NCBI GenBank assembly: GCA_964535575.1
Contig: CAZHTC010000001.1
Location: 657,965 to 721,964, forward strand
DNA from: an uncultured Bifidobacteriaceae bacterium
GTDB taxonomy: Bacteria > Bacteroidota > Bacteroidia > UKL13-3
Direction: 5' to 3'
DNA length: 64,000 nt
Below are positions 1-64,000 of this stretch, in pieces; the stretch's first letter is position 1, and every line of letters begins with the position of its first letter. The translations under genes were made by a program, and so were the position numbers. The notes below the pieces were generated by a model. That model worked only from the letters and a program-made list of their open reading frames with translations, was not told the DNA's origin and did no database searches.

Positions 1-2163
1 ATCAGTTTTGCAAACGATTTGATTAAAAACTGCATTTCCGGAAGTTGGATAGATTTTGATTTTAAAACCAACCCAAAACCTGCCGGAGGAGTATGGCTGT
101 TTAATGACACGCTTCTTAACCGCTGCATAAACACCAACACTTCTTCTGAAAATTACGGAAGGGCTTTCGACTCTTGTATAGGAGCCGTGGAAAATGAAAA
201 AATAACCTATTACTACAAGGATAAATTTGGATGTAAAAACCACAAGTCGGCTAAGCTAACCCTGCTGCCCGGCCCCGTAGTTTTTGCGGGCCCCGACAGT
301 TCTTTTTGCAACAACAGTAATCCTGTTTCCATCAGTCCTTTTCCCAATACGGGTGTTGGTACTTCATGGAGCCTCCTTCCGTCCGATTCTATTCTTTGCG
401 ATAACTGCTTAGAGTCGGTGGTAAGAAAGCATACATTTTATCCTGCCAAAGCCAAACCCGGATTCATTCATATGATATATCGGGCGGTGGCTCAAAACGG
501 ATGCAGCAATACAGATACTTTACTTTATTGGGTTAAACCAATTCCTGAAGTAAATGCGGGATATATGCAACCCATGTGCGAAAACCTGCCTCCGGTGCAA
601 CTAAACACGCTTACAGGAATCACGCCTACCTCGGGCACATGGAGCGGACCGGGCATTGACCAAACAAATCAAACCTTTTCGCCCAAAGGAAGTAATGTAG
701 TAAAGTATCCGGCCTTCAACATACTTCGATATTCATTTACTAATTCAGTCGGTTGCTTAGCTTCCGATACACTTAAGGCAATTGTGTATGCATTGCCTGA
801 AGTAAAAATAAACAACTTACCTGAAAAAATTTGCGAAACCAGTCCACCCGTTTCTATTAATGCAACACCAAAAGGTGCTGGCGGATTTTACTTTCTGAAT
901 CAAAATAAATTAACCTCGGGTACTTTTTCTCCTTCCAGAAACAATCCGATTGTGAAAGAAGGGAAAAATGAAATTGTATATACCTACAAAGAAGCGACAA
1001 CCGGATGCAGTAATGCTGACACTGCTGATTTAACCATACAATTCGTTCCTGAAATAACCGTAATACATGCCAATGCCCTTTGCGAGGGAACTCCGTTTGC
1101 AATGAGTGCTTCTATGAAACGGGCTTCTAAATTGAAGTGGACCACAAACGGTGACGGACTATTCGGCACACAAAATTTTTCTGTGGATTCTCAGGTAATT
1201 TACCATGCAGGTACAACTGAAATTTCTAACCTGCAGGTAAGCATTCAGGTAATAACAACCGATAGCGGAGTATGCCCTGCTGCACGAAAAAATATTAATT
1301 TATCCATTAACCCGAAACCCACAGGAGATTTTACATCCGAAAGAAAGGGGTGCGAACCGTTTCAGGTTTTATTTAAAGGAAACTTCAGCAATGCCTCTTC
1401 CTTTATATGGAACTTTGGAGATTCGGGCGTCTCAAAACCCGATGATCCTACTTACCATACCGGATATGGTAAAAACAATCCGCACAACTATCCTAAAGAC
1501 GGGGTTTATTCAGTAAAAGTACTCTTACGATCGGATGAAGGATGCGAAAACCTTATTTCCAAACCACAATGGATTGAAGTATTTAATACACCGGTGGCCA
1601 ATTTTAACACCGATAAAGAATGGACTACCGTGGCGTTACCAAGGTTTAGCTTTTCAGATAAAAGTTCAGGTTTTACCGCTGCCGATAAGCTAAAATACTT
1701 TTGGAACTTTGGAGACCCGCAAACTACCGGTGACACTTCGGGTGCACAAAACCCCACCTACACTTATTCGCCCGACACCGGAACGTTCCGTGTAGTGCTT
1801 GCCATCAAAACCATTCATGGTTGTGAATCGGAAAGTGAGAAAACCGTAAATATACGACCCGATATTACCGTATCGGCTCCAACCGCCTTCAGACCGGGAA
1901 GCAACGAAAAAGGCAAACCGCTTTGTGCCGAATGTCAGAATGATAAATTTTATATTGTAGTTGACGGACAACGCACATTTCAGTTAACTATTTTTAACCG
2001 CTGGGGAGAAAAGGTATTCAGCACCAATAATCCCAATGAAGGCTGGGATGGAAAATTTAATAACCGCGAATGCCAGCAGGATGTGTACGCATGGGAACTA
2101 ACGCTTACCAGCTTTAATGGGTCGCCTTATAAGTATTCGGGAACGGTTACGCTGGTTAGATAA
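1..2163 (+). CDS. Cell-surface repeat protein (PKD/Ig-like modules) with T9SS type-B (gliding-motility CHU_C-type) C-terminal sorting domain; 5' end cut by window edge
   Basis: The frame is open from nt 1 (ISFAND precedes the listed TTG at 19). Cys-containing ~80-aa modules repeat, and there are two PKD-like WNFGD segments. The C-terminus (FYIVVDG..FQLTIFNRWGEKVF..GWDGKFN..DVYAWEL..GTVTLVR) is typical of type-B sorting domains. Confidence 0.75.
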   Translation: MSFANDLIKNCISGSWIDFDFKTNPKPAGGVWLFNDTLLNRCINTNTSSENYGRAFDSCIGAVENEKITYYYKDKFGCKNHKSAKLTLLPGPVVFAGPDSSFCNNSNPVSISPFPNTGVGTSWSLLPSDSILCDNCLESVVRKHTFYPAKAKPGFIHMIYRAVAQNGCSNTDTLLYWVKPIPEVNAGYMQPMCENLPPVQLNTLTGITPTSGTWSGPGIDQTNQTFSPKGSNVVKYPAFNILRYSFTNSVGCLASDTLKAIVYALPEVKINNLPEKICETSPPVSINATPKGAGGFYFLNQNKLTSGTFSPSRNNPIVKEGKNEIVYTYKEATTGCSNADTADLTIQFVPEITVIHANALCEGTPFAMSASMKRASKLKWTTNGDGLFGTQNFSVDSQVIYHAGTTEISNLQVSIQVITTDSGVCPAARKNINLSINPKPTGDFTSERKGCEPFQVLFKGNFSNASSFIWNFGDSGVSKPDDPTYHTGYGKNNPHNYPKDGVYSVKVLLRSDEGCENLISKPQWIEVFNTPVANFNTDKEWTTVALPRFSFSDKSSGFTAADKLKYFWNFGDPQTTGDTSGAQNPTYTYSPDTGTFRVVLAIKTIHGCESESEKTVNIRPDITVSAPTAFRPGSNEKGKPLCAECQNDKFYIVVDGQRTFQLTIFNRWGEKVFSTNNPNEGWDGKFNNRECQQDVYAWELTLTSFNGSPYKYSGTVTLVR

Positions 2164-2230
2164 ATAATTAATGCTGACCAGGTGCAATATCGAACACTAC
2201 CGTGGTAATAGTGGTGCTGTCTGCATTCTG

Positions 2231-3037
2231 CTATTTTAAATTTTTACCTTTAAGATAATTGATTATCTCTAAACGTAAGCTATCATTTTTTGTCCCATTT
2301 TCATAGTGTTGTTCCTTCAATAAGTCGGTAATGCTTACGCATTCATAACCATTGTTGGCCGGACGTTTGAGAATACAGGATGGTACAACAGCATGCATAT
2401 CTATAATTAAATACTTAGTAACTTCTAAATTGTCTACTAATAATGAGTTTGTGATTGGACCTTCAGAAGAATCACCATTGGGGTAATAATTAATATTAGC
2501 TCCATGATTTATCATATATTTTATGAAGCTTAAGCACTTGCTGGAATATATTGCAGTATTTAATAAATACTTTACGTTCTTTCTTTTCCCATTTAAACTA
2601 TCTTCATAATACACTAAAGGTTGATTGAGGTCTCCTTTAAAAAAAATCAATTTAGAAAGTATAGTTGTATAACAACTTTGGGTATAAAATTCATTGCATG
2701 CTATTGACATTGCATTATCACTCCCATCGTTGGAAAGCAAATTTGGGTTAGCACCTTTTTCCAGAAGGATTTCTGTAGATTTTACCTTGTTGTTTGCAAC
2801 AGCAAGCATCAATAATGTATGACCGAATGTTGGTTCTCTATAATCTATGTTTATAGATTTATCTTTTAATATTTCTGCTATTTTTCCAACATCTTCCTTT
2901 TCAACCGCTACAGCCAAATCCCTTACTGGAGTCTCGCTAAACAAGCTAAAGTCAAAACCTGGTAAATAGGAGTTAGTAGTACAACAGTATAATAGTGTTA
3001 TAATACAACAGAAAATTATAATAGCCTTATTGCCCAT
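2231..3037 (-). CDS. Ankyrin-repeat protein, probably lipoprotein/secreted
   Basis: Hydrophobic Cys-rich N-terminus (IIFCCIITLLYCC). Ankyrin consensus stretches (GHTLLMLAVANNKVKSTEILLEKGANPNL; MINHGANINY). Confidence 0.7.
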   Translation of the reverse strand: MGNKAIIIFCCIITLLYCCTTNSYLPGFDFSLFSETPVRDLAVAVEKEDVGKIAEILKDKSINIDYREPTFGHTLLMLAVANNKVKSTEILLEKGANPNLLSNDGSDNAMSIACNEFYTQSCYTTILSKLIFFKGDLNQPLVYYEDSLNGKRKNVKYLLNTAIYSSKCLSFIKYMINHGANINYYPNGDSSEGPITNSLLVDNLEVTKYLIIDMHAVVPSCILKRPANNGYECVSITDLLKEQHYENGTKNDSLRLEIINYLKGKNLK

Positions 3038-3079
3038 TTTAATTATATTCTTTTACATGCTCCGCCTTCGCTCGCGTGA

Positions 3080-3496
3080 TTAATGAGAAGGCGTGATTGC
3101 CGGTTTTATTACATTGCCCGTTATCACAATTACTTTTACGTTCGCATTTTTTGCATTCGATTTTACTCCAATCCTTTTCATAAACATCCCCGGTCTGAAT
3201 TGTGAATCATAGGCAACCTTTACACTTCCAGTTCCACCTGGTTGAATAGCCTCTTTGGGCCAAACTGCATTGGTACACCCGCAGGTAGTAATCACTTCAG
3301 TGAGTACCAAAGGCTGGGTTCCTGCATTCTTAAACTGAAAAATCGCTTCAGCTTTTTCTCCCTCCCAAATTTCTCCGAAATCAAATGTGTCGGTTTCAAA
3401 AACAATAACGGCACCCCGCATTTTTTTATGTTTTGCTGTTTGGGCAAAGGCCGTTGAAACACTCAGGAGCAAAAACAGAGCGAAGAATTTTTTCAT
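3080..3496 (-). CDS. DUF1573-type secreted protein (paralog 1 of 3)
   Basis: The listed ORF runs to 3607, but the ATG at 3496 gives a canonical signal peptide (MKKFFALFLLLSVSTAFAQ). It shares the motif FDFGEI..GEK....F.F.N.G..PL......TCGCT...WP.E.I.PG with the two neighbouring genes. Confidence 0.75.
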   Translation of the reverse strand: MKKFFALFLLLSVSTAFAQTAKHKKMRGAVIVFETDTFDFGEIWEGEKAEAIFQFKNAGTQPLVLTEVITTCGCTNAVWPKEAIQPGGTGSVKVAYDSQFRPGMFMKRIGVKSNAKNANVKVIVITGNVIKPAITPSH

Positions 3497-3503
3497 ACAG
3501 AAA

Positions 3504-3938
3504 CTAATGTTGCGGTATTTCCATTTTTTGCTCGGGCTGCGGAGGCATTTCAACCGTTCCTTTAATGATAAGGATGATGGGAGGTCCGGGAACATTGGTG
3601 TAAACAAACACTGCCTTGGTAAAATCGCCTATTCGCCCTTTGGTATCATATTCAACCCGTATCTTTCCGGTAGCTCCGGGTTTTATAGGCTCAGTTGGCC
3701 ATTGAGGCGTGGTACACCCGCAAGACTTATCTACCTTTACAATAAGGAGCGGAGCATTGCCTGTGTTTTTAAACGTAAAAAAATGTACGGCCGGTTCGCT
3801 CTCTTTAAGACTACCGTAGTCAAATGTGTCCGACTCAAATTTAATCTGAGGTTTCAGATCAACGGGCTTGACTGGTTTTTGCGCAAAAACACAAAAACCA
3901 ATTACCATGGCGAAAACAAAACTTAATGCCTTTTTCAT
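3504..3938 (-). CDS. DUF1573-type secreted protein (paralog 2 of 3)
   Basis: Signal peptide MKKALSFVFAMVIGFCVFAQ. Motifs FDYGSLKE...FTFKNTGNAPL...SCGCTTPQWPTEPIKPGATG. Confidence 0.8.
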   Translation of the reverse strand: MKKALSFVFAMVIGFCVFAQKPVKPVDLKPQIKFESDTFDYGSLKESEPAVHFFTFKNTGNAPLLIVKVDKSCGCTTPQWPTEPIKPGATGKIRVEYDTKGRIGDFTKAVFVYTNVPGPPIILIIKGTVEMPPQPEQKMEIPQH

Positions 3939-3972
3939 AACTTATCTGTTGATACCAATGTATTCTCAAATG

Positions 3973-4008
3973 AAAAAGGCCTTCTGCTTGGAGAAGGCCT
4001 TTAAAAAA
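3973..4008 (-). terminator. Rho-independent terminator downstream of 4030..4473
   Basis: Perfect 11-bp stem aaaggccttct (3975-3985) / agaaggccttt (3992-4002) with a 6-nt loop. On the minus strand it is followed by TTTTTCATTT. Confidence 0.6.
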
Positions 4009-4029
4009 TTTTGTTAATGCACCAGGAGA

Positions 4030-4473
4030 TTAATGTTGCGGAACAACAACCGGTGAGGCTGGCTGTTGATTAACCGGCTCCACATTTCCGGTAATGGTTA
4101 ACATAACCATTGAAGTTTTTGCGTTGGAATTAACAGTAACTGTTTTGGTAAACGCACCCGGACGTCCCTGTGTGTTATATACCACTTTAATTACAGCTGT
4201 GGCTCCCGGTTTAATTGGTTCTTTAGGCCACTCAGGAGTAGTACATCCGCATGAAGCAGAAACGTTGGTTAAAATCAAAGGCTCTTTTCCGGTATTTTTA
4301 AATTTAAAAAGATGGGTAGCAAGTTCCCCTTCTTTTACATTGCCAAAGTCGTATTTCTCTTCTTCAAACTTAATGTCAGCCTGATTTTTGTTTTCAACCT
4401 GCGGCTGTGTTTGCGCATTTGCAGCAAAGGTGGCTGCCAAAGCGAAAAATGTGTAAAGGATTAATTTTTTCAT
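4030..4473 (-). CDS. DUF1573-type secreted protein (paralog 3 of 3)
   Basis: Signal peptide MKKLILYTFFALAATFAANAQ. Motifs YDFGNVKEGE..HLFKFKNTGKEPL..SASCGCTTPEWPKEPIKPGATA. Confidence 0.8.
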   Translation of the reverse strand: MKKLILYTFFALAATFAANAQTQPQVENKNQADIKFEEEKYDFGNVKEGELATHLFKFKNTGKEPLILTNVSASCGCTTPEWPKEPIKPGATAVIKVVYNTQGRPGAFTKTVTVNSNAKTSMVMLTITGNVEPVNQQPASPVVVPQH

Positions 4474-4614
4474 CTTTATTCGTATTCTATTTTTGGGTGG
4501 TAAATTTACAATAACTATTCCAAATATGGAAGAATGTCAAATTTAACGCGGGATTGAGGGAAAAAACAAGCAACCGTAAATTTCATTTTTTCGCATCGCC
4601 TTTGCAGCTTATTT

Positions 4615-7047
4615 TTGAACTTTAAAATCAGCAACCGAATGAGCGCAACCGAATCACAATCTTTAACCCTGGAGCAATTCAAACAAGTGGTAATGAACGA
4701 TTACAAGGTTTGTTTTGAAAGCAGACAGGCCAGTTTATTAGGCCGAAAAGAGGTTTTAACAGGCAAGGCGAAATTCGGGATTTTTGGCGATGGAAAGGAA
4801 TTGCCGCAGATAGCCATGGCCAAAGCCTTTCGGGAGGGAGACTTCCGATCGGGCTATTACCGAGACCAAACATTTATGATGGCCAGCGGATTACATACCG
4901 TTCAGGAGTTTTTTGCGCAGCTTTACGCCAATACCAGTGTGGAGGCAGAACCCGCCTCGGCCGGAAGGATGATGAACGGACACTTTGCAACCCGAACCCT
5001 CAATGAAGACGGTACCTGGAAAGAGCTGAAAAAATTAAAAAACTCTTCGGCTGATATTTCGCCAACAGCAGGGCAAATGCTTCGGTTGGTTGGTTTGGCC
5101 CATGCTTCCAAATATTACCGCGATAACCGGGAACTGATTGGAGAAAATCAGTTTTCGGAAAACGGAAATGAAATTGCCTGGGGAACCATTGGCAACGCCT
5201 CTACCTCAGAAGGGCATTTTTTTGAAGCCATTAATGCGGCAGGAGTGCTCAAAGTTCCCATGATTATTTCGGTGTGGGATGATGAATACGGAATTTCGGT
5301 TCATGCCAGATACCAAACTACCAAACAAAACATTTCAGAAATTTTAAAAGGATTTGAGCTAAACGACAAGGGAGAAGGATTCAATATTTACCGGGTAAAC
5401 GGATGGGATTACCCCGAGCTGGTGCGTGTGTACGAAGCCGCGGCAAAAGAGGCACGCGAGAAACATATTCCGGCCATTGTGCATGTAAAAGAATTAACCC
5501 AACCCCAGGGTCATTCAACTTCGGGTTCGCATGAACGTTACAAAAGTAAAGAACGTTTACAATGGGAACTGGAAAACGATTGCATACTTAAATTCAGGCA
5601 ATGGATTATAGGCAGCGGACTGAGCACCGAACAGGAACTGAACCGGCTGGAAGAGGATGCCAAAATTTTTGTGAATGTGGCTAAAAAATCGGCATGGGAA
5701 AATTACCTCGCCCCTATAAAAAATGATATTGCCGAAGCCTGTGTGATGATAGAGCAATTGGCTTCGGTGAGTACAAACGGAGAAGACATACGTAAGCTTG
5801 CTGCCGACCTCAGAAAAATTACCGAGCCTGTACGTAAAGATATGATGGTGGCTATTGATAAGGCCCTTCGCATTTCGTATGGCGAAAACCACACTTACCG
5901 AAACGAACTGATAGAGTTCCGCCAACAGCAAATTGAAACGAACAAAGAGCGTTACAGTTCTTATTTGTACAGCAACTCTACTGCATCGGCCATTAAAGTA
6001 GCCGAAGTGAACCCCCTGTATTCGGAGGATAGTAAAACCGTTGACGGGCGTGAAATAATGCAGGCGTTTTTTGATAGAGTATTCGAAAAAGACCCGCGTG
6101 TGTTCGCGTTTGGCGAAGACGTAGGAAAAATAGGGGACGTGAATCAGGGTTTTGCCGGCTTACAGGAGAAATACGGAGAAACACGTGTATTCGACACCGG
6201 AATTCGCGAACTCACCATTATCGGACAGGGATTAGGTGCTGCCATGCGCGGCCTTCGCCCCATTGCCGAAATTCAATACTTGGATTATTTGCTTTATGCA
6301 TTGCAACCTTTAAGCGATGACGTAGCCACCCTGCAATACCGAACCAAAGGCGGGCAAAAAGCACCACTTATTGTGCGTACCAGAGGCCATCGGTTAGAGG
6401 GAATATGGCATTCGGGCTCCCCAATGGGAATGATTTTGAATTCCCTTCGCGGTATGTACGTGCTCACTCCGCGTAATATGACTCAGGCGGCAGGTTTTTA
6501 CAATACCATGCTCAAAAGCGATGAACCGGCCTTAATTATTGAATGCCTTAACGGGTATCGTCTCAAAGAAAAAATGCCTGACAATTTAGGAGAGTACACC
6601 GTTATCCCCGGCAAACCGGAAGTGCTACGAAACGGAACGGATGTTACCATTATTACCTATGGCTCCACCTGCCGCATTGCCGAAGAAGCTGCCCAGCATC
6701 TGGCAGAAATGAATGTGCATTGCGAATTGATTGATGTACAAAGTTTGCTTCCGTTTGATACCGGCCATTCTATTGTGGAATCATTAAAGAAAACCAATAA
6801 GGTAATTTTTCTTGACGAGGATGTGCAGGGAGGAGCAAGTGCATTTATGATGCAGCAGGTTCTCGAAATTCAAAACGGATACAAGTGGCTTGATTGTGCC
6901 CCGCGCACACTCACCGCAAAAGACCATCGCCCGGCTTATGCAACTGACGGAGATTACTTCTCCAAATCAAATGCCGAGCAACTGGTAGAACTGGTGATGG
7001 AAATGATGCACGAACAAAACCCGTTGCAGTTTCCGCGGTTTATATAA
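4615..7047 (+). CDS. Fused alpha/beta 2-oxoacid dehydrogenase E1 component (TPP-dependent)
   Basis: The N-terminal half is E1-alpha-like. The C-terminal half is E1-beta/transketolase-like (RVFDTGIRELTIIGQGLGAAMRGLRPIAEIQYLDY; ITYGST). The listed start is TTG at 4615; the first ATG is at 4639. Confidence 0.8.
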   Translation: MNFKISNRMSATESQSLTLEQFKQVVMNDYKVCFESRQASLLGRKEVLTGKAKFGIFGDGKELPQIAMAKAFREGDFRSGYYRDQTFMMASGLHTVQEFFAQLYANTSVEAEPASAGRMMNGHFATRTLNEDGTWKELKKLKNSSADISPTAGQMLRLVGLAHASKYYRDNRELIGENQFSENGNEIAWGTIGNASTSEGHFFEAINAAGVLKVPMIISVWDDEYGISVHARYQTTKQNISEILKGFELNDKGEGFNIYRVNGWDYPELVRVYEAAAKEAREKHIPAIVHVKELTQPQGHSTSGSHERYKSKERLQWELENDCILKFRQWIIGSGLSTEQELNRLEEDAKIFVNVAKKSAWENYLAPIKNDIAEACVMIEQLASVSTNGEDIRKLAADLRKITEPVRKDMMVAIDKALRISYGENHTYRNELIEFRQQQIETNKERYSSYLYSNSTASAIKVAEVNPLYSEDSKTVDGREIMQAFFDRVFEKDPRVFAFGEDVGKIGDVNQGFAGLQEKYGETRVFDTGIRELTIIGQGLGAAMRGLRPIAEIQYLDYLLYALQPLSDDVATLQYRTKGGQKAPLIVRTRGHRLEGIWHSGSPMGMILNSLRGMYVLTPRNMTQAAGFYNTMLKSDEPALIIECLNGYRLKEKMPDNLGEYTVIPGKPEVLRNGTDVTIITYGSTCRIAEEAAQHLAEMNVHCELIDVQSLLPFDTGHSIVESLKKTNKVIFLDEDVQGGASAFMMQQVLEIQNGYKWLDCAPRTLTAKDHRPAYATDGDYFSKSNAEQLVELVMEMMHEQNPLQFPRFI

Positions 7048-7072
7048 AAAGAAAAGGGAGCAATGCTCCCTC
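7048..7072 (-). terminator. Hairpin terminator between convergent genes (better U-tract on minus strand)
   Basis: gggagc (7056-7061) aat gctccc (7065-7070). The minus-strand reading is followed by TTTTCTTTTT. Confidence 0.45.
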
Positions 7073-7100
7073 CCCATTACTTTGCTTATACTCTATGGCA

Positions 7101-8114
7101 TTAGAAAGGAAGTTTAACTCCGATAGTGGGTATGCCATGTTGTTTGCTGTAATGAATAAACCCAAAGGAATATTGGAAACCTTTGTACTCAAGCAAAAAT
7201 CCGAAATGGCCCGGATTCCCCTTAAATACACCATCCGATTTAGCCGTTTTGGTTATAAACCCACCCTCAAGTCCATAGGAAAAAGACTCTTTTGACCGTG
7301 GACTTGCATTAACCAGAAAAAATAAGTCGTAGCCGGTATTTGAATACACTTTATTAAACTTTCCCCCGCTGAAATCAGTGAAAAAATATCCGCTCATTTT
7401 TATTCCTGTCTTAAAAATATCCTGATTGTATTTGTTGCGGTAATGGTATTGTAATGACGCCCCAACAATTGGGGTTGGAATATTGCCAACCATCATTACC
7501 CCGGCATTAGGGACCAGTTCAATTGTTTCATAATGGGTTCGGAACTTACTTACTTCTTTAAAACCGTCTAATTGCTGTACCATATCGTAACGGTAGTTTC
7601 TTTTTACTTCCTTTTTATTTGCCAATGCAAAATTGATAGCCGCCAGTAAATTCAGGTCAGCTATTTCTTTCAAACCCATGGTGTCGTTTACATAAAACTG
7701 CATCACCATTCCATTACTTAAATCAAACAGATTCAATTCGTGTCTTGGCAGGTTTTCATTCATGGCATATGCCTCTTTGCTCAGTTCAAACGTTTCGTCT
7801 GCATATTCTTCCTGTTTCATTTTCAACCTGCGGTTTCCGTTGGGATGAACAAGGTAAAACACCTTAACCGGGAGTTGTTTGTTTTCTGATTTATTCAATG
7901 CCGCATTCAAATCGTTCATGAAAATATTTTTTAACGAATCTGCCCGAGTATAGGCTATTATTTTAAGCATCGATTCACCGATAATTCGCACCTGTGTCTG
8001 ACCGGTAAGTTTTACAACCAGTGTGTCGTTAAAGGTTAAGTGATCGTCATTCTGAGCTACGGAGCTAAACGGAAGGGCAATACAAACCCAGCACATCCAA
8101 AGTATATGTTTCAT
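7101..8114 (-). CDS. Hypothetical secreted protein, outer-membrane-like C-terminal half
   Basis: Signal peptide (CWVCIALPFSSVAQ). The C-terminal half is Gly/aromatic-rich with alternating pattern and the protein ends in ...GVKLPF (terminal Phe). No family recognised. Confidence 0.5.
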   Translation of the reverse strand: MKHILWMCWVCIALPFSSVAQNDDHLTFNDTLVVKLTGQTQVRIIGESMLKIIAYTRADSLKNIFMNDLNAALNKSENKQLPVKVFYLVHPNGNRRLKMKQEEYADETFELSKEAYAMNENLPRHELNLFDLSNGMVMQFYVNDTMGLKEIADLNLLAAINFALANKKEVKRNYRYDMVQQLDGFKEVSKFRTHYETIELVPNAGVMMVGNIPTPIVGASLQYHYRNKYNQDIFKTGIKMSGYFFTDFSGGKFNKVYSNTGYDLFFLVNASPRSKESFSYGLEGGFITKTAKSDGVFKGNPGHFGFLLEYKGFQYSFGFIHYSKQHGIPTIGVKLPF

Positions 8115-8134
8115 AATAATAAAAATTTAGTTCT

Positions 8135-8794
8135 TTAAAAATTTGTGTGCAGCTTCAGCGGAGAGTCGAAACTGCTTTTATTTTTTGCGCTTCTTGCAAG
8201 TGCACCAATGGTAAACCGGAATTTGGGTTTGGTTGAATTGGTTACCGCTACCCATTCCTGTGGTTTTATAGTGTCGGTAAAATCAACCACCTGTATAGCC
8301 GGTTTTGTTTTTCGCACTTCTGCCACAAGCGGCTTTTCCTGCCTTGCCGCAGCCGGAGCAACCGAATCTACAGATACCGCAACTATGGGAATGATTTGAT
8401 CGACCACCGGTACTATTGATTGTTTTTTATTTCCTCCTTTAAGTTTTGACCGATGTTTTTCTTTCTTTTCAATAACCACTTTGGTTTGTTGTTTTTCGGT
8501 ATTTACGGCCACCGGTTTGTTTTTATTTTCCTCAACCTGCTGCACCATATTTCGGGGTTGCTCAGGTTTTAGGGTAAGCCAAAAAGCACCGGCCAACAAC
8601 AGTATGGCAGCTGCACTGCTCCAATACCATAAAGGTTTTTTACTTTTCTTCCCTTCCAGAGAAGCTTCAATCAGTTCCCACTTACCGGCCAGTGAAATTT
8701 GGTAACCTTCGGGCAGGCTGTCCAATGAATTTATTTTCCCCTGTATAATTTTATTCTCCAAGTTTTCCATAACTCCTCCATCCATGTTGTTCAA
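8135..8794 (-). CDS. Probable anti-sigma factor (single-pass membrane protein)
   Basis: It overlaps the 3' end of the ECF sigma gene. It has one TM segment (LWYWSSAAAILLLAGAFWL) followed by a Lys/Gln/Val-rich linker. The call rests on position and topology only. Confidence 0.5.
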   Translation of the reverse strand: MNNMDGGVMENLENKIIQGKINSLDSLPEGYQISLAGKWELIEASLEGKKSKKPLWYWSSAAAILLLAGAFWLTLKPEQPRNMVQQVEENKNKPVAVNTEKQQTKVVIEKKEKHRSKLKGGNKKQSIVPVVDQIIPIVAVSVDSVAPAAARQEKPLVAEVRKTKPAIQVVDFTDTIKPQEWVAVTNSTKPKFRFTIGALARSAKNKSSFDSPLKLHTNF

Positions 8795-9320
8795 CCATTT
8801 TTTTCAGTCGTGCTCTTGCTTTTTGGTACTGGGTTTTGCTGGTACTTTCAGTTATGCCAAGCATTTCAGCAATCTCCTTATGTGCGTATCCTTCCACCAC
8901 AAAAAGATTCAGAACGGTGCGGTAACCTGTAGGCAATTGGGTAATAAGCTCAACCAGTTCTTCGGCATGCATCTGTTGCAGCACATCGCTCTGATCAGGA
9001 ATTTCTGCAACGGTTTCCTCCGTCATCAGGTAAAAACTGTTTTTCTTGCGCAATTCCATCAATGCTTCATTCACTACCATTTTTCTCACCCACATAAATA
9101 AACTGTGCTCTCCGTTAAATTCAAATTCAGGTAGGCGTTGATACATCCGCATCAGTGCGCGCATGGTGCAATCCTCGGCTTCGGTATGTTGCGGAATATA
9201 GCGCTGACTTACCCTGAACATGGAAGCATACAGCGTTTCAAAAAGTTCCCGCTGTGCTTTACGGTCGCCTTTCTTACATAATTTCACAAATGCTGCTGTA
9301 AAATGTTTCATGTGCTTCAA
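8751..9320 (-). CDS. ECF-type RNA polymerase sigma-70 family factor
   Basis: Region 2 (RELFETLYASMFRVSQRYI) and region 4 HTH (FVVEGYAHKEIAEMLGITESTSKTQYQKARARLKK). Confidence 0.85.
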   Translation of the reverse strand: MKHMKHFTAAFVKLCKKGDRKAQRELFETLYASMFRVSQRYIPQHTEAEDCTMRALMRMYQRLPEFEFNGEHSLFMWVRKMVVNEALMELRKKNSFYLMTEETVAEIPDQSDVLQQMHAEELVELITQLPTGYRTVLNLFVVEGYAHKEIAEMLGITESTSKTQYQKARARLKKMVEQHGWRSYGKLGE

Positions 9321-9404
9321 CTGCTAAAATGCAACTGAGGTATTAAAAGTTGCCCAAGGTAAAAAGAAAATTGAAAAATAGTTCTAATTCACTGAAAAGC
9401 AGGA

Positions 9405-10769
9405 TCACAATTTAGCCCAAAGATGGTCATATGCCTCGGGCAAAAAATGGTTGAAACAGAATTTCTCCAATTCAGTTAACTCAGATTGCGCCTCGCTATC
9501 GAAATTGTTTTTTTGAGCCAGCGCCCGTTGTAAAGGAATAAACCGCAGGGATTTTTCCGCTGAGTTATAATGCATATATAGCGGTAATATTTTTACCCCG
9601 CTAATCATTTTATATGGTTTACCCTGTTTTGTTCCTTTGCTAAAAGTTAATTCGAGCATTACCGGCATATGGCACCAGGTAAAAATATCATACGCCACAA
9701 AATCGGCCAATGAATAAATGGCAAACCCCTTTTTATTTTCACCGGTATTAGGATCGGTAAACGTTACCACTTCCATTGGTTGCACATTGTGCGGATGGCC
9801 ACCAAGAATAACATCGGCTCCGCATTCATTAAATACGCGATGAAACAACTCAACCGTATGAGCCGATGGATAGGCCTGATACGCATTACCCGCATGGAGA
9901 GAGAGAACAATAAAATCGGCACCCCGTTTCCGTGCTGTCGCGCATTGCATTTTTATAAACGACAAGTCGCATCCGGGTACGTTAAGCGGAAAATGATTCA
10001 CCAGCCAGGGTTTTCCGGCTGGGGTTGAAAGTTTATTTAACGAATAGGTTGCGGCTATAAATGCGGTTTTAATTCCGTTTCGTTCCAGTATCGGAAAATC
10101 ATCAACGGCATGCTCGTTCATGGCGGCACCACACCAGGCAATGTTGTTCTCTTTTAAAAATTCAAGCGTTTGAAAAAGTCCCTTTTTACCCATATCCATC
10201 GAGTGGTTATTAGCTACACTCAGCACATCGTATCCTTTGTACTTTCCGTTTCCGTTAAAAATACTGAACATTTCAGGTGAGCAGTTAAAATACATATCGT
10301 TCAGCATCACCTCGGGTACCAGTTGTGCCTTCTTCGATTGTTTAAAAGGGGTTTCGAGATTGGCAAAAACCATATCGGCATTAAAAAACCAATCTCCAGT
10401 TTCGTCCCATAAATTCGCTGCCGATTGTTTATTCACAAGGCGGTAAGGCATCAGGTCGCCTCCGGCATGAAGCGTACAGGATGTTTCTTCATTAAAATCT
10501 TTGTCGGTAAAATCTATTTTTTGCGATCGAAAATAGTTTTCGAGTCCCGAATTTTCAGTGGCCTCGGTATGCGGTTTCAAATAATATTTATACCCCAGGT
10601 AAACGGCCCCTGCCTCGCCCATGGTGAACGGGTTTTCTTCAAAATTTACCAATGGGAAACGCCAGCTTTTTTTCTTAAACAAATGCACCAGCCCAAATAT
10701 ACCTTTGAGCAGCATCACCAGCCATTTGCCTTTAGGGGTGAGGGTTCTTACCGGAAAAACGCCCATCAC
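9405..10769 (-). CDS. CapA/PGA_cap-family metallophosphatase-like protein
   Basis: Motifs GGDLMP, VFANLETP, SVANNHSMDMGKKG, LSLHAGN, GGHPHNVQP. Its 5' end overlaps the upstream transporter gene. Confidence 0.7.
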   Translation of the reverse strand: MMGVFPVRTLTPKGKWLVMLLKGIFGLVHLFKKKSWRFPLVNFEENPFTMGEAGAVYLGYKYYLKPHTEATENSGLENYFRSQKIDFTDKDFNEETSCTLHAGGDLMPYRLVNKQSAANLWDETGDWFFNADMVFANLETPFKQSKKAQLVPEVMLNDMYFNCSPEMFSIFNGNGKYKGYDVLSVANNHSMDMGKKGLFQTLEFLKENNIAWCGAAMNEHAVDDFPILERNGIKTAFIAATYSLNKLSTPAGKPWLVNHFPLNVPGCDLSFIKMQCATARKRGADFIVLSLHAGNAYQAYPSAHTVELFHRVFNECGADVILGGHPHNVQPMEVVTFTDPNTGENKKGFAIYSLADFVAYDIFTWCHMPVMLELTFSKGTKQGKPYKMISGVKILPLYMHYNSAEKSLRFIPLQRALAQKNNFDSEAQSELTELEKFCFNHFLPEAYDHLWAKL

Positions 10770-12153
10770 TAGAAAAAACTAAAACCACTAAGTGAAACAA
10801 CAGCGCAAAACATACCCCAAAATACACTTCGTTCACTTCTTGCCAAAGTCCATTTTTACCCGCCCTGTACAATTTTATGGAATAAGTAAAAACCACGCTC
10901 AGCAACATTTGCCAAAACACCCACGAAGGTTCTATTTTAAAGCGGGTGTATGAAAACAAAACCGGTATCAGCAGTCCGGCACATACGTAGGGAGTGAAAT
11001 CAAAAAAAATGGCAACCACCGAACTGTCTTTGTACAATACACAAAGCAGCGCATTGGCCACACCCACCGCTATGAGTGAAAAACGCGTGAGTTGCTCAAC
11101 GCTTAACCACAGGTATTTTTTGTTGGCGTGCAATAAATCTTTTGAGATGCTTAAAGCTGAGGTAAACAAAAAACTATTGCCTGTTGAAACAATGGTAGCC
11201 AGCAATCCGGTAAAAAAAAGTCCCATGAGTACCGGAGACAAAAATTGTTGTCCGGCTACCAGGTAAAGCTGATATGGCAGGAACAACGAGCCTGAATGCT
11301 GTAACAAACTCATAGCATAAAGTGCCGCAGTGGCTGCCAGAAAGTCAAACAGAGTCCAGCAAAGTACGCTTATCACCAATCCTTTTTGTGCCGTAGTGGG
11401 TTTGTTAACCGAATAAATTCGCTGGTGGTAATTGGGATCAACCAATACCACCGCGGCAAATAAAAACCAGGAACCAATATACCAATACGACTTGGGTAAA
11501 TGAAAGTGCAGTAAATCGGGATTGATTGTTTGAAACGGAGAAGTTCCGTAAGTAACAAACAGGCTGATGACGATAGCTGCAAATCCCGTAAACATGAAAA
11601 TAAACTGAAGCAAATCTGTTTTCACCACGGTTTTAAATCCGCCTTTTAAAATGTATCCACCTGAAAAAAGAGTAGCGAGAATAATACACCACACCATGTT
11701 CCATCCCCAGATAAAATGCAACACCTGAGCCGTCATGAGCAGGTACATGGCCGGAGCGGTAATGAGTAAAATAAGCAACGTTCCGATGGTAGCCACCCTG
11801 TTGCCGTAATGATGCCTTAGTAAATCCGAAAGGGTGGTGAATTTTCCTTCCCTCGCTCGTTTCGCATAAAACAACGCAAATACCAACGAAAACAACGAAT
11901 ACGGAAGGCTTAAAAACAGCCAGGCGGAAACACCGTGCTGTGCATACAGTTCGCCTATTCCCAGCACCCAGCCATACATGGTGGATACAAGCGTAGCCAC
12001 AAACGGAAAAAGCGTAACCTTGCGGCCGGCAAGTATAAAGTCGGACGATGAATCGGTAGTTTTTCTTCGTACAAAGGCTGTTAAAACCAGTACTAAAAAA
12101 TAAGCCAGAATAATTAACTGAGCTGCTACAGGCACAGGTGCAAATAAAAGCAT
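10732..12153 (-). CDS. Sodium:solute symporter family transporter
   Basis: 473-aa polytopic protein with 12 or more hydrophobic segments and an SSF-like N-terminal region (DFILAGRKVTLFPFVATLVSTMYG). Confidence 0.75.
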   Translation of the reverse strand: MLLFAPVPVAAQLIILAYFLVLVLTAFVRRKTTDSSSDFILAGRKVTLFPFVATLVSTMYGWVLGIGELYAQHGVSAWLFLSLPYSLFSLVFALFYAKRAREGKFTTLSDLLRHHYGNRVATIGTLLILLITAPAMYLLMTAQVLHFIWGWNMVWCIILATLFSGGYILKGGFKTVVKTDLLQFIFMFTGFAAIVISLFVTYGTSPFQTINPDLLHFHLPKSYWYIGSWFLFAAVVLVDPNYHQRIYSVNKPTTAQKGLVISVLCWTLFDFLAATAALYAMSLLQHSGSLFLPYQLYLVAGQQFLSPVLMGLFFTGLLATIVSTGNSFLFTSALSISKDLLHANKKYLWLSVEQLTRFSLIAVGVANALLCVLYKDSSVVAIFFDFTPYVCAGLLIPVLFSYTRFKIEPSWVFWQMLLSVVFTYSIKLYRAGKNGLWQEVNEVYFGVCFALLFHLVVLVFSSDGRFSGKNPHP

Positions 12154-12328
12154 CGATAGCCTTATTTATTAGTAAAAGTTTATCCCAAAGCAAAATTGCC
12201 CAATAAGCAAGGCAAATTGTTTGTTTGATTTATAGCGTCTTACGTATCCGGTTGTGAAAATAATACCCCTACATACAACCTCTCCTCTTGTTCCGTGGTC
12301 TTTATCAGTAATTAACCTCACTTCATAA

Positions 12329-12889
12329 TTGAGTACCCGCGGCCAAACTTTAAGTGATGAGGAGTTGATTGTTCTTTGCCGGAACAATCAGGTTTCTGCA
12401 CAAAACGAACTTTACAAACGTTTTGCCAGAAGGGTGATGGGTATTGCCATGCGCTACAGCCGAAACCGCGAGGATGCTCAGGATATTGTTCAGGATAGTT
12501 TTGTGAAAATTTTTCTTGGCCTGAAAAATTTTAAGGGCGATGGCTCTTTTGAGGGTTGGATAAAACGGATTGCGGTAAACACAGCCATCAATCATATTCA
12601 AAAACAACTGAAGTTTACCAATGAAACAGATATTGATGCTGCTTCAGAACTGATATACGATAACCAGATTATAAAAAACATATCGGCCAACGAGCTTATT
12701 GGTTTGGTACAGGCCATGCCCGATGGGTTTCGCACCGTGTTTAACCTGTTTGTAATTGAGGGTTACCCTCATCAGGAAATAGGTGAAATGCTGGGTATTT
12801 CAGAAGGAACATCCAAATCACAATTAGCCAGAGCCCGCCAGCATCTGGCCAATAAAATTAAATCGAAAAAGTTAGATTATAATGAATAG
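12329..12889 (+). CDS. ECF-type RNA polymerase sigma-70 family factor
   Basis: Region 2 (LYKRFARRVMGIAMRYSRNREDAQDIVQDSFVKIF) and region 4 (FVIEGYPHQEIGEMLGISEGTSKSQLARARQHL). TTG start as listed. Confidence 0.85.
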   Translation: MSTRGQTLSDEELIVLCRNNQVSAQNELYKRFARRVMGIAMRYSRNREDAQDIVQDSFVKIFLGLKNFKGDGSFEGWIKRIAVNTAINHIQKQLKFTNETDIDAASELIYDNQIIKNISANELIGLVQAMPDGFRTVFNLFVIEGYPHQEIGEMLGISEGTSKSQLARARQHLANKIKSKKLDYNE

Positions 12890-14456
12890 TAATATGCAAA
12901 ATCAGTTTGATGAACTCCTTCATCAGAAGTTGTACGACTTCTGTGATGATCCTGATGAAGGGCTGATTGATAAAATACATCAGAAAAAAGACCGGGTCAT
13001 CCGCCTGTACCGATTACTTCCACTTATTTTGTCGGTAGTAGCCATTACCCTGGCAGGCATTTGGTTTTTCTCTTCTGAAAACAATCGGAAAAATTTAATG
13101 CCAGCTTTTGAAAGCAAACCCGCCCCTGTGTTGCAATCACCCGTTTCTTCGGCAAAACCTGCTTCTCCTTCAAACGTACGCTTCATAACCACAAGCAATT
13201 CTACAACTGCTGTTTCCTCATCACAAACAGCGGTAAACGCAAACTTTAAAAGCCAGGTTCTTTTAACTGAAGAAGCAATGATTAGCACTCCCTTAAGTGG
13301 TGTTAACCCTACCCTTGTTTCTTCGGCAGAAATTACCGGTTGTGAAGCAGGTTTTGATTTTTACACCTCGTATACCGGAGAGTTGTTCTTTATAAACACC
13401 AGCAGCATGAACGATGGCGCAGAAGTTTTGTGGAATTTTGGTGACGGCACCTACAGCAACCTGATGAATCCATCGCATCAATATCAACAAGCTGGCGAAT
13501 ATGAGGTAAGACTTGATGTAATGGTGAAAGGAAAGTCTTCCTGTAACTATGAAACAGTGCTTACTTATGCTGCTTCGGCGGTAAAATCTGAAAAAACAAT
13601 TAAAGGAACTGTGTTCGAAGAATTATTTATTTCAAAAGATGCGGTTGTTTCTTTGTACAGGCAAACAGCATCGGGCGATAAATACGAGCTGTATTCGCTG
13701 CACAAAACCGATGCCTCGGGTAATTACCAGTTCTCTCAGCTTCCCAATGGGAAATACATGATCCTTGCTGAGAAAAACGGCAATTCGCGCTATACTCCTA
13801 CCTGGTTTGGAAACGTAACTTTGAGCGAAGATGCCGACCGCATTGTACTTGACGACCGCAACCAGCAAAACAACCGGTTATTCGATATTCATTTACAGCA
13901 AATACCCTTATCTGACCCGCTGGATATGACTGCCTCTTCAACCCGCGTTGATACCGGTGGAGTTTACGTAACCCTTGTTGACAGGTATAATAATGTGGTG
14001 GGTACTTTTAAAACCGACATGTACGGGAACCTGATGCGGGGCCAAACTGAAATTCCTCCCGGATATTATAAAGTAATTAATCCGTCAACCTCTAAAGAAT
14101 CAACCGTTCAAATTGGCTCCGGAAACTCAGGTACTATTGATCATTACAGCGATTTGGTAACAGATAAAACACGCGAAGAATCAAAACCGCTGATGCCTGC
14201 CGAACCCCTGGTAATAATGCCAAATCCCGCTGTGAGTGATATCCGATTTGAAGTAAAACTCGACACCTATCAGCAGGTACAGGTGCGCATTGTGAATGCC
14301 AACGGTATTGAGGTGTACAACCAAACCACATTCGGTGAACCGGGTGCCAACAAATTCAATATTGTTATCAGTTCATTTAAACCCGGAGTGTATTATGTGA
14401 TGGTTAAGAAAGGTCAGGGGGTTCCGGTAATCAGTCAGCTGATAAAAGCTAATTAG
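12882..14456 (+). CDS. Sigma-partner protein: cytoplasmic N-terminus, TM segment, PKD-like and CarboxypepD_reg-like domains, T9SS type-A C-terminal domain
   Basis: 8-nt overlap with the sigma gene. TM segment LLPLILSVVAITLAGIWFF. PKD-like WNFGDGTYS..H.Y...G.Y.V. C-terminus MPNPAVSDIRFEV...GVYYVMVKKG...LIKAN. Confidence 0.6.
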   Translation: MNSNMQNQFDELLHQKLYDFCDDPDEGLIDKIHQKKDRVIRLYRLLPLILSVVAITLAGIWFFSSENNRKNLMPAFESKPAPVLQSPVSSAKPASPSNVRFITTSNSTTAVSSSQTAVNANFKSQVLLTEEAMISTPLSGVNPTLVSSAEITGCEAGFDFYTSYTGELFFINTSSMNDGAEVLWNFGDGTYSNLMNPSHQYQQAGEYEVRLDVMVKGKSSCNYETVLTYAASAVKSEKTIKGTVFEELFISKDAVVSLYRQTASGDKYELYSLHKTDASGNYQFSQLPNGKYMILAEKNGNSRYTPTWFGNVTLSEDADRIVLDDRNQQNNRLFDIHLQQIPLSDPLDMTASSTRVDTGGVYVTLVDRYNNVVGTFKTDMYGNLMRGQTEIPPGYYKVINPSTSKESTVQIGSGNSGTIDHYSDLVTDKTREESKPLMPAEPLVIMPNPAVSDIRFEVKLDTYQQVQVRIVNANGIEVYNQTTFGEPGANKFNIVISSFKPGVYYVMVKKGQGVPVISQLIKAN

Positions 14457-14463
14457 ACGGAAA

Positions 14464-15687
14464 TTACTTTTTTGTAAATTTCCCGCGCCCCGACCGGGAG
14501 CCTTTGAAGTTTTTTTTGCCCGCTGATGGTGGTTTTACCTTTGGGTTATACACAGGGGCTTCGCCCAATTTAGTCGGTAGCGGCTCCTTTTTCACCTCAT
14601 ATCCTATCAAACTTTCTATCTGGTGAAAACGGTACTGATCTCTCGGACTTATAATGGTGATAGCCGTTCCTTTTGCATCGGCCCGCGCGGTACGGCCCAC
14701 CCGGTGTACATAATCTTCAGGGTCGGGTGGTGCATCAAAATTAATCACCAGCCCTATACCATCTACGTCTATTCCTCTAGATAAAATATCGGTACCGATT
14801 AAAATGCGTAATTCTTTATTCCGAAACTGCCGCATAATTATTTCGCGCTCCTGTTGTTCCAGATCAGAGTGAAAAGCCTTGCAGGGTAATTTTGACCTGC
14901 GCAGCAATACATCCAGCTGTTTTACTTTCTCTTTGGTAGAGGCAAAAATAATAACCGAGTCAGCTTCGCTGTGTGCCAGAATATGTTTAAGCAATCCTTC
15001 TTTTTGCTCTTCATATGCCGAATAAGCCAATTGGGTAATTCCTTCGGCCGGTTTTGAAATGGCTATGCTTATTTCTTTTGGGTCTCTTAAAATGCGCGAA
15101 GCCATTTGCCTTATTTTGGGTGGCATGGTTGCTGAAAACAGTAATGTTTGCCGCTCGGCTGGCAGATAGCTTACAATGCGCATAATGTCTTCGTAAAATC
15201 CCATATCCAGCATACGATCGGCTTCGTCCAGAATTAAATGTTTAATCGCACTTAAATCAATATGCCGGGTAGTGATGAGTGAAATTAAACGGCCCGGTGT
15301 GGCCACGGCAATATCGGCCCCTTTCATCATGGCCTTTTTTTGCTGCTCCCAGGCATTGCCATCTCCTCCACCGTAAATAGCGATGGAATTAATACCGGTA
15401 TGGTAAGCCAGTCCTTCTATCTGCTGATCTATTTGCAAAGCCAGTTCCCGGGTAGGTGCAATTATCAGGGTACTCAATTCGCGGTGGTCGTGGTACAAAA
15501 TATTATCGAGCACCGGCAACACGTAGGCTGCCGTTTTACCCGTACCGGTTTGTGCACAGGCTACCAAATCACATCCATCCATTATTAATGGAATGGCCTG
15601 CTGCTGAATAGGTGTGGGCGAATCAAAACCCATATCTGCAAGGCCGAGTACTACCGAGGGTTGAAAATGAAAATCAGAAAATGTCAA
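14464..15687 (-). CDS. DEAD-box ATP-dependent RNA helicase
   Basis: Motif I AQTGTGKT, motif II LILDEADRM (DEAD), SAT, motif VI HRVGRTARA, and a basic C-terminal tail. Confidence 0.9.
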   Translation of the reverse strand: MTFSDFHFQPSVVLGLADMGFDSPTPIQQQAIPLIMDGCDLVACAQTGTGKTAAYVLPVLDNILYHDHRELSTLIIAPTRELALQIDQQIEGLAYHTGINSIAIYGGGDGNAWEQQKKAMMKGADIAVATPGRLISLITTRHIDLSAIKHLILDEADRMLDMGFYEDIMRIVSYLPAERQTLLFSATMPPKIRQMASRILRDPKEISIAISKPAEGITQLAYSAYEEQKEGLLKHILAHSEADSVIIFASTKEKVKQLDVLLRRSKLPCKAFHSDLEQQEREIIMRQFRNKELRILIGTDILSRGIDVDGIGLVINFDAPPDPEDYVHRVGRTARADAKGTAITIISPRDQYRFHQIESLIGYEVKKEPLPTKLGEAPVYNPKVKPPSAGKKNFKGSRSGRGKFTKK

Positions 15688-15730
15688 TGATTAAAAATAA
15701 GACCCGCAAGATAAGGGAAAACCTATTACC

Positions 15731-16693
15731 ATGCACTGTAACCGCCCGGCTGTCTTTTCAAAACCTGTTTTGCAGCATGAATGCGTTACCTTCGCGCCTG
15801 TGAACACCACCCTTAAGGTACATTTATCGCTGCTCACGGTTTCGGCTCTTTACGCTGCCACGTTTACTATTGCCAAAGAGGTGATGAATGGCTATGTGGA
15901 GCCATCAGCTTTTATTCTTATCCGTGTGGCAGTGGCGGCAGTACTGTTCTTTATAGCACATTCCCTTTTTGTGCGAGACAAAAAAGTCACCGACAGAAAA
16001 GATTTCCAGCGCCTTTTTGTATGCAGCATGTTTGGAGTGGGATTTAATATGCTCCTGTTTTTTAACGGGCTCCACCTCACTTCTCCCATAAACGGAGCTG
16101 TGCTTATGACCTGTTCGCCCATTTTTGTAGTGGTATTTGCCGCCCTGTTGCTTCGCGAAAAAATTACCGCGGCCAAAGGTTTTGGTATTTTACTGGCCGC
16201 AACGGGAGCCGCATTGCTTATTGGCGGACGCGAACTCAATTTCTCTTCATCAACCGCACGGGGAGATTTGATGGTGGCCGTTAATGCTATTATCTATTCT
16301 TTTTACTTAGTTTATTCAAAACCGTTGTTGCTAAAATACAAACCAGTTACCGTAAGCAAATGGACTTTTTTATTCGGAACCCTGATTGTATTGCCGTTCG
16401 GGTGGCAGGAGTTTGGACAAATTCAATGGGCCTCCATGCCGGTAAAGGTTTACTGGCAATTGGCCTTTGTGGTGGTGGGAACCACCTTTCTCACCTACTT
16501 GCTCAATTCGTGGGCCCTGCGTTATGCCACTCCCGCACTGGTGGGTTCGTATATCTACCTGCAACCGGTTCTGGCTACGCTTATTGCGGTACTTTCGCAA
16601 AAGGATATGCTTACTATAGCAAAGTTTAGTTATACATTATTGATATTTGCCGGAGTGTATCTGGTAAGTAAACCAACAAAACAACATGCTTAG
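15731..16693 (+). CDS. EamA/DMT-family transporter
   Basis: About 10 TM segments in two EamA-like halves. The true start may be the in-frame GTG at 15800. Confidence 0.8.
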   Translation: MHCNRPAVFSKPVLQHECVTFAPVNTTLKVHLSLLTVSALYAATFTIAKEVMNGYVEPSAFILIRVAVAAVLFFIAHSLFVRDKKVTDRKDFQRLFVCSMFGVGFNMLLFFNGLHLTSPINGAVLMTCSPIFVVVFAALLLREKITAAKGFGILLAATGAALLIGGRELNFSSSTARGDLMVAVNAIIYSFYLVYSKPLLLKYKPVTVSKWTFLFGTLIVLPFGWQEFGQIQWASMPVKVYWQLAFVVVGTTFLTYLLNSWALRYATPALVGSYIYLQPVLATLIAVLSQKDMLTIAKFSYTLLIFAGVYLVSKPTKQHA

Positions 16694-17558
16694 ATCAATG
16701 ACAGGCTTCGGACAAGCCACCGGTGATTTTGAAAAATTTAATGTGAAGGCAGAGATAAAAGCCCTCAACGGAAAATTTTTGGAAATAAACCTCCGCACCC
16801 CTAAAATCATTTTGAATAAAGAGGCCGAACTGCGCACTACTTTTGGTAAGCTGTTCGAACGTGGTACCGTTACCCTTTCAGTAAATCTGGAGTTTAAAAA
16901 CCCCGGTGATTTATTACAGCCCATAAACAAAGAGGTGGTAGGTTTTTACCTCGAAGAAATTCATTCTCTTGAAAGCAAAGCGGGTGTACCAAAAGGTTCG
17001 CTCACCGGCTCCCTGTTTAATATTCCCAATGCCCTGCAATCAACCGAAAAAGAACTGAGCGAAAGCGAATGGAAGGAAATACTGAGTGTGCTGATGAATG
17101 CCTGGGAAGCATTTGAACTTTTCAGAAAACAGGAAGGCGCACTTACCGAGAAAGAAATTTGCGCGATGGTTAGTCGCATTAATATGCTTTGTGACGAGGT
17201 AGAAGCTCTGGAACCCGAGCGCATGAAAGGCGTGCGCGACCGCATACAGGGTGATTTGGAAAATATGCTGGCCAAGGACCAGATTGATGCTAACCGCCTG
17301 GAGCAGGAACTTATTTACTACATCGAAAAAATGGATATTGCCGAAGAAAAACTGCGGCTTAAAAATCACTGTGATTATTTTTTGCAGACTATAAAAGAAA
17401 ACTCCACCGGTAAAAAACTTGGTTTCATTGCTCAGGAAATGGGTCGTGAAATAAACACTATGGGAGCCAAAGCCAACTTTTTCCCTATACAGAAAAAAAT
17501 TGTAGAGATGAAAGATGAGCTGGAAAAAATAAAAGAACAATTGAACAACGTAGTATGA
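16686..17558 (+). CDS. yicC: YicC-family stress-induced protein
   Basis: N-terminus [11 protein letters not shown] and the C-terminal signature [14 protein letters not shown]. Confidence 0.85.
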
Positions 17559-18133
17559 GCACGGGTAAGGTTATTATTTTTTCAGCTCCATCGGGTTCGG
17601 GCAAAACCACTATAGTAAAACATTTGCTCAGCACCAACAGCAACCTTGCCTTTTCTGTTTCGGCCACCACGCGACAGCCACGCCCCAACGAGATTAACGG
17701 AAAGGATTATTATTTTCTCACCAAAACCGATTTTTTACAGCGTGTGCAAAACAACGAATTTGCCGAATATGAAGAAGTGTATCCCGGTACGTATTACGGA
17801 ACCCTGCGCAGCGAAGTAGAACGCATCTGGGCTGAGGGAAAAGTAGTTGTTTTTGATGTAGACGTGGTAGGCGGATTAAACTTAAAACGCATCTGGGGCC
17901 GCACCGCTCTGGCCGTATTTGTTAAACCTCCGTCTGTTGCCGTTTTGCAAAACCGGTTAAGGGCCCGCGCCACCGAAACCGAACAGGATTTAGAAAAACG
18001 CATTAATAAAGCGTTGTCCGAATTGCAGTTTGAGCCGCAGTTTGATGTGGTTCTCATAAACGACCGGTTAGATGAAACCTTTGAAAAAGCACAACAACTG
18101 CTTCAGGATTTTTTAACTACAGCCCCTTTGTAA
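17555..18133 (+). CDS. gmk: Guanylate kinase
   Basis: P-loop [41 protein letters not shown]. 4-nt overlap with yicC. Confidence 0.9.
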
Positions 18134-18137
18134 TTGT

Positions 18138-18710
18138 ATGCATATAGGTCTTTTTTTCGGCTCATTTAATCCACCCCACACCGGCCATTTGGTTATTGCC
18201 AGCCATATGACTGAATACAGCGATATTGAAAAAATATGGTTTATGGTATCGCCACATAATCCTCTCAAAGCAAAGGGCGATTTACTTGATGCATCTGCCC
18301 GACTGCAATTGGTACAGGATGCAGTTGCGCTGGACCCGCGTTTTGTGGCATCCGATTTTGAATTTAACCTGGAGCGGCCTTCGTACACCATTAACACCAT
18401 GCAACAGCTTGCGCAAAAATACCCCGAACATCGGTTTACGCTGATAATGGGTGGCGACAACCTGCACTCGCTGCACCTTTGGAAAGACTACGAAACCCTG
18501 CTCGACACCTACCGCATTTTTGTGTACCGCAGAGAAGGTTTTGATAATGCCGAGTTGGCCGACCATCCCAATGTAGTGGTGTTTGACGTTCCGCTGCTCA
18601 ATATCTCATCCACCTTTATTCGCAAGGCGGTAAAAAAAGGAAAATCCATTCGCTACCTGGTGCCGCAGGTGGTTGAAGAACAAATTACATTAAATAAGTA
18701 TTACCAATAA
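18138..18710 (+). CDS. nadD: Nicotinate-nucleotide adenylyltransferase
   Basis: GLFFGSFNPPHTGH (HxGH motif) and ISSTFIR (ISSTxxR motif). Confidence 0.9.
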   Translation: MHIGLFFGSFNPPHTGHLVIASHMTEYSDIEKIWFMVSPHNPLKAKGDLLDASARLQLVQDAVALDPRFVASDFEFNLERPSYTINTMQQLAQKYPEHRFTLIMGGDNLHSLHLWKDYETLLDTYRIFVYRREGFDNAELADHPNVVVFDVPLLNISSTFIRKAVKKGKSIRYLVPQVVEEQITLNKYYQ

Positions 18711-19228
18711 TGTCGATTACCATACGGCAGGCAAACCCTCAGGACGCAGAGGCATTATCGCTGCTGGGTGCTACCACTTTTTATGATACCTTTCATACGT
18801 TTCACACCGAAGACGATATGAAAAAGTATATTGCCCATGCCTATAACCCTGAAAAGATAAGTGCCTGCCTTACCAACCCCGCCATTATGTATTACATGGC
18901 CCTGGACAACGATATGCCGGCAGGCTATATCAAACTAATTAAAAATGTGCAGCCCCCAGAATTACCCGAAGGGCGAGTAGCCGAACTGGAAAAAATTTAT
19001 GTACTAAAAGACTATCTTGGAACCGGCATTGGGAAAAAACTCATGCACCAGGCTATTGTAGCCATGGTGCAGGAAAAATTTGACTGGCTGTTTTTGGGAG
19101 TATGGCAGCAAAACCAGCGCGCACTCGATTTTTATAAGGGTTTTGGCTGGGAAATTTGCGGCATCAGGCAATTTAAACTTGGCGATACTATTTGCGATGA
19201 TTATGTGCTCAAATTAAAACTGGGATAA
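18710..19228 (+). CDS. GNAT-family N-acetyltransferase
   Basis: Acetyl-CoA binding region YVLKDYLGTGIGKKLMHQAI and NQRALDFYKGFGW. Confidence 0.8.
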   Translation: MSITIRQANPQDAEALSLLGATTFYDTFHTFHTEDDMKKYIAHAYNPEKISACLTNPAIMYYMALDNDMPAGYIKLIKNVQPPELPEGRVAELEKIYVLKDYLGTGIGKKLMHQAIVAMVQEKFDWLFLGVWQQNQRALDFYKGFGWEICGIRQFKLGDTICDDYVLKLKLG

Positions 19229-19314
19229 ACCTCTGCTTTACCGTGAAGGCGATTTATACCCGGTTGTTGACCTACATAATTAAAGCACTTTGAATGGATC
19301 CGTTTTGCTTAGTA

Positions 19315-20925
19315 TTACTTTTTCACTATTCTGAAATAAAAAGGCTGTGTGTTTATTTCTACCTGCAGCAGGTAAAATCCGGGAGGCAGGTTCTCAAGTG
19401 AAATAGTTTGGTGCGCTTTATTGCTGATAGCTGTTTCCATCAGTTTTCTTCCGCTTATATCAATCACAGTAAATGCTCCAATGGAAGGTGTTGGGTCGAA
19501 AAGTTCAATAGATACGTTATCGGTGACAATGGTAGGGTACAGTTGAATCCGCTTTTTAAGTTCAGCTGCGTCCCGGCTTATTCCGTTATACGTTTTCAAG
19601 AGCGAGTCGGCACGGCAGGCATCGGGCACACCATACCCGTAAAAATTATCGGGGTTGTTTAAATGATTTCCACTTACAGTTATGGCGCGCATAATTTCCC
19701 AGCTGCTTCGTTGCGGATTGGCCTGTTTAAGGCAGGCAGCCAGCCCGGCAATAAGTGGAGACGAAAGGGAAGTGCCGCTGGTAAATGTAATATATCCGGC
19801 ATCACTTATACAGGCAGCATTAGCCCCCATTGCCGTTACATCGGGTTTTATTTTTCCGGTCGCTGTTGGCCCCACTGAAGACATGCTGTGGTATTGTTTA
19901 TTGGCATCCACACTGCCCACACACAAAATGGAGTCGGCATCGCAGGGAGCACAAATGGTGGTGGCTTTAGCCGAGCCCTCGTTGCCTGCACTGTTCACTA
20001 CAATCATTCCCTTGGCAGCAGCCCAGCGGGCGGCATTGGTAACAATGGCTGTTTTACCATCCATTTGTGCATCGGTATAATCGCCTTCGCCCGCGGCAAA
20101 TGTGCGGTAGCTTAACGATGAATTAATGATATCTACTCCCAACGAATCGGCCCACTCGGCCGCGGCCAGCCAGTTTAATTCTTCCTGATGCACATCGTTG
20201 GTATTATTTATTTCGGTAACAGCAAAAGCAAAATCGGCACCGGGTGCCACCCCTGTAAACGTGTCGGGCCACAAAGCGCCCACCGTTGAAAATACCAGTG
20301 AGCCATGGTAGTGATTGGTGAATGCATTTTTATCGGGATTCACAAAATTGCGGTTGGCCACAAAACGGTTTTGCACCCGTGCCGAATCATAAGCCCTGAT
20401 GGTATCAATGCCTGAAAAACCAATATCAAAAAAAGCCACAAACACTCCGTGTCCGGTAAATCCGTTTTGATGCAGGCATTGAAGATTAAGCATATTGTTT
20501 TGAGGGGCGCTATTGCCAAAACCGGCAGTAGTGAGCTGCGCATTTGTTTCGTTTCGGGTATGGGCAACTTCGTTTTGAAATGGTTGTACCGATTGAATAA
20601 ACGGAAATGTTTGCTTCAACTCTTCGGCCGAAAAGGAAGTAGTAACATGTACCATATTTAGCCAGCGCGAGGCAAGGTGTACCACCACGCCCTGTTGCCG
20701 CATGGCTTCAACATAAACAGAGTTCACCGGCAAATCGGTTTCGGAAAAAGCAATGCCACGCTGTTTGTGTTTATTTATCGCTAAGGGAGAAAGTGCCGCA
20801 GCTACATTTTTTTCGGATACAGCGGTTCCCTTGTTTTTTAAAAATAAAAGGTATTCATTGTTTTGGGCCGTTGCCTGCAGGGATAAAAGTAGCAGGGGGG
20901 AAATAAAAATTTTGCGTAAACACAT
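19315..20925 (-). CDS. S8 (subtilisin-family) serine peptidase with T9SS type-A C-terminal domain
   Basis: Triad contexts VAFFDIGF (Asp), HGSLVFST (His), SGTSLSSPLIAG (Ser). C-terminus LYPTIV..ISGRKL..LPPGFYLLQVE..RIVKK. The listed ORF opens with TTG at 20943; the ATG at 20925 gives the signal peptide MCLRKIFISPLLLLSLQATAQ. Confidence 0.85.
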   Translation of the reverse strand: MCLRKIFISPLLLLSLQATAQNNEYLLFLKNKGTAVSEKNVAAALSPLAINKHKQRGIAFSETDLPVNSVYVEAMRQQGVVVHLASRWLNMVHVTTSFSAEELKQTFPFIQSVQPFQNEVAHTRNETNAQLTTAGFGNSAPQNNMLNLQCLHQNGFTGHGVFVAFFDIGFSGIDTIRAYDSARVQNRFVANRNFVNPDKNAFTNHYHGSLVFSTVGALWPDTFTGVAPGADFAFAVTEINNTNDVHQEELNWLAAAEWADSLGVDIINSSLSYRTFAAGEGDYTDAQMDGKTAIVTNAARWAAAKGMIVVNSAGNEGSAKATTICAPCDADSILCVGSVDANKQYHSMSSVGPTATGKIKPDVTAMGANAACISDAGYITFTSGTSLSSPLIAGLAACLKQANPQRSSWEIMRAITVSGNHLNNPDNFYGYGVPDACRADSLLKTYNGISRDAAELKKRIQLYPTIVTDNVSIELFDPTPSIGAFTVIDISGRKLMETAISNKAHQTISLENLPPGFYLLQVEINTQPFYFRIVKK

Positions 20926-21000
20926 ATAACTAATCAAGTCCAAAGTTACGCAATAAGAGTTGCATGACGTATGTTTGAAAAAGTAAAACGCACGTAAAAA

Positions 21001-21768
21001 ATGAAAATTATTTCCTACAATGTAAATGGCATACGCTCGGCCATGAGCAAAGGACTGGTAAACTGGATGCAGCGCGAAAGTGCAGATGTGTATTGCTTTC
21101 AGGAAACCAAAGCTTCGCCCGAACAGGTGGATTTAATGCTGTTTGATTTAATAGGCTACAAAACCTGGTGGTTTTCGGCCGAGAAAAAAGGGTATAGCGG
21201 AGTAGCCATTATTTCGCGTAAGCAGCCCGACCATATAGAATACGGATTTAATGATACGGAATACGACAGGGAAGGCCGAATCATTCGGGCCGATTTTGGT
21301 GACCTTTCTGTTATCAGCGTATATATCCCATCGGGTTCGAGCGGAGACGAACGACAGGCATACAAAATGAAGTGGCTGGATTTTTTTGGCAATTACATCG
21401 GTCAACTTAGAAAAAGCAGACCCAACCTGGTAATTGGTGGAGATTACAATATTTGCCGCGAGGCCATTGATATTCATGATCCGGTTGGCAATAAAAACAG
21501 TTCGGGTTTTTTACCCGAAGAGCGGGAATGGTTTGCCCGGTTTATAGAACAGCAGGGAATGGTTGATTCGTTTCGTGAATTGCATAAAGAACCGCACCGT
21601 TACTCGTGGTGGACTTTTCGGGCGGCTGCACGCTCGCGCAACAAAGGCTGGCGTATAGACTACAATTTACTTAGTGAATCCCTAAAACCAAAAATTGAAG
21701 ATGCCGACATTTACCAGTCGGTGGTGCACTCGGACCACTGTCCTGTGATGGTGAAACTGAAGTTATAA
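21001..21768 (+). CDS. xth: Exodeoxyribonuclease III
   Basis: MKIISYNVNGIRSA, CFQETK, and the C-terminal SDHCPV motif. Confidence 0.9.
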   Translation: MKIISYNVNGIRSAMSKGLVNWMQRESADVYCFQETKASPEQVDLMLFDLIGYKTWWFSAEKKGYSGVAIISRKQPDHIEYGFNDTEYDREGRIIRADFGDLSVISVYIPSGSSGDERQAYKMKWLDFFGNYIGQLRKSRPNLVIGGDYNICREAIDIHDPVGNKNSSGFLPEEREWFARFIEQQGMVDSFRELHKEPHRYSWWTFRAAARSRNKGWRIDYNLLSESLKPKIEDADIYQSVVHSDHCPVMVKLKL

Positions 21769-22215
21769 AGGAGAACTTGAAATGTGCATTTGCACTCCGT
21801 TTCGGTCCACATAATATTTTTTAAGGGCATACCTTGCCGGTCCGCCAAAAACAAAACCATCTAAGCTGTACTTAGAGTTACAACAAGGTATCCATACCGA
21901 GTTTTTATAACTGCCGCATTGTAAAAATGCCTCCGAAATATCCATGCTCACTATAGCGCAAGAGTCGTATACATTGTAGGTGCAGTTGCGATCAAAAGCC
22001 ACTACCTCATCCAGGCCATTGTGATAAATAAACAACCCGCGGTTACCGGCCGGGTAATAGGCCCATCCACCAATAACATTCAGTTGTTGATATTGCGGCA
22101 GGGTAGTGTTTATGTACACATCCACCAGTACATCGGGTACAGGACTGTTGCTTGTGGTTTTGTCCTTGCAGGTAGTAAATAACAAAACCGTAAAAATTAA
22201 TATAATTTTACTCAT
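21763..22215 (-). CDS. Hypothetical lipoprotein
   Basis: The ATG at 22215 gives the lipoprotein-type signal MSKIILIFTVLLFTTC. 8-nt overlap with the upstream hbd-like gene. No family confidently recognised. Confidence 0.5.
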   Translation of the reverse strand: MSKIILIFTVLLFTTCKDKTTSNSPVPDVLVDVYINTTLPQYQQLNVIGGWAYYPAGNRGLFIYHNGLDEVVAFDRNCTYNVYDSCAIVSMDISEAFLQCGSYKNSVWIPCCNSKYSLDGFVFGGPARYALKKYYVDRNGVQMHISSSPL

Positions 22216-23059
22216 ACGTATAAAACCCTTTTCCTGTTTTGCGCCCCCAGTGGCCGGCATCTACTTTTTGTTGTTGCAGGCGGCTGGGCCTGAATTTTCC
22301 GTCCTGATGAAAAAGTTGGAAGATGGAACTGGTAACCGAAAAATTGGTATCCACTCCAATTAAATCCATCAATCTGAACGGGCCTAATTTAAAACCCGAA
22401 GCCTCGGCCAGATCATCAATCGTTTCAATGGAAGCAATATTTTCCTCGGCAAGTTTTAACCCTTCCACATAATAATGGCGGGCCACTCTGTTTACAATAA
22501 AGCCGGGAGCATCTTTAGCCATTACCGCTGTTTTGCCTACTTCGGTTATCAGGTTTTTTGCAGTGAGCGCCACGGCTTCGCTGGTTTGCACACCCGATAT
22601 AATTTCTACCAGTTTCATAATATGTGCGGGATTAAAAAAGTGTATCCCCACCACCCGTTCCGGGTGAGGCACTCCGGCTGCAATTTGTGTTACGGGAATA
22701 GAAGAGGTGTTGGTGGCTAATATAGTTTCAGGGGGATTGATGGAAGCAATTTCTGAAAACAATTTGCATTTAATATCCAGCCGCTCCACTACCGCTTCAA
22801 TCACCAGTTCGGCTTTGAGCAGGTTAAAATTGTTGGTAACTGTAATTCGTTTTTGTGTTTCGAGAAATGCGTCCTGGCTGAGTTTCCCTTTTTCAACGGC
22901 CCCTTTCAGGTTTTTTTCAATTACCTTTTTAGCTTTTTCCAGTGCCTCTACCTGAATATCGTAGAGCACCACATTATATCCAGCGGAAGCAAAAACCTGT
23001 GCTATGCCGGCACCCATGGTTCCTGATCCGAGGACAGCCACGTTTTGAATGTTGATCAT
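22208..23059 (-). CDS. hbd: 3-hydroxybutyryl-CoA / 3-hydroxyacyl-CoA dehydrogenase
   Basis: Rossmann motif VAVLGSGTMGAGIAQVFA. NTSSIPVT, HFFNPAHIMKLVE, GFIVNR. Confidence 0.85.
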   Translation of the reverse strand: MINIQNVAVLGSGTMGAGIAQVFASAGYNVVLYDIQVEALEKAKKVIEKNLKGAVEKGKLSQDAFLETQKRITVTNNFNLLKAELVIEAVVERLDIKCKLFSEIASINPPETILATNTSSIPVTQIAAGVPHPERVVGIHFFNPAHIMKLVEIISGVQTSEAVALTAKNLITEVGKTAVMAKDAPGFIVNRVARHYYVEGLKLAEENIASIETIDDLAEASGFKLGPFRLMDLIGVDTNFSVTSSIFQLFHQDGKFRPSRLQQQKVDAGHWGRKTGKGFYTYE

Positions 23060-23117
23060 ACATCAACAAATTTACTTGAAAAAACTGACAGGACGCGTAT
23101 TTTCGGACATTGAAGTT

Positions 23118-23900
23118 ATGCGCCTTTCAAAAAGCGGTTTATTATTTCTGGGAATTCTTGTGATGCTGGCTTGCAAGCAACACAAGGGGGAGTTGCAGCG
23201 ATCGCGCTCAAAAGGAAAAACCAGGGTAAAAAGCGAGCCTAAAGAAAAACAACCCAAAGAAGAATGGCGCCTGGATTGGTCGGAGGGGTTTGAACGCATT
23301 GATGCAGGGTTGTGGACAAAGCGCGACTGGTTTAAAGGCGATGGAAGTACAGGGTTTAATCCGGTAAACGTAGAAACCGATGAGGGCCACCTCATGCTTA
23401 CCCTGAATGCCGAACCATATAACGATAAACCCATTTCGGGGGCCGAAATTTACAGTACCCGCGAAGTAGCTTTTGGCAAACTGGAAGTAAAAATGAGGGT
23501 GCCCAAAGGCAAAGGAATTGCCTGCTCCATGATTACCACCTCGCTGGTAGGAGCCGAAAAAAAACCTCACGATGAAGTTAGCATTCAGTTTAAAGGCTCT
23601 GAAACGCGCAGTGTGTTTTTTAATTATTTTAAACGGAAAGAGAAGCCACTTAATGGCAACAGTTACTTTTTGCCCTTTGATGCATCAGACGGGTTTCATA
23701 TTTACTCCATTGAGCGAAGTCATCGATTCATCAGGTGGTATATTGACGGGAAGCTTTATTACCAGACTTACGAAGGTATTCCGGGCTCAGCCCACCGTAT
23801 CATGTTCAGTATCTGGAGCTCTTCGGACGAGGCGGCAATTAAAAACATGCCTGCTGTTTTATTTATAGACTATGTAAAATATTTTACCCGCAACCACTAA
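23118..23900 (+). CDS. GH16 lichenase/laminarinase-like protein with non-canonical catalytic motif
   Basis: The ATG at 23118 gives the lipoprotein-like signal MRLSKSGLLFLGILVMLAC. It resembles Bacillus lichenase around the active site (HDEVSIQFKGSETRSVFFNYF; FDASDGFHIYSIE..IRWYIDG), but EIDIE reads EVSIQ. Confidence 0.75.
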   Translation: MRLSKSGLLFLGILVMLACKQHKGELQRSRSKGKTRVKSEPKEKQPKEEWRLDWSEGFERIDAGLWTKRDWFKGDGSTGFNPVNVETDEGHLMLTLNAEPYNDKPISGAEIYSTREVAFGKLEVKMRVPKGKGIACSMITTSLVGAEKKPHDEVSIQFKGSETRSVFFNYFKRKEKPLNGNSYFLPFDASDGFHIYSIERSHRFIRWYIDGKLYYQTYEGIPGSAHRIMFSIWSSSDEAAIKNMPAVLFIDYVKYFTRNH

Positions 23901-23974
23901 ATAAAATATTGGTCGAACATTTAACGGGGAGTACTCCCTATTTTTGATAAGTTTGTGCATTACCTTAGATTACG

Positions 23975-25858
23975 TTGATAAAGAAATTAATTATTTATTC
24001 AGGCTTTGTGATTTTGTTTGGCTGGTGGATTTACCGCAAACTGTATCATCCCGATGAAACCGGTATTTACCACGTAAAACAAAGCGATATTGTACGGTTC
24101 GACACCATAAACGGGCCACAGGAAGATTTGCGTATTCCACAGGAAGTTGTTACTCCATGGACGCGGTTTGCCAAAGGATCCACCAGCAGGGTAGCCATCT
24201 TGCTCACCGATACCAATTCGAGCTGGCTGGCATTGGTACACGGATTTAAATCGGCAGGGATTCCGTTTTTGGTTACCCAAAATTATAAAGCGGCACTCAA
24301 ACACCAGATGGTAGTGGTTTACCCCATGCTCTCGGGGAGGTATTTAAATGCCGAGGCCCTGCGCGCTATGGCCGAGTTTCCGCGCAATGGTGGAGTTTTG
24401 GTTGCATTTAATGTAACCAGCGAAGGGATAAGCGAAGTATTCGGATTTAAAAAATCGGCTCCGCAGTTCAAAAGCTATGAATTACGTTTTGAGCGAACAG
24501 TGCCCGAAAATTCGCATATGGGAAATGCGGGTAACTGGATTATTCACTTGGGTAATAAAGAAGCCGGAGTTGACCCCATTGCAACCACCAGCTATATTGG
24601 AACATTAAATAAACCAATCGCCTATTACGAAGATAATCTGGCCGCCATCACCGTAAAACAATATGCAAAAGGAAAATCGTACGCATTCGGCCTTGATTTG
24701 GGATACTTTTTACACAGGGCTTATAATAATATCAGGCAGGATATCTGGGTAAGCAACCCAGGACAAATTTCGCCTACGGCCGATGTGCTGATGAACCTGC
24801 TTAAAAATATTTATCAGCAAAACTGCCAAAATGCGGTTACCATTTCTCCCATTCCCGAAAACAAAAAACTTTCGGTGGTGCTTACGCATAACGTTAACTC
24901 AAAGAAACAATTTTTTAATGCATTGCATTTTGCTCACTTTGAACATAGCCAGAAAATAAAAGCCACGTATTTTATGCAGGCTAAGTACATAAACGATTAT
25001 GCAGGTGCCGCATTTATTACTCCGGCAAATGCCAAATACCTGAAAAAAATGGCGGAGTGGGGAATGGAAATAGGGAGCCAGACAGTTAGCGCCACCGATA
25101 AATTCACCTACCTGAGCATGGGTAACGGAAAAGAAACTTATGCCAACTACATTCCCTATGTGTTTGACGACAAAAAAGTGTACAACGCCACCATTACAGG
25201 CGAACTGAGGGTAAGCAAATTTTTGCTTGAACGAGTTGCCGGTGTTCCGGTTAACAGTTTCCGCACGGCTGCCTATCAGGTGCCGCAAAGTTTACCACAA
25301 TTGCTGAAAGCAGGCAAGTACCTGTACAGTTCTTCCACTACCATAAACCGTACGTACACCCACCGGCCATTTCCGCTTAACTACGCATATGATAATTTTT
25401 CGGAAACCGGTGTGTTTGAATTTCCGGTAACCATTAACGATGAGTTTTCGGCCGGACAACTCAAAGAACAGTTGGGTAAGGCCATTGAAATGGCCTATGA
25501 ACTTACCAATTTTCAGGGCACCATGCTTATTTCACTTACTCCCGATACACTGGCTAAACTTGATTTTGAAAAAGACCTGCTCGAATCGGTAAAGGAATTT
25601 TCGTGGGTAGGTTCTCTCACTGATTATGCTGCTTTTTGGAAAGCCCGCGACCGGGTTGAAATAGATATGCAGGGCGATACCCTGCTTGAGGTAAGTGCCC
25701 CCCTGACCATTTCCGGACTCACCGTTCAGTTGCCCGAAGGATGGCGGATGTACAAGTACGAACCCATTGACCTTCCTGTTGACCAATACGATGATAAGTT
25801 GTGGTTTTACAACTTTAAAGGGAAGGCAAAAATTTACCTTACAAAAACACCTTTGTAA
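23975..25858 (+). CDS. Hypothetical membrane-anchored protein, possibly polysaccharide-deacetylase-like
   Basis: N-terminal TM segment. The central VVLTHNVNS...ATYFMQ...EIGSQT segment loosely resembles carbohydrate esterase/deacetylase folds. Weak assignment. Confidence 0.4.
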   Translation: MIKKLIIYSGFVILFGWWIYRKLYHPDETGIYHVKQSDIVRFDTINGPQEDLRIPQEVVTPWTRFAKGSTSRVAILLTDTNSSWLALVHGFKSAGIPFLVTQNYKAALKHQMVVVYPMLSGRYLNAEALRAMAEFPRNGGVLVAFNVTSEGISEVFGFKKSAPQFKSYELRFERTVPENSHMGNAGNWIIHLGNKEAGVDPIATTSYIGTLNKPIAYYEDNLAAITVKQYAKGKSYAFGLDLGYFLHRAYNNIRQDIWVSNPGQISPTADVLMNLLKNIYQQNCQNAVTISPIPENKKLSVVLTHNVNSKKQFFNALHFAHFEHSQKIKATYFMQAKYINDYAGAAFITPANAKYLKKMAEWGMEIGSQTVSATDKFTYLSMGNGKETYANYIPYVFDDKKVYNATITGELRVSKFLLERVAGVPVNSFRTAAYQVPQSLPQLLKAGKYLYSSSTTINRTYTHRPFPLNYAYDNFSETGVFEFPVTINDEFSAGQLKEQLGKAIEMAYELTNFQGTMLISLTPDTLAKLDFEKDLLESVKEFSWVGSLTDYAAFWKARDRVEIDMQGDTLLEVSAPLTISGLTVQLPEGWRMYKYEPIDLPVDQYDDKLWFYNFKGKAKIYLTKTPL

Positions 25859-25936
25859 CAATTTAATAACGCTCTGATAAACTTACACTAATAAGTACCC
25901 GGTAATTTTGTTCACAGGTTAATCACCAAATCTGTA

Positions 25937-26782
25937 GTGACAAAACGTAAAGTTAAGTTAGTGGTTGTTTCAGATGTTCATTTAGGGACATATGGGTGCC
26001 ACGCCAAAGAACTTAACAATTACCTGAAGTCAATTGACCCCGAAATTCTTGTACTGAATGGGGATATTATTGATATCTGGCAGTTCAGCAAATACTACTG
26101 GCCGGATGCACACATGAAAGTAGTGCAACGGGTTTTTAAAATGCTGGCCAATGGCACCAAAGTTTATTACCTAACCGGAAACCACGATGAAATGATTCGC
26201 AAGTTCGGAGAGTTTACCATCGGAAATCTGGAGATTGACAATAAGCTTAAACTGGAACTGGACGGAAAAACGGCCTGGATTTTTCACGGGGACATTTTTG
26301 ACATAACCATGAGGCATTCTAAATGGATAGCTAAATTGGGGGCCATTGGGTATGATAGCCTTATTCTGCTTAACCGGGTTGTAAATGCTGTTTCTTCTGC
26401 TTTTGGTAAAGGAAAAATTTCACTTTCAAAAAAGATCAAAAACAGTGTGAAAGGCGCTGTAAAGTTTATAAGCGATTTTGAACAATGTGCTACTGAAATA
26501 GCCATTGATAATGGGTTTGACTACGTGGTGTGCGGCCATATTCACCAGCCGGAGGTTCGTCTTTTTAATAATAGCAAAGGATCTGTTTTATACTTGAATT
26601 CGGGAGACTGGATTGAAAACCTTACGGCACTTGAGTACGAAAAAGGAGAATGGAAAATTTTCAACTATCAGGCGGATTATATCAACCCTATTACTGAAAC
26701 TGCTGAAGAAACTGAAAAACTAACCATTCCAACTATAGCCACCCTTTATGAACATATTGTACGCCATACAGGCAACGGGTAA
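25937..26782 (+). CDS. LpxH-like UDP-2,3-diacylglucosamine diphosphatase family metallophosphoesterase
   Basis: VVSDVHLG, NGDIIDIW, GNHDE and GHIH motifs. GTG start as listed. Confidence 0.75.
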   Translation: MTKRKVKLVVVSDVHLGTYGCHAKELNNYLKSIDPEILVLNGDIIDIWQFSKYYWPDAHMKVVQRVFKMLANGTKVYYLTGNHDEMIRKFGEFTIGNLEIDNKLKLELDGKTAWIFHGDIFDITMRHSKWIAKLGAIGYDSLILLNRVVNAVSSAFGKGKISLSKKIKNSVKGAVKFISDFEQCATEIAIDNGFDYVVCGHIHQPEVRLFNNSKGSVLYLNSGDWIENLTALEYEKGEWKIFNYQADYINPITETAEETEKLTIPTIATLYEHIVRHTGNG

Positions 26783-27785
26783 CGGACACCTGAGCCGGGC
26801 AAGGGAAATCATCCCTCACCTGCAACAATACGGAAATCTTGATTTACTGGTAAGCGGTACACAGGCCGATGTGAATCTGCCTTATTTGGTAAAATATAAA
26901 AAGCGGGGTGTGAGTTTTACTTTTGGCAAACGCGGTGAAGTCGATATGTTTGACACCGTTAAACAATTAAGACCCTTTACCTTTTTGAAAGACATTTTTT
27001 CGTTTCCGGTTGAATCATATGATGTGGTAATAAATGATTTTGAGCCGGTATCGGCATGGGCTTGCCGCCTAAAGAGAAAACCATGCATTGCCCTCAGCCA
27101 CCAGTCGGCTTATTTAAGCAAAAAAGTACCACGTCCGGTTAAAAAGGATCTTTTTGCTGAGGGCATATTTAAAAGTTATGCTCCGTGCACAAGAGCTATC
27201 GGTTTTCACTTCAGCCGATTCGATGGGTTTATACATACGCCTGTCATTCGCAGTGAAATTCGTGAACAGGAAGTAACTAACCGCGGACACATTACTGTTT
27301 ACCTTCCTGCACACAGCGACACCTTGATTGTTAAAACCCTGAATCGCATCAGCGATATCAGGTGGGAAGTTTTTTCCAAACACAGTAAGCAAAGCTATAG
27401 GACACAAAATGTTTTTGTATCTCCGATAAATAATGAGGCTTTTACCCGGAGCCTTGTTTCATCCGGTGGGTTACTTACGGCAGGTGGGTTTGAGGGGCCG
27501 GCAGAAGCGATTTTTCTGGGGAAAAAAGTGTTGTCAGTACCCATGTCAGGTCAGTATGAACAGTTGTGCAATGCAGAGGCAATGAAGCATATTGGAGTAA
27601 CTGTAGTAAATAAGATCGATCAAACCTTTGCGCACCGGCTTCAGGTGTGGGCTGAAAGCCAAAAGCCTGTTTTAATAAATTATCCTGATGAAACAGGAGA
27701 AATCATAGAGCATCTTATCAAAGAATACAATGAACAACCGGATTTTATGGAGCAACCTTTTCCGTCATTGCACGCCCTTGGTTAG
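26748..27785 (+). CDS. GT-B-type glycosyltransferase (MJ1255-like family)
   Basis: N-terminus MNILYAIQATGNGHLSRAREIIPHL and C-terminal GGFEGPAEAIFLGKK..P..GQYEQ.CNA. Overlaps the previous gene by 35 nt. Confidence 0.7.
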   Translation: MNILYAIQATGNGHLSRAREIIPHLQQYGNLDLLVSGTQADVNLPYLVKYKKRGVSFTFGKRGEVDMFDTVKQLRPFTFLKDIFSFPVESYDVVINDFEPVSAWACRLKRKPCIALSHQSAYLSKKVPRPVKKDLFAEGIFKSYAPCTRAIGFHFSRFDGFIHTPVIRSEIREQEVTNRGHITVYLPAHSDTLIVKTLNRISDIRWEVFSKHSKQSYRTQNVFVSPINNEAFTRSLVSSGGLLTAGGFEGPAEAIFLGKKVLSVPMSGQYEQLCNAEAMKHIGVTVVNKIDQTFAHRLQVWAESQKPVLINYPDETGEIIEHLIKEYNEQPDFMEQPFPSLHALG

Positions 27786-27788
27786 CAA

Positions 27789-29753
27789 TTAACAGGCGCG
27801 GCCCAACTTGTAAAGGCTTTTAATAATGATGTTCAGGTCCCGTTCAACCGAATACTCTTTGGCATACATAAAGTTGAGTTTTTCGGTAGTAACTGCATCA
27901 ATATGGGTGTTTTTTAATTCATCGAGGGGTGAGAGAATACCTGATTTTATTTTAGGTAGTTTGGGCTCAGCTCCCGCGTTTGCATAACCCACCCAGGTGC
28001 TTTTTCCGAGTAGCACATGCAGCAGATTTCGTAAATAATGCACCGGATTATTAAATAGAATAAGTACCGGAGAAAAACCTATGAAAAGCAGGCTAAGTAC
28101 AATATCAAGTATCCGTTTGCTTCGTAAGGATTGTTCTTTATTTAAAGATAAACTGATATCAATGGAGTAAAAATCTCCTGGAGCGTCTTTTGAATCGCTG
28201 CCTATTATGAACAGACTTTCCTCGGGAACTATTTTAAAATGCACTTCCTGCTGTCTGATGGATGTCATCCATCCAATAATGCGGTGTGCAGGTAAATTTT
28301 TTGAGCAGAAAATAATTTCATCTACATGAAAAATGCTGATGATTTCATTTAATTCATTCACGTTGCCGAGGTAAAAATTGTTGTTGAGCGGTTTTTCCTC
28401 AATACCCGCAAAGCCCACAAACCTGGTGCGGGCACCCGAGCGTTCCAGTAAACTCAATACCCGGTCGGCTTCTTCTCCATCGCCCACAATAATGGTTTTG
28501 CGGGTATGACTCTCTCCAAAATTTAAACTTTTAAACCGGATAAAATGGATAAGTGTGCGGTAAAAGGTGAGTGCAAAAGCAGCCCATCCTGTTCCCAGTA
28601 AAATAAGTGCGCGGGAGTTGCGCATATTTTCTGGCAGAAAAGCGTACAGAAAAGCAATGACAATGGTACCCGAAAAAATGCCCCTGAGTATTTTTTGAGG
28701 GGTATTTTCTTTGCCATACACCCCGTGCAGGTAGCAGCTGAATAACCAAATGAGGGCATAAGCCGGCACATAATAAATCATGAGCTCGGGGCCATATTCA
28801 CCTCCCTGAACATAGCGGTGGTTTCGCTCCCAGTACTCTTTTATATAATACATTCCGGCTGTAATCAGTGAGGCATCAAGCAGGGGTATGGCAATGGCTT
28901 TTGCAAAACGGGAACACAACGCAAAGGCCGCCCTCAGATAAATGGCAATATGAATAAGAAAACTGAAAGAAGAAGCCAGCGAGCGCGAGTAATGTTTACG
29001 TGCAAAAATGACCATTGCGTTGTAAAACACAAACACGTAGTTTACGCTGGTTTTTTTAGTACTCTCCCCTTTGTAATGGATAATAGTGGTTTCGGGAAAG
29101 TAGTAATTTTTATATCCGGCTTTGGTGATGCGGTACGACAGGTCGATGTCTTCTCCGTACATAAAAAAAGTTTCGTCAAGCAATCCGGTTTCGTCAAGTG
29201 CTTTTTTTCGAAGCATCATAAATGCTCCTGCCAGTACTTCTACGGCATGGGTTTCATTTTCGCTCAGGTAACCCAAATGGTACCTCCCGAATTTGTGCGA
29301 GCGGGGAAACAGTTTTGATAACCCGAATATTTTATAAAAAGCTACTTCCGGGGTAGGTAATCCGCGTTTTGATTCAGGCAAAAAGTTTCCTTTTCCGTCA
29401 ATCATTTTTACACCCACTGCCCCAGCATCGGGGGTGCGGTCCATAAAGGCAATTACTTTTTTAAACGTGTCCTCTTCTACAACCGTATCGGGGTTGAGCA
29501 ACAACACATACTGCCCTTCCGACTGAAGAATAGCCTGATTGTTTGCCTTTGAAAATCCAAGATTTTCCCGGTTGGCAATGAGGTTTACCTCCGGAAATTT
29601 TTGCTGCACCATTTCCACCGAACCATCTACCGAACGGTTATCAACCACCCATACCTCTGCATCAATTCCCGCACATGCCTTGCGTACCGAGTGCAGGGCC
29701 TGTTCCAGGAAATGCTTCACATTATAGTTGACAATAATTACGGAAAGTTTCAT
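27789..29753 (-). CDS. Fusion protein: GT2 glycosyltransferase, polytopic membrane region, degenerate polyprenyl-phosphate sugar-transferase-like C-terminus
   Basis: The ATG at 29753 gives KLSVIIVNYNV...VVDNRSVDGS (GT2). Several TM segments follow, then a Rossmann-like TIIVGDGEEADRVL, then ILDIVLSLLFIGFSPVLILF and a C-terminal Y.KEYS.ERDL.II tail. Confidence 0.7.
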   Translation of the reverse strand: MKLSVIIVNYNVKHFLEQALHSVRKACAGIDAEVWVVDNRSVDGSVEMVQQKFPEVNLIANRENLGFSKANNQAILQSEGQYVLLLNPDTVVEEDTFKKVIAFMDRTPDAGAVGVKMIDGKGNFLPESKRGLPTPEVAFYKIFGLSKLFPRSHKFGRYHLGYLSENETHAVEVLAGAFMMLRKKALDETGLLDETFFMYGEDIDLSYRITKAGYKNYYFPETTIIHYKGESTKKTSVNYVFVFYNAMVIFARKHYSRSLASSFSFLIHIAIYLRAAFALCSRFAKAIAIPLLDASLITAGMYYIKEYWERNHRYVQGGEYGPELMIYYVPAYALIWLFSCYLHGVYGKENTPQKILRGIFSGTIVIAFLYAFLPENMRNSRALILLGTGWAAFALTFYRTLIHFIRFKSLNFGESHTRKTIIVGDGEEADRVLSLLERSGARTRFVGFAGIEEKPLNNNFYLGNVNELNEIISIFHVDEIIFCSKNLPAHRIIGWMTSIRQQEVHFKIVPEESLFIIGSDSKDAPGDFYSIDISLSLNKEQSLRSKRILDIVLSLLFIGFSPVLILFNNPVHYLRNLLHVLLGKSTWVGYANAGAEPKLPKIKSGILSPLDELKNTHIDAVTTEKLNFMYAKEYSVERDLNIIIKSLYKLGRAC

Positions 29754-29796
29754 GGGTGTGTAAAAACAAAAATACAATAAAATAAAGTAAGCTTTG

Positions 29797-30402
29797 TTAT
29801 CCTTTGTAAGGGATGCGGTTTTGTATAGACCGACCCAGAGTTACCTCATCGGCATATTCCAGCTCTCCGCCCACAGATATGCCTCGGGAAATGGTGGTAA
29901 TATGCACCGCCAAATCGCGCAGTTTTTTAGAAAGGTAAAACGTGGTGGTGTCTCCTTCCATGGTGGCACTAAGAGCTACCAGCACTTCTTTTATTCCTTC
30001 TTCTTTAATACGGCTTATTAAATGTTCGATATTTAAAAGTTCGGGACCCACTCCATCCATCGGTGAAATTAATCCACCCAATACAAAGTAAAGTCCATTG
30101 AATTGAGACGTGTTTTCGATAGCCATCACATCGCGCAGGTCTTCCACCACACAAATAATTTCATTGTTTCTGCGGGGGTTATTGCAAATGGAACAAACCT
30201 CCCCGTCAGATACGTTGTGGCAACGGATACAAAATTTTATTTCGCTGCGCAGTTGCTCCATCGCATTTGCCATCCTGCTCACCGATGATACATCCTGTTT
30301 TAGCAGGTAAAGCACCATGCGCAGTGCCGATTTTTTGCCCACTCCCGGAAAACGGGACAATTCATTTACAGCCTGTTCAATTAATTGTGAAGGAAAATTC
30401 AT
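29797..30402 (-). CDS. recR: Recombination protein RecR
   Basis: The ATG at 30402 gives MNFPSQLIEQAVNELSRFPGVGKKSALR. Zinc finger C.RCHN....C.IC. Toprim segment CVVEDLRDVMAIE. The listed ORF extends spuriously to 30516. Confidence 0.9.
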   Translation of the reverse strand: MNFPSQLIEQAVNELSRFPGVGKKSALRMVLYLLKQDVSSVSRMANAMEQLRSEIKFCIRCHNVSDGEVCSICNNPRRNNEIICVVEDLRDVMAIENTSQFNGLYFVLGGLISPMDGVGPELLNIEHLISRIKEEGIKEVLVALSATMEGDTTTFYLSKKLRDLAVHITTISRGISVGGELEYADEVTLGRSIQNRIPYKG

Positions 30403-30520
30403 TGCACAAATATACTGGAGGCCACCACAAAAAAGCCCTTTTTTTGCCGGGGTTTCCAAAACCACAAATAATTGGTTTGTTTTCTTTTGCTTATATTGCC
30501 TGCGGATTCTACCCACTCCT

Positions 30521-32608
30521 ATGCCTTATTGCTGCAAAGCTATACGCCTTTTTTTCGTTGTCAGCTGGTTGATACTCCTTACGGGTGTGTCGTGCAACGA
30601 GCCTGTAAAAAAGAACGATCTGGAATTGCTTAATCTGGTAGCTACCAACGAAACCGTTACTACCCTCGAGGCAATATATGACCGGCATGGGTTGGCTGCT
30701 GCCGAGTATTACCTTGATACCGCCTTTCATGCAAAAGAAAATAAATCCACGTTAAACTTTTACCGCTATTACTATCACAAAGCGTATGCGCTAAATCACT
30801 TTGCCCACGATTACAATGCCGCTTTAGAATATATTTCTATACTGATAGACCGGCTGGAGACAGAAAAAATATTTGATGCGCTTACTGCCGAATCATACTT
30901 TGTAAAAGGCGACACTTATATTCTCCTCAAAAATTTTCCGCAGGCATACCGCTACTATTCCGTTGGGATAAAACTATGTCAGATGATGGATGACAAGGTT
31001 GCCAAAAGCCGGCAGTTTGACCGCTTTGGTTTGGTGCTGTACCGGCAAAAGTATTACAAAGAGGCCCGTAAATATTTTTCAGAAGCTTATGCCGAAATTT
31101 CCAAAGAAGACACCTCCTTTATTCCTGTATTAAAAAAGCAGGAGCTGCTGGATAATATTGCGCTGTGCTATACCAACGAAGGAAGCCTTGACTCGGCTAT
31201 GTTGTTTTACGACAGTGCACTGGCAGAAATAAAAAATTTCGGAAACCGTGAAGACCTTCCCTTAAAAACAAAACGCGGAGCCGAAGGGGTGGTGCTGGGC
31301 AATATGGCTAAGGTTTATTGGCTTAGGGGTGATGCCGAAAAGGCTATTGCGTTGTACAGGCAAAGTATTGTATTAACTCTGAGCAGTATTAAACAAAAAG
31401 AAGATGCCAGCTATTCGCTAATGCATCTGGCAGATATTTACCTTACGCAGCAAAACATTCATGAAGCCGACAAAATCATTGATACGCTGGAGGCAATTGT
31501 AAAAAGTTCACAAAATCAGGGGATGGAGCCTTCTTTCAAAAAGCATATGTTTCGCTTAAAACGCGAATCGGCTATGCTGAAGAAGGATTGGGAAAATGCT
31601 GCAAAATATGCCGATGAACACCTGGAAATTCTGATGGAAGAAGGAGCGGGAAATGAAAAACGCGACTCCGATATCAATGATGTGCTTACCAGTTTTGAAA
31701 AAGAACAACAAATGCTGAATCTGGTAAAGGAAAACCGGTTTAATAAAAACATTAATACCCTTATCGGAGTACTCTTTTTGCTTTCGGTAATTATTGTGTT
31801 TGTGGTGTTTTTCAGCTGGCGAAACGCAAGACACCGTACAGCCGAACTGGAGATCCTTAACAAACGCATTGAAGACCAGAAATTGCAATTAGAAGAGAAT
31901 AATGCCACCCTGCTGGAACTGAATCAGGAGAAGGATAAAATTTTGAGTATTGCCGCTCACGATTTGCGCAACCCCGTATCGGCAGTAAAAAGCATTACCC
32001 AGCTTATTGAAAGTGAAGAGGCAGTTAAAAACAGCCAGGAAGTAAAAACACTATTGGGATTAATGAACAAGGCCAGCGACAGTGCCATGGAATTAATCAA
32101 CGAAATTTTAATTCTTGCCAAGTTAAAATCTGCTGCGGATAATAAAATGGAACCCATAAGCACCAATGATTTTTTAAAGGTAACAACCGACCTGCTGAAA
32201 AGCCGTGCCGATGAAAAAGAAATAGAATTAGTGTTGCTTCCCTCTATGCCCGATGTGGATATTTCCATTGACGAAGAACGTTTCAGGCGTGCTGTGAGTA
32301 ACCTCCTGGTAAATGCCATTAAGTTCAGTTATAAGGGATCGAAAATTTGGATTGGCGCTTCGGTGTTGGCCGACAGAGTGCATATTTACATTAAAGACCA
32401 GGGAATAGGAATTCCCGAAAAAATACGGGGACTGGTATTTGATACATTCAGCGCGGCCAAACGACCCGGCACATCAGATGAGCCCGCTTATGGACTGGGG
32501 CTTTCCATTGTAAAACAAATTGTGGGCGAACATAACGGCTCGATTTGGTTTGACAGCGAGGAAGGAAAAGGAACTACATTCTATATTGCGATTCCGGCCT
32601 GTATGTAG
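30521..32608 (+). CDS. TPR-repeat sensor histidine kinase
   Basis: The ATG at 30521 gives a signal/lipoprotein-like start. TPR-like repeats, a TM segment (LIGVLFLLSVIIVFVVFF), a coiled coil, H-box SIAAHDLRNP, N-box LLVNAIKFS, and G-boxes KDQGIGI and YGLGLSIVK. Confidence 0.8.
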   Translation: MPYCCKAIRLFFVVSWLILLTGVSCNEPVKKNDLELLNLVATNETVTTLEAIYDRHGLAAAEYYLDTAFHAKENKSTLNFYRYYYHKAYALNHFAHDYNAALEYISILIDRLETEKIFDALTAESYFVKGDTYILLKNFPQAYRYYSVGIKLCQMMDDKVAKSRQFDRFGLVLYRQKYYKEARKYFSEAYAEISKEDTSFIPVLKKQELLDNIALCYTNEGSLDSAMLFYDSALAEIKNFGNREDLPLKTKRGAEGVVLGNMAKVYWLRGDAEKAIALYRQSIVLTLSSIKQKEDASYSLMHLADIYLTQQNIHEADKIIDTLEAIVKSSQNQGMEPSFKKHMFRLKRESAMLKKDWENAAKYADEHLEILMEEGAGNEKRDSDINDVLTSFEKEQQMLNLVKENRFNKNINTLIGVLFLLSVIIVFVVFFSWRNARHRTAELEILNKRIEDQKLQLEENNATLLELNQEKDKILSIAAHDLRNPVSAVKSITQLIESEEAVKNSQEVKTLLGLMNKASDSAMELINEILILAKLKSAADNKMEPISTNDFLKVTTDLLKSRADEKEIELVLLPSMPDVDISIDEERFRRAVSNLLVNAIKFSYKGSKIWIGASVLADRVHIYIKDQGIGIPEKIRGLVFDTFSAAKRPGTSDEPAYGLGLSIVKQIVGEHNGSIWFDSEEGKGTTFYIAIPACM

Positions 32609-32610
32609 CG

Positions 32611-33663
32611 CTAACGTGAAAACCAGCGATTGATGCGCACTTCTACATTTGCCCTTATGTCAAGATAAAACAGGTTGTAATCTCCCACATGGTAATTTTT
32701 TATTTTGCCATACCTGCGCACCGTGGCCTCGGGGGCATACACCCATAGAATTCCCATTGCCGGATTTACCTGTGCCTGCACTGTTCCATAATAAGCTTCG
32801 GTTAGGTTTTTATGTGCCCCGCCCTTATGCTCGGCAGCGTTTGTTAGCAAAGTATCCCGTCTCCAGCTTATGGGATTTACACAGGTTATTTTACCCGGTA
32901 CCATTGCAGTAAAACCATCCGAGTATCCGTGCTTATAAGACCTCCATGTAACATAACAATTGGTTTGCTTGGCCGAATCTCCCGGTGGAATATATTTAAA
33001 CTCGGTTTCCCTCACCGGCCACCCTACCAAATAGGCACAAATTAATTTTTGCTGAAGCGGAGTGCCATCAAAAAACTCCTGAATCAGTTTGATGGCATGA
33101 ATGGTTCCCTGACTATGCGAAGCAATAATGATCGGTTTGCCCTGATTAAAGTGTTTCATGTAATATAAAAATGCCGACCGCACATCGGCATAAGCCAGAT
33201 TTAAGGCACTGTCTTTTTTGGGGTTTTCCTTCAGAATAAATGCTTTTAAGTGTGCCTGCCTGTATCGCGGGGCAAATATTCTACATTGGGTATTAAATGC
33301 TGAAGCCTGATTAAATATGGAACCCAAATCGGTTTTGGCATTTAGTTCTGCATCGTCTAAAGAAGCGTTCCAGGGGGCCCGATAAAAATGAGAGGTAAAA
33401 CTGGTGGGGTGAATAAAAAATACATCGACTGACGAATCAATTTTTCCACATGTTACAAAACCCGGAATGGAATCGGAGAAATCCTTTTTCCAGGGGTGTG
33501 CCGCCCAGTCTGAAAGGTTACTGTAATCCGGAGGCCTAAGGCGTACCGGGTGTTTTATCCCACTACCTGCCTGTGCAGGCAACAATGCCGTTAACAGCAA
33601 AAAGAAAAAAACAACTATGCCGGCCTTTTTCAAAATGGTGCAATATCCTTTATGCGGCATCAA
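32611..33663 (-). CDS. Alpha/beta-hydrolase-like secreted protein (DUF3089-like)
   Basis: Signal peptide, and a nucleophile-elbow-like IIASHSQGTIH. The family assignment is from memory of the GHSQG-type motif. Confidence 0.55.
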   Translation of the reverse strand: MMPHKGYCTILKKAGIVVFFFLLLTALLPAQAGSGIKHPVRLRPPDYSNLSDWAAHPWKKDFSDSIPGFVTCGKIDSSVDVFFIHPTSFTSHFYRAPWNASLDDAELNAKTDLGSIFNQASAFNTQCRIFAPRYRQAHLKAFILKENPKKDSALNLAYADVRSAFLYYMKHFNQGKPIIIASHSQGTIHAIKLIQEFFDGTPLQQKLICAYLVGWPVRETEFKYIPPGDSAKQTNCYVTWRSYKHGYSDGFTAMVPGKITCVNPISWRRDTLLTNAAEHKGGAHKNLTEAYYGTVQAQVNPAMGILWVYAPEATVRRYGKIKNYHVGDYNLFYLDIRANVEVRINRWFSR

Positions 33664-33693
33664 ATGTACTTAATTGAACCCGCATGGAACCAA

Positions 33694-33727
33694 TAAAAAA
33701 ACGGGACGAAGTTTAACCCTGTCCCGT
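33694..33727 (-). terminator. Rho-independent terminator downstream of 33753..34700
   Basis: Stem acgggac (33701-33707) / gtcccgt (33721-33727). On the minus strand it is followed by TTTTTTTATT. Confidence 0.6.
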
Positions 33728-33752
33728 TTCAATATTTTTGGTTCCGGCTGCT

Positions 33753-34700
33753 TTATTTCAGCATAATCGTTGATTTAGTCATCAGGCTAAGGTCGTCATA
33801 CAACTCAACCGTGTAATCGCCTTTTTGCAACTGGTCCTGGGTGCGATCCCAGTACACACACATATCTACGCTTTTGTTGTCGTACTGATATTGTTTTTTC
33901 TCACTGTACACTGTGGCTTTATCGCGGTAAATAAATGTATTGCTCACATTCGATGCCATTACTGATTTATCGGGACCGAGCACACGCACGTAAATATTAC
34001 GAGGGCCTTTGTCAACAATAAGGTTTTGTAAAATGGTAAAGCATATTCTGAATTTTTGAGCGCTCTTTGATTTGGTAGTCACCTTTTCTTTACTTCCTTT
34101 TATTGAAACTGCATCTACCTTTATGTTAGCAGCCATCATTTGCGAACCAAGTTTTACTTTCTCGGCCAGAATTCCTTTTTCTTTGGTAGCCGACTCTGCT
34201 TTTAAATTGGCGTCTGTTAACGAAGAGCCTAATTCGGCATTTTTGGTAGCCAGCTCGGCATTTTTAGCTTTCAACTCCTCCATTTGCGTCAGGTAGTTGT
34301 CGCGTTCCTCTTTCAGTTTGGTTATTTCGGCTTTTGCTTTGGTAAAGCTTCCACCGTCACCGCTTCCGCCACGGGCAATAAGCTGACGGATGTAAACAAT
34401 TTTGGTGCGTAATTCTTCATCCTTCACATCTACCAGACTATCCAGTTCACTGTTCTCCTGTTGCAGAGTAAGAAGTTCGGCTTCCAGGCGGTCAACCTCT
34501 CCGGTAAGTGAATCTTTTTCATGTTTCACCATTTCAATGCTGCGCGTGGTTTGCTCCATCTCTTCGGTTTTGCTTTGCAGCTTTTGAAAAAGCACAATGT
34601 TAGAGGCAAATAATGCCACCACCACCACCGATATGATAATTTTCTTTATCGGGTTTGGTTTGTCTTCTAAAAGATGATCAATTTGTTTGTTCGTTGCCAT
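33753..34700 (-). CDS. Hypothetical membrane-anchored coiled-coil protein
   Basis: N-terminal TM (IIISVVVVALFASNIVLF), about 150 aa of heptad-like Glu/Leu/Lys-rich sequence, and a beta-rich C-terminal domain. Confidence 0.5.
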   Translation of the reverse strand: MATNKQIDHLLEDKPNPIKKIIISVVVVALFASNIVLFQKLQSKTEEMEQTTRSIEMVKHEKDSLTGEVDRLEAELLTLQQENSELDSLVDVKDEELRTKIVYIRQLIARGGSGDGGSFTKAKAEITKLKEERDNYLTQMEELKAKNAELATKNAELGSSLTDANLKAESATKEKGILAEKVKLGSQMMAANIKVDAVSIKGSKEKVTTKSKSAQKFRICFTILQNLIVDKGPRNIYVRVLGPDKSVMASNVSNTFIYRDKATVYSEKKQYQYDNKSVDMCVYWDRTQDQLQKGDYTVELYDDLSLMTKSTIMLK

Positions 34701-34777
34701 AAGTAGTAGTAGAATGGAATCGAAAGTAGCGGATTGAATAATATTTTCAAAATTTTGTTTAACAAAAAGAAGTCAAT

Positions 34778-37294
34778 CTATTCGACAACAAGCTTTTGAA
34801 TATGTTGTTCGCCTGTTGCCAGCGAAACGGTTAAAAGATAAATTCCTCTTAATAGATGCCCGATGGCCAATTGGGTTATTGCCCTTTCTGTTTCGGTTTC
34901 CAATACTTTTTTACCGCTGATATCGGTGAGGATAATTTTTTTTACTCCGTCCCATTTGCCCATATCAATGTAAACAACCTGAAAAGCCGGATTGGGATAA
35001 ACCGAAAAGAGTTGAACGGGCGAATAAACCGAACTTGCCAATACAAATACACCTCCATAGGCTGTATCGGTACAGCCATAAACCGAATTATAAGCTATCA
35101 GGGTGACGGTATATAAACGGTTTTGCATTAAGAAGGTATAATTCGGTTGTTTTAAAGATGAAGTATCTATGGGACCATTACCAAAGTTCCACAACCATTG
35201 ATCAAACAGGGTATCGGAGGTGTTTATAAAAGTTACCTGAAGCGGAGCCTTGCCGCTTGTTGCCGAAGGACTAAAAGAAGCCATTCCGTATAGGATATCA
35301 ACGGAAAACGTATCGGTAGCAGTACAGGAGTTGTTGTCGGAAACGGTATAAAGAACAGGATATTTTCCAGGTGGTTGATTTGCACTGAACAGATTTCCAT
35401 TCATGGGTATTCCGGTTAACGACCGCCAACCTCCTCCTGATGGAGCAGCGTGTAAAGGAACCCATTTCAACGCATGACACAACACCGTATCCGGATTAAC
35501 TTGTAGGGTGGGTGCAGGATGAATGGTCATGTGCATTGTATCGGATTTGAGAAGAGGGGCACAACCAAAAGTATCGGCACCAATGGAGTAAACAAACACA
35601 TAATTTCCCGGAGCCGTTCCATAAAAAGTATCGTTTTGTAAAACGGCACCACTCCATAACCCACCCGCAGGAGACCCTGCCATTTTTACTGCTTTATTCA
35701 AACACAACGAAGTGTCGTTTCCCGCAAAAGCCACGGTCGAAAAATCGCATGCCACAATGGTATCGTAAAAAGTAGCCACTCCCGTTAACCCGCTTTGAAT
35801 GGTGGAGCACACTACATATTTTCCGTTTTGCGTAAAATGGTGGTTAACGGGGTTGCCGGTATAGTTTACACTATTGCTTGTATCAAAAACACCATAGCGG
35901 TTAAGCGAAAGTTTCCAGCTGATGGATGGGTTGGTTACTTCGCTCAGGTAATCCATGCGGATAGTATAATTTCCGTTTCCGTTAGATATAATGCTGCGCG
36001 GAAAATAAGCCGGACCCACTGTAACAAGTTGGTTTCTCGAAATACGGTTTCTTATGGGGCAGGCTTTGTCCGTAAGGGTCAATGCAAAAAAGTAAGGTTC
36101 TTGGCGGTACTGGTTGATGGTGGGTGTCCAGCAAATAAAAGCGGTATCAGACTTTAATACACTTCCGTTTTGATTGGCCGAGGCAAAAGAGGCTCCGGGC
36201 AATCCGTTGTTCCAGGTAATGGTAGTGGTGTCTCCTGCGGCTGTATCTGCTGCTATTACATGGAAACATATACGCTGCCCAACGGTAACATAGAAATATT
36301 TTTCGGAGTTGCTGTTGCATTCGGGATCGGGAGGGAAAGGGACATAGCACCAGGGAGCAGTAAACATTCTTGTTAATCCAAAGGCCGGGAATAAGTTAGG
36401 CGGATAGGAATTGGTGAAAAAAGTAAAATCTCTGATAACACTCGACACTTTTATCATGGTTCCATTCACATTGCGCCATTCGTTTATCCTGTAATTAACG
36501 GTAGGATTTTGCCCGCCCATTGGGGTGAAGTCAAAATTATCAAGTGCTTCATTATAGTGCATCCCTGCGGGGCAAGGAAGGTTAAGATCTGGGAATCCCA
36601 GAAAATTGAACAAAATTGTTAAGTCTACCCTGAAACCATTAATGTAAGAAATTTTATTATTGGCATCATACATTGGTTGTGTCAATTCATATACCACTGA
36701 GTCCCCTTCCTGTTCTATAATTCCATTCGTATATTGGAACTTACCAGCACTACTTCTCATAGTAAAAAACGGTTTATTAAAAAATATTACCGACTTATTC
36801 AGCACGCACCTGTTCAGCGTGGTTTCAATATAAAAAGGGTAACCCGCGGCAATATTGGTGGTATAAGTACGGCTGCTGTGGGTATAGCTAATGCGTAGGT
36901 TACAACAGGCGGCAGCAAGTCCTCCACTAAACACTTGTTGCAGGTTAAACGTATCTATATACTCGTGCGCTTGTATGCCCGGGCTGAAGGATCCCCCATC
37001 GCATACACTGGTAACGGAGCCACAAAGCAAATCAGCCGATGAAATAGTTCTGCGTTTTATAAAAGCCGTGTCGTTTTTATTGGTGGCGCAGCCTGTGGTG
37101 GTAAAAACAATTTTTTGAATGCTGTCCAACTGTGTTTGCGAGCAATCGCGGTATAAAACCATTCTGACTATAACCGAGTCGGCTGTAAGGTTTTGGTATG
37201 TTATTTCGCCTCCCAAAATACTGCCAGCCAGCCCTACCGATGTAGTAAAACAATAGATAAGCAGAAAAAATCCCTTTTTCAAAACAGTGTTCAT
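34778..37294 (-). CDS. Large secreted protein with T9SS type-A C-terminal sorting domain
   Basis: Signal peptide. PKD-like segment WNFGNGP. C-terminus VYPNPA..VVYIDM...DISGKKV....LLRGIYLLTVS...QKLVVE. Confidence 0.7.
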   Translation of the reverse strand: MNTVLKKGFFLLIYCFTTSVGLAGSILGGEITYQNLTADSVIVRMVLYRDCSQTQLDSIQKIVFTTTGCATNKNDTAFIKRRTISSADLLCGSVTSVCDGGSFSPGIQAHEYIDTFNLQQVFSGGLAAACCNLRISYTHSSRTYTTNIAAGYPFYIETTLNRCVLNKSVIFFNKPFFTMRSSAGKFQYTNGIIEQEGDSVVYELTQPMYDANNKISYINGFRVDLTILFNFLGFPDLNLPCPAGMHYNEALDNFDFTPMGGQNPTVNYRINEWRNVNGTMIKVSSVIRDFTFFTNSYPPNLFPAFGLTRMFTAPWCYVPFPPDPECNSNSEKYFYVTVGQRICFHVIAADTAAGDTTTITWNNGLPGASFASANQNGSVLKSDTAFICWTPTINQYRQEPYFFALTLTDKACPIRNRISRNQLVTVGPAYFPRSIISNGNGNYTIRMDYLSEVTNPSISWKLSLNRYGVFDTSNSVNYTGNPVNHHFTQNGKYVVCSTIQSGLTGVATFYDTIVACDFSTVAFAGNDTSLCLNKAVKMAGSPAGGLWSGAVLQNDTFYGTAPGNYVFVYSIGADTFGCAPLLKSDTMHMTIHPAPTLQVNPDTVLCHALKWVPLHAAPSGGGWRSLTGIPMNGNLFSANQPPGKYPVLYTVSDNNSCTATDTFSVDILYGMASFSPSATSGKAPLQVTFINTSDTLFDQWLWNFGNGPIDTSSLKQPNYTFLMQNRLYTVTLIAYNSVYGCTDTAYGGVFVLASSVYSPVQLFSVYPNPAFQVVYIDMGKWDGVKKIILTDISGKKVLETETERAITQLAIGHLLRGIYLLTVSLATGEQHIQKLVVE

Positions 37295-37335
37295 TAGTTA
37301 ATTGACGTTTGCTTTCACGTTGGTTGCGCAGGTAT

Positions 37336-37542
37336 CTATTCCTGCTTTTTTCCTGTACTCACCTTAAACAAAGCATACAACGGGCAAAAGTTTATAAGAG
37401 TAGTGAGCAAAAGAACAGCTGCCAAACTCATTAAAACGGTAGCCAACGTTCCTCCTATGGTTCCCATAAAATTTAAAACCACTACTACGGCTGCTGCTAA
37501 AACCCGCAGTATTTTATCCAACTCGCTCATGTTCTTTTTCAT
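37336..37542 (-). CDS. Small two-TM membrane protein (DUF2892/YgaP-like)
   Basis: 68 aa. R.LAAAVVVVLNF....LLLTTLINFCPLYALF pattern. Confidence 0.65.
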   Translation of the reverse strand: MKKNMSELDKILRVLAAAVVVVLNFMGTIGGTLATVLMSLAAVLLLTTLINFCPLYALFKVSTGKKQE

Positions 37543-37641
37543 GTGTCTTGCTTTTCAACAATCAAAGATAGTGGAATTTGTGAGACAGAGTAAGACCTGT
37601 AACCGCTTTTTTACTATTTTGCAGGCCGTTAATCACCATCC

Positions 37642-40080
37642 ATGAAACAAATTGCTTTTGTAATGCTCGCCCTTGTATGTGGCAGCAGTTATGCCCAGAC
37701 ACTTACCACCAATGCCTGCTATGTGCGCGACCCCAATGCCAGCCCGCGCGAGCACAATATTGATATTGAACGCCAAAAATTAGAAGTGGCCTTTGAGCCT
37801 TCTGCCGGATTGGTAAAAGGAAAAGTAACACACAGTTTTACCGTTATACAGCAACGGGTGGATTCGGTTTTTTTTGATGGACCCGGCATTCGTATAAAAG
37901 AATCAACCCTCGATTCCAAACCCCTGCGTTTTAAAACCGTAGAAGATGGTATATGGGTATATCCCGAAACCTCCCTGCGATGGGACGAAAAACATTTTAT
38001 CACTTTTGTGTATGAATGTAATCCGCGCAAAGGAATTTATTTCATTGGCTGGTTTGATGAAAAAAGCGATAAAGGCGATGCCTTTAACCGCGTACGGAAT
38101 CAGATCTGGACCCAGGGACAGGGCATTGATAACCGCAACTGGATTCCAAGTTATGATACCCCCAATGATAAGTTGCTTACCGAAGTGCTGGTAACCTTTG
38201 ATGCCGCCTATCAGGTGCTGAGCAATGGTACCAAACTGGAAGTAAAGGATAATAAAAACGGAACTAAAACCTGGCATTACAGCATGACCCGCCCTCATGC
38301 CAGTTACCTGCTAATGCTGGGCATTGGTAAGTATGCAGTTAAAAGTACCCAAAGCAGCCAAAGTAAAACACCTGTATATTTTTGGTATTACCCCGAGTTT
38401 AAAGAGAAAGTAGAACCCACCTCGATGCTCACCGAGCAAATGGTGGACTTTATGGAAGGTGAAACGGGAATGAAATACCCCTGGGAAAGTTATTCGCAAA
38501 TAATGGTACAGGATTTTTTATACGGTGCCATGGAAAACACCACCGCCACTATTTTCGGAGACTTTTTTGGTGTTGACCAGCGCCAGTTTATTGATAAAAA
38601 CTATCTTGGGGTAAATTGCCACGAGTTCGTGCATCAGTGGTTTGGAGATTTTATCACTGCACGCACACCTAACGACACCTGGCTACAGGAAAGTTATGCC
38701 ACGTATTATCCTAAAAAATTCTTCCGTAAACTATACGGGGAAGAATACTACGAGTGGCAAAAACGCGGAGAACAAAATGCCGCCCTCGATGCATCTAAGA
38801 AAGATCGTTTGGCTGTAGCTTATTCCGGAAGCGGAACCGCCCGGGTATATCCCAAGGGGTCGTTTGTAATAGGCATGTTGAATTATGTAATTGGTGAAGA
38901 ACAGTACAAACGCGGACTGAACCACTACCTCACCACACATGCTTACGGAAATGTTCAAACCAATGATTTGATGATGGCTTTCCACGATAAACTGGGTATT
39001 ACCCTCGACTGGTTTTTTGATGAATGGCTGTACCGTGGCGGAGAGCCGCATTACGAAGTAAATTACCTTGATGTAAAGGGAAGCAAACGTTTTACGCAGA
39101 TAATAGTAAAACAAATGCAGCAGGTTGATGATGTGGTGGGTTATTTTAAAATGCCGGTAGTGTTTGAAATAAACTATACCGATGGAAGCAAACAAAGCGT
39201 AAAAGAATGGGTGCAGGGCTACAGCACCACAGTGAATATTCCTAACGAAAACGGAAAAGAAATTGCGTTTGTGTTGTTTGATCCGGGCAATGAAATCATG
39301 CGCCAGCTTACTTTCAAAAAATCGTTTGAAGAGCTGAAGGCACAGGTAATCAAAGCAAGTCATATGATTGACCGTTATGATGCTCTGGTGGCGTTAAAAG
39401 AATTTCCGCTCGATAAAAAACGGACACTGCTTTCGGACGTGTACAACAGGGAAACATTTCATGCCATGCGCAGTGAGGTATTGAATCAGCTGGCCAAAGA
39501 CCGTGACGGGGAAAGTAAACCGGTTTTTGTAAAAGCTTTTTCTGATAAAGATGTAAATGTGCGCCAATCGGCTATTGCCCATACCGAGGCCGAAGGAGAT
39601 TGGATAGTTTACTTTGAAAAAGCCCTCAGCGACTCTTCGTATAATGTGACAAAAGCGGCTTTAACCAAACTGGGCGACCAGCAACCGGCACAGCTGACCA
39701 AATGGCTTCAACTCACTGATAATTTGTACGGACATAGTCATGACCTGCGCATTAAATGGCTGGAGCTAGCCTGCCGCACCGACAAGGCAAAATACATTGA
39801 TGAGCTTATTGGCTACAGCAGCCGCCTGTTTGAATTCAGAACACGCAACAATGCTTTTGCCGCCTTAAAATCACTCAATCATTTTGATGAGAAAGTAGCT
39901 GCCAATTTATTACAGGCCGCCATGAGTCCCAACGGAAGACTTAAGGGCCCCGCTGTGGAAACGCTTCAGTATTTTATGCAGCAATATGCCTACCTTGCTC
40001 AAGTAAAAGCGTATTATAAAAAAGCAGGGTTTACTGCCGAACAAAAAGAGCTTTTAACAAAAACAGGACTTAACCTTTAA
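37642..40080 (+). CDS. M1-family zinc aminopeptidase with C-terminal HEAT-like repeats
   Basis: Signal peptide, exopeptidase motif YGAMENT, and zincin HEFVHQWFGD followed by WLQESYATY. Confidence 0.85.
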   Translation: MKQIAFVMLALVCGSSYAQTLTTNACYVRDPNASPREHNIDIERQKLEVAFEPSAGLVKGKVTHSFTVIQQRVDSVFFDGPGIRIKESTLDSKPLRFKTVEDGIWVYPETSLRWDEKHFITFVYECNPRKGIYFIGWFDEKSDKGDAFNRVRNQIWTQGQGIDNRNWIPSYDTPNDKLLTEVLVTFDAAYQVLSNGTKLEVKDNKNGTKTWHYSMTRPHASYLLMLGIGKYAVKSTQSSQSKTPVYFWYYPEFKEKVEPTSMLTEQMVDFMEGETGMKYPWESYSQIMVQDFLYGAMENTTATIFGDFFGVDQRQFIDKNYLGVNCHEFVHQWFGDFITARTPNDTWLQESYATYYPKKFFRKLYGEEYYEWQKRGEQNAALDASKKDRLAVAYSGSGTARVYPKGSFVIGMLNYVIGEEQYKRGLNHYLTTHAYGNVQTNDLMMAFHDKLGITLDWFFDEWLYRGGEPHYEVNYLDVKGSKRFTQIIVKQMQQVDDVVGYFKMPVVFEINYTDGSKQSVKEWVQGYSTTVNIPNENGKEIAFVLFDPGNEIMRQLTFKKSFEELKAQVIKASHMIDRYDALVALKEFPLDKKRTLLSDVYNRETFHAMRSEVLNQLAKDRDGESKPVFVKAFSDKDVNVRQSAIAHTEAEGDWIVYFEKALSDSSYNVTKAALTKLGDQQPAQLTKWLQLTDNLYGHSHDLRIKWLELACRTDKAKYIDELIGYSSRLFEFRTRNNAFAALKSLNHFDEKVAANLLQAAMSPNGRLKGPAVETLQYFMQQYAYLAQVKAYYKKAGFTAEQKELLTKTGLNL

Positions 40081-40092
40081 ATTTACTTTTAC

Positions 40093-40776
40093 ATGAAAAA
40101 AGCATTCTTATTCTTTTTTTCACTTACCCTTGTGTTAACGGCAAGTGCGCAAAAAAAATATAAAACAACCGGTTGGGAAATCATTAATTCCTTTGCCTCC
40201 TTTACCGACACTTCAGCTGCCACCACTCCGCAGATTAAGTTGCGGTTTTCGGCCTTTTTGCATTTTGATACCCGCTATCATTTTGATTTTGGAAAACACA
40301 CCGGTATGTACACCGGATATGCCGTACGCAATGTGGGCTTTTCGGTTAAATACAACGATACCCTTTCTAAAAAATTCAGGGTGTACACTCTTGGAATTCC
40401 GGTTGCATTCAAAATAGGAAACATGGAAAGCCGCAAGTTCTTTTTTGCGGGAGCTGAGGCCGAAGTGGCATTAAACTATAAAGAAAAAACTTTTATAGAT
40501 AAGGATAAGAAAAAATTCAATGAATGGTTCAGCAGCCGCACCCAGTTGTTTATGCCCTCGGTTTTTGCCGGAGTGCAGCTGAATAAGGGGTTTAATCTCA
40601 TTGCCAAATATTACCTCACGGGCTTTTTTAATAAAGATTTTAAATACAAAGGGGTAAACCCTTATGGGGCAATTGATGCACAGCTGTTTTATATTGCCCT
40701 CTCTTACAACACCAAAGCAAAAAAGGGTGCCCTGAAAAAACGTGCTGAAAAAACACCTACCGTCACCCGTTTATAA
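40093..40776 (+). CDS. Hypothetical outer-membrane beta-barrel-like protein
   Basis: Signal peptide MKKAFLFFFSLTLVLTASAQ and alternating aromatic/Gly beta-strand pattern. Confidence 0.5.
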   Translation: MKKAFLFFFSLTLVLTASAQKKYKTTGWEIINSFASFTDTSAATTPQIKLRFSAFLHFDTRYHFDFGKHTGMYTGYAVRNVGFSVKYNDTLSKKFRVYTLGIPVAFKIGNMESRKFFFAGAEAEVALNYKEKTFIDKDKKKFNEWFSSRTQLFMPSVFAGVQLNKGFNLIAKYYLTGFFNKDFKYKGVNPYGAIDAQLFYIALSYNTKAKKGALKKRAEKTPTVTRL

Positions 40777-40825
40777 TTAAAACAGTTCCCCTGTATTTAA
40801 TCCTGTGATATTTAACTGAAACCTG

Positions 40826-40833
40826 TATTTTTG
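40826..40833 (+). promoter_or_regulatory. Candidate Bacteroidota -7 promoter box upstream of metK
   Basis: TATTTTTG matches the TAnnTTTG consensus and lies 25 nt upstream of the metK ATG. No clear -33 TTG partner was seen. Confidence 0.3.
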
Positions 40834-40857
40834 CCCCTTTAAAAAAAGGAATAACAC

Positions 40858-42111
40858 ATGCCATATTTATTTACCTCAGAGTCCGTAAGTGAAGGACACC
40901 CGGACAAAGTAGCTGATCAGATTTCTGACGCCTTAATTGATAATTTTCTGGCTTTCGACCCTAACTCAAAGGTAGCCTGCGAAACTTTGGTAACTACCGG
41001 ACAGGTAGTATTGGCCGGAGAAGTAAAATCAAAAGCTTATTTAGATGTGCAAAGCATTGCCCGCGAAGTAATCAAAAAAATAGGGTACACCAAAAGCGAG
41101 TACATGTTCGAAGCCAACTCGTGCGGAGTACTTTCCGCAATTCACGAGCAATCGGCCGATATCAATCAGGGTGTTGACCGTAAGAAAAAACAGGATCAGG
41201 GAGCCGGAGATCAGGGAATGATGTTTGGCTATGCCAGCAACGAAACCGAAGACTATATGCCATTGGCACTCGACCTTGCTCATAAAGTATTGATTGAACT
41301 GGCTGCCTTACGCAGAGAGAATAAAGCGATAAAATACCTCCGCCCCGATGCCAAATCGCAGGTTACTTTAGAATACAATGATAAAAACGAGCCTATCCGC
41401 ATTGATTCAATTGTAGTATCAACTCAGCATGATGATTTTGATGCCGAAGGAAAGATGCTTGCCAAAATTAAAGAGGATATCATCAATATTCTTATTCCGC
41501 GCGTAAAGAGCAAATACAAAAAATACGCAAAACTGTTTAACAGCAATATCAAATATCATATCAACCCAACCGGCAAATTTGTTATTGGCGGACCGCATGG
41601 CGATACCGGTTTAACGGGTCGTAAAATTATTGTTGATACCTACGGAGGAAAAGGCGCTCACGGTGGCGGTGCTTTCTCAGGAAAAGATCCAAGCAAGGTT
41701 GACCGCTCGGCCGCCTATGCCACCCGCCATATTGCCAAAAATCTGGTGGCAGCAGGTGTGTGCAGCGAAGTACTGGTGCAGGTATCGTATGCCATTGGGG
41801 TAAAAGACCCGATGGGTATTTATGTAAACACCAACGGAACTGCTAAAGTGAAAATGAGTGATGGAGAGATTGCCCAAAAAGTTTCTAAAGTTTTTGACAT
41901 GACTCCTTACGGTATTGAAACCAGGTTAAAATTGCGCAATCCCATTTACAGCGAAACTGCTGCGTACGGACATATGGGTCGCAAAAATGAAACAGTTACC
42001 AAAACATTTACCAGCCCCGAAGGGAAAAAAATAACCAAAAAAGTGGAGCTTTTTACCTGGGAAAAATTAGACTACGTAGATAAAATTAAAAAAGAATTTA
42101 AGCTTAAATAA
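40858..42111 (+). CDS. metK: S-adenosylmethionine synthetase
   Basis: [44 protein letters not shown]. Confidence 0.95.
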
Positions 42112-42122
42112 GCCTTTTCCAG

Positions 42123-42157
42123 AGAGCGCTTCCGTTTTTGGAGCGCTCTTTGTTTTT
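42123..42157 (+). terminator. Rho-independent terminator of metK
   Basis: Stem agagcgct (42123-42130) / agcgctct (42142-42149), followed by TTGTTTTT. Confidence 0.7.
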
Positions 42158-42184
42158 AAAGCCGGTTAGTTAAAACAAACTGCC

Positions 42185-42571
42185 ATGAAAAAAATTATAC
42201 TTGCATTAGCCGCTCCGTTCCTGTTTATGGTTTCATCGTGTGATGACGATACCATTACCCCTTCAAACAATAACAACAACAATACCTATTCGTATATAGG
42301 TTACCTCAACGTAAAAGTGTTGGATCCAAGTCACAATGTGATGTCGGGCACGGCAGTGTATGTGTACCGCACCTACGAGGATTTAAAAAACAATTATGCG
42401 TTAATGACTAAGGTTACCGGCTCTGACGGAAAAGCTAAATTCGGGCAGATACTGGAGGGAAATTATTATGTGCGTACCGGAGATGTTATTTTCAGCACCT
42501 GGTATGCCGATACCGGAGTGGTTCAGATTATAAGCGGAAACACCACCGACCGCGATATGATTTTACATTAA
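42185..42571 (+). CDS. Hypothetical lipoprotein
   Basis: Lipobox-like FMVSSC, a poly-Asn linker, and a small beta-rich domain (GTAVYVYRT...GKAKF..GNYYV) reminiscent of carboxypeptidase-regulatory-like folds. Confidence 0.5.
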   Translation: MKKIILALAAPFLFMVSSCDDDTITPSNNNNNNTYSYIGYLNVKVLDPSHNVMSGTAVYVYRTYEDLKNNYALMTKVTGSDGKAKFGQILEGNYYVRTGDVIFSTWYADTGVVQIISGNTTDRDMILH

Positions 42572-43425
42572 CCCTTCCGTTCTCTGAGGCGTTGCTTATC
42601 TACCCGCTGAGCAATAAGAATACTTAACTCAAATAGGGCATACAGCGGAACCGTCATTAAAATCATGCTGGTGGCATCGGGCGGAGTAACCACAGCCGAA
42701 ATAATCAAAATAACCAAAATAGCCTGCCTGCGGTATTTTTTCATGAACCCCGCACTCATTATACCCAGTTTAGCCAGAAAGAAAGCCACTACAGGCAATT
42801 CAAACACAGCCCCGGTAGCTAAGGTGAGTGTAGCAACAAAATCAATATACGACTCCAGATTAATCTCATTTGTTACCTGATCGCTTACCCGGTAGGTGCC
42901 TAAGAAACTAAGCGAAACCGGTGTGAGAAAATAATACCCAAACAACACTCCGAGAAAAAACAACAGGGTACAAAAGAATACAACCCCGCGCACCTTTTTT
43001 TGTTCGCTCTTTTTTAAAGCCGGTTTAATAAAACGCCAAACTTCCCACAGGACAAACGGAGCGGCCAAAATTAATCCTGCCACAAAAGCCACATAGAGGT
43101 GCTGGGTAAATTGCCCCGACATGCTGATATTGCTTACCACAAATCCAATATCGGTAATGCACAAATCGGGAGAATCCATCATTTTTGCCAGTTTGCAAAA
43201 GAATTGGTACGTCCAGAAATCGGGTTGCTTGGGCCCGAAGATGAGGGTATCGAACAAAAAACTTTTTTGAATAAAGGCCACAATGGTGCCAAGCAAAATG
43301 GCTACCACCGCCCGAAACAAATGTTTGCGCAAATCGTCCACATGATCCAGGAAACTCATTTCCTTGGCATCGTACGATTCATTTAGTTCTCCCTGATCGA
43401 GTGGCATATTTTTTAAAGTGGGCAA
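42568..43425 (-). CDS. tatC: Twin-arginine translocase subunit TatC
   Basis: SFLDHVDDLRKHLFR at the N-terminus and six TM segments with TatC-like spacing. Confidence 0.9.
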   Translation of the reverse strand: MPTLKNMPLDQGELNESYDAKEMSFLDHVDDLRKHLFRAVVAILLGTIVAFIQKSFLFDTLIFGPKQPDFWTYQFFCKLAKMMDSPDLCITDIGFVVSNISMSGQFTQHLYVAFVAGLILAAPFVLWEVWRFIKPALKKSEQKKVRGVVFFCTLLFFLGVLFGYYFLTPVSLSFLGTYRVSDQVTNEINLESYIDFVATLTLATGAVFELPVVAFFLAKLGIMSAGFMKKYRRQAILVILIISAVVTPPDATSMILMTVPLYALFELSILIAQRVDKQRLRERKG

Positions 43426-43466
43426 AGATAAGGAAAGCCTTAAAGATAGTAGGGCTGGTTTTTACA

Positions 43467-44840
43467 CTAATTTTTTATGGCCGTTCCCTCCAGACTAATA
43501 TTTTCATCACCCGGCTTATAAGGCAGGTAGGTTACAATAAACTGAAACATTTCATCGGTGGTACGCATGCTTCCATCCCGTTCGCGCACAATGCGCGGGG
43601 GTGAAAACGGATTGCGCGGATTATTCTTTGTATTATCAAACACGCCTTCCACGTAAATGGTGGTTCCTGCCGGCAGGTGAAGCATTTTGGGATAAGTATA
43701 AAAATACTGCCAGCGAAAATCCCACTGGTTAATACGTATCAGCCTGATGGTATCGCCCGATGGCTTGATGGCATAGGCCCAAAACGATTTTCCCAGCAGG
43801 TGCATATGCGGGTTTACGGTGAGTATGGAAATATCTTTATCCAGCGTAAGTTGTGTGCGGTAAGTTTTAACCACATCAGGCGGAATAACCAACGGTGGCT
43901 CTACAGGCGATACGCCCAGTGTGCCCATTTGAAACTCCTGCAGCGGGCGCTGAGGAGGAGCAGGTGCAAAAAATACATTAAAATGCGAACGGTCGGAATC
44001 GTTTACAGGCGAAGGACCATAATGTACATCGTTCAGGTAAAAGGCCGATTTTTTGGCAAGCTTCCACCCTCCTATTCCTTCGGGGTAAAGCACGGGCTCC
44101 ACACCCGGAAGGTAATTAGAAACCGAAGGCGTCATGAGCGGATACGTTTCATCGTCATTGAGCAAATCCAGTTTGCGGTGTATGATGCGGCTGTCAAATG
44201 CTTCGGTATTCACGGCCATTTCCCCGCCAAAAATATTTTTCTTCCGGTTAAAATCGTAGGTTATCAGGTGTCCGTTCATATGGTGCAGCAACCTGCGGTT
44301 GTCGGGCACAAATTCAACAAACCGCACAAACGTATCTTGGGGAATTTCGAACGGAATTTTCATCACCCTGAAATGGTCGGTATTGTTGCCTTCAATAATC
44401 ATAGGACGGGGCATTTTCACAACCAAATCGGGTTTGCCAAACAACGAACCCGAAGGAAAATCGGGGATGGGTGGTGTTTCGGAAAGGTCACCGCTTTTGG
44501 CACCGTTATCAGCCCAGTCGGCAATTAGTTTTATTTCTTCATCGGTTAGTTTTCGTTCGCCTGTAAAATGTACATAGCCGGCATCGGCAGGCCAGGGTGG
44601 CATATACCGCGTGCCGGTAACCAATTTGATCATTTGTGCGCGCTTCGCCACATCGGTATAGGTTACCAACGGAAAAGGGCCTGCTTGTCCTGACCTATGG
44701 CAGGGGGTACAGTTTTTAAAAATAACCGGGGCAATATGTCCGGCAAAGGTTACCTCATCGGGTGCGGGAGTCTTTGAACTGTTACATGAAAACATGACGC
44801 CCGCCACAAATAAACGAAACAAAGAAAACCAACGCCTCAT
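43467..44840 (-). CDS. Secreted protein: c-type haem motif (CxxCH) fused to a PHM/DBH-like copper monooxygenase-like domain
   Basis: The ATG at 44840 gives the signal MRRWFSLFRLFVAGVMFSC. Motifs NCTPCHR, LLHHMNGH and NPHMHLLGK, with a downstream Met (GSMRTTDEM). The listed ORF extends to 44963. Confidence 0.55.
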   Translation of the reverse strand: MRRWFSLFRLFVAGVMFSCNSSKTPAPDEVTFAGHIAPVIFKNCTPCHRSGQAGPFPLVTYTDVAKRAQMIKLVTGTRYMPPWPADAGYVHFTGERKLTDEEIKLIADWADNGAKSGDLSETPPIPDFPSGSLFGKPDLVVKMPRPMIIEGNNTDHFRVMKIPFEIPQDTFVRFVEFVPDNRRLLHHMNGHLITYDFNRKKNIFGGEMAVNTEAFDSRIIHRKLDLLNDDETYPLMTPSVSNYLPGVEPVLYPEGIGGWKLAKKSAFYLNDVHYGPSPVNDSDRSHFNVFFAPAPPQRPLQEFQMGTLGVSPVEPPLVIPPDVVKTYRTQLTLDKDISILTVNPHMHLLGKSFWAYAIKPSGDTIRLIRINQWDFRWQYFYTYPKMLHLPAGTTIYVEGVFDNTKNNPRNPFSPPRIVRERDGSMRTTDEMFQFIVTYLPYKPGDENISLEGTAIKN

Positions 44841-45057
44841 GCAACAAATATAAATATTAAACGGATTGCTGCATGAATACAATATATAACGAAACAGCAC
44901 TAACGCCCCGATGAATAAATTACCCTTTAGGTAAAGACAATCCTCTACACAAATAAAACTCATACACCCCCCGGGTTAGCATATTCCAATTTGGAATATC
45001 GCTTGTTTTATTCAAAAAAAACGCTTTACCTTTGGTAATCATTAACTACTGTATATT

Positions 45058-45360
45058 ATGAAAACAATCATTCTCAACAATTGCCCTCCTCAATTAAGGA
45101 TTATTCTTATTAGCATTTTTATACTTTTTGCACCCAACCTAAAAGCACAATATGGCTATTTTGAACAGGGTTATGGTGGCTCAAAAGATGAAGAAGCAAA
45201 GGATTTATTGGGAAAAGAAGTTATCCGAACTACTGCTAATGGCCATGAAGGTGCAATTAATTTGCTGCACCTGCCTAACGGGTTGTATATTGCAACATAC
45301 ATTCTACAGGCGGGCAGCACAACTATATCAGGTACCCAAAAATTAATGATTTCAAAATAA
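45058..45360 (+). CDS. Small ORF: signal peptide plus partial T9SS type-A C-terminal domain only
   Basis: 100 aa. C-terminus LLGKEVI....INLLHLPNGLYIATYILQ......QKLMISK. The stop overlaps the next ATG (TAATG). Confidence 0.35.
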   Translation: MKTIILNNCPPQLRIILISIFILFAPNLKAQYGYFEQGYGGSKDEEAKDLLGKEVIRTTANGHEGAINLLHLPNGLYIATYILQAGSTTISGTQKLMISK

Positions 45361-46799
45361 TGAGTACCTCAATCACTAAGGTAAGGTATGCCCTTACCTG
45401 TATACTGTATATAGCAACAGCCACATCTCTTATTGCCCAAATAAAATATGTACCCGCTAAATATGGAGGTTATCGCACCCCTATTTATGGGTATCAGGAA
45501 AAAGACTCTACTTACCGCATTATTCATTCATCTCAAACAGGTACTCATTCATCACCTTTCGGTGGTATTTTTGAAATAAATCAGTTTGGCGAACAAACGG
45601 ATGAGTTGCTTACCGGAGGAACTTATGTTGCAGGTGCCTGTTACGATTACAAACGGGGTAAATTAATCATTTCCGACAACTCAAACGGAGGGTTATGGCA
45701 AAGCGATGCCGTAACCCATGTAGTGGATTGGGAAAAGCCCGGTACAACAGTGAGTAGTATTTCTATTTTGCCCGATGGGAGGATTGTTGGGTATCGCTCC
45801 CCTAACGGAGATATTTGGGTATTTGATACCTTGGGCAATAAAATAAAAGAAATTCCCAAACCGCCAGATTACCGCTATGACGGGAAGTTTTTACCTTATG
45901 GGCAAAACCAATTTGTAAACATTGGATATATGGGCGATGCTACAGATACCCTAAATGGACGATTTAGTGTTTTGATTTTGTTGGATAGCGCCCTAGATGT
46001 ATTGAAGAAGGTTTATTTGCCTCATATAAAAACAATGCGTGATTTTTTAGTAACCAATGATAATAAGATTTTAATAGCATCAACGGCAATAACAAAAACA
46101 GAATGGATAACAGAACTTTTTACAAAACAATGGGGTTATCATTTTTTAAGTTTGATTGATACGAATTCCAGTTTGCTATGGACTGATACCGTTAATTCTT
46201 GGTCTGATGGGCGACAGGTAATGAGCAACAAAGTTGCTCAATTAGCAGATGGAAATTTCCTTCATGTATGTGAAGGACCCAGTTCCAAATGGCTTTTATT
46301 TTTCAAGGTTACATCAACGGGAATAAAAATGGGGGAAGACTCATTAAATTACAATAAATTAAAGGCTATTGGGATAGGGAATCCCGTTTCGTACTGCATT
46401 CCTGTTTCCTTCGAGAGAACACTTGATAATGGGTATTACTTAGTATGGCGCAGCCCTTCATCTCCATTTACGTATACTTTTCAATCGGGCTGCTATGCAA
46501 TGAAATTCGACAGCCTTGGTAATTTTTGGTGGCCATGGAGTACAGGGGTAAAAAATGCAAATACAACAGATTGTAATATTTACCCAAACCCGACCCAAAC
46601 CCATTTAACTATAGAAACTGTGGCAAACTTACAAAGCATAAAATTATTTGATATACTGGGGCAGCAGATTCCAATAAGTTTCACACAATACTCAGTGGGT
46701 TACGAACTAGATTTACCTGTATTGGCAAACGGTGTTTATTTTTTAAAGTTGCAGGATGAAACAGGGAATTTAAGTACCAAGAAAGTGATGATTGAATAA
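45360..46799 (+). CDS. Secreted protein with T9SS type-A C-terminal sorting domain
   Basis: Signal-like N-terminus. C-terminus IYPNPTQTHLTIE....IKLFDILGQQI......LANGVYFLKLQ....STKKVMIE. Confidence 0.65.
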   Translation: MSTSITKVRYALTCILYIATATSLIAQIKYVPAKYGGYRTPIYGYQEKDSTYRIIHSSQTGTHSSPFGGIFEINQFGEQTDELLTGGTYVAGACYDYKRGKLIISDNSNGGLWQSDAVTHVVDWEKPGTTVSSISILPDGRIVGYRSPNGDIWVFDTLGNKIKEIPKPPDYRYDGKFLPYGQNQFVNIGYMGDATDTLNGRFSVLILLDSALDVLKKVYLPHIKTMRDFLVTNDNKILIASTAITKTEWITELFTKQWGYHFLSLIDTNSSLLWTDTVNSWSDGRQVMSNKVAQLADGNFLHVCEGPSSKWLLFFKVTSTGIKMGEDSLNYNKLKAIGIGNPVSYCIPVSFERTLDNGYYLVWRSPSSPFTYTFQSGCYAMKFDSLGNFWWPWSTGVKNANTTDCNIYPNPTQTHLTIETVANLQSIKLFDILGQQIPISFTQYSVGYELDLPVLANGVYFLKLQDETGNLSTKKVMIE

Positions 46800-46807
46800 C
46801 AAATAAA

Positions 46808-47422
46808 ATGAACTGGTTAATATATTTACTGTGTGCAGTGTTGGTGGTATCAACAATATCCTGCAACAAAGAAGAAGAATATACAGGTCATTGCGGTAAA
46901 CCTTTTACTTCCTATATAACATCTGCCGACCTGCTAAACCTTAAATACCACACAGGTTCCTTTTGGGTCTATATCGATTCGGTTACCAACACAACCGATA
47001 GTGTTTATGTAACAGCAAGCAGCAGTGGCTTTATACAGGATGTTTGCTATAACTCTTTTGAAAATTACTCATTCGGAACTACTTCTTATCCCTCAATGAA
47101 AGAAGAAAGTTATCTTTTAGTGAATGGAGGTTTGTTTAAAAACCCTTTCGGGGCAAACTATCACGGAACCCAGATTTACGATGACTATAAAACAGCCGTG
47201 TACCGCTCTAATTTTATTGCCATACCGTACGACTCGGTATTTATATTTGACCAATTCTACACAAAAGTGCTGAAGGTACAAGTTGACAAAGACCCAACGG
47301 AAAACAATGCTAAAAGTATTTATTATATTAACTCCGAACACGGCTTTTTACGACACGACATTTACACAGATACCGTTTTGGTGTCGCAAAAAATACTGAT
47401 GAGGGGAAAAATTGTGAGGTAG
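46808..47422 (+). CDS. Hypothetical lipoprotein
   Basis: Lipobox VVSTISC. No family recognised. Confidence 0.5.
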   Translation: MNWLIYLLCAVLVVSTISCNKEEEYTGHCGKPFTSYITSADLLNLKYHTGSFWVYIDSVTNTTDSVYVTASSSGFIQDVCYNSFENYSFGTTSYPSMKEESYLLVNGGLFKNPFGANYHGTQIYDDYKTAVYRSNFIAIPYDSVFIFDQFYTKVLKVQVDKDPTENNAKSIYYINSEHGFLRHDIYTDTVLVSQKILMRGKIVR

Positions 47423-47442
47423 CCGGAATCTTAAAAATCATC

Positions 47443-48333
47443 CTACACCTGCGATAAATAACCTGTAAGCCCTCCGGTGTGTATGAGCAAAATCCGCTCG
47501 CCCGGTTTCACTTGTTTTTCTCTGATCAAACGCAGGCAGGCGTGCAGCATTTTTCCGGTATATACCTGATCGAATAAAATACCTGTACCCGCTGCAGTGG
47601 TGCGAATCAAATCGAGCAACATGGGTGTGGTTTTGGCATAACCACCCATATGGTCATCGGTATGTAGTTGCCAGTTGTTTAATCCCGGGGCGAACTGATT
47701 TACCACATCAGCCAGAAATTCTCCCTGTTTTAACACCGCTACTCCGTGTACTTTTGTCTCCGCATATTTTTGCTCAAATCCTTTGGCTAATCCGCTCAGG
47801 GTACCACCGGTGCCACAAGCCACCACTACGTGATTAAAAAAATCATTTACCTCCTGTACTATCTCGGTACATCCTTCCACTGCCAGCTGATTGGTGCCGC
47901 CTTCGTTCAACACATAGGTATGGGTATCGCTGTGTATAGCTGCCAAATGTTCTTTATTGCGGTAATCTTCGCGCGATACAAACACCAGTTCCATACCAAA
48001 GGTGCGGCACAATCCAAGTACGGGATTATGACTTTTTTCGTCACCACGCACCAGGCCCTTGCTTTTAAATCCGCACATAGCCGCTGCGCAGGCCGTTGCC
48101 AGCAAATGATTGGAATAGGCTCCGCCAAAAGTGAGCAACGTGGTGCAATCTGTTGTTTCAGCTTCCAGCAGGTTGAATTTTAATTTTCGCCATTTGTTGC
48201 CCGATACAAACGGATGAATCAGGTCTTCGCGTTTTACAAAAATATCGATGCCGTTTTTTTGTGCCAGCGGTAAAATAAGTTTTTGCACCGGAGCAAAAAC
48301 GGAAGAAGAAAAAACCTGTTTAGCGTGGCTCAT
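47443..48333 (-). CDS. PLP-dependent ACC deaminase / D-cysteine desulfhydrase family enzyme
   Basis: VSGNKWRKL (PLP-lysine context), GGAYSNH, CGTGGTLSG. Confidence 0.8.
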   Translation of the reverse strand: MSHAKQVFSSSVFAPVQKLILPLAQKNGIDIFVKREDLIHPFVSGNKWRKLKFNLLEAETTDCTTLLTFGGAYSNHLLATACAAAMCGFKSKGLVRGDEKSHNPVLGLCRTFGMELVFVSREDYRNKEHLAAIHSDTHTYVLNEGGTNQLAVEGCTEIVQEVNDFFNHVVVACGTGGTLSGLAKGFEQKYAETKVHGVAVLKQGEFLADVVNQFAPGLNNWQLHTDDHMGGYAKTTPMLLDLIRTTAAGTGILFDQVYTGKMLHACLRLIREKQVKPGERILLIHTGGLTGYLSQV

Positions 48334-49642
48334 TGGAAATAGATGAAGGAAAAAAAAACAAACGCAGGTACTGATAAATTAAAACCAGACATAGCAAAAG
48401 CAGCGAGAGCGAAAGGTAAACAAACGGAACAGGAAGCCGGTCAAACAAAAACGGAAAATAGCTTATGAGCGAAGTGAGTCCGCACACTACGGGAGCATAC
48501 CACAAACGCGGCCACCTGAAAGCAAGCACCAATAAAAAAACATCGGCTGCAAAAAAATACCGCTCGTGCATGCGCGGCAAAAAATACGGAATAAGCAGCA
48601 GCGAGAGCGCTGCGGTAAACAAAAACAAATCGTTGGGCTCACCAACTGTTTTTTTGTACCGGTACAGCCAAAAGAAACCCACCAGCAGCAAAGCCGTAAA
48701 CCCTAATCCAAGTTTACTGAACAAGTCGGGGTTGGCATCGGATATCATGGCATACACCGAAGGGGCATTTGCCGTGAGCAGGTGTGCCGTTGACGAAGCC
48801 TGCCCCAGATAAATGGTGAGCAACTCCGAAAAAGGGCGACCAACAATGGCCGTTGGAATAACCGCTATCAGGTATATAACCGGAAACCAGAGCAGGTGTT
48901 TTATTTTCAGTTGGCCGTTGCTTAGCAACAACAACGGAAGCAGCGTAATAAAAACGGTTTGCAACTTAAAGGCAAATGCCGAGGCCATAAAAAAAGCAAA
49001 AAGCATTTTTTTGCGGTGCAGTAAAAAATAAAACGCGGCTAACAGCAGACAGGTATAAATGATGTCGCATTGCCCCCAAAGCGCTCCGTTCATCACCACC
49101 GTAGGCAAAAATAAAAACACCGCAGCTGCCAGCAGCGAAGTATTGAGCGAACGAAACGACCGCACGATACCGTAAACAAAAAAAGCGGCACTGTAATCAA
49201 AAAAAAGTGATACTGCTTTTATCCCCGTCAGTTCGTTTACCGGCAGTTTGGTAATAAGCACCAACAGGTACATATAGGGCGGTGCATAATCGTAAAACGG
49301 ATTTTTTAATGCCGATAGTCCCCCGTGCTGGCGTATTTCGTCCATCCACAAGGCAAAGTTTTTGGTGTAGTCGGCCGACTGGAACGGAAACAGGTAAACG
49401 CGCAGCAGCAGCGAAAAAAACAATACGACTCCTATCGTCACCTGCTGCTTTGTTGTAAGAGTCTGTTTGCTTAAAAGCAAAAAAAACGCTGCACTAAGCA
49501 GGCCTGCATAAAAAAAAGCATACAGGCACTCGTTGTAACGGTTGCTCCGGTCAATCAAGATAATGAATCCGCTCACAAGGGTGAAAAGCAGCGGTAAAAA
49601 AACTTTTTTCAGTGGTGCAGGCACGGCTGCAATATTACGCAT
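48320..49642 (-). CDS. Polytopic GT-C-type membrane glycosyltransferase-like protein (DUF2029/GT87-like)
   Basis: 440 aa with 10 or more TM segments. An early loop DY.PPYMY is typical of GT-C mannosyltransferase-like proteins. Confidence 0.55.
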   Translation of the reverse strand: MRNIAAVPAPLKKVFLPLLFTLVSGFIILIDRSNRYNECLYAFFYAGLLSAAFFLLLSKQTLTTKQQVTIGVVLFFSLLLRVYLFPFQSADYTKNFALWMDEIRQHGGLSALKNPFYDYAPPYMYLLVLITKLPVNELTGIKAVSLFFDYSAAFFVYGIVRSFRSLNTSLLAAAVFLFLPTVVMNGALWGQCDIIYTCLLLAAFYFLLHRKKMLFAFFMASAFAFKLQTVFITLLPLLLLSNGQLKIKHLLWFPVIYLIAVIPTAIVGRPFSELLTIYLGQASSTAHLLTANAPSVYAMISDANPDLFSKLGLGFTALLLVGFFWLYRYKKTVGEPNDLFLFTAALSLLLIPYFLPRMHERYFFAADVFLLVLAFRWPRLWYAPVVCGLTSLISYFPFLFDRLPVPFVYLSLSLLLLCLVLIYQYLRLFFFPSSISNEPR

Positions 49643-49672
49643 TGTTTTTATTCTTATTTTTACCCCGCTTTT

Positions 49673-51121
49673 ATGTATTACCGATACGCAGCCTGGCTCC
49701 TACAGGTACTCATTTTTGTATTAACCCTGCACGACCCCTTTTTTGGTGATGCCATTTCTACGGTTTCACGGGCTGCGGTGCATATGTATAATCAAAACTT
49801 AGGAACCATCTGGTATCTTCCACAGCACGATCCGGGTCACCCTACATTTTTTCCTTATTTGCTGGCCGTTTTATGGAAAATAGCCGGAAAACACTTGTGG
49901 GTAGCACATCTGCTTACCTTGTTATTTGCACTTGGGGTTACCACCCAATTGCATCGGCTGGCTATAAAAACCATTGGTGGTACCCCCGCACATTGGGTAC
50001 TGTTGCTTGCCGTGGTTCAACCTGCGTTTGTGGCTCAAAGTGCCATGGTGCTTACTCATTTGCCCCTGGCGTTTTTCTTTTTATGGGCCTTAAACAATTT
50101 GTATCCGCGGTTTAACAAAAAAAATTTTTGGGTGGCTAGTGTATTCATGGTGCTTACCCATTTGGAAGGTGCTTTTTTACTGGCCGGCACCGCTTCTTCG
50201 TGTTTTTTAATGCAACTAAAAACAACAGGTGTAAAACGGGGCTTAACGGAAACCGTAAAGTTGTTTGCTCCGGCTTTTACAGTATTGTTTATATGGGGAG
50301 CGGCCCATGCACACCACACCGGCTGGTGGTTTTCTTCGCCCGTGTATGCCGACCACCGCTCGTGGATGGGTGTGTTGCCCATGATAAAAAGTGTTGCCCT
50401 TATTGCCTGGCGAATGGTTGATTACGGTAATTTTGTTTTTTACCTCATTATTTGCTGGGCCGTTGCCACCCGAAAACTTTACCGCCATCCCCTGTTTATG
50501 TATGTGGCCGGAGCATTTACAAGTTGCGTGCTGGTGTTTTCGGTGCTCATGAGCAAAAGTATAGCACACCGGTATTTTTTACCTGTGCATTTGCCTGCCC
50601 TTGTGTTGTTGCTGCTTGCCCTTAACGAGTTTCGGGCCAAACAGGCCACCCTGCTATTGCTGCTTAGCGTACTTGCCCTTATGGCCGGAAACTTTTTATA
50701 CTATCCCGGCAAATGTATTGGCGATGCCACCATCACCTACCGCAACTACTTTTTTATTGCAGGCCGCATACATACCGAACTTCCTGCCGATGTGGTTTTA
50801 TATACCTATGCTCCTTTGTCGAACAACGACTCGGTAACCACCCTCAACGAGTTTGAATTGTTAAACACTTCCGAAATCTATCCGCAGCCAGTTAATCAGG
50901 TGCCCGTGGTGTTGCAAAGTAATTGCAATTGCGATTTTACCTCTGCCGAACTGAATGAAATTGCCGGGTGGAAAGGAAAAAGTTATGAGCAGGGAGCCGT
51001 GTATGCCAATGTACTTTTTAACCCTGCCTTTTATCCGGTTCCGTTACTCAATGAACCGCTCCGCAAAAAATCGGGGGCCGAATTGTGGATGGAACAACTA
51101 AAAAGTAGCCTGAAAAAATAA
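49673..51121 (+). CDS. Polytopic GT-C-type membrane glycosyltransferase-like protein (ArnT/PMT-like)
   Basis: 482 aa with a multi-TM N-terminal region and a soluble C-terminal domain. It is divergent from 48320..49642. Confidence 0.5.
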   Translation: MYYRYAAWLLQVLIFVLTLHDPFFGDAISTVSRAAVHMYNQNLGTIWYLPQHDPGHPTFFPYLLAVLWKIAGKHLWVAHLLTLLFALGVTTQLHRLAIKTIGGTPAHWVLLLAVVQPAFVAQSAMVLTHLPLAFFFLWALNNLYPRFNKKNFWVASVFMVLTHLEGAFLLAGTASSCFLMQLKTTGVKRGLTETVKLFAPAFTVLFIWGAAHAHHTGWWFSSPVYADHRSWMGVLPMIKSVALIAWRMVDYGNFVFYLIICWAVATRKLYRHPLFMYVAGAFTSCVLVFSVLMSKSIAHRYFLPVHLPALVLLLLALNEFRAKQATLLLLLSVLALMAGNFLYYPGKCIGDATITYRNYFFIAGRIHTELPADVVLYTYAPLSNNDSVTTLNEFELLNTSEIYPQPVNQVPVVLQSNCNCDFTSAELNEIAGWKGKSYEQGAVYANVLFNPAFYPVPLLNEPLRKKSGAELWMEQLKSSLKK

Positions 51122-51173
51122 TTTAAAGTTTGCCGGTGATTTGGTAAGTTTGACTCCGAAAAAACAGCGATTT

Positions 51174-51938
51174 ATGAAAAAAATAACAATCCTGGCCATC
51201 TTGGCTATGCTGGCCGTAACACAGGTACACGCGCAGGACTACTGGGCCCGCATACCTGCTTTAAGTACCAAACCTTATTCTGAAAACGATGAGCTTATGA
51301 GTAAGCTGGAAGCTTACCGCGAAGAACTGTACACAAAAGCAGAAGCAGAAAAACAAAAGGTACAACAAAAGCTGGAAGCCATGAGCGACCAGGAAAAAAT
51401 GCAGATGAGCATGAAAGCATCTATGCGTTACCAAACCATGAAGCCTGAAGAGATTATGAAAATGCAGCAGGAAACCCAGGATATGCTCGCTTTGCAGGCA
51501 AAGGTACAACAGCAGGCAACCGATTTTGATAACCGTTTCAACGAAATAAAAAAAGCTATGGACGAGGAACTGAATAAAGAACTTGGCCCAATAGAAGCTG
51601 AATACAACAAGCTGCCCGATGGAGAAGGTACACCCGACTGGGCCATTGAAAAAGAAAAACAACTTAATGCCCAATACAACAAAAAATATGAAGCCATTTG
51701 TGCCAAATACATTACCGGCCCCGATGCGCTTTTTGTAAAATGGCTTGCCGAGTATAAAAGCTATCTCATACAAACCAATCTTCCTTTTCAGATAAAATGG
51801 ATTGCCTACCAGAACGAACAAAGCGGAATAACAGTAACCAGTAATGCGGCCATTGAAATGGACGTGGTGAGAATGTACCTCGACCAATGCAAAACCGTGT
51901 TTAATTGCCGCAAACAAAACCCCAGAACAACGCAGTGA
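51174..51938 (+). CDS. Hypothetical secreted coiled-coil protein
   Basis: The ATG at 51174 gives the signal MKKITILAILAMLAVTQVHAQ. Gln/Glu/Lys/Met-rich helical repeats. Confidence 0.5.
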   Translation: MKKITILAILAMLAVTQVHAQDYWARIPALSTKPYSENDELMSKLEAYREELYTKAEAEKQKVQQKLEAMSDQEKMQMSMKASMRYQTMKPEEIMKMQQETQDMLALQAKVQQQATDFDNRFNEIKKAMDEELNKELGPIEAEYNKLPDGEGTPDWAIEKEKQLNAQYNKKYEAICAKYITGPDALFVKWLAEYKSYLIQTNLPFQIKWIAYQNEQSGITVTSNAAIEMDVVRMYLDQCKTVFNCRKQNPRTTQ

Positions 51939-51942
51939 TCCC

Positions 51943-52470
51943 ATGCCTCTGATAAAACTGTTTATTGCCTGCAGTGTTGATGGTTTTATTGCCCGCCCCG
52001 ATGGAGATATAGGCTGGCTTGATGCCGTAGCTGCAGCAGGTGAGGATTATGGATACGCAGCTTTTTATGAAACGGTAGATACCATTGTGCTTGGACGAAA
52101 AACATACGACAAGGTCTTGAGTTTTGGAATTGAATTTCCGCATAAAAACAAATCCACCTATGTTATTACCCGCACCCCAAGAGCAAGCGAAGGCAATGTT
52201 CATTTTTACACAGGCGATTTAACCGCTCTCATTCAGCAACTAAAAGCAACAGGCACCAAAGATGTTTATATTGACGGAGGGGCCGAACTGGTGCATGCGC
52301 TTTTATCCGAACAGCTTATTGATGAAATTACGGTTTCATATATTCCCGTTTTACTGGGAGCGGGTATCCGCTTGTTTAAAGAAGGTTTCCCTGAGCAAAA
52401 ATTAAAACTAACCACCGTAAAAAGTTTCTCATCGGGGCTGGTGCAGGTTGTGTACGAAGTGTGGCGCTGA
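51943..52470 (+). CDS. Dihydrofolate reductase-family (RibD C-terminal domain) protein
   Basis: SVDGFIARPDG...W, VLGRKTY, YIDGGAELV..LL. Confidence 0.8.
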   Translation: MPLIKLFIACSVDGFIARPDGDIGWLDAVAAAGEDYGYAAFYETVDTIVLGRKTYDKVLSFGIEFPHKNKSTYVITRTPRASEGNVHFYTGDLTALIQQLKATGTKDVYIDGGAELVHALLSEQLIDEITVSYIPVLLGAGIRLFKEGFPEQKLKLTTVKSFSSGLVQVVYEVWR

Positions 52471-52565
52471 GCAAAACTTTTACGCACACAATACTAAACT
52501 TTGAAGCTAAAACCAGGCTGACCTGAGAAAATAGTTTTAAATGTCCTGATTAAATCTGATTGCAA

Positions 52566-53819
52566 ATGAAAAAGAATGTATTGATAATTGGTGGTGGCTT
52601 TGCGGGTGTTGAACTCGCCAAATCGTTAGATACAACCCTTTTCAATATCACGTTAATCGACAGATTAAACCACCATCAGTTTCAGCCTTTGTTTTACCAG
52701 GTAGCTACCTCCCAAATTGAGCCTTCCAGTATATCCTTTCCGCTGAGGTATATTTTTAAAGGAAATAAAAACATACAAATACGGCTGGCCGAGGTGAACG
52801 AAATTCATCCGGCATTAAATAAAGTATCCACCTCGGCTGGTGACTTTTTTTACGATTTTCTCATTATTGCCACCGGTTGTAAAACAAATTTCTTTAATAA
52901 CCCTGAAGTAGAAAAAAATGCCTTCCCGTTAAAAACCACTTACGATGCCATTGCCATACGCAACCGCATAATCTCTGTTTTTGAAAAGGTGCTGAGTGCC
53001 CCCGAAACAGAACTGGAAGCTCTGTTTAACTTAGTAATTGTAGGGGCCGGGCCCACCGGAGTAGAGTTGGCCGGAGCCTTTGCCGAAATAAAGCGTTATG
53101 TATTGCCAAAAGATTATCCCGGCATTGACTTCTCGCGGTTTTCGGTTTACCTGATTGAAGGAAGTAAAAGACCACTGAACGCCATGAGCGAACACGCAGG
53201 CAAAGCGTCTTATACTTATTTAGAAAAAATGCAGGTGAAACTCATCACCGAAACTTTTGTAAAAACGTATGACGGCAAAGTTGCCGTTTTATCCAACGGA
53301 CAATCTATTCCCACCGCCACCCTTATTTGGGCCGCGGGAGTGAAAGGAAATAAAATAAACGGCCTGCCTCAGGAGGTGTGGATAGCCAACGACCGCATAA
53401 CCGTTGACCGGTTTAACCGCATACAAGGTTTTGAAAACATTTTTGCCCTTGGCGATATTGCATTTATGACAACTCCCAAATACCCTAAGGCACATCCGCA
53501 GGTGGCTAATGTGGCCATTAATCAGGGAAAATTATTAGGGAAAAATCTCAAAAATATACTCACCGGTAAAAGCTGTGTGGAATATGAATACAAAGATTTG
53601 GGAGCAATGGCAACCATAGGGCGAAACAAGGCCGTGGTGGATTTACCGTTTGTAAAATTTAAGGGGTATTTCGCGTGGCTGGTATGGATGTTTCTTCACC
53701 TCATGCTTATTTTAACCGTACGAAACAAACTGATTATATTTATTAACTGGGCCTGGTCGTATATTACCAAAAACAGTTCGCTGCGCTTAATTCTTAAAGC
53801 CGATGACACAAAGGGCTGA
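52566..53819 (+). CDS. ndh: Type II NADH:quinone oxidoreductase (NDH-2)
   Basis: Two dinucleotide folds (IIGGGFAGVE; VGAGPTGVELAG). GD..F...P...AQVA context. C-terminal hydrophobic helix. The listed ORF opens with TTG at 52560; the first ATG is at 52566. Confidence 0.85.
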   Translation: MKKNVLIIGGGFAGVELAKSLDTTLFNITLIDRLNHHQFQPLFYQVATSQIEPSSISFPLRYIFKGNKNIQIRLAEVNEIHPALNKVSTSAGDFFYDFLIIATGCKTNFFNNPEVEKNAFPLKTTYDAIAIRNRIISVFEKVLSAPETELEALFNLVIVGAGPTGVELAGAFAEIKRYVLPKDYPGIDFSRFSVYLIEGSKRPLNAMSEHAGKASYTYLEKMQVKLITETFVKTYDGKVAVLSNGQSIPTATLIWAAGVKGNKINGLPQEVWIANDRITVDRFNRIQGFENIFALGDIAFMTTPKYPKAHPQVANVAINQGKLLGKNLKNILTGKSCVEYEYKDLGAMATIGRNKAVVDLPFVKFKGYFAWLVWMFLHLMLILTVRNKLIIFINWAWSYITKNSSLRLILKADDTKG

Positions 53820-53891
53820 GCATAAAAGTGCCTGATTAACACATGTGCTGTAACGGGGATGCTTACACGTTGGGCAATTGGCGCCTTTTAT

Positions 53892-54317
53892 TTAGGTTGC
53901 CGGTATTGTGAGTTCCTGTGAGCCGTTTTTCCAAATATTGTTGCCCAAGTCAACCAGCTTTTGCATATCGCTTTCTATCACTTTAGCAAAAATATTGCAG
54001 GCGTCTAATCCCTTTCCTTCTACATAATAAATGCCGAAACAGTTGGCCGTTTTCGTGCGTTTGGCATTTTGTGGTCCAACCACAACTTCGCCCTGTTCAG
54101 TAAACACTGATGCGTTTCCTGAATAACGTCAACCGGTGGCACATTGTCTATCCAAACTTCCTGGCCCGAAATTCTTGCGTGAAAAAAAGTCCTTGTGAAA
54201 GGCAGGATTTCAGCAAACGCTTTTGATGTTACCGGTGCTGTATCCAGGTAAAATTTAAAAGTTATTTCCTGCTTGTCTTTAGTTGTTACTTTAAATCCGG
54301 TAATATTTTTACCTTCT
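53892..54317 (-). pseudogene. Frameshifted, start-less cyclophilin-like (DUF3830-like) gene remnant
   Basis: The frame from 54317 reads ..ITFKFYLDTAPVTSKAFAEILPFTRTFFHARISGQEVWIDNVPPVDVIQE. The sequence then continues in another frame as (N)ASVFTEQGEVVVGPQNAKRTKTANCFGIYYVEGKGLDACNIFAKVIE (listed ORF 53892..54107). There is no ATG/GTG/TTG in the upstream frame after the TGA at its 5' end. Confidence 0.55.
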
Positions 54318-54836
54318 TTATAGTTGCTTCAACATTACTTTATTTTCGTAAGAGTTTTTTTCCATATGAAAAAGTGCATTACCAATCCACTTATAATTTT
54401 GTCGTTCGTAAAACGATATGGCTCTTTGATTTGAAACAAGAACCCAAAGCCACATTTCTTTATTTCCTTTTAATTTTACAACCTTTTCTGCCTCTGCTAA
54501 TAAATGGTTTCCAATACCCTGCCCGCAAAATCTTTCTAAAATATATAACTTATTAAGTTCAGGGGCTACAATATTATTGATTGGGCATTTTTTATCAAAT
54601 TCAATTTCCACTACACCAACTAGGTTGTTTTTGTAAACAGCCAGTATAAAGTTATCCGGATTATTTACAATTGAGTTGTGCAGTCTTTCGGGTGAAAATT
54701 GTTTAACTATAAAATTCGCAAATTCATCTGATACCCCTTCGATGCCGTAAGTTTGAATATATACTTGTTTGAAAAGTATAGAAAGTTTAATAACATCCGT
54801 TTCGTTTGCCTTTCTAAAGGTAATTTCTTGTCGCAT
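54318..54836 (-). CDS. GNAT-family N-acetyltransferase
   Basis: ATG at 54836 (MRQEITFRKANETD); the listed ORF opens with TTG at 54854. Acetyl-CoA motif LYILERFCGQGIGNHLL and NQRAISFYERQNY. Confidence 0.8.
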   Translation of the reverse strand: MRQEITFRKANETDVIKLSILFKQVYIQTYGIEGVSDEFANFIVKQFSPERLHNSIVNNPDNFILAVYKNNLVGVVEIEFDKKCPINNIVAPELNKLYILERFCGQGIGNHLLAEAEKVVKLKGNKEMWLWVLVSNQRAISFYERQNYKWIGNALFHMEKNSYENKVMLKQL

Positions 54837-54856
54837 TGATTTTAGTTTTACCAAAC

Positions 54857-55222
54857 TTATTGTTTCCCTGTATTTGTTCCAACGGACAGAGCAGTAGCTG
54901 CGTTAGTATTTTTATCTACCAATATGATTACGCCCTTTTTTAAATTATCAGGGCTGGCCGTGTGATATTTTACATGTCCTTGTGCACAATCAACAACTAT
55001 GTTAAGATTTGAAATATGTCCCTTTTTCCAAGATGCTTTTATACTGGTTGAAATATTGTGTGCCGAAAAAACGCTATCCGCTTTCTGAATTTCTGGCTTT
55101 GTAGTTTTGTTGGTAATTACAAAACTGACTCTGTTGTTATCATTTGAAACAGTAACATCCTGGGCTTTAAGATAACCCCAAAACAAAATAACGAATGTGG
55201 TGAGTGCTAATTTAATTTTCAT
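54857..55222 (-). CDS. Hypothetical small secreted protein
   Basis: Signal peptide MKIKLALTTFVILFWGYLKAQ. No family recognised. Confidence 0.5.
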   Translation of the reverse strand: MKIKLALTTFVILFWGYLKAQDVTVSNDNNRVSFVITNKTTKPEIQKADSVFSAHNISTSIKASWKKGHISNLNIVVDCAQGHVKYHTASPDNLKKGVIILVDKNTNAATALSVGTNTGKQ

Positions 55223-55279
55223 GTTTTTTTAATTGCTTTTTGTGAATTGAATTGTCTGCGGTTTCAGGTTGTTATAAAA

Positions 55280-55424
55280 TGCCTGTAATGCCAGAGTCCC
55301 GCAGAAGATGGGGGGGGTGAAAACCCAGGTGAAATTTCATGGTGTAAACCTGATGAAAAAAACACATATAAACAAGAAGAAAGTGACGGGTTGTTTTCGG
55401 GGGAGGTTTTCGTGCTACACATCA
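55280..55424 (-). repeat. Degenerate attC-like site A
   Basis: Minus strand: TGTGTAGC (55421-55414) ... diverged copy of the core (ccatgaaatttcacc...tgcgggac) ... ATTACAGGCA (55289-55280). A G8 run (55310-55317) replaces one hairpin arm. Confidence 0.35.
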
Positions 55425-55435
55425 CGGGTGAGTTT

Positions 55436-56686
55436 TCATTTTGTCACAAAGAATTTTGCAGTTACCCTGTGAGTACCTTCTTCAAAAACCCCAAAATATT
55501 GTCCTTCTGAAAGGAATGTGATATCAAGGGAAACGTTTCGGCTGTTGATGTCAGTATACATTTTTTGAAGCTGCCCGGATTCATTGTAGATCATAAACTG
55601 ACCCGCTTTAGGTTCAAACGGAAGTTGAATATTCAACTCATTCAGGGTTGGATTTGGATAAATTTTCAGATAATTTGAAAGGTTGATTTCGTTACTGTTT
55701 AAAGTCACAGGAACACTCCATAGAACCACATCACTTAATGCATTTCCGGTCGCAATTTTATCTCCGCTGGGTGACCAGGCAACCGCATAAACAGCTCCAC
55801 TGTCGGCAACTGCAAATGTGGTAATTAAACTGCCGGTGTTAAGGTTCCATATCTTACAAGTACTGTCTGATGAAGCGGAAACTATTCTGCTTCCATCAGG
55901 AGAAATATCAATTCCGTTCACATCGTTGGTATGTCCGCCAATGGTTCTAACCAAAGCCCCTGTGGCTATATTCCATATTTTTATTTTGTCATCTTTTGAA
56001 GATGATACAACAAAACTGTTGTCCGGGGTAACTTTTACATTGGTAATATCGTCTGTGTGCCCGGTACAGGTATATAACAATGTTCCGGTGTTGCTCCATA
56101 TCCTTACTTTATTATCGTTCCCTCCGGTAATTATTTTAGTTCCGTCTGGCGAATAAGCAACAGTTGTAACCCAACCCGGATGTGCATTGATATCGCTGTG
56201 AAGTGTTCCGCCCTGAATATTATAAATTTTTAATTTACCATTTGAGCATCCAACAGCAACCTTGTTATTACCGGGCGAAATAGCGGTTGAAAACCCGTAC
56301 GATGTTCCTGTATTTATGGTATCAATCATTACCGGATTTACTCCGGTATTATCAAAAATGAAGATATTACCAAACTCTTCAATGGCAGCTATATAATTAG
56401 TGTTAGCGCTAAATGCCACACCCATTATGCACATGTAAGCCATTCCAACATTGTAATCCCAATCCAAATTGGATGAGGCTGCATCAAACATTCGGATATG
56501 TGCCGGATGGCAATTGGTGCCGCTTAGCACCTTTTTACCGTCAGCTCTAAAGGCAACTCCATTCACCTGAAGGTTTAATGGATTTCCCTTCCTTGACCAA
56601 TCCATTGTTTGGGCAGTGCAAATTCCAACGGTTAAAACTACAAAGGTTATGAATGCCGGGGCCGTTTTAATTATTTGTGATTTCAT
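55436..56686 (-). CDS. WD40-repeat beta-propeller protein with T9SS type-A C-terminal domain
   Basis: Signal peptide. Repeated GH...V..V..SPDG..I.S.S.D...KIW units. C-terminus IYPNPTLNELNIQ....MIYNESGQL.....LSEGQYFGVF....FFVTK. Confidence 0.8.
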   Translation of the reverse strand: MKSQIIKTAPAFITFVVLTVGICTAQTMDWSRKGNPLNLQVNGVAFRADGKKVLSGTNCHPAHIRMFDAASSNLDWDYNVGMAYMCIMGVAFSANTNYIAAIEEFGNIFIFDNTGVNPVMIDTINTGTSYGFSTAISPGNNKVAVGCSNGKLKIYNIQGGTLHSDINAHPGWVTTVAYSPDGTKIITGGNDNKVRIWSNTGTLLYTCTGHTDDITNVKVTPDNSFVVSSSKDDKIKIWNIATGALVRTIGGHTNDVNGIDISPDGSRIVSASSDSTCKIWNLNTGSLITTFAVADSGAVYAVAWSPSGDKIATGNALSDVVLWSVPVTLNSNEINLSNYLKIYPNPTLNELNIQLPFEPKAGQFMIYNESGQLQKMYTDINSRNVSLDITFLSEGQYFGVFEEGTHRVTAKFFVTK

Positions 56687-56732
56687 ACTGATTATTTTTT
56701 TGTTTATGTCAATAGCTATTGGATCCCACGCT

Positions 56733-56860
56733 TGCCGCTAACATAAGAGCCCCGCATAGGGCGGGACAGGTGTGAAAAAAACTTTGTTCAATTTCATAGG
56801 GTAAAACTTGTGAAAAGAATCGACAAAAGCAAGGGAAAAAGCCAGAGGCTATGGTTGGGT
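56733..56860 (-). repeat. attC-like site B (core-repeat family)
   Basis: Minus strand: ACCCAAC/CCATAGC (56860-56848) ... conserved core ... hairpin (56749-56767) ... GTTAGCGGCA (56742-56733). nt 56760-56839 are identical to 60492-60571. Confidence 0.55.
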
Positions 56861-56874
56861 GCTGGCAGTTCTTT

Positions 56875-58482
56875 CTATGGTTCGATAATTATTTTTTGTG
56901 TCGCCTTTTCATATGGTGTTTCAATTGTCAAAATGTATGTCCCACCTAAATTCAGGTTTTTAATTTTCCGCTGAAATGTATTTTCGCCAAGAACTAAATT
57001 GGTTAAAATTCTTTCTTCTATTTTTTTACCGTCAATACTATAAATTGAAATTTTTGTTTCTGCTATTTTATTTAAATTAAATTTCACCAAAAAATTTCCG
57101 TCATTCGGATTTGGCAGCACTTGCATTTTCAATGTTCCAATACTTTGTTCATTTAAGTTGTGAATACCTACAGAAGAGTTTTTTATAACATACACTTTGA
57201 ATATTTGGCTGCTGGCACTACTCTGTGTTCCCGTATTTGTAAAAAATATATTTGCTGCGGTGCTGCTAATACCGCCATAAATGTAGCCAACCAAAGTGCT
57301 GTCTGCTGTGAAATCATCCAATTTAAAAACATCGTTATTAAAATGCGGAACACTTATAATAGGAATAAATTCTGCACCAGCACCCAACAAACTTGGCATT
57401 TCAACCGGAAGTTTGTATTCAGCCATTGTTCCAGCCCCATCTCTTGTTACCCTTGCAATTGTCTTTACAAAGGGAACATTATTATCTTGAACCAACACTC
57501 CTAAACTATCATAGTATTGAGCAATACCGCCAAAGAACACGTTGTGCATCTCATTATTTGCTACTGAATAAAGTGGAAGGGTAGCACAATGGTAATGGTT
57601 GTAATATTGTTGAAACAAATTATTTACCACATAACTTGAGCTGTCAATATTTACACAATTCAGAAATGGTAAATCAACTGTTGGCTGAAATACGCCCGAA
57701 AATGCAGTAATTCCTTCTGCTCCGTTTGGTAATATTTGAGGCACTGCATTGTAATCTCTCCGGTGCAGATTTGCAGCATCAGTAATTGTTGGCAAATGGC
57801 CTATTGTTATGGTTGTTCCGTCATCAGTTAAATTAAATTTTCGTATTGCGTCCGTATATACCTGCGTATAAGTTGGACCACCCATAGGATTATAGTTTCC
57901 GTCAAATTTATTACCGCCAACCAGGTAAAAAGTATTATTTATTTTCTTTAGATGTCCACCTGTTACCGCAAATTGCGCATCACTCATTTGTCGAAAATAA
58001 CTTGTGAATGAGTTTCCTCCAATAACCGCATTTATTACTGAAGGGACATCAATTGCGGTTAATTTGTCGAAAGTTTTTCTTGCTGATGATGCTGCATTGT
58101 AGCCATATCCACCAACGATATAAAGATAATTTCCTTCTTGATGAAACTCCATATTAGTTGAACTTAATTGTTCTTGTAAAGAAACTGAAAGGGAAGTTAT
58201 TGGTGCAGTCCATTTTTGCTGAGATACAGGGTCAATGACAATTAATTGATTGTTGTTTCCTGCAACATCAAACGCTGCAAATGGTTGTCTTCGGTGAAGT
58301 CCGTCAAGTCGACCACCAACAATAAGCCATTTTCCGTTGTGTTGTCCAAAAGCATAGGCTTGAAGTCCACCAAGTGCAGATATATTCATTGGTTCAATAT
58401 AAATATTAAAAGGTGTCGTCTGAGAAAAGACTGAAAAACTTAAAAAGATTAGTCCCAAAAATGTCTTTAGTTTCTTTGTCAT
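56875..58482 (-). CDS. Kelch-like beta-propeller protein with T9SS type-A C-terminal domain
   Basis: Signal peptide. Repeated ...YLVGG/IVGGYG... blades. C-terminus VLPNPNDGNFLVKF......IYSIDGKKI......LGGTYILTIE....QKIIIEP. AT-rich. Confidence 0.65.
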   Translation of the reverse strand: MTKKLKTFLGLIFLSFSVFSQTTPFNIYIEPMNISALGGLQAYAFGQHNGKWLIVGGRLDGLHRRQPFAAFDVAGNNNQLIVIDPVSQQKWTAPITSLSVSLQEQLSSTNMEFHQEGNYLYIVGGYGYNAASSARKTFDKLTAIDVPSVINAVIGGNSFTSYFRQMSDAQFAVTGGHLKKINNTFYLVGGNKFDGNYNPMGGPTYTQVYTDAIRKFNLTDDGTTITIGHLPTITDAANLHRRDYNAVPQILPNGAEGITAFSGVFQPTVDLPFLNCVNIDSSSYVVNNLFQQYYNHYHCATLPLYSVANNEMHNVFFGGIAQYYDSLGVLVQDNNVPFVKTIARVTRDGAGTMAEYKLPVEMPSLLGAGAEFIPIISVPHFNNDVFKLDDFTADSTLVGYIYGGISSTAANIFFTNTGTQSSASSQIFKVYVIKNSSVGIHNLNEQSIGTLKMQVLPNPNDGNFLVKFNLNKIAETKISIYSIDGKKIEERILTNLVLGENTFQRKIKNLNLGGTYILTIETPYEKATQKIIIEP

Positions 58483-58753
58483 TTTATTTGATATTAATTT
58501 GCCCGAAATTACTTTTTTGTTGCGGGTCTGTTTGTGACCTTTGATACATAACTAATATTTAGTTCCGGAACAGGTTCATCAACTAAACCTAAAGACAGAA
58601 AAATTATGGAAAAACAAATAGATTAAAAAAGTTACTCCTGTAAACTTTTTTCAGGACGAGACAAGGGAAACTTCTGATCCAATAAATTTATGACTTGTCC
58701 ATAGGTCAGAACCTCCATAAGCTCAATTGCACGTAGGGCTGTTTGACTTAAAT

Positions 58754-59146
58754 TCATTTCTTGCCTGAAAGTTTAAAAATGATAAAAGTTGCCAAAAACG
58801 CTTCTAATAAACTCAAAGGAATGGCAGTTAGTAATATTCCGAAAGGCAATACGCCTAAATTTCCTACTACTAACCACATAAAAACAAAACCAACAAACCA
58901 GGATAAAAACGTGGTTTGAAATAGAGTAAATTTTTTGCTGAATATGAAAATGGCCATTGCAAAACATAAAGACCAAATTCCCCAAACAGCTCCATTGATA
59001 GGCTGTTCAGGAAATGTCAACCTCAAACTTTGGTAGTGTTCTATCCAATAATTGTGTAATAAAAATGTGTTGCGAACAAATTCGGAAATGCTAATCCAAA
59101 TGGTCGCCATAAGAACCGGTAAAACGGTCTTTTTAATGATTGTCAT
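58754..59146 (-). CDS. Hypothetical 4-TM membrane protein
   Basis: 130 aa with four hydrophobic segments. No family recognised. Confidence 0.55.
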   Translation of the reverse strand: MTIIKKTVLPVLMATIWISISEFVRNTFLLHNYWIEHYQSLRLTFPEQPINGAVWGIWSLCFAMAIFIFSKKFTLFQTTFLSWFVGFVFMWLVVGNLGVLPFGILLTAIPLSLLEAFLATFIIFKLSGKK

Positions 59147-59180
59147 AAACTTTAAATTTTATTTTTTCGCTTTATATGCT

Positions 59181-59304
59181 TGCCCATAACCTCAGAATCC
59201 CGCATTGGGCGGGACAGGTGTGAAAAAACCTTTGTTCAATTTCATAGGGTAAAACTTGTGAAAAGAAACCACAAAAGCAAGAGAAAAAGCCAGAGGCTAA
59301 GCCA
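59181..59304 (-). repeat. attC-like site C (core-repeat family)
   Basis: Minus strand: TGGCTTAGCC (59304-59295) ... core ... hairpin (59197-59215) ... GTTATGGGCA (59190-59181). The end boxes plus adjacent CCTCTG/CTGAGG are complementary. Confidence 0.55.
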
Positions 59305-59352
59305 TACCTTCAATCTCGGCACGCGAGCAATGGCGGGAAATTTGTCCTTTAC

Positions 59353-59455
59353 AAAAATACCGAGTTAAAAAAATGAAAGGCTCATAAACCAGCTATTTGC
59401 TTCAACAAATTTAAAAAACAGAGTTGTGCAACAGCTACCCGTGTTAGCGGCTGGC
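59353..59455 (-). repeat. Second repeat module (copy 1 of 2), placed directly after a stop codon
   Basis: Near-identical to 63764-63866. The minus strand starts CCGCTAACACGGGTAGCTGTTGCACAACTCTG. Confidence 0.5.
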
Positions 59456-59461
59456 GTTTCT

Positions 59462-60424
59462 TCATAGCACATCTGTGTTAGCAATATTTGTCGGATTACC
59501 GTTAATGAAATTAATTACGTTTTCAAATGCCTTTCCAAAATACAATTCATAACCGTTTCGTTCTACATAACCCAAATGGGGAGTACAAACCACATTTGGC
59601 AATTTAAGTAACTCATAGTTTATGTCATAAACGGGTTCCTCTTCATAAACGTCAAGACCTGCAAATGTTGGTCTGCCCATTATTAAGCATTTTAATAGCT
59701 TTCCTTTTTCAATAAGCTCTGCTCTTGCGGTATTTATTAATACTGAATTTTCTTTCATTGACAACAAGTCACTTTCCTTAACTATTCCAAGTGTTTTTTC
59801 ATTTAGTCGAAGATGTAAAGTTATGATGTCAGCTGTTTTGAAAAATACTTCTTTGGATTCAGCTTTATCAAAGCCATCCGCAATTGCTTTCTCTCTTGAT
59901 ACCTCACTTCCCCATATCAAAACTTTTGCTCCGAAAACTTTGGCATATTGAGCAATCTTTTGTCCTATTTTCCCATAACCCCAAATACCAAGTGTTTTGC
60001 CATGAATTGTTGAACCAATATTTATTTGCCACTTTCCGTTTTTCATACCTTCAATTGCTTGTGGAATTTGTCTGACTGTATTCATTAATAAAGCCCAGGT
60101 CAACTCTGCTGGTGCAATTGGTGAGCCTATCCCTTCAGCAACTGCAACTTTGTATTTTGTGCAGTCCGCTAAATTTAAGTGATTTGAAATTTTACCCGTC
60201 TGACTTATTAATTTTAGGTTTGGCAGTAAGGAAAGAAGTGATTCGTTAACTTCTGTTCTCTCCCTTGTCAAAACGAGTACGTGTGTATCTCGTAATTTTT
60301 GTGCTAATATTTTTACGTCTTTTTCCGTACTATTTATTATTTGTACCTTTTGATTTTTTAATATGGTAAAACAATCTAATTCTTTAATAATATTTTGGTA
60401 GTCGTCTAAAATTGTGATTGTCAT
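59462..60424 (-). CDS. D-isomer-specific 2-hydroxyacid dehydrogenase family protein
   Basis: NAD fold GIWGYGKIGQKIAQYAKVFGAKVLIW. Catalytic-region motifs NTARAELI and CTPHLGY. Confidence 0.85.
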   Translation of the reverse strand: MTITILDDYQNIIKELDCFTILKNQKVQIINSTEKDVKILAQKLRDTHVLVLTRERTEVNESLLSLLPNLKLISQTGKISNHLNLADCTKYKVAVAEGIGSPIAPAELTWALLMNTVRQIPQAIEGMKNGKWQINIGSTIHGKTLGIWGYGKIGQKIAQYAKVFGAKVLIWGSEVSREKAIADGFDKAESKEVFFKTADIITLHLRLNEKTLGIVKESDLLSMKENSVLINTARAELIEKGKLLKCLIMGRPTFAGLDVYEEEPVYDINYELLKLPNVVCTPHLGYVERNGYELYFGKAFENVINFINGNPTNIANTDVL

Positions 60425-60464
60425 TTTATGTGCTTTAATTTATTAATAGGTCGTCTGTTATGCT

Positions 60465-60588
60465 TGCCACTAGCGGCAGCGTCCCGCATTGGGCGGGACA
60501 GGTGTGAAAAAAACTTTGTTCAATTTCATAGGGTAAAACTTGTGAAAAGAATCGACAAAAGCAAGGGAAAACGCCAGAAGCTATGGCA
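60465..60588 (-). repeat. attC-like site D (core-repeat family)
   Basis: Minus strand: TGCCATAGC (60588-60580) ... core ... hairpin gtcccgc/gcgggac (60481-60499) ... GCTAGTGGCA (60474-60465). The ends pair with one unpaired base. Confidence 0.55.
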
Positions 60589-60769
60589 ATACCTTCACTT
60601 GTGGCGGCACGGGAGCGAAGGCGGGGTGAGTTCATGCTTATAAAATTTGCCGGTTTTAGTTTTGTACTGAAAAAGGGTGCTTACAACTAGACCTCACTAC
60701 ATTTGAGAACTGAGGTTACACTCTTCATTTATGTCTTGTCACAAGTTGCAAACTTGCGACAGCTTTGGG
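60589..60769 (-). repeat. ORF-less conserved extension shared with 63469..63670
   Basis: Contains ataccttcacttgtggcggcacgggagcgaaggcggggtgagttcatgcttataaaatttgccgg and the hairpin gtcacaagt-tgcaa-acttgcgac (60738-60760). No credible ORF. Confidence 0.5.
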
Positions 60770-60859
60770 GGAAATTGTTCAAAAATCATATTGTTTAATC
60801 AACTTTTATATGTCTTTATTTTTACATTAGGTTTTTGAATTCTCAGGGTAGTCTTAGCA

Positions 60860-60897
60860 TGACCGCTAACGTTAGAGTCCCGCAATGTGTTACAGGG
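60860..60897 (-). repeat. Short attC-like junction overlapping the stop codon of 60890..61780
   Basis: Minus strand: CCCTGTAAC (contains the TAA stop) acattgcgggact CTAAC|GTTAG CGGTCA. The 10-nt palindrome ctaacgttag lies at 60866-60875. Confidence 0.3.
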
Positions 60898-61780
60898 CGT
60901 TTTTCCTTTTTCCCGGTTTAAATTCAAGTATCTCGTCTCGTTTTGGCGATGTAACATATTGCTTCTTATCATTCCCATATTTATCCATAATCCAAATGTC
61001 TGAATTTTCTGCTACACGTGTATAGGCAATAAATTTTCCGTCTGGAGTCCAGCGTGGCCATCTGTTATCTAAAGTGTCTGTAGTTAACTGTTTGATATTA
61101 CTACCGTCAATGTCCATGATATAGATGTCAGCTTTATTTTTTAAAAAGTAGTGGCACGCAATTGTTTTTCCGTCAGGTGAAATATCTAACGCTCCATCGT
61201 TCCCTATTCTGTTTGTCAATCTGGTGTGATAGCTTCCCGCAGTGTCCGTAACAAATATTTCGCTATTGGTTATTTTGTTAGCAGAGTCTTTATCCATAAA
61301 TGACGTATAAAATATTCGTATACCATCAGGATGAAATGTTGGCGAACCGTCTAATCTGTCGTTGGTTGTTATTCGTGTTGTTTTTTTACTGGTTAAATTC
61401 ATTAAGTAGATTTCATTTTGTTTGTGGTCGGCATTTGAAACATATAAAATGCTTTTTCCATCCGGAGAAAACGATGGACCATATTGGTCTAGCGTATCAT
61501 TTGTAAGTTGTAAAGTCGTTTTCAATTCAACATTGTAGAGATAAAGGTCATATTGCTTGTTAACCTGCTTTGCAAAAAGAATAAATTTTCCATCCGGGCT
61601 CCACTTAATTCCATAGTCGGTAAACTTATCGTTTGTAATGTTGAGAAGTTGGTCGTTTGTGGAAGAAATATATAAATCTAAATTTTCGTCTCTGTCAGAA
61701 ATAAGGGCGTATTCATATTTGACCGTTTTGCACGAGTTTAAAACTAAAAGTCCCAAAAGGAATATGTAAATTCTTTTCAT
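60890..61780 (-). CDS. TolB-like PD40/WD40-like beta-propeller protein
   Basis: Lipoprotein-like signal (LLVLNSC). Repeated ...SPDGK.I.F/Y....... blades (WSPDGKFILF, FSPDGKSILYVS, ISPDGKTIA, WTPDGKFIAY). Confidence 0.75.
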   Translation of the reverse strand: MKRIYIFLLGLLVLNSCKTVKYEYALISDRDENLDLYISSTNDQLLNITNDKFTDYGIKWSPDGKFILFAKQVNKQYDLYLYNVELKTTLQLTNDTLDQYGPSFSPDGKSILYVSNADHKQNEIYLMNLTSKKTTRITTNDRLDGSPTFHPDGIRIFYTSFMDKDSANKITNSEIFVTDTAGSYHTRLTNRIGNDGALDISPDGKTIACHYFLKNKADIYIMDIDGSNIKQLTTDTLDNRWPRWTPDGKFIAYTRVAENSDIWIMDKYGNDKKQYVTSPKRDEILEFKPGKRKNAL

Positions 61781-61798
61781 TGTTGTCGTCTTTTAAAA

Positions 61799-61921
61799 TG
61801 CCCTACAACGTTTTGCGGCTACCCAAAGGGCGGGACTTCTACCACAAAACTGTCTTTGGAACACGAATTGAAAATCAGCTAAGCTAAACCCCGCCTTTTG
61901 GGTAGCTGCTGTTATGTGCCA
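61799..61921 (-). repeat. attC-like site F (unrelated interior, same ends and length)
   Basis: Minus strand: TGGCACATAAC (61921-61911) ... GTTGTAGGGCA (61809-61799). A 20-nt long-range stem joins 61815-61834 and 61890-61909, with two G-T pairs on the plus strand. Confidence 0.5.
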
Positions 61922-61924
61922 TAT

Positions 61925-63322
61925 TTATTCTATTCGTCTGTTTTTAAAATTATCGTCAAATATTTTGTCAAGGGTTGTTGTGTGTCTATTTACAATTATC
62001 AACTTGGTTTTGTCTTGCAAATTTGTTGTATAAACAAATTCCTGTTCTGCTTTGTACTTCCAATTTTTTAGTTCTGGAAATATCGCTTTTATAATCTTTA
62101 ACTTGTACTTGTTGGCACACGATATAATAATCACTTTTGTAATTGGCGTTTCTTTCATTTGCTCAATGCCGCTTTGGGTGATAGGAGATAGAGATAAATA
62201 ATAACTAGAATGACGATAGTGTGAATTAAAGAAATCAAAGTCTTTCGGTTCGTCTGCTATTATATAACGGTTTGTAAACAAATTATCCAATTCGTTTGTC
62301 CAATCAGAAAAATTACTATCATACAAATCAACATATTTGTCAATAAAATTTTTGTCTATTGCTTTTTGCTGATTTATATACTCCTTCACTAATGGATAAA
62401 TCTGTTTTGACATTAAGTTGATGTATTTGACATTATACCAATCGGAATTATCTACTTTTCCGTTTAATTGTTCATAAACATACCCATTTCCTAACGATGT
62501 TGCCAATGCTTCATTTAGTAGTAAATATGCGTATTGACTATTTTTAGAAGAGTTATTGTTAAACCATGATTGGATTTTAAGTTTCAATTCCAAAGATTGT
62601 CCATCGTAAATGTTGTGATATATTTCGTGCATAAGAACACCGAATAAAATATCGTTTTCTTTGAAGTTAATAGGAACTTCACTTATAGCATTATTCAAAA
62701 ATGCTTTTGCTGTAAAACCACCTTTGCTGATTGAAGGAATAATTGCAATATCAATAGGAATAGAATTGTCCCATTGCGAGCCGTAAAAAATCAAACCCTT
62801 TTGAAAAAAGTTTGAAAGATTAGATTTTTGAACATATTCTTTTAGTTCGTTTAATTGCTTTTCAAATTTGTCTTTGTTTGGAAAGAAAATCAAGTTGTCA
62901 TAAATAGGTTCAAAATCAGAAAGAATGTGTGAAAAGGCAAATAGTTCTGTGTTCGGAACAATTCCAAAAGTTAAATTTTTGAAGTGCTGAATTGATACGG
63001 CATTGATTAAGTTTCTCTCAATAAGAGATGTAGTCATAACGGGTATTTTTTGTCCCGTTGGATACCCTTGAAAATTATACGATTCGTAAATATTTAAAGT
63101 GTCAAACTGTTTCACTAAGTCTATATAGTGTCTTGTGTGGAATTTTGAAGATTGAAACGCTTGTTTACACTCGTTGTCAGGATAGTTGTCGGACAATTTT
63201 TGTATAAAGTCATAAGTAGCCAATATCTTTGAATAGGTGAGGTTTATTATCGGCTCTTTTTGTCCAAATGCTGTACTAAAAGAAAATAAGAAAATTATTA
63301 AAAATGTCGCTTTTATGTTCAT
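61925..63322 (-). CDS. Hypothetical secreted protein with HExxH motif (possible zinc metallopeptidase)
   Basis: The ATG at 63322 gives the signal MNIKATFLIIFLFSFSTAFGQ. Single LMHEIYHNIY motif. Very AT-rich. The upstream extension of the listed ORF runs into the repeat. Confidence 0.55.
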   Translation of the reverse strand: MNIKATFLIIFLFSFSTAFGQKEPIINLTYSKILATYDFIQKLSDNYPDNECKQAFQSSKFHTRHYIDLVKQFDTLNIYESYNFQGYPTGQKIPVMTTSLIERNLINAVSIQHFKNLTFGIVPNTELFAFSHILSDFEPIYDNLIFFPNKDKFEKQLNELKEYVQKSNLSNFFQKGLIFYGSQWDNSIPIDIAIIPSISKGGFTAKAFLNNAISEVPINFKENDILFGVLMHEIYHNIYDGQSLELKLKIQSWFNNNSSKNSQYAYLLLNEALATSLGNGYVYEQLNGKVDNSDWYNVKYINLMSKQIYPLVKEYINQQKAIDKNFIDKYVDLYDSNFSDWTNELDNLFTNRYIIADEPKDFDFFNSHYRHSSYYLSLSPITQSGIEQMKETPITKVIIISCANKYKLKIIKAIFPELKNWKYKAEQEFVYTTNLQDKTKLIIVNRHTTTLDKIFDDNFKNRRIE

Positions 63323-63342
63323 TGTTGTACGTTTTTTTAATA

Positions 63343-63468
63343 TGGCACATAACGGCAGCGTCCCGCAAGGGGCGGGACAGGTGTGAAAAAAAACTTTGCT
63401 CAATTTCATAGGGTAAAACTTGTGAAAAGAAACCACAAAAGCAAGGGAAAATGCCAGAAGCTATGGCA
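63343..63468 (-). repeat. attC-like site E (core-repeat family)
   Basis: Minus strand: TGCCATAGC (63468-63460) ... core ... hairpin (63360-63378) ... GTTATGTGCCA (63353-63343). Confidence 0.55.
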
Positions 63469-63670
63469 ATACCTTCACTTGTGGCGGCACGGGAGCGAAG
63501 GCGGGGTGAGTTCATGCTTATAAAATTTGCCGGTTTAGTTTTGTACTCAAAACGGTGCTTACAAAATAAACTTAACCCATTCGGGTACTGAAGTTACACC
63601 CCGAATGAGTCGGGACAAAAGAACTTCAATTATTTCTTGTCACAAGTTGCAAACTTGCGACAGCTTTGGG
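63469..63670 (-). repeat. ORF-less conserved extension shared with 60589..60769
   Basis: Same flanking blocks and the same hairpin (63639-63661). The central ~50 nt is replaced by a different hairpin (cattcgggt...accccgaatg). Confidence 0.5.
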
Positions 63671-63763
63671 CAATGATAAAATTAAGGGAAGAACTGACCC
63701 AATTAGAAAGCCACATCATACAACAAATTCTGCTTTCATTACAGCTCACCAAAATTTTTAACT

Positions 63764-63866
63764 AAAAATACCGAGTTAAAAAAATGAAAGGCTCATAAAC
63801 CAGCTATTTGCTTCAATAAATTTAAAAAAACAGAGTTGTGCAACAGCTACCCGTGTTGGCAGCTGC
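63764..63866 (-). repeat. Second repeat module (copy 2 of 2), placed directly after a stop codon
   Basis: Near-identical to 59353-59455. The minus strand starts GCTGCCAACACGGGTAGCTGTTGCACAACTCTG immediately after the TAG at 63871-63869. Confidence 0.5.
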
Positions 63867-63868
63867 TC

Positions 63869-64000
63869 TATTTCTCGTCAATATAGTAGCTGTCATTCAT
63901 TTCTGGATTTGGATTAATATCATTGTAAACAATTCTCACGCTATCAATATCCTTATCTGCTTCTTCAATTTGTCTGCGAAGTGAGTTAATTTTATCACAT
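63869..64000 (-). CDS. 3' end of an unidentified ORF (truncated by window edge)
   Basis: My translation gives an open minus-strand frame ..CDKINSLRRQIEEADKDIDSVRIVYNDINPNPEMNDSYYIDEK ending in TAG at 63871-63869. Too short to assign. Confidence 0.4.

Follow-up and report, generated by a model that had tools for sequence, protein, structure and literature searches.

What brings together a run of genes that share a strand and whose products are unrelated? In the window, that is, the whole 64,000-nucleotide stretch of DNA analysed here, every open reading frame (ORF) of at least 50 aa that looks real between 53.89 and 64.0 kb lies on the minus strand, as the original prediction had stated for 53.85-64.0 kb, and the products are indeed unrelated (a GNAT, a WD40 protein, a Kelch-like protein with a T9SS tail, a D-2-hydroxyacid dehydrogenase (2-Hacid_dh), a PD40 protein and an HExxH protein without a Pfam match). 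That prediction read the block as an integron-like array of mobile cassettes, and this reading is supported because of the evidence at the cassette junctions and the comparison with other genomes, including a contig designated L103, together with one folded site (s61) and the recombinases of related arrays, although not by way of the boxes on which it had been founded. We consider it likely that the block represents the distal portion of an integron-type gene-cassette array on the chromosome of a Chitinophagales-like Bacteroidota. The array is a member of a Bacteroidota-wide family that departs from classical integrons in its folded recombination sites and its recombinase.

Extent and composition of the gene block

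The visible array occupies positions 53846..64000 of the minus strand, where it runs off the window edge at 64000, and it stops beside ndh (52560-53819, plus strand), a convergent gene that adjoins the array end and downstream of which relatives have no synteny. GC content falls from ~0.43 elsewhere in the window to 0.33-0.38 in the block. The block has at least six ORF-bearing units, all on the minus strand, the co-orientation by which an integron cassette array or CALIN is recognised. An R''-type box stands 0-15 nt past the stops of the ORF cut off at the window edge and of the HExxH, PD40, 2-Hacid_dh and Kelch-like ORFs, and an ATG follows within ~30-70 nt 3' of every R'-type box (GTTAnnGGCA), much as had been predicted. 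The box coordinates given earlier were right to within 1 nt, and the placement of a first box 0-15 nt past the stop was borne out at these five ORFs; the assignment of CCATAGC as R'' was not, the true R'' boxes being those directly past the stops. Nor do the earlier R'' boxes form one set, since their registers differ: ACCCAAC at 56.8 kb lies upstream of the point to which CCATAGC of the other copies aligns.

The gaps were also thought to repeat a single architecture, with the two boxes of each site forming inverted repeats with a stem. The latter claim holds at 61.9-61.8 kb alone, and the gaps are therefore not of one kind: the intervals between ORFs comprise one true hairpin site, one shortened site, a repeat that does not fold and is present in five copies, and additional repeated modules. 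A competent-looking hairpin is present at just one of ~8 junctions in the window, and boxes without a stem are found at the short sites 60897-60861, after the stop at 59455 and after the stop at 63866.

Cassette boundaries

The analyses show a cassette structure in this block and place the crossover to within a few bases. The clearest case is the HExxH (DUF4932-like) cassette (61911..63353, minus strand; ORF 63322-61925), whose first 15 nt, G|TTATGTGCCATATT (63353-63339), are the perfect inverted complement (15/15; 13/13 over the scored positions) of the R'' box AATATGGCACATAAC (61925-61911) that follows its own stop, whereas non-cognate pairs reach at most 9/13 over the same positions. The PD40 cassette (60861..61809, minus strand; ORF 61780-60890) starts with GTTGTAGGGCA (61809), which matches its own R'' CGCCCTGTAAC (60899-60889, overlapping the PD40 stop) at 10/13, and is closed by the shortened site (60897-60861, minus strand) with the R' box GTTAGCGGTCA. 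The start of the 2-Hacid_dh cassette (59443..60474, minus strand; ORF 60424-59462), GCTAGTGGCAAGC (60474-60462), matches the R'' box after its stop, GCCAGCCGCTAAC (59455-59443), at 9-10/13. Non-cognate pairs of start and R'' in the window mostly match at 7-9 of 13, and the WD40 cassette and the last cassette have little complementarity between the start and their own R''.

The remaining units, all on the minus strand, follow the ends of repeat copies (s59, s56 and a diverged fifth copy, described below). The 4-TM and Kelch-like T9SS ORFs (59146-58754 and 58482-56875) form one unit 3' of the s59 R' box, without a repeat in the gap between them (58754-58482) and with an R'' box, GCCAGCACCCAAC (56866-56854), directly 3' of the Kelch-like stop. 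The WD40 ORF (56686-55436) lies 3' of the s56 R' box, and ORFs for a small secreted protein and the GNAT and a decayed ORF (55222-54857, 54854-54318 and 54107-53892, respectively) lie 3' of the repeat end at 55278.

In this reading, a cassette starts at the TT of a GTT(A/G)nnn box, has one or two minus-strand ORFs, and ends with a ...YAAC box (R'') 0-15 nt past the stop, followed by a recombination site finishing in G. By analogy with known integrons, a tyrosine recombinase would probably cut at the G|TT of the single-stranded folded site, favouring the bottom strand, and may release a circular cassette whose first bases are paired with its own R''. With the crossover at G|TT of R', every cassette takes along the 3' part of the R' box before it, and its first bases should therefore complement its own R''. 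Such complementarity was found well beyond the window: over 35 cassettes in 16 arrays of other Bacteroidota, cognate pairs matched at 7.57/10, compared with 3.92/10 for R'/R'' of the same hairpin and 3.86/10 for other pairs (p 5e-11 and 7e-14, respectively).

Recurrence of cassettes in other genomes

The same cassettes recur in different contexts and genomes. The 2-Hacid_dh cassette is present in L103 (WBZU01066352.1), which like the other metagenome contigs is a short assembly, and where the 31 nt ahead of the cassette come from another kind of site ('type C'). Similarity between L103 and the window starts at CCG(T/C)TAGTGGCAAGC, no more than a few bases from the predicted G|TT, and the two part ways immediately upstream of GTTAGTGGCAAGC. 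A true hairpin-type site replaces the main repeat of the window at this junction, which means that the main repeat belongs to the upstream unit and not to the downstream gene. In addition, L106 and Geofilum (L110) keep the HExxH cassette start GTT(A/G)TGTGCCATAT and its end, ATA(T/C)GGCACA(C/T)AA(C/T), with unrelated sites upstream. L117 keeps the end box as well, which brings the genomes with conserved HExxH boundaries to at least three, and in L143, L144 and L169 a related conserved box lies directly past the HExxH stop. Judged from these sequences, the HExxH start/R'' complementarity and the L103 junction of 2-Hacid_dh show that the cassettes have been mobile.

A folded recombination site

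One folded site was identified in the window, s61 (61800..61919, minus strand), a true attC-type hairpin at the 3' end of the HExxH cassette. It is laid out as R'' ACATAAC, 1 nt, a 20-bp stem, a loop of ~50 nt, the return stem, AAAAC and R' GTTGTAG. Its duplex energy is -22.7 versus -10.8 +/- 2.1 for shuffles, and its bottom strand folds better (-20.3 kcal/mol, z -2.4) than its top strand (-18.1, z -1.7), with stem mismatches of the top strand being G-T pairs on the bottom strand.

The hairpin family was defined independently of the window, as alignment A5 and the covariance model R3 were built solely from sites in other Bacteroidota genomes. These 11 sites of ~137 nt (each 135-144 nt) have a 21-bp stem and invariant or nearly invariant AAC/GTT triplets. 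The stem covaries across the family: 19 stem pairs change on both sides, and 75% of cells are paired versus 30-39% with the partners slid. In the window, R3 matched 61919-61800 on the minus strand (58.5 bits, E 6.7e-12; 9 bits on the opposite strand) and, marginally and over the R''/R' boxes only, 60897-60861 (E 0.43), with matches on the minus strand alone. R3 matches in arrays elsewhere are likewise one-stranded per locus, except for a weak reverse-strand echo in L236. A second model, R2, trained on 12 class 1 attC sites as a stand-in for the IntegronFinder attC model, recovers held-out class 1 sites, but found no match in the window or in the textbook-looking hairpins of Geofilum and L106, a negative result of a proxy that is not decisive. 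The five main repeats gave no match with either model.

The five-copy repeat and associated modules

The existence of a repeat family was confirmed, as an nhmmer profile found five copies, all on the minus strand within 8 kb, and a fragment at 60888-60858, with none in positions 1-55000. The copies are s63 (63337..63476, E 3e-41), with a non-folding conserved core and the R' box GTTATGTGCCA at its end; s60 (60459..60596, E 8e-44); s59 (59175..59311, E 7e-42), ending in R' GTTATGGGCAAGC; s56 (56857-56728), ending in R' GTTAGCGGCAAGC (56742-56730) and taking up the entire R''-to-R' interval of ~125 nt; and a diverged fifth copy (55278..55386, E 4.3e-9), whose end is ATTACAGGCA. The original prediction took five copies of 122-126 nt for attC-type sites. 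They lack an imperfect palindrome, and none of the attC models that we built matches them, s60 included; the attC-type fold (an imperfect palindrome of 57-141 nt with AAC/GTT) that is present in 61919-61800 is absent from all five. Their minimum-free-energy folds are local only, and pairing of the 3' arm with the 300 nt upstream is mostly inside the range of shuffled arms, with partners that differ by copy. The final ~36 nt of the main repeat nevertheless share homology with the true site's 3' arm. We treat the main repeat, which sits in the slot of the folded site, as a candidate site, derived or hybrid, that may have spread within the array.

An ORF-less stretch of repeated modules (63520..63866, minus strand; blastn module map) follows the ORF cut off at the window edge, after whose stop is an R''-like box, GCAGCTGCCAAC (63866-63855). 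It includes a hairpin module, GTCGCAAGTT-TGC-AACTTGTGAC (63670-63624), together with a 'T-module'. Copies of these modules, with 92-98% identity (blastn), are also present at 60640-60860 and 59320-59455, and L087 and L094 contain the modules as well.

Recombinases of related arrays

No integrase, attI or promoter (Pc) is visible in the window, which stops inside the array, and there is no tyrosine recombinase among the ten window ORFs tested, in agreement with what had been noted earlier. In other genomes, an IntI1-like protein (E down to 1e-40), for which the best NCBIfam is TIGR02249 or NF040815, is encoded in 12 of the 120 loci that were retrieved through the type C arm. The gene is upstream of the array in all ten loci in which it could be placed; in eight it shares the strand of the array and in two it is divergent. 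The insertion near patch III that is specific to integron integrases had been proposed as a search mark, but all 12 of these recombinases lack it. A search of 80 other genomes found no recombinase within 10 kb of the HExxH cassette, and the long arrays of L106 and L109 have none at the end expected to carry one. By extension from the related arrays, the enzyme for the 53.85-64.0 kb array would be encoded outside the window and is probably an IntI/XerA-like recombinase without the IntI-specific insertion, its gene most likely lying at the array head on the same strand as the cassettes, as is usual in those arrays.

Alternative explanations

Three other origins of the block were weighed. REP-, ERIC- or MITE-like intergenic repeats, situated between ordinary chromosomal genes and unconnected with cassette recombination, would account for a main repeat without an attC-like fold, with 79-100% core identity between copies, as in a young repeat family, and with terminal inverted repeats that are short and imperfect (TTGCCA.TAGC / GCTA.TGGCAA in s60) as well as local hairpins in its interior. 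The dispersal in both orientations by which such elements had been expected to reveal themselves was not seen, however: in the 64-kb window the copies are confined to one strand of 8 kb, with none in the other 54 kb or on the opposite strand. The repeat has no copy in GTDB species representatives, and beyond the window it was found in three short metagenome contigs only, in each case between unrelated co-oriented ORFs. Such elements also would not predict the complementarity of cassette boundaries, and a hairpin-type site stands in for the repeat in L103, making this an explanation that we regard as very unlikely. Ordinary horizontal acquisition of an island, with one regulatory region (a promoter, 5' leader or small RNA) duplicated before several genes, would fit the ends of the main repeat lying 30-70 nt ahead of an ATG, its conservation in sequence rather than structure, and the presence of TAnnTTTG, a Bacteroidota -7-type box, twice (59413 and 59359) in the T-module upstream of s59. 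The main repeat itself lacks TAnnTTTG on both strands, though, and has no Rfam match; the L103 junction ties it to the upstream unit instead of the gene 3' of it, and the R'' boxes past stops and the 61.9 kb hairpin are left unexplained. We judge this origin improbable.

The block may instead be a classical integron, with the five-copy repeat as a VCR-like attC and a canonical, insertion-bearing IntI encoded divergently just past nt 64,000. Integrons have already been reported in Bacteroidota (PMC8618304, PMC9024848), the R' boxes loosely fit GTTRRRY, the repeat has a VCR-like length of ~125 nt, and the strong inter-site identity is that of sedentary chromosomal integrons. Against this, the main repeat is not palindromic and matches neither attC-type model, and the recombinases of related arrays all lack the insertion and mostly (8/10 placed) share the array's strand. 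A classical integron is thus quite unlikely here, and the preferred reading is still that of an integron-type array belonging to the distinct Bacteroidota family.

Comparison with known integrons

The array has much in common with sedentary chromosomal integrons, such as the Vibrio cholerae superintegron with its VCR, and with CALINs as defined by IntegronFinder. These have the same co-oriented, unrelated and mostly promoterless ORFs, and the related Bacteroidota arrays also hold toxin-antitoxin pairs. Both have sites of 120-140 nt that are bounded by AAC...GTT and form a long imperfect stem, with the crossover at G|TT and better folding of the bottom strand, and in both the sites of one array are homogenised and specific to the species. 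The Bacteroidota sites differ in that complementarity of the R boxes reaches ~13 nt with one constant A.C mismatch, and in being missed by the class 1-trained covariance model. Their unpaired spacer is asymmetric (1-2 nt 5' vs 5 nt 3'), unlike that of class 1 sites (~5/5-6), and most junctions in the window have a non-folding repeat instead of a hairpin.

The recombinases of related arrays are 28-34% identical to IntI1 (tblastn), in most cases over ~300 aa, and keep the catalytic R-K-H-R-H-Y residues and C-terminal SPLD motif of IntI (TIGR02249, NF011946). Unlike IntI, they score 175-231 bits, under the TIGR02249 cut-off of 265, they lack the ~41-residue IntI-specific insertion, many are extended by 90-210 aa at the N terminus, and most share the strand of the cassettes instead of being divergent. 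MacDonald et al. 2006 (cited in PMC8138268) reportedly found that the insertion in VchIntIA contacts extrahelical bases. The 'inverted integrase' integrons (e.g. that of Treponema denticola), as generally described, likewise have a recombinase upstream of and co-stranded with the cassettes, but their enzymes are described as canonical, insertion-bearing IntI proteins, which would set them apart from the insertion-less recombinases of the arrays related to this one.

Gene content and folding of the array block

ORF calls bore out the original prediction that the region at 53.85–64.0 kb of the window, the array block, holds co-oriented and unrelated genes: all credible ORFs there lie on the minus strand, and their products are mutually unrelated. 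In addition to an ORF that is cut off by the window edge at 64.0 kb, leaving only its C-terminus, the block encodes an HExxH protein without a Pfam match, a PD40 propeller, a D-2-hydroxyacid dehydrogenase, a membrane protein of 130 aa, a Kelch-like protein with a T9SS tail, a WD40 protein, a small secreted protein and a GNAT, all on the minus strand. The HExxH ORF likely starts at the ATG at 63322, a 503-aa version with a GTG start being spurious, since it extends into the repeat described below. A drop in GC from ~0.43 to 0.33–0.38 coincides exactly with the block, and the remainder of the window consists of housekeeping genes. Judged by the adjoining ndh gene, the organism is a Chitinophagales-like member of the Bacteroidota; no gene order past ndh common to its relatives was found among the 80 compared.

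The gaps between the ORFs had also been predicted to hold palindromic, attC-like sites. This stood for one site, at 61919–61800 (minus strand, 3′ end of the HExxH cassette), which forms a stem of 20 bp between ...ACATAAC and GTTGTAG... and whose 3′ arm pairs with its upstream partner at −22.7 kcal/mol, versus −10.8 ± 2.1 for shuffled arms. It is the only folding site in the window. The claim did not hold for the five copies of what we term the main repeat: the partners of their 3′ arms within 300 nt upstream were mostly in the shuffle range and differed by copy, so that a hairpin was rejected, and their minimum-free-energy folds are local.

A family of folded sites in Bacteroidota

Eleven sites of 135–144 nt from six loci outside the window aligned well. 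Both sides of their 21-bp stem change in 19 pairs, and 75% of the stem cells are paired, compared with 30–39% after sliding of the partners. Covariation scored 0.48 against 0.12–0.13 for slides by one or two columns, and none of 500 shuffles reached the observed covariation. The AAC and GTT triplets, which belong to the box following the stop codon (R″) and to the box closing the site (R′), show no or almost no variation, and a mismatch occupies one stem position in nearly every site. Mismatches in the top-strand stem are G-T pairs on the bottom strand, which therefore folds better, as it does in integrons.

A covariance model built from these 11 non-window sites matched 61919–61800 (58.5 bits, E 6.7e-12) solely on the coding strand and gave a marginal match to a truncated site after the PD40 ORF, whereas none of the five main repeats in the window was matched. 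In other loci the model revealed arrays in which 8 kb holds as many as six or seven sites, each site after an ORF and all on one strand per locus, bar one weak reverse-strand echo. A proxy attC model from trimmed class 1 sites was discarded as it missed genuine long attC sites. A model from 12 class 1 attC sites recovered held-out class 1 sites as a positive control but matched no Bacteroidota site; as it is blind to all of them, it says nothing on membership.

Cassette boundaries and evidence of exchange

The first 15 nt of the HExxH unit, GTTATGTGCCATATT (63353–63339), are the perfect inverted complement of AATATGGCACATAAC (61925–61911), the 15 nt that straddle its stop codon. The R′ box belonging to the hairpin at 61919–61800 (GTTGTAGGGCA), instead, matches the end box of the next unit, CGCCCTGTAAC (60899–60889). 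Such complementarity between the start of a unit and its own end is the look of an integron cassette inserted at G|TT.

Comparison with other loci revealed these units in other settings. The dehydrogenase cassette of the window and the sequence downstream of it recur in the metagenome contig WBZU01066352.1, where 31 nt of a different site lie upstream of CCG(T/C)TAGTGGCAAGC. Proteins of the HExxH family occur widely in Bacteroidota, and in Geofilum rhodophaeum and a JGI contig (L106) the gene has kept its start and end boxes next to different neighbouring sites; a further locus (L117) has kept the end box. In three MAGs, assigned to Flavobacterium, Sphingobacteriales and Flavobacteriia (L143, L144 and L169), a closely related box, TC(G/A)CACAAC, stands straight after the HExxH stop codon and opens a folded site.

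A crossover test of 35 cassettes from 16 arrays scored the ten bases past the GTT/AAC triplet. Cassette starts matched the R″ box at their own 3′ end at 7.57 of 10 bases, most cassettes reaching 9 of 10 with one constant A.C mismatch, whereas R′ and R″ of the same hairpin matched at 3.92 of 10 and other pairs of the same array at 3.86 of 10 (p = 5e-11 and 7e-14). Exchange at or beside G|TT thus characterises the site family as a whole.

The extended pairing of the R boxes in the 16 arrays (L110, L138, L169 and L205–L299) is a perfect 10 bp in most cassettes, followed by the constant A.C mismatch, in which an A at position 11 of the start stands against a C of the R″ extension, and then by two more pairs. 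Stem column pair 32–122 is mismatched in 10 of the 11 aligned sites. Possibly, both mismatches are recognition features akin to extrahelical bases.

The associated recombinase

No recombinase was seen in the window. As a probe for related loci we used 25 nt of a widespread 3′ arm, type C, found also in WBZU01066352.1, L105 and L169. It matched at least 120 GTDB species-representative genomes, and among the matches listed nearly all were Bacteroidota, including several cultured species. An IntI1-like protein is encoded in 12 of the 120 listed 8-kb loci, with 27–34% identity to IntI1 in long matches (~160–330 aa) and E-values down to 1e-40. The best NCBIfam families of these proteins are TIGR02249 (integron integrase) and NF040815, the TIGR02249 match being in two pieces and, at 175–231 bits, under the cut-off of 265. 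Alignment showed that they have kept the catalytic residues and a C-terminal SPLD motif and are without the ~41-residue insertion of IntI1. In the ten loci where gene position relative to the sites was placed, the recombinase gene is always upstream; eight of the genes share the strand of the sites and two are divergent. No recombinase was found within 10 kb of other long arrays, which resemble CALINs.

On the minus strand of the window at 50626, inside the plus-strand ORF 49673–51121, GGCCCGAAACTCGTTAAGGGCAAGCAGC resembles a type C 3′ arm and R′ box, with four mismatches to the extended R′ motif. The ORF looks intact (482 aa, without a Pfam match), and the likeness is therefore probably due to chance.

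A tblastn search with IntI1 of 189 loci found a recombinase only in an unrelated metagenome contig reached by a chance pattern match (Ga0099364_10012225, 1163–5641, minus strand). This IntI1-like protein of 380 aa has 30% identity over 341 aa and is without the IntI insertion; it is followed on the same strand by small AT-rich ORFs, among them DinB-like and NUDIX-like ones by eye. The contig may represent a system of this kind from a different lineage.

Cargo of related loci

In Riemerella anatipestifer RCAD1090 (NZ_JAFELW010000019.1, 166–2684) three cassettes are each followed by a site of the Bacteroidota type: a GNAT whose AAC(3)-I match is weak and falls short of the cut-off, an uncharacterised lipoprotein, and the lincosamide nucleotidyltransferase Lnu(H), at 580 bits against a cut-off of 540. 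In the same species, dfrA49-catB has been reported in "variable regions", the mechanism being unnamed (PMC10100655). The co-oriented genes of other related loci (L105, 848–1515; L106, 19514–21291; L104, 13904–14568) include toxin-antitoxin pairs (Gp49/HTH and DUF6364/PIN), an AbiEii gene and a type I restriction R subunit, a cargo reminiscent of the defence and toxin-antitoxin genes in sedentary chromosomal integrons.

The main repeat and ORF-less modules

A profile search showed that the main repeat is a family of near-identical direct repeats, with five copies and one fragment, all on the minus strand of the block, and none in the other 54 kb of the window. Its conserved core extends from around CTTTTCCCTTGC to GCGGGAC.CTG..GTTAnnGGCA, with a further left-hand extension of 45 nt in three copies. 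The gaps at 63.9–63.3, 60.9–60.4 and 59.5–59.1 kb have other modules in common too, at 92–98% identity. The box coordinates originally predicted were right to within 1 nt, and the R″ boxes had been placed in different registers in different copies. ORFs of 62–79 aa cross the repeat in several frames (63276–63515 and 60435–60635, minus; 59180–59368 and 60428–60643, plus); these are repeat artefacts, and the protein database holds no homologues of them.

One conserved ORF-less module holds a hairpin of 10 bp closed by a loop of 3 nt, GTCGCAAGTT-TGC-AACTTGTGAC, and lies inside ORF-less stretches of the window (63670–63624 and 60769–60723) and directly 3′ of an R″ box in two metagenome contigs (L094, ~1500–1545; L087, ~85–130, reverse strand). 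Another, of ~110 nt, has two copies (59455–59340 and 63866–63760; 98% identity), each standing behind the stop codon of a different, unrelated ORF. It opens with an R″ box; next come GGGTAGCTG-TTGCACAAC, resembling a collapsed site, and then T-runs. The 59.4 kb copy has two TAnnTTTG boxes (59413 and 59359), by which the downstream unit could have its own promoter.

Several explanations of the main repeat were weighed. A promoter was rejected, as the repeat has no TAnnTTTG box of the Bacteroidota promoter type, and a group II intron or IS fragment had no support from Rfam, which gave no match on the whole window at gathering thresholds or on 53.8–64 kb at permissive thresholds. Miscalled ORFs were considered through its three open frames, for which there were no protein database matches. 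Its likeness to the true site is confined to the last ~36 nt (24/36 identical), its 5′ two-thirds being unrelated. It occupies the R″-to-R′ slot at 56866–56730, and in WBZU01066352.1 a true hairpin site stands where the main repeat does, at the same junction. The repeat may be a degenerate hybrid site that spread within the array by homologous exchange, a site that is used without folding, or a passenger element. An exact pattern had no matches in GTDB genomes and a degenerate one chance matches only, a profile search of the 120 type C loci yielded no copy, and the repeat was not found in any other genome examined.

Discussion

The original observation was thus partly confirmed, and its integron-like interpretation is supported in substance while failing in its details. 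The locus belongs to a variant integron-type system, apparently a widespread and little described one. Tentatively, and with slightly more doubt than conviction, we propose that Bacteroidota have their own phylum-wide integron-like system, perhaps largely missed by current tools and surveys, and that the main repeat is a new, non-folding kind of site. The sites of such a system would be folded hairpins of ~137 nt with an asymmetric spacer, and its recombinase would be IntI/XerA-like, lack the domain defining integron integrases and usually be encoded on the cassette strand. The main repeat could then be a double-stranded, attI-like capture site repeated inside the array, or a hybrid half-site still supporting exchange at its GTTA box. 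The proposed system would already bear resistance genes, the lnu(H) cassette of R. anatipestifer making it relevant to antibiotic resistance.

If the recombinase truly works without the IntI insertion, the rule of an IntI-specific domain plus an attC model would under-count mobile cassettes, and the reservoir so missed would be large, comprising Bacteroidota of soil, water and gut and animal pathogens. The system would also be a natural experiment on the recognition of folded DNA sites without the helix that reads extrahelical bases.

Bacteroidota are counted among the integron-bearing phyla at very low frequency (PMC8618304, PMC9668308, PMC9024848). With IntegronFinder 2.0, the tally for the phylum was In0 elements alone in the earlier survey, to which a single complete integron, in Salinibacter, was then added (PMC9024848). 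Very few Bacteroidota integrons are known from surveys, whereas at least 120 species-representative genomes were matched by one 25-nt probe from one site type. No description of the ~137-nt site family was found in the literature searched; an "integron-like" recombinase subgroup is known to include members without the insertion (PMC8138268). The Bacteroidota system would work like an integron in layout and crossover geometry. It differs from integrons in the spacer between R box and stem, which is asymmetric (1–2 nt versus 5 nt), in its longer R-box complementarity, in its sites going unmatched by the model from 12 class 1 attC sites, in a recombinase without the domain that identifies integron integrases, and in the recombinase gene usually lying on the same strand as the cassettes.
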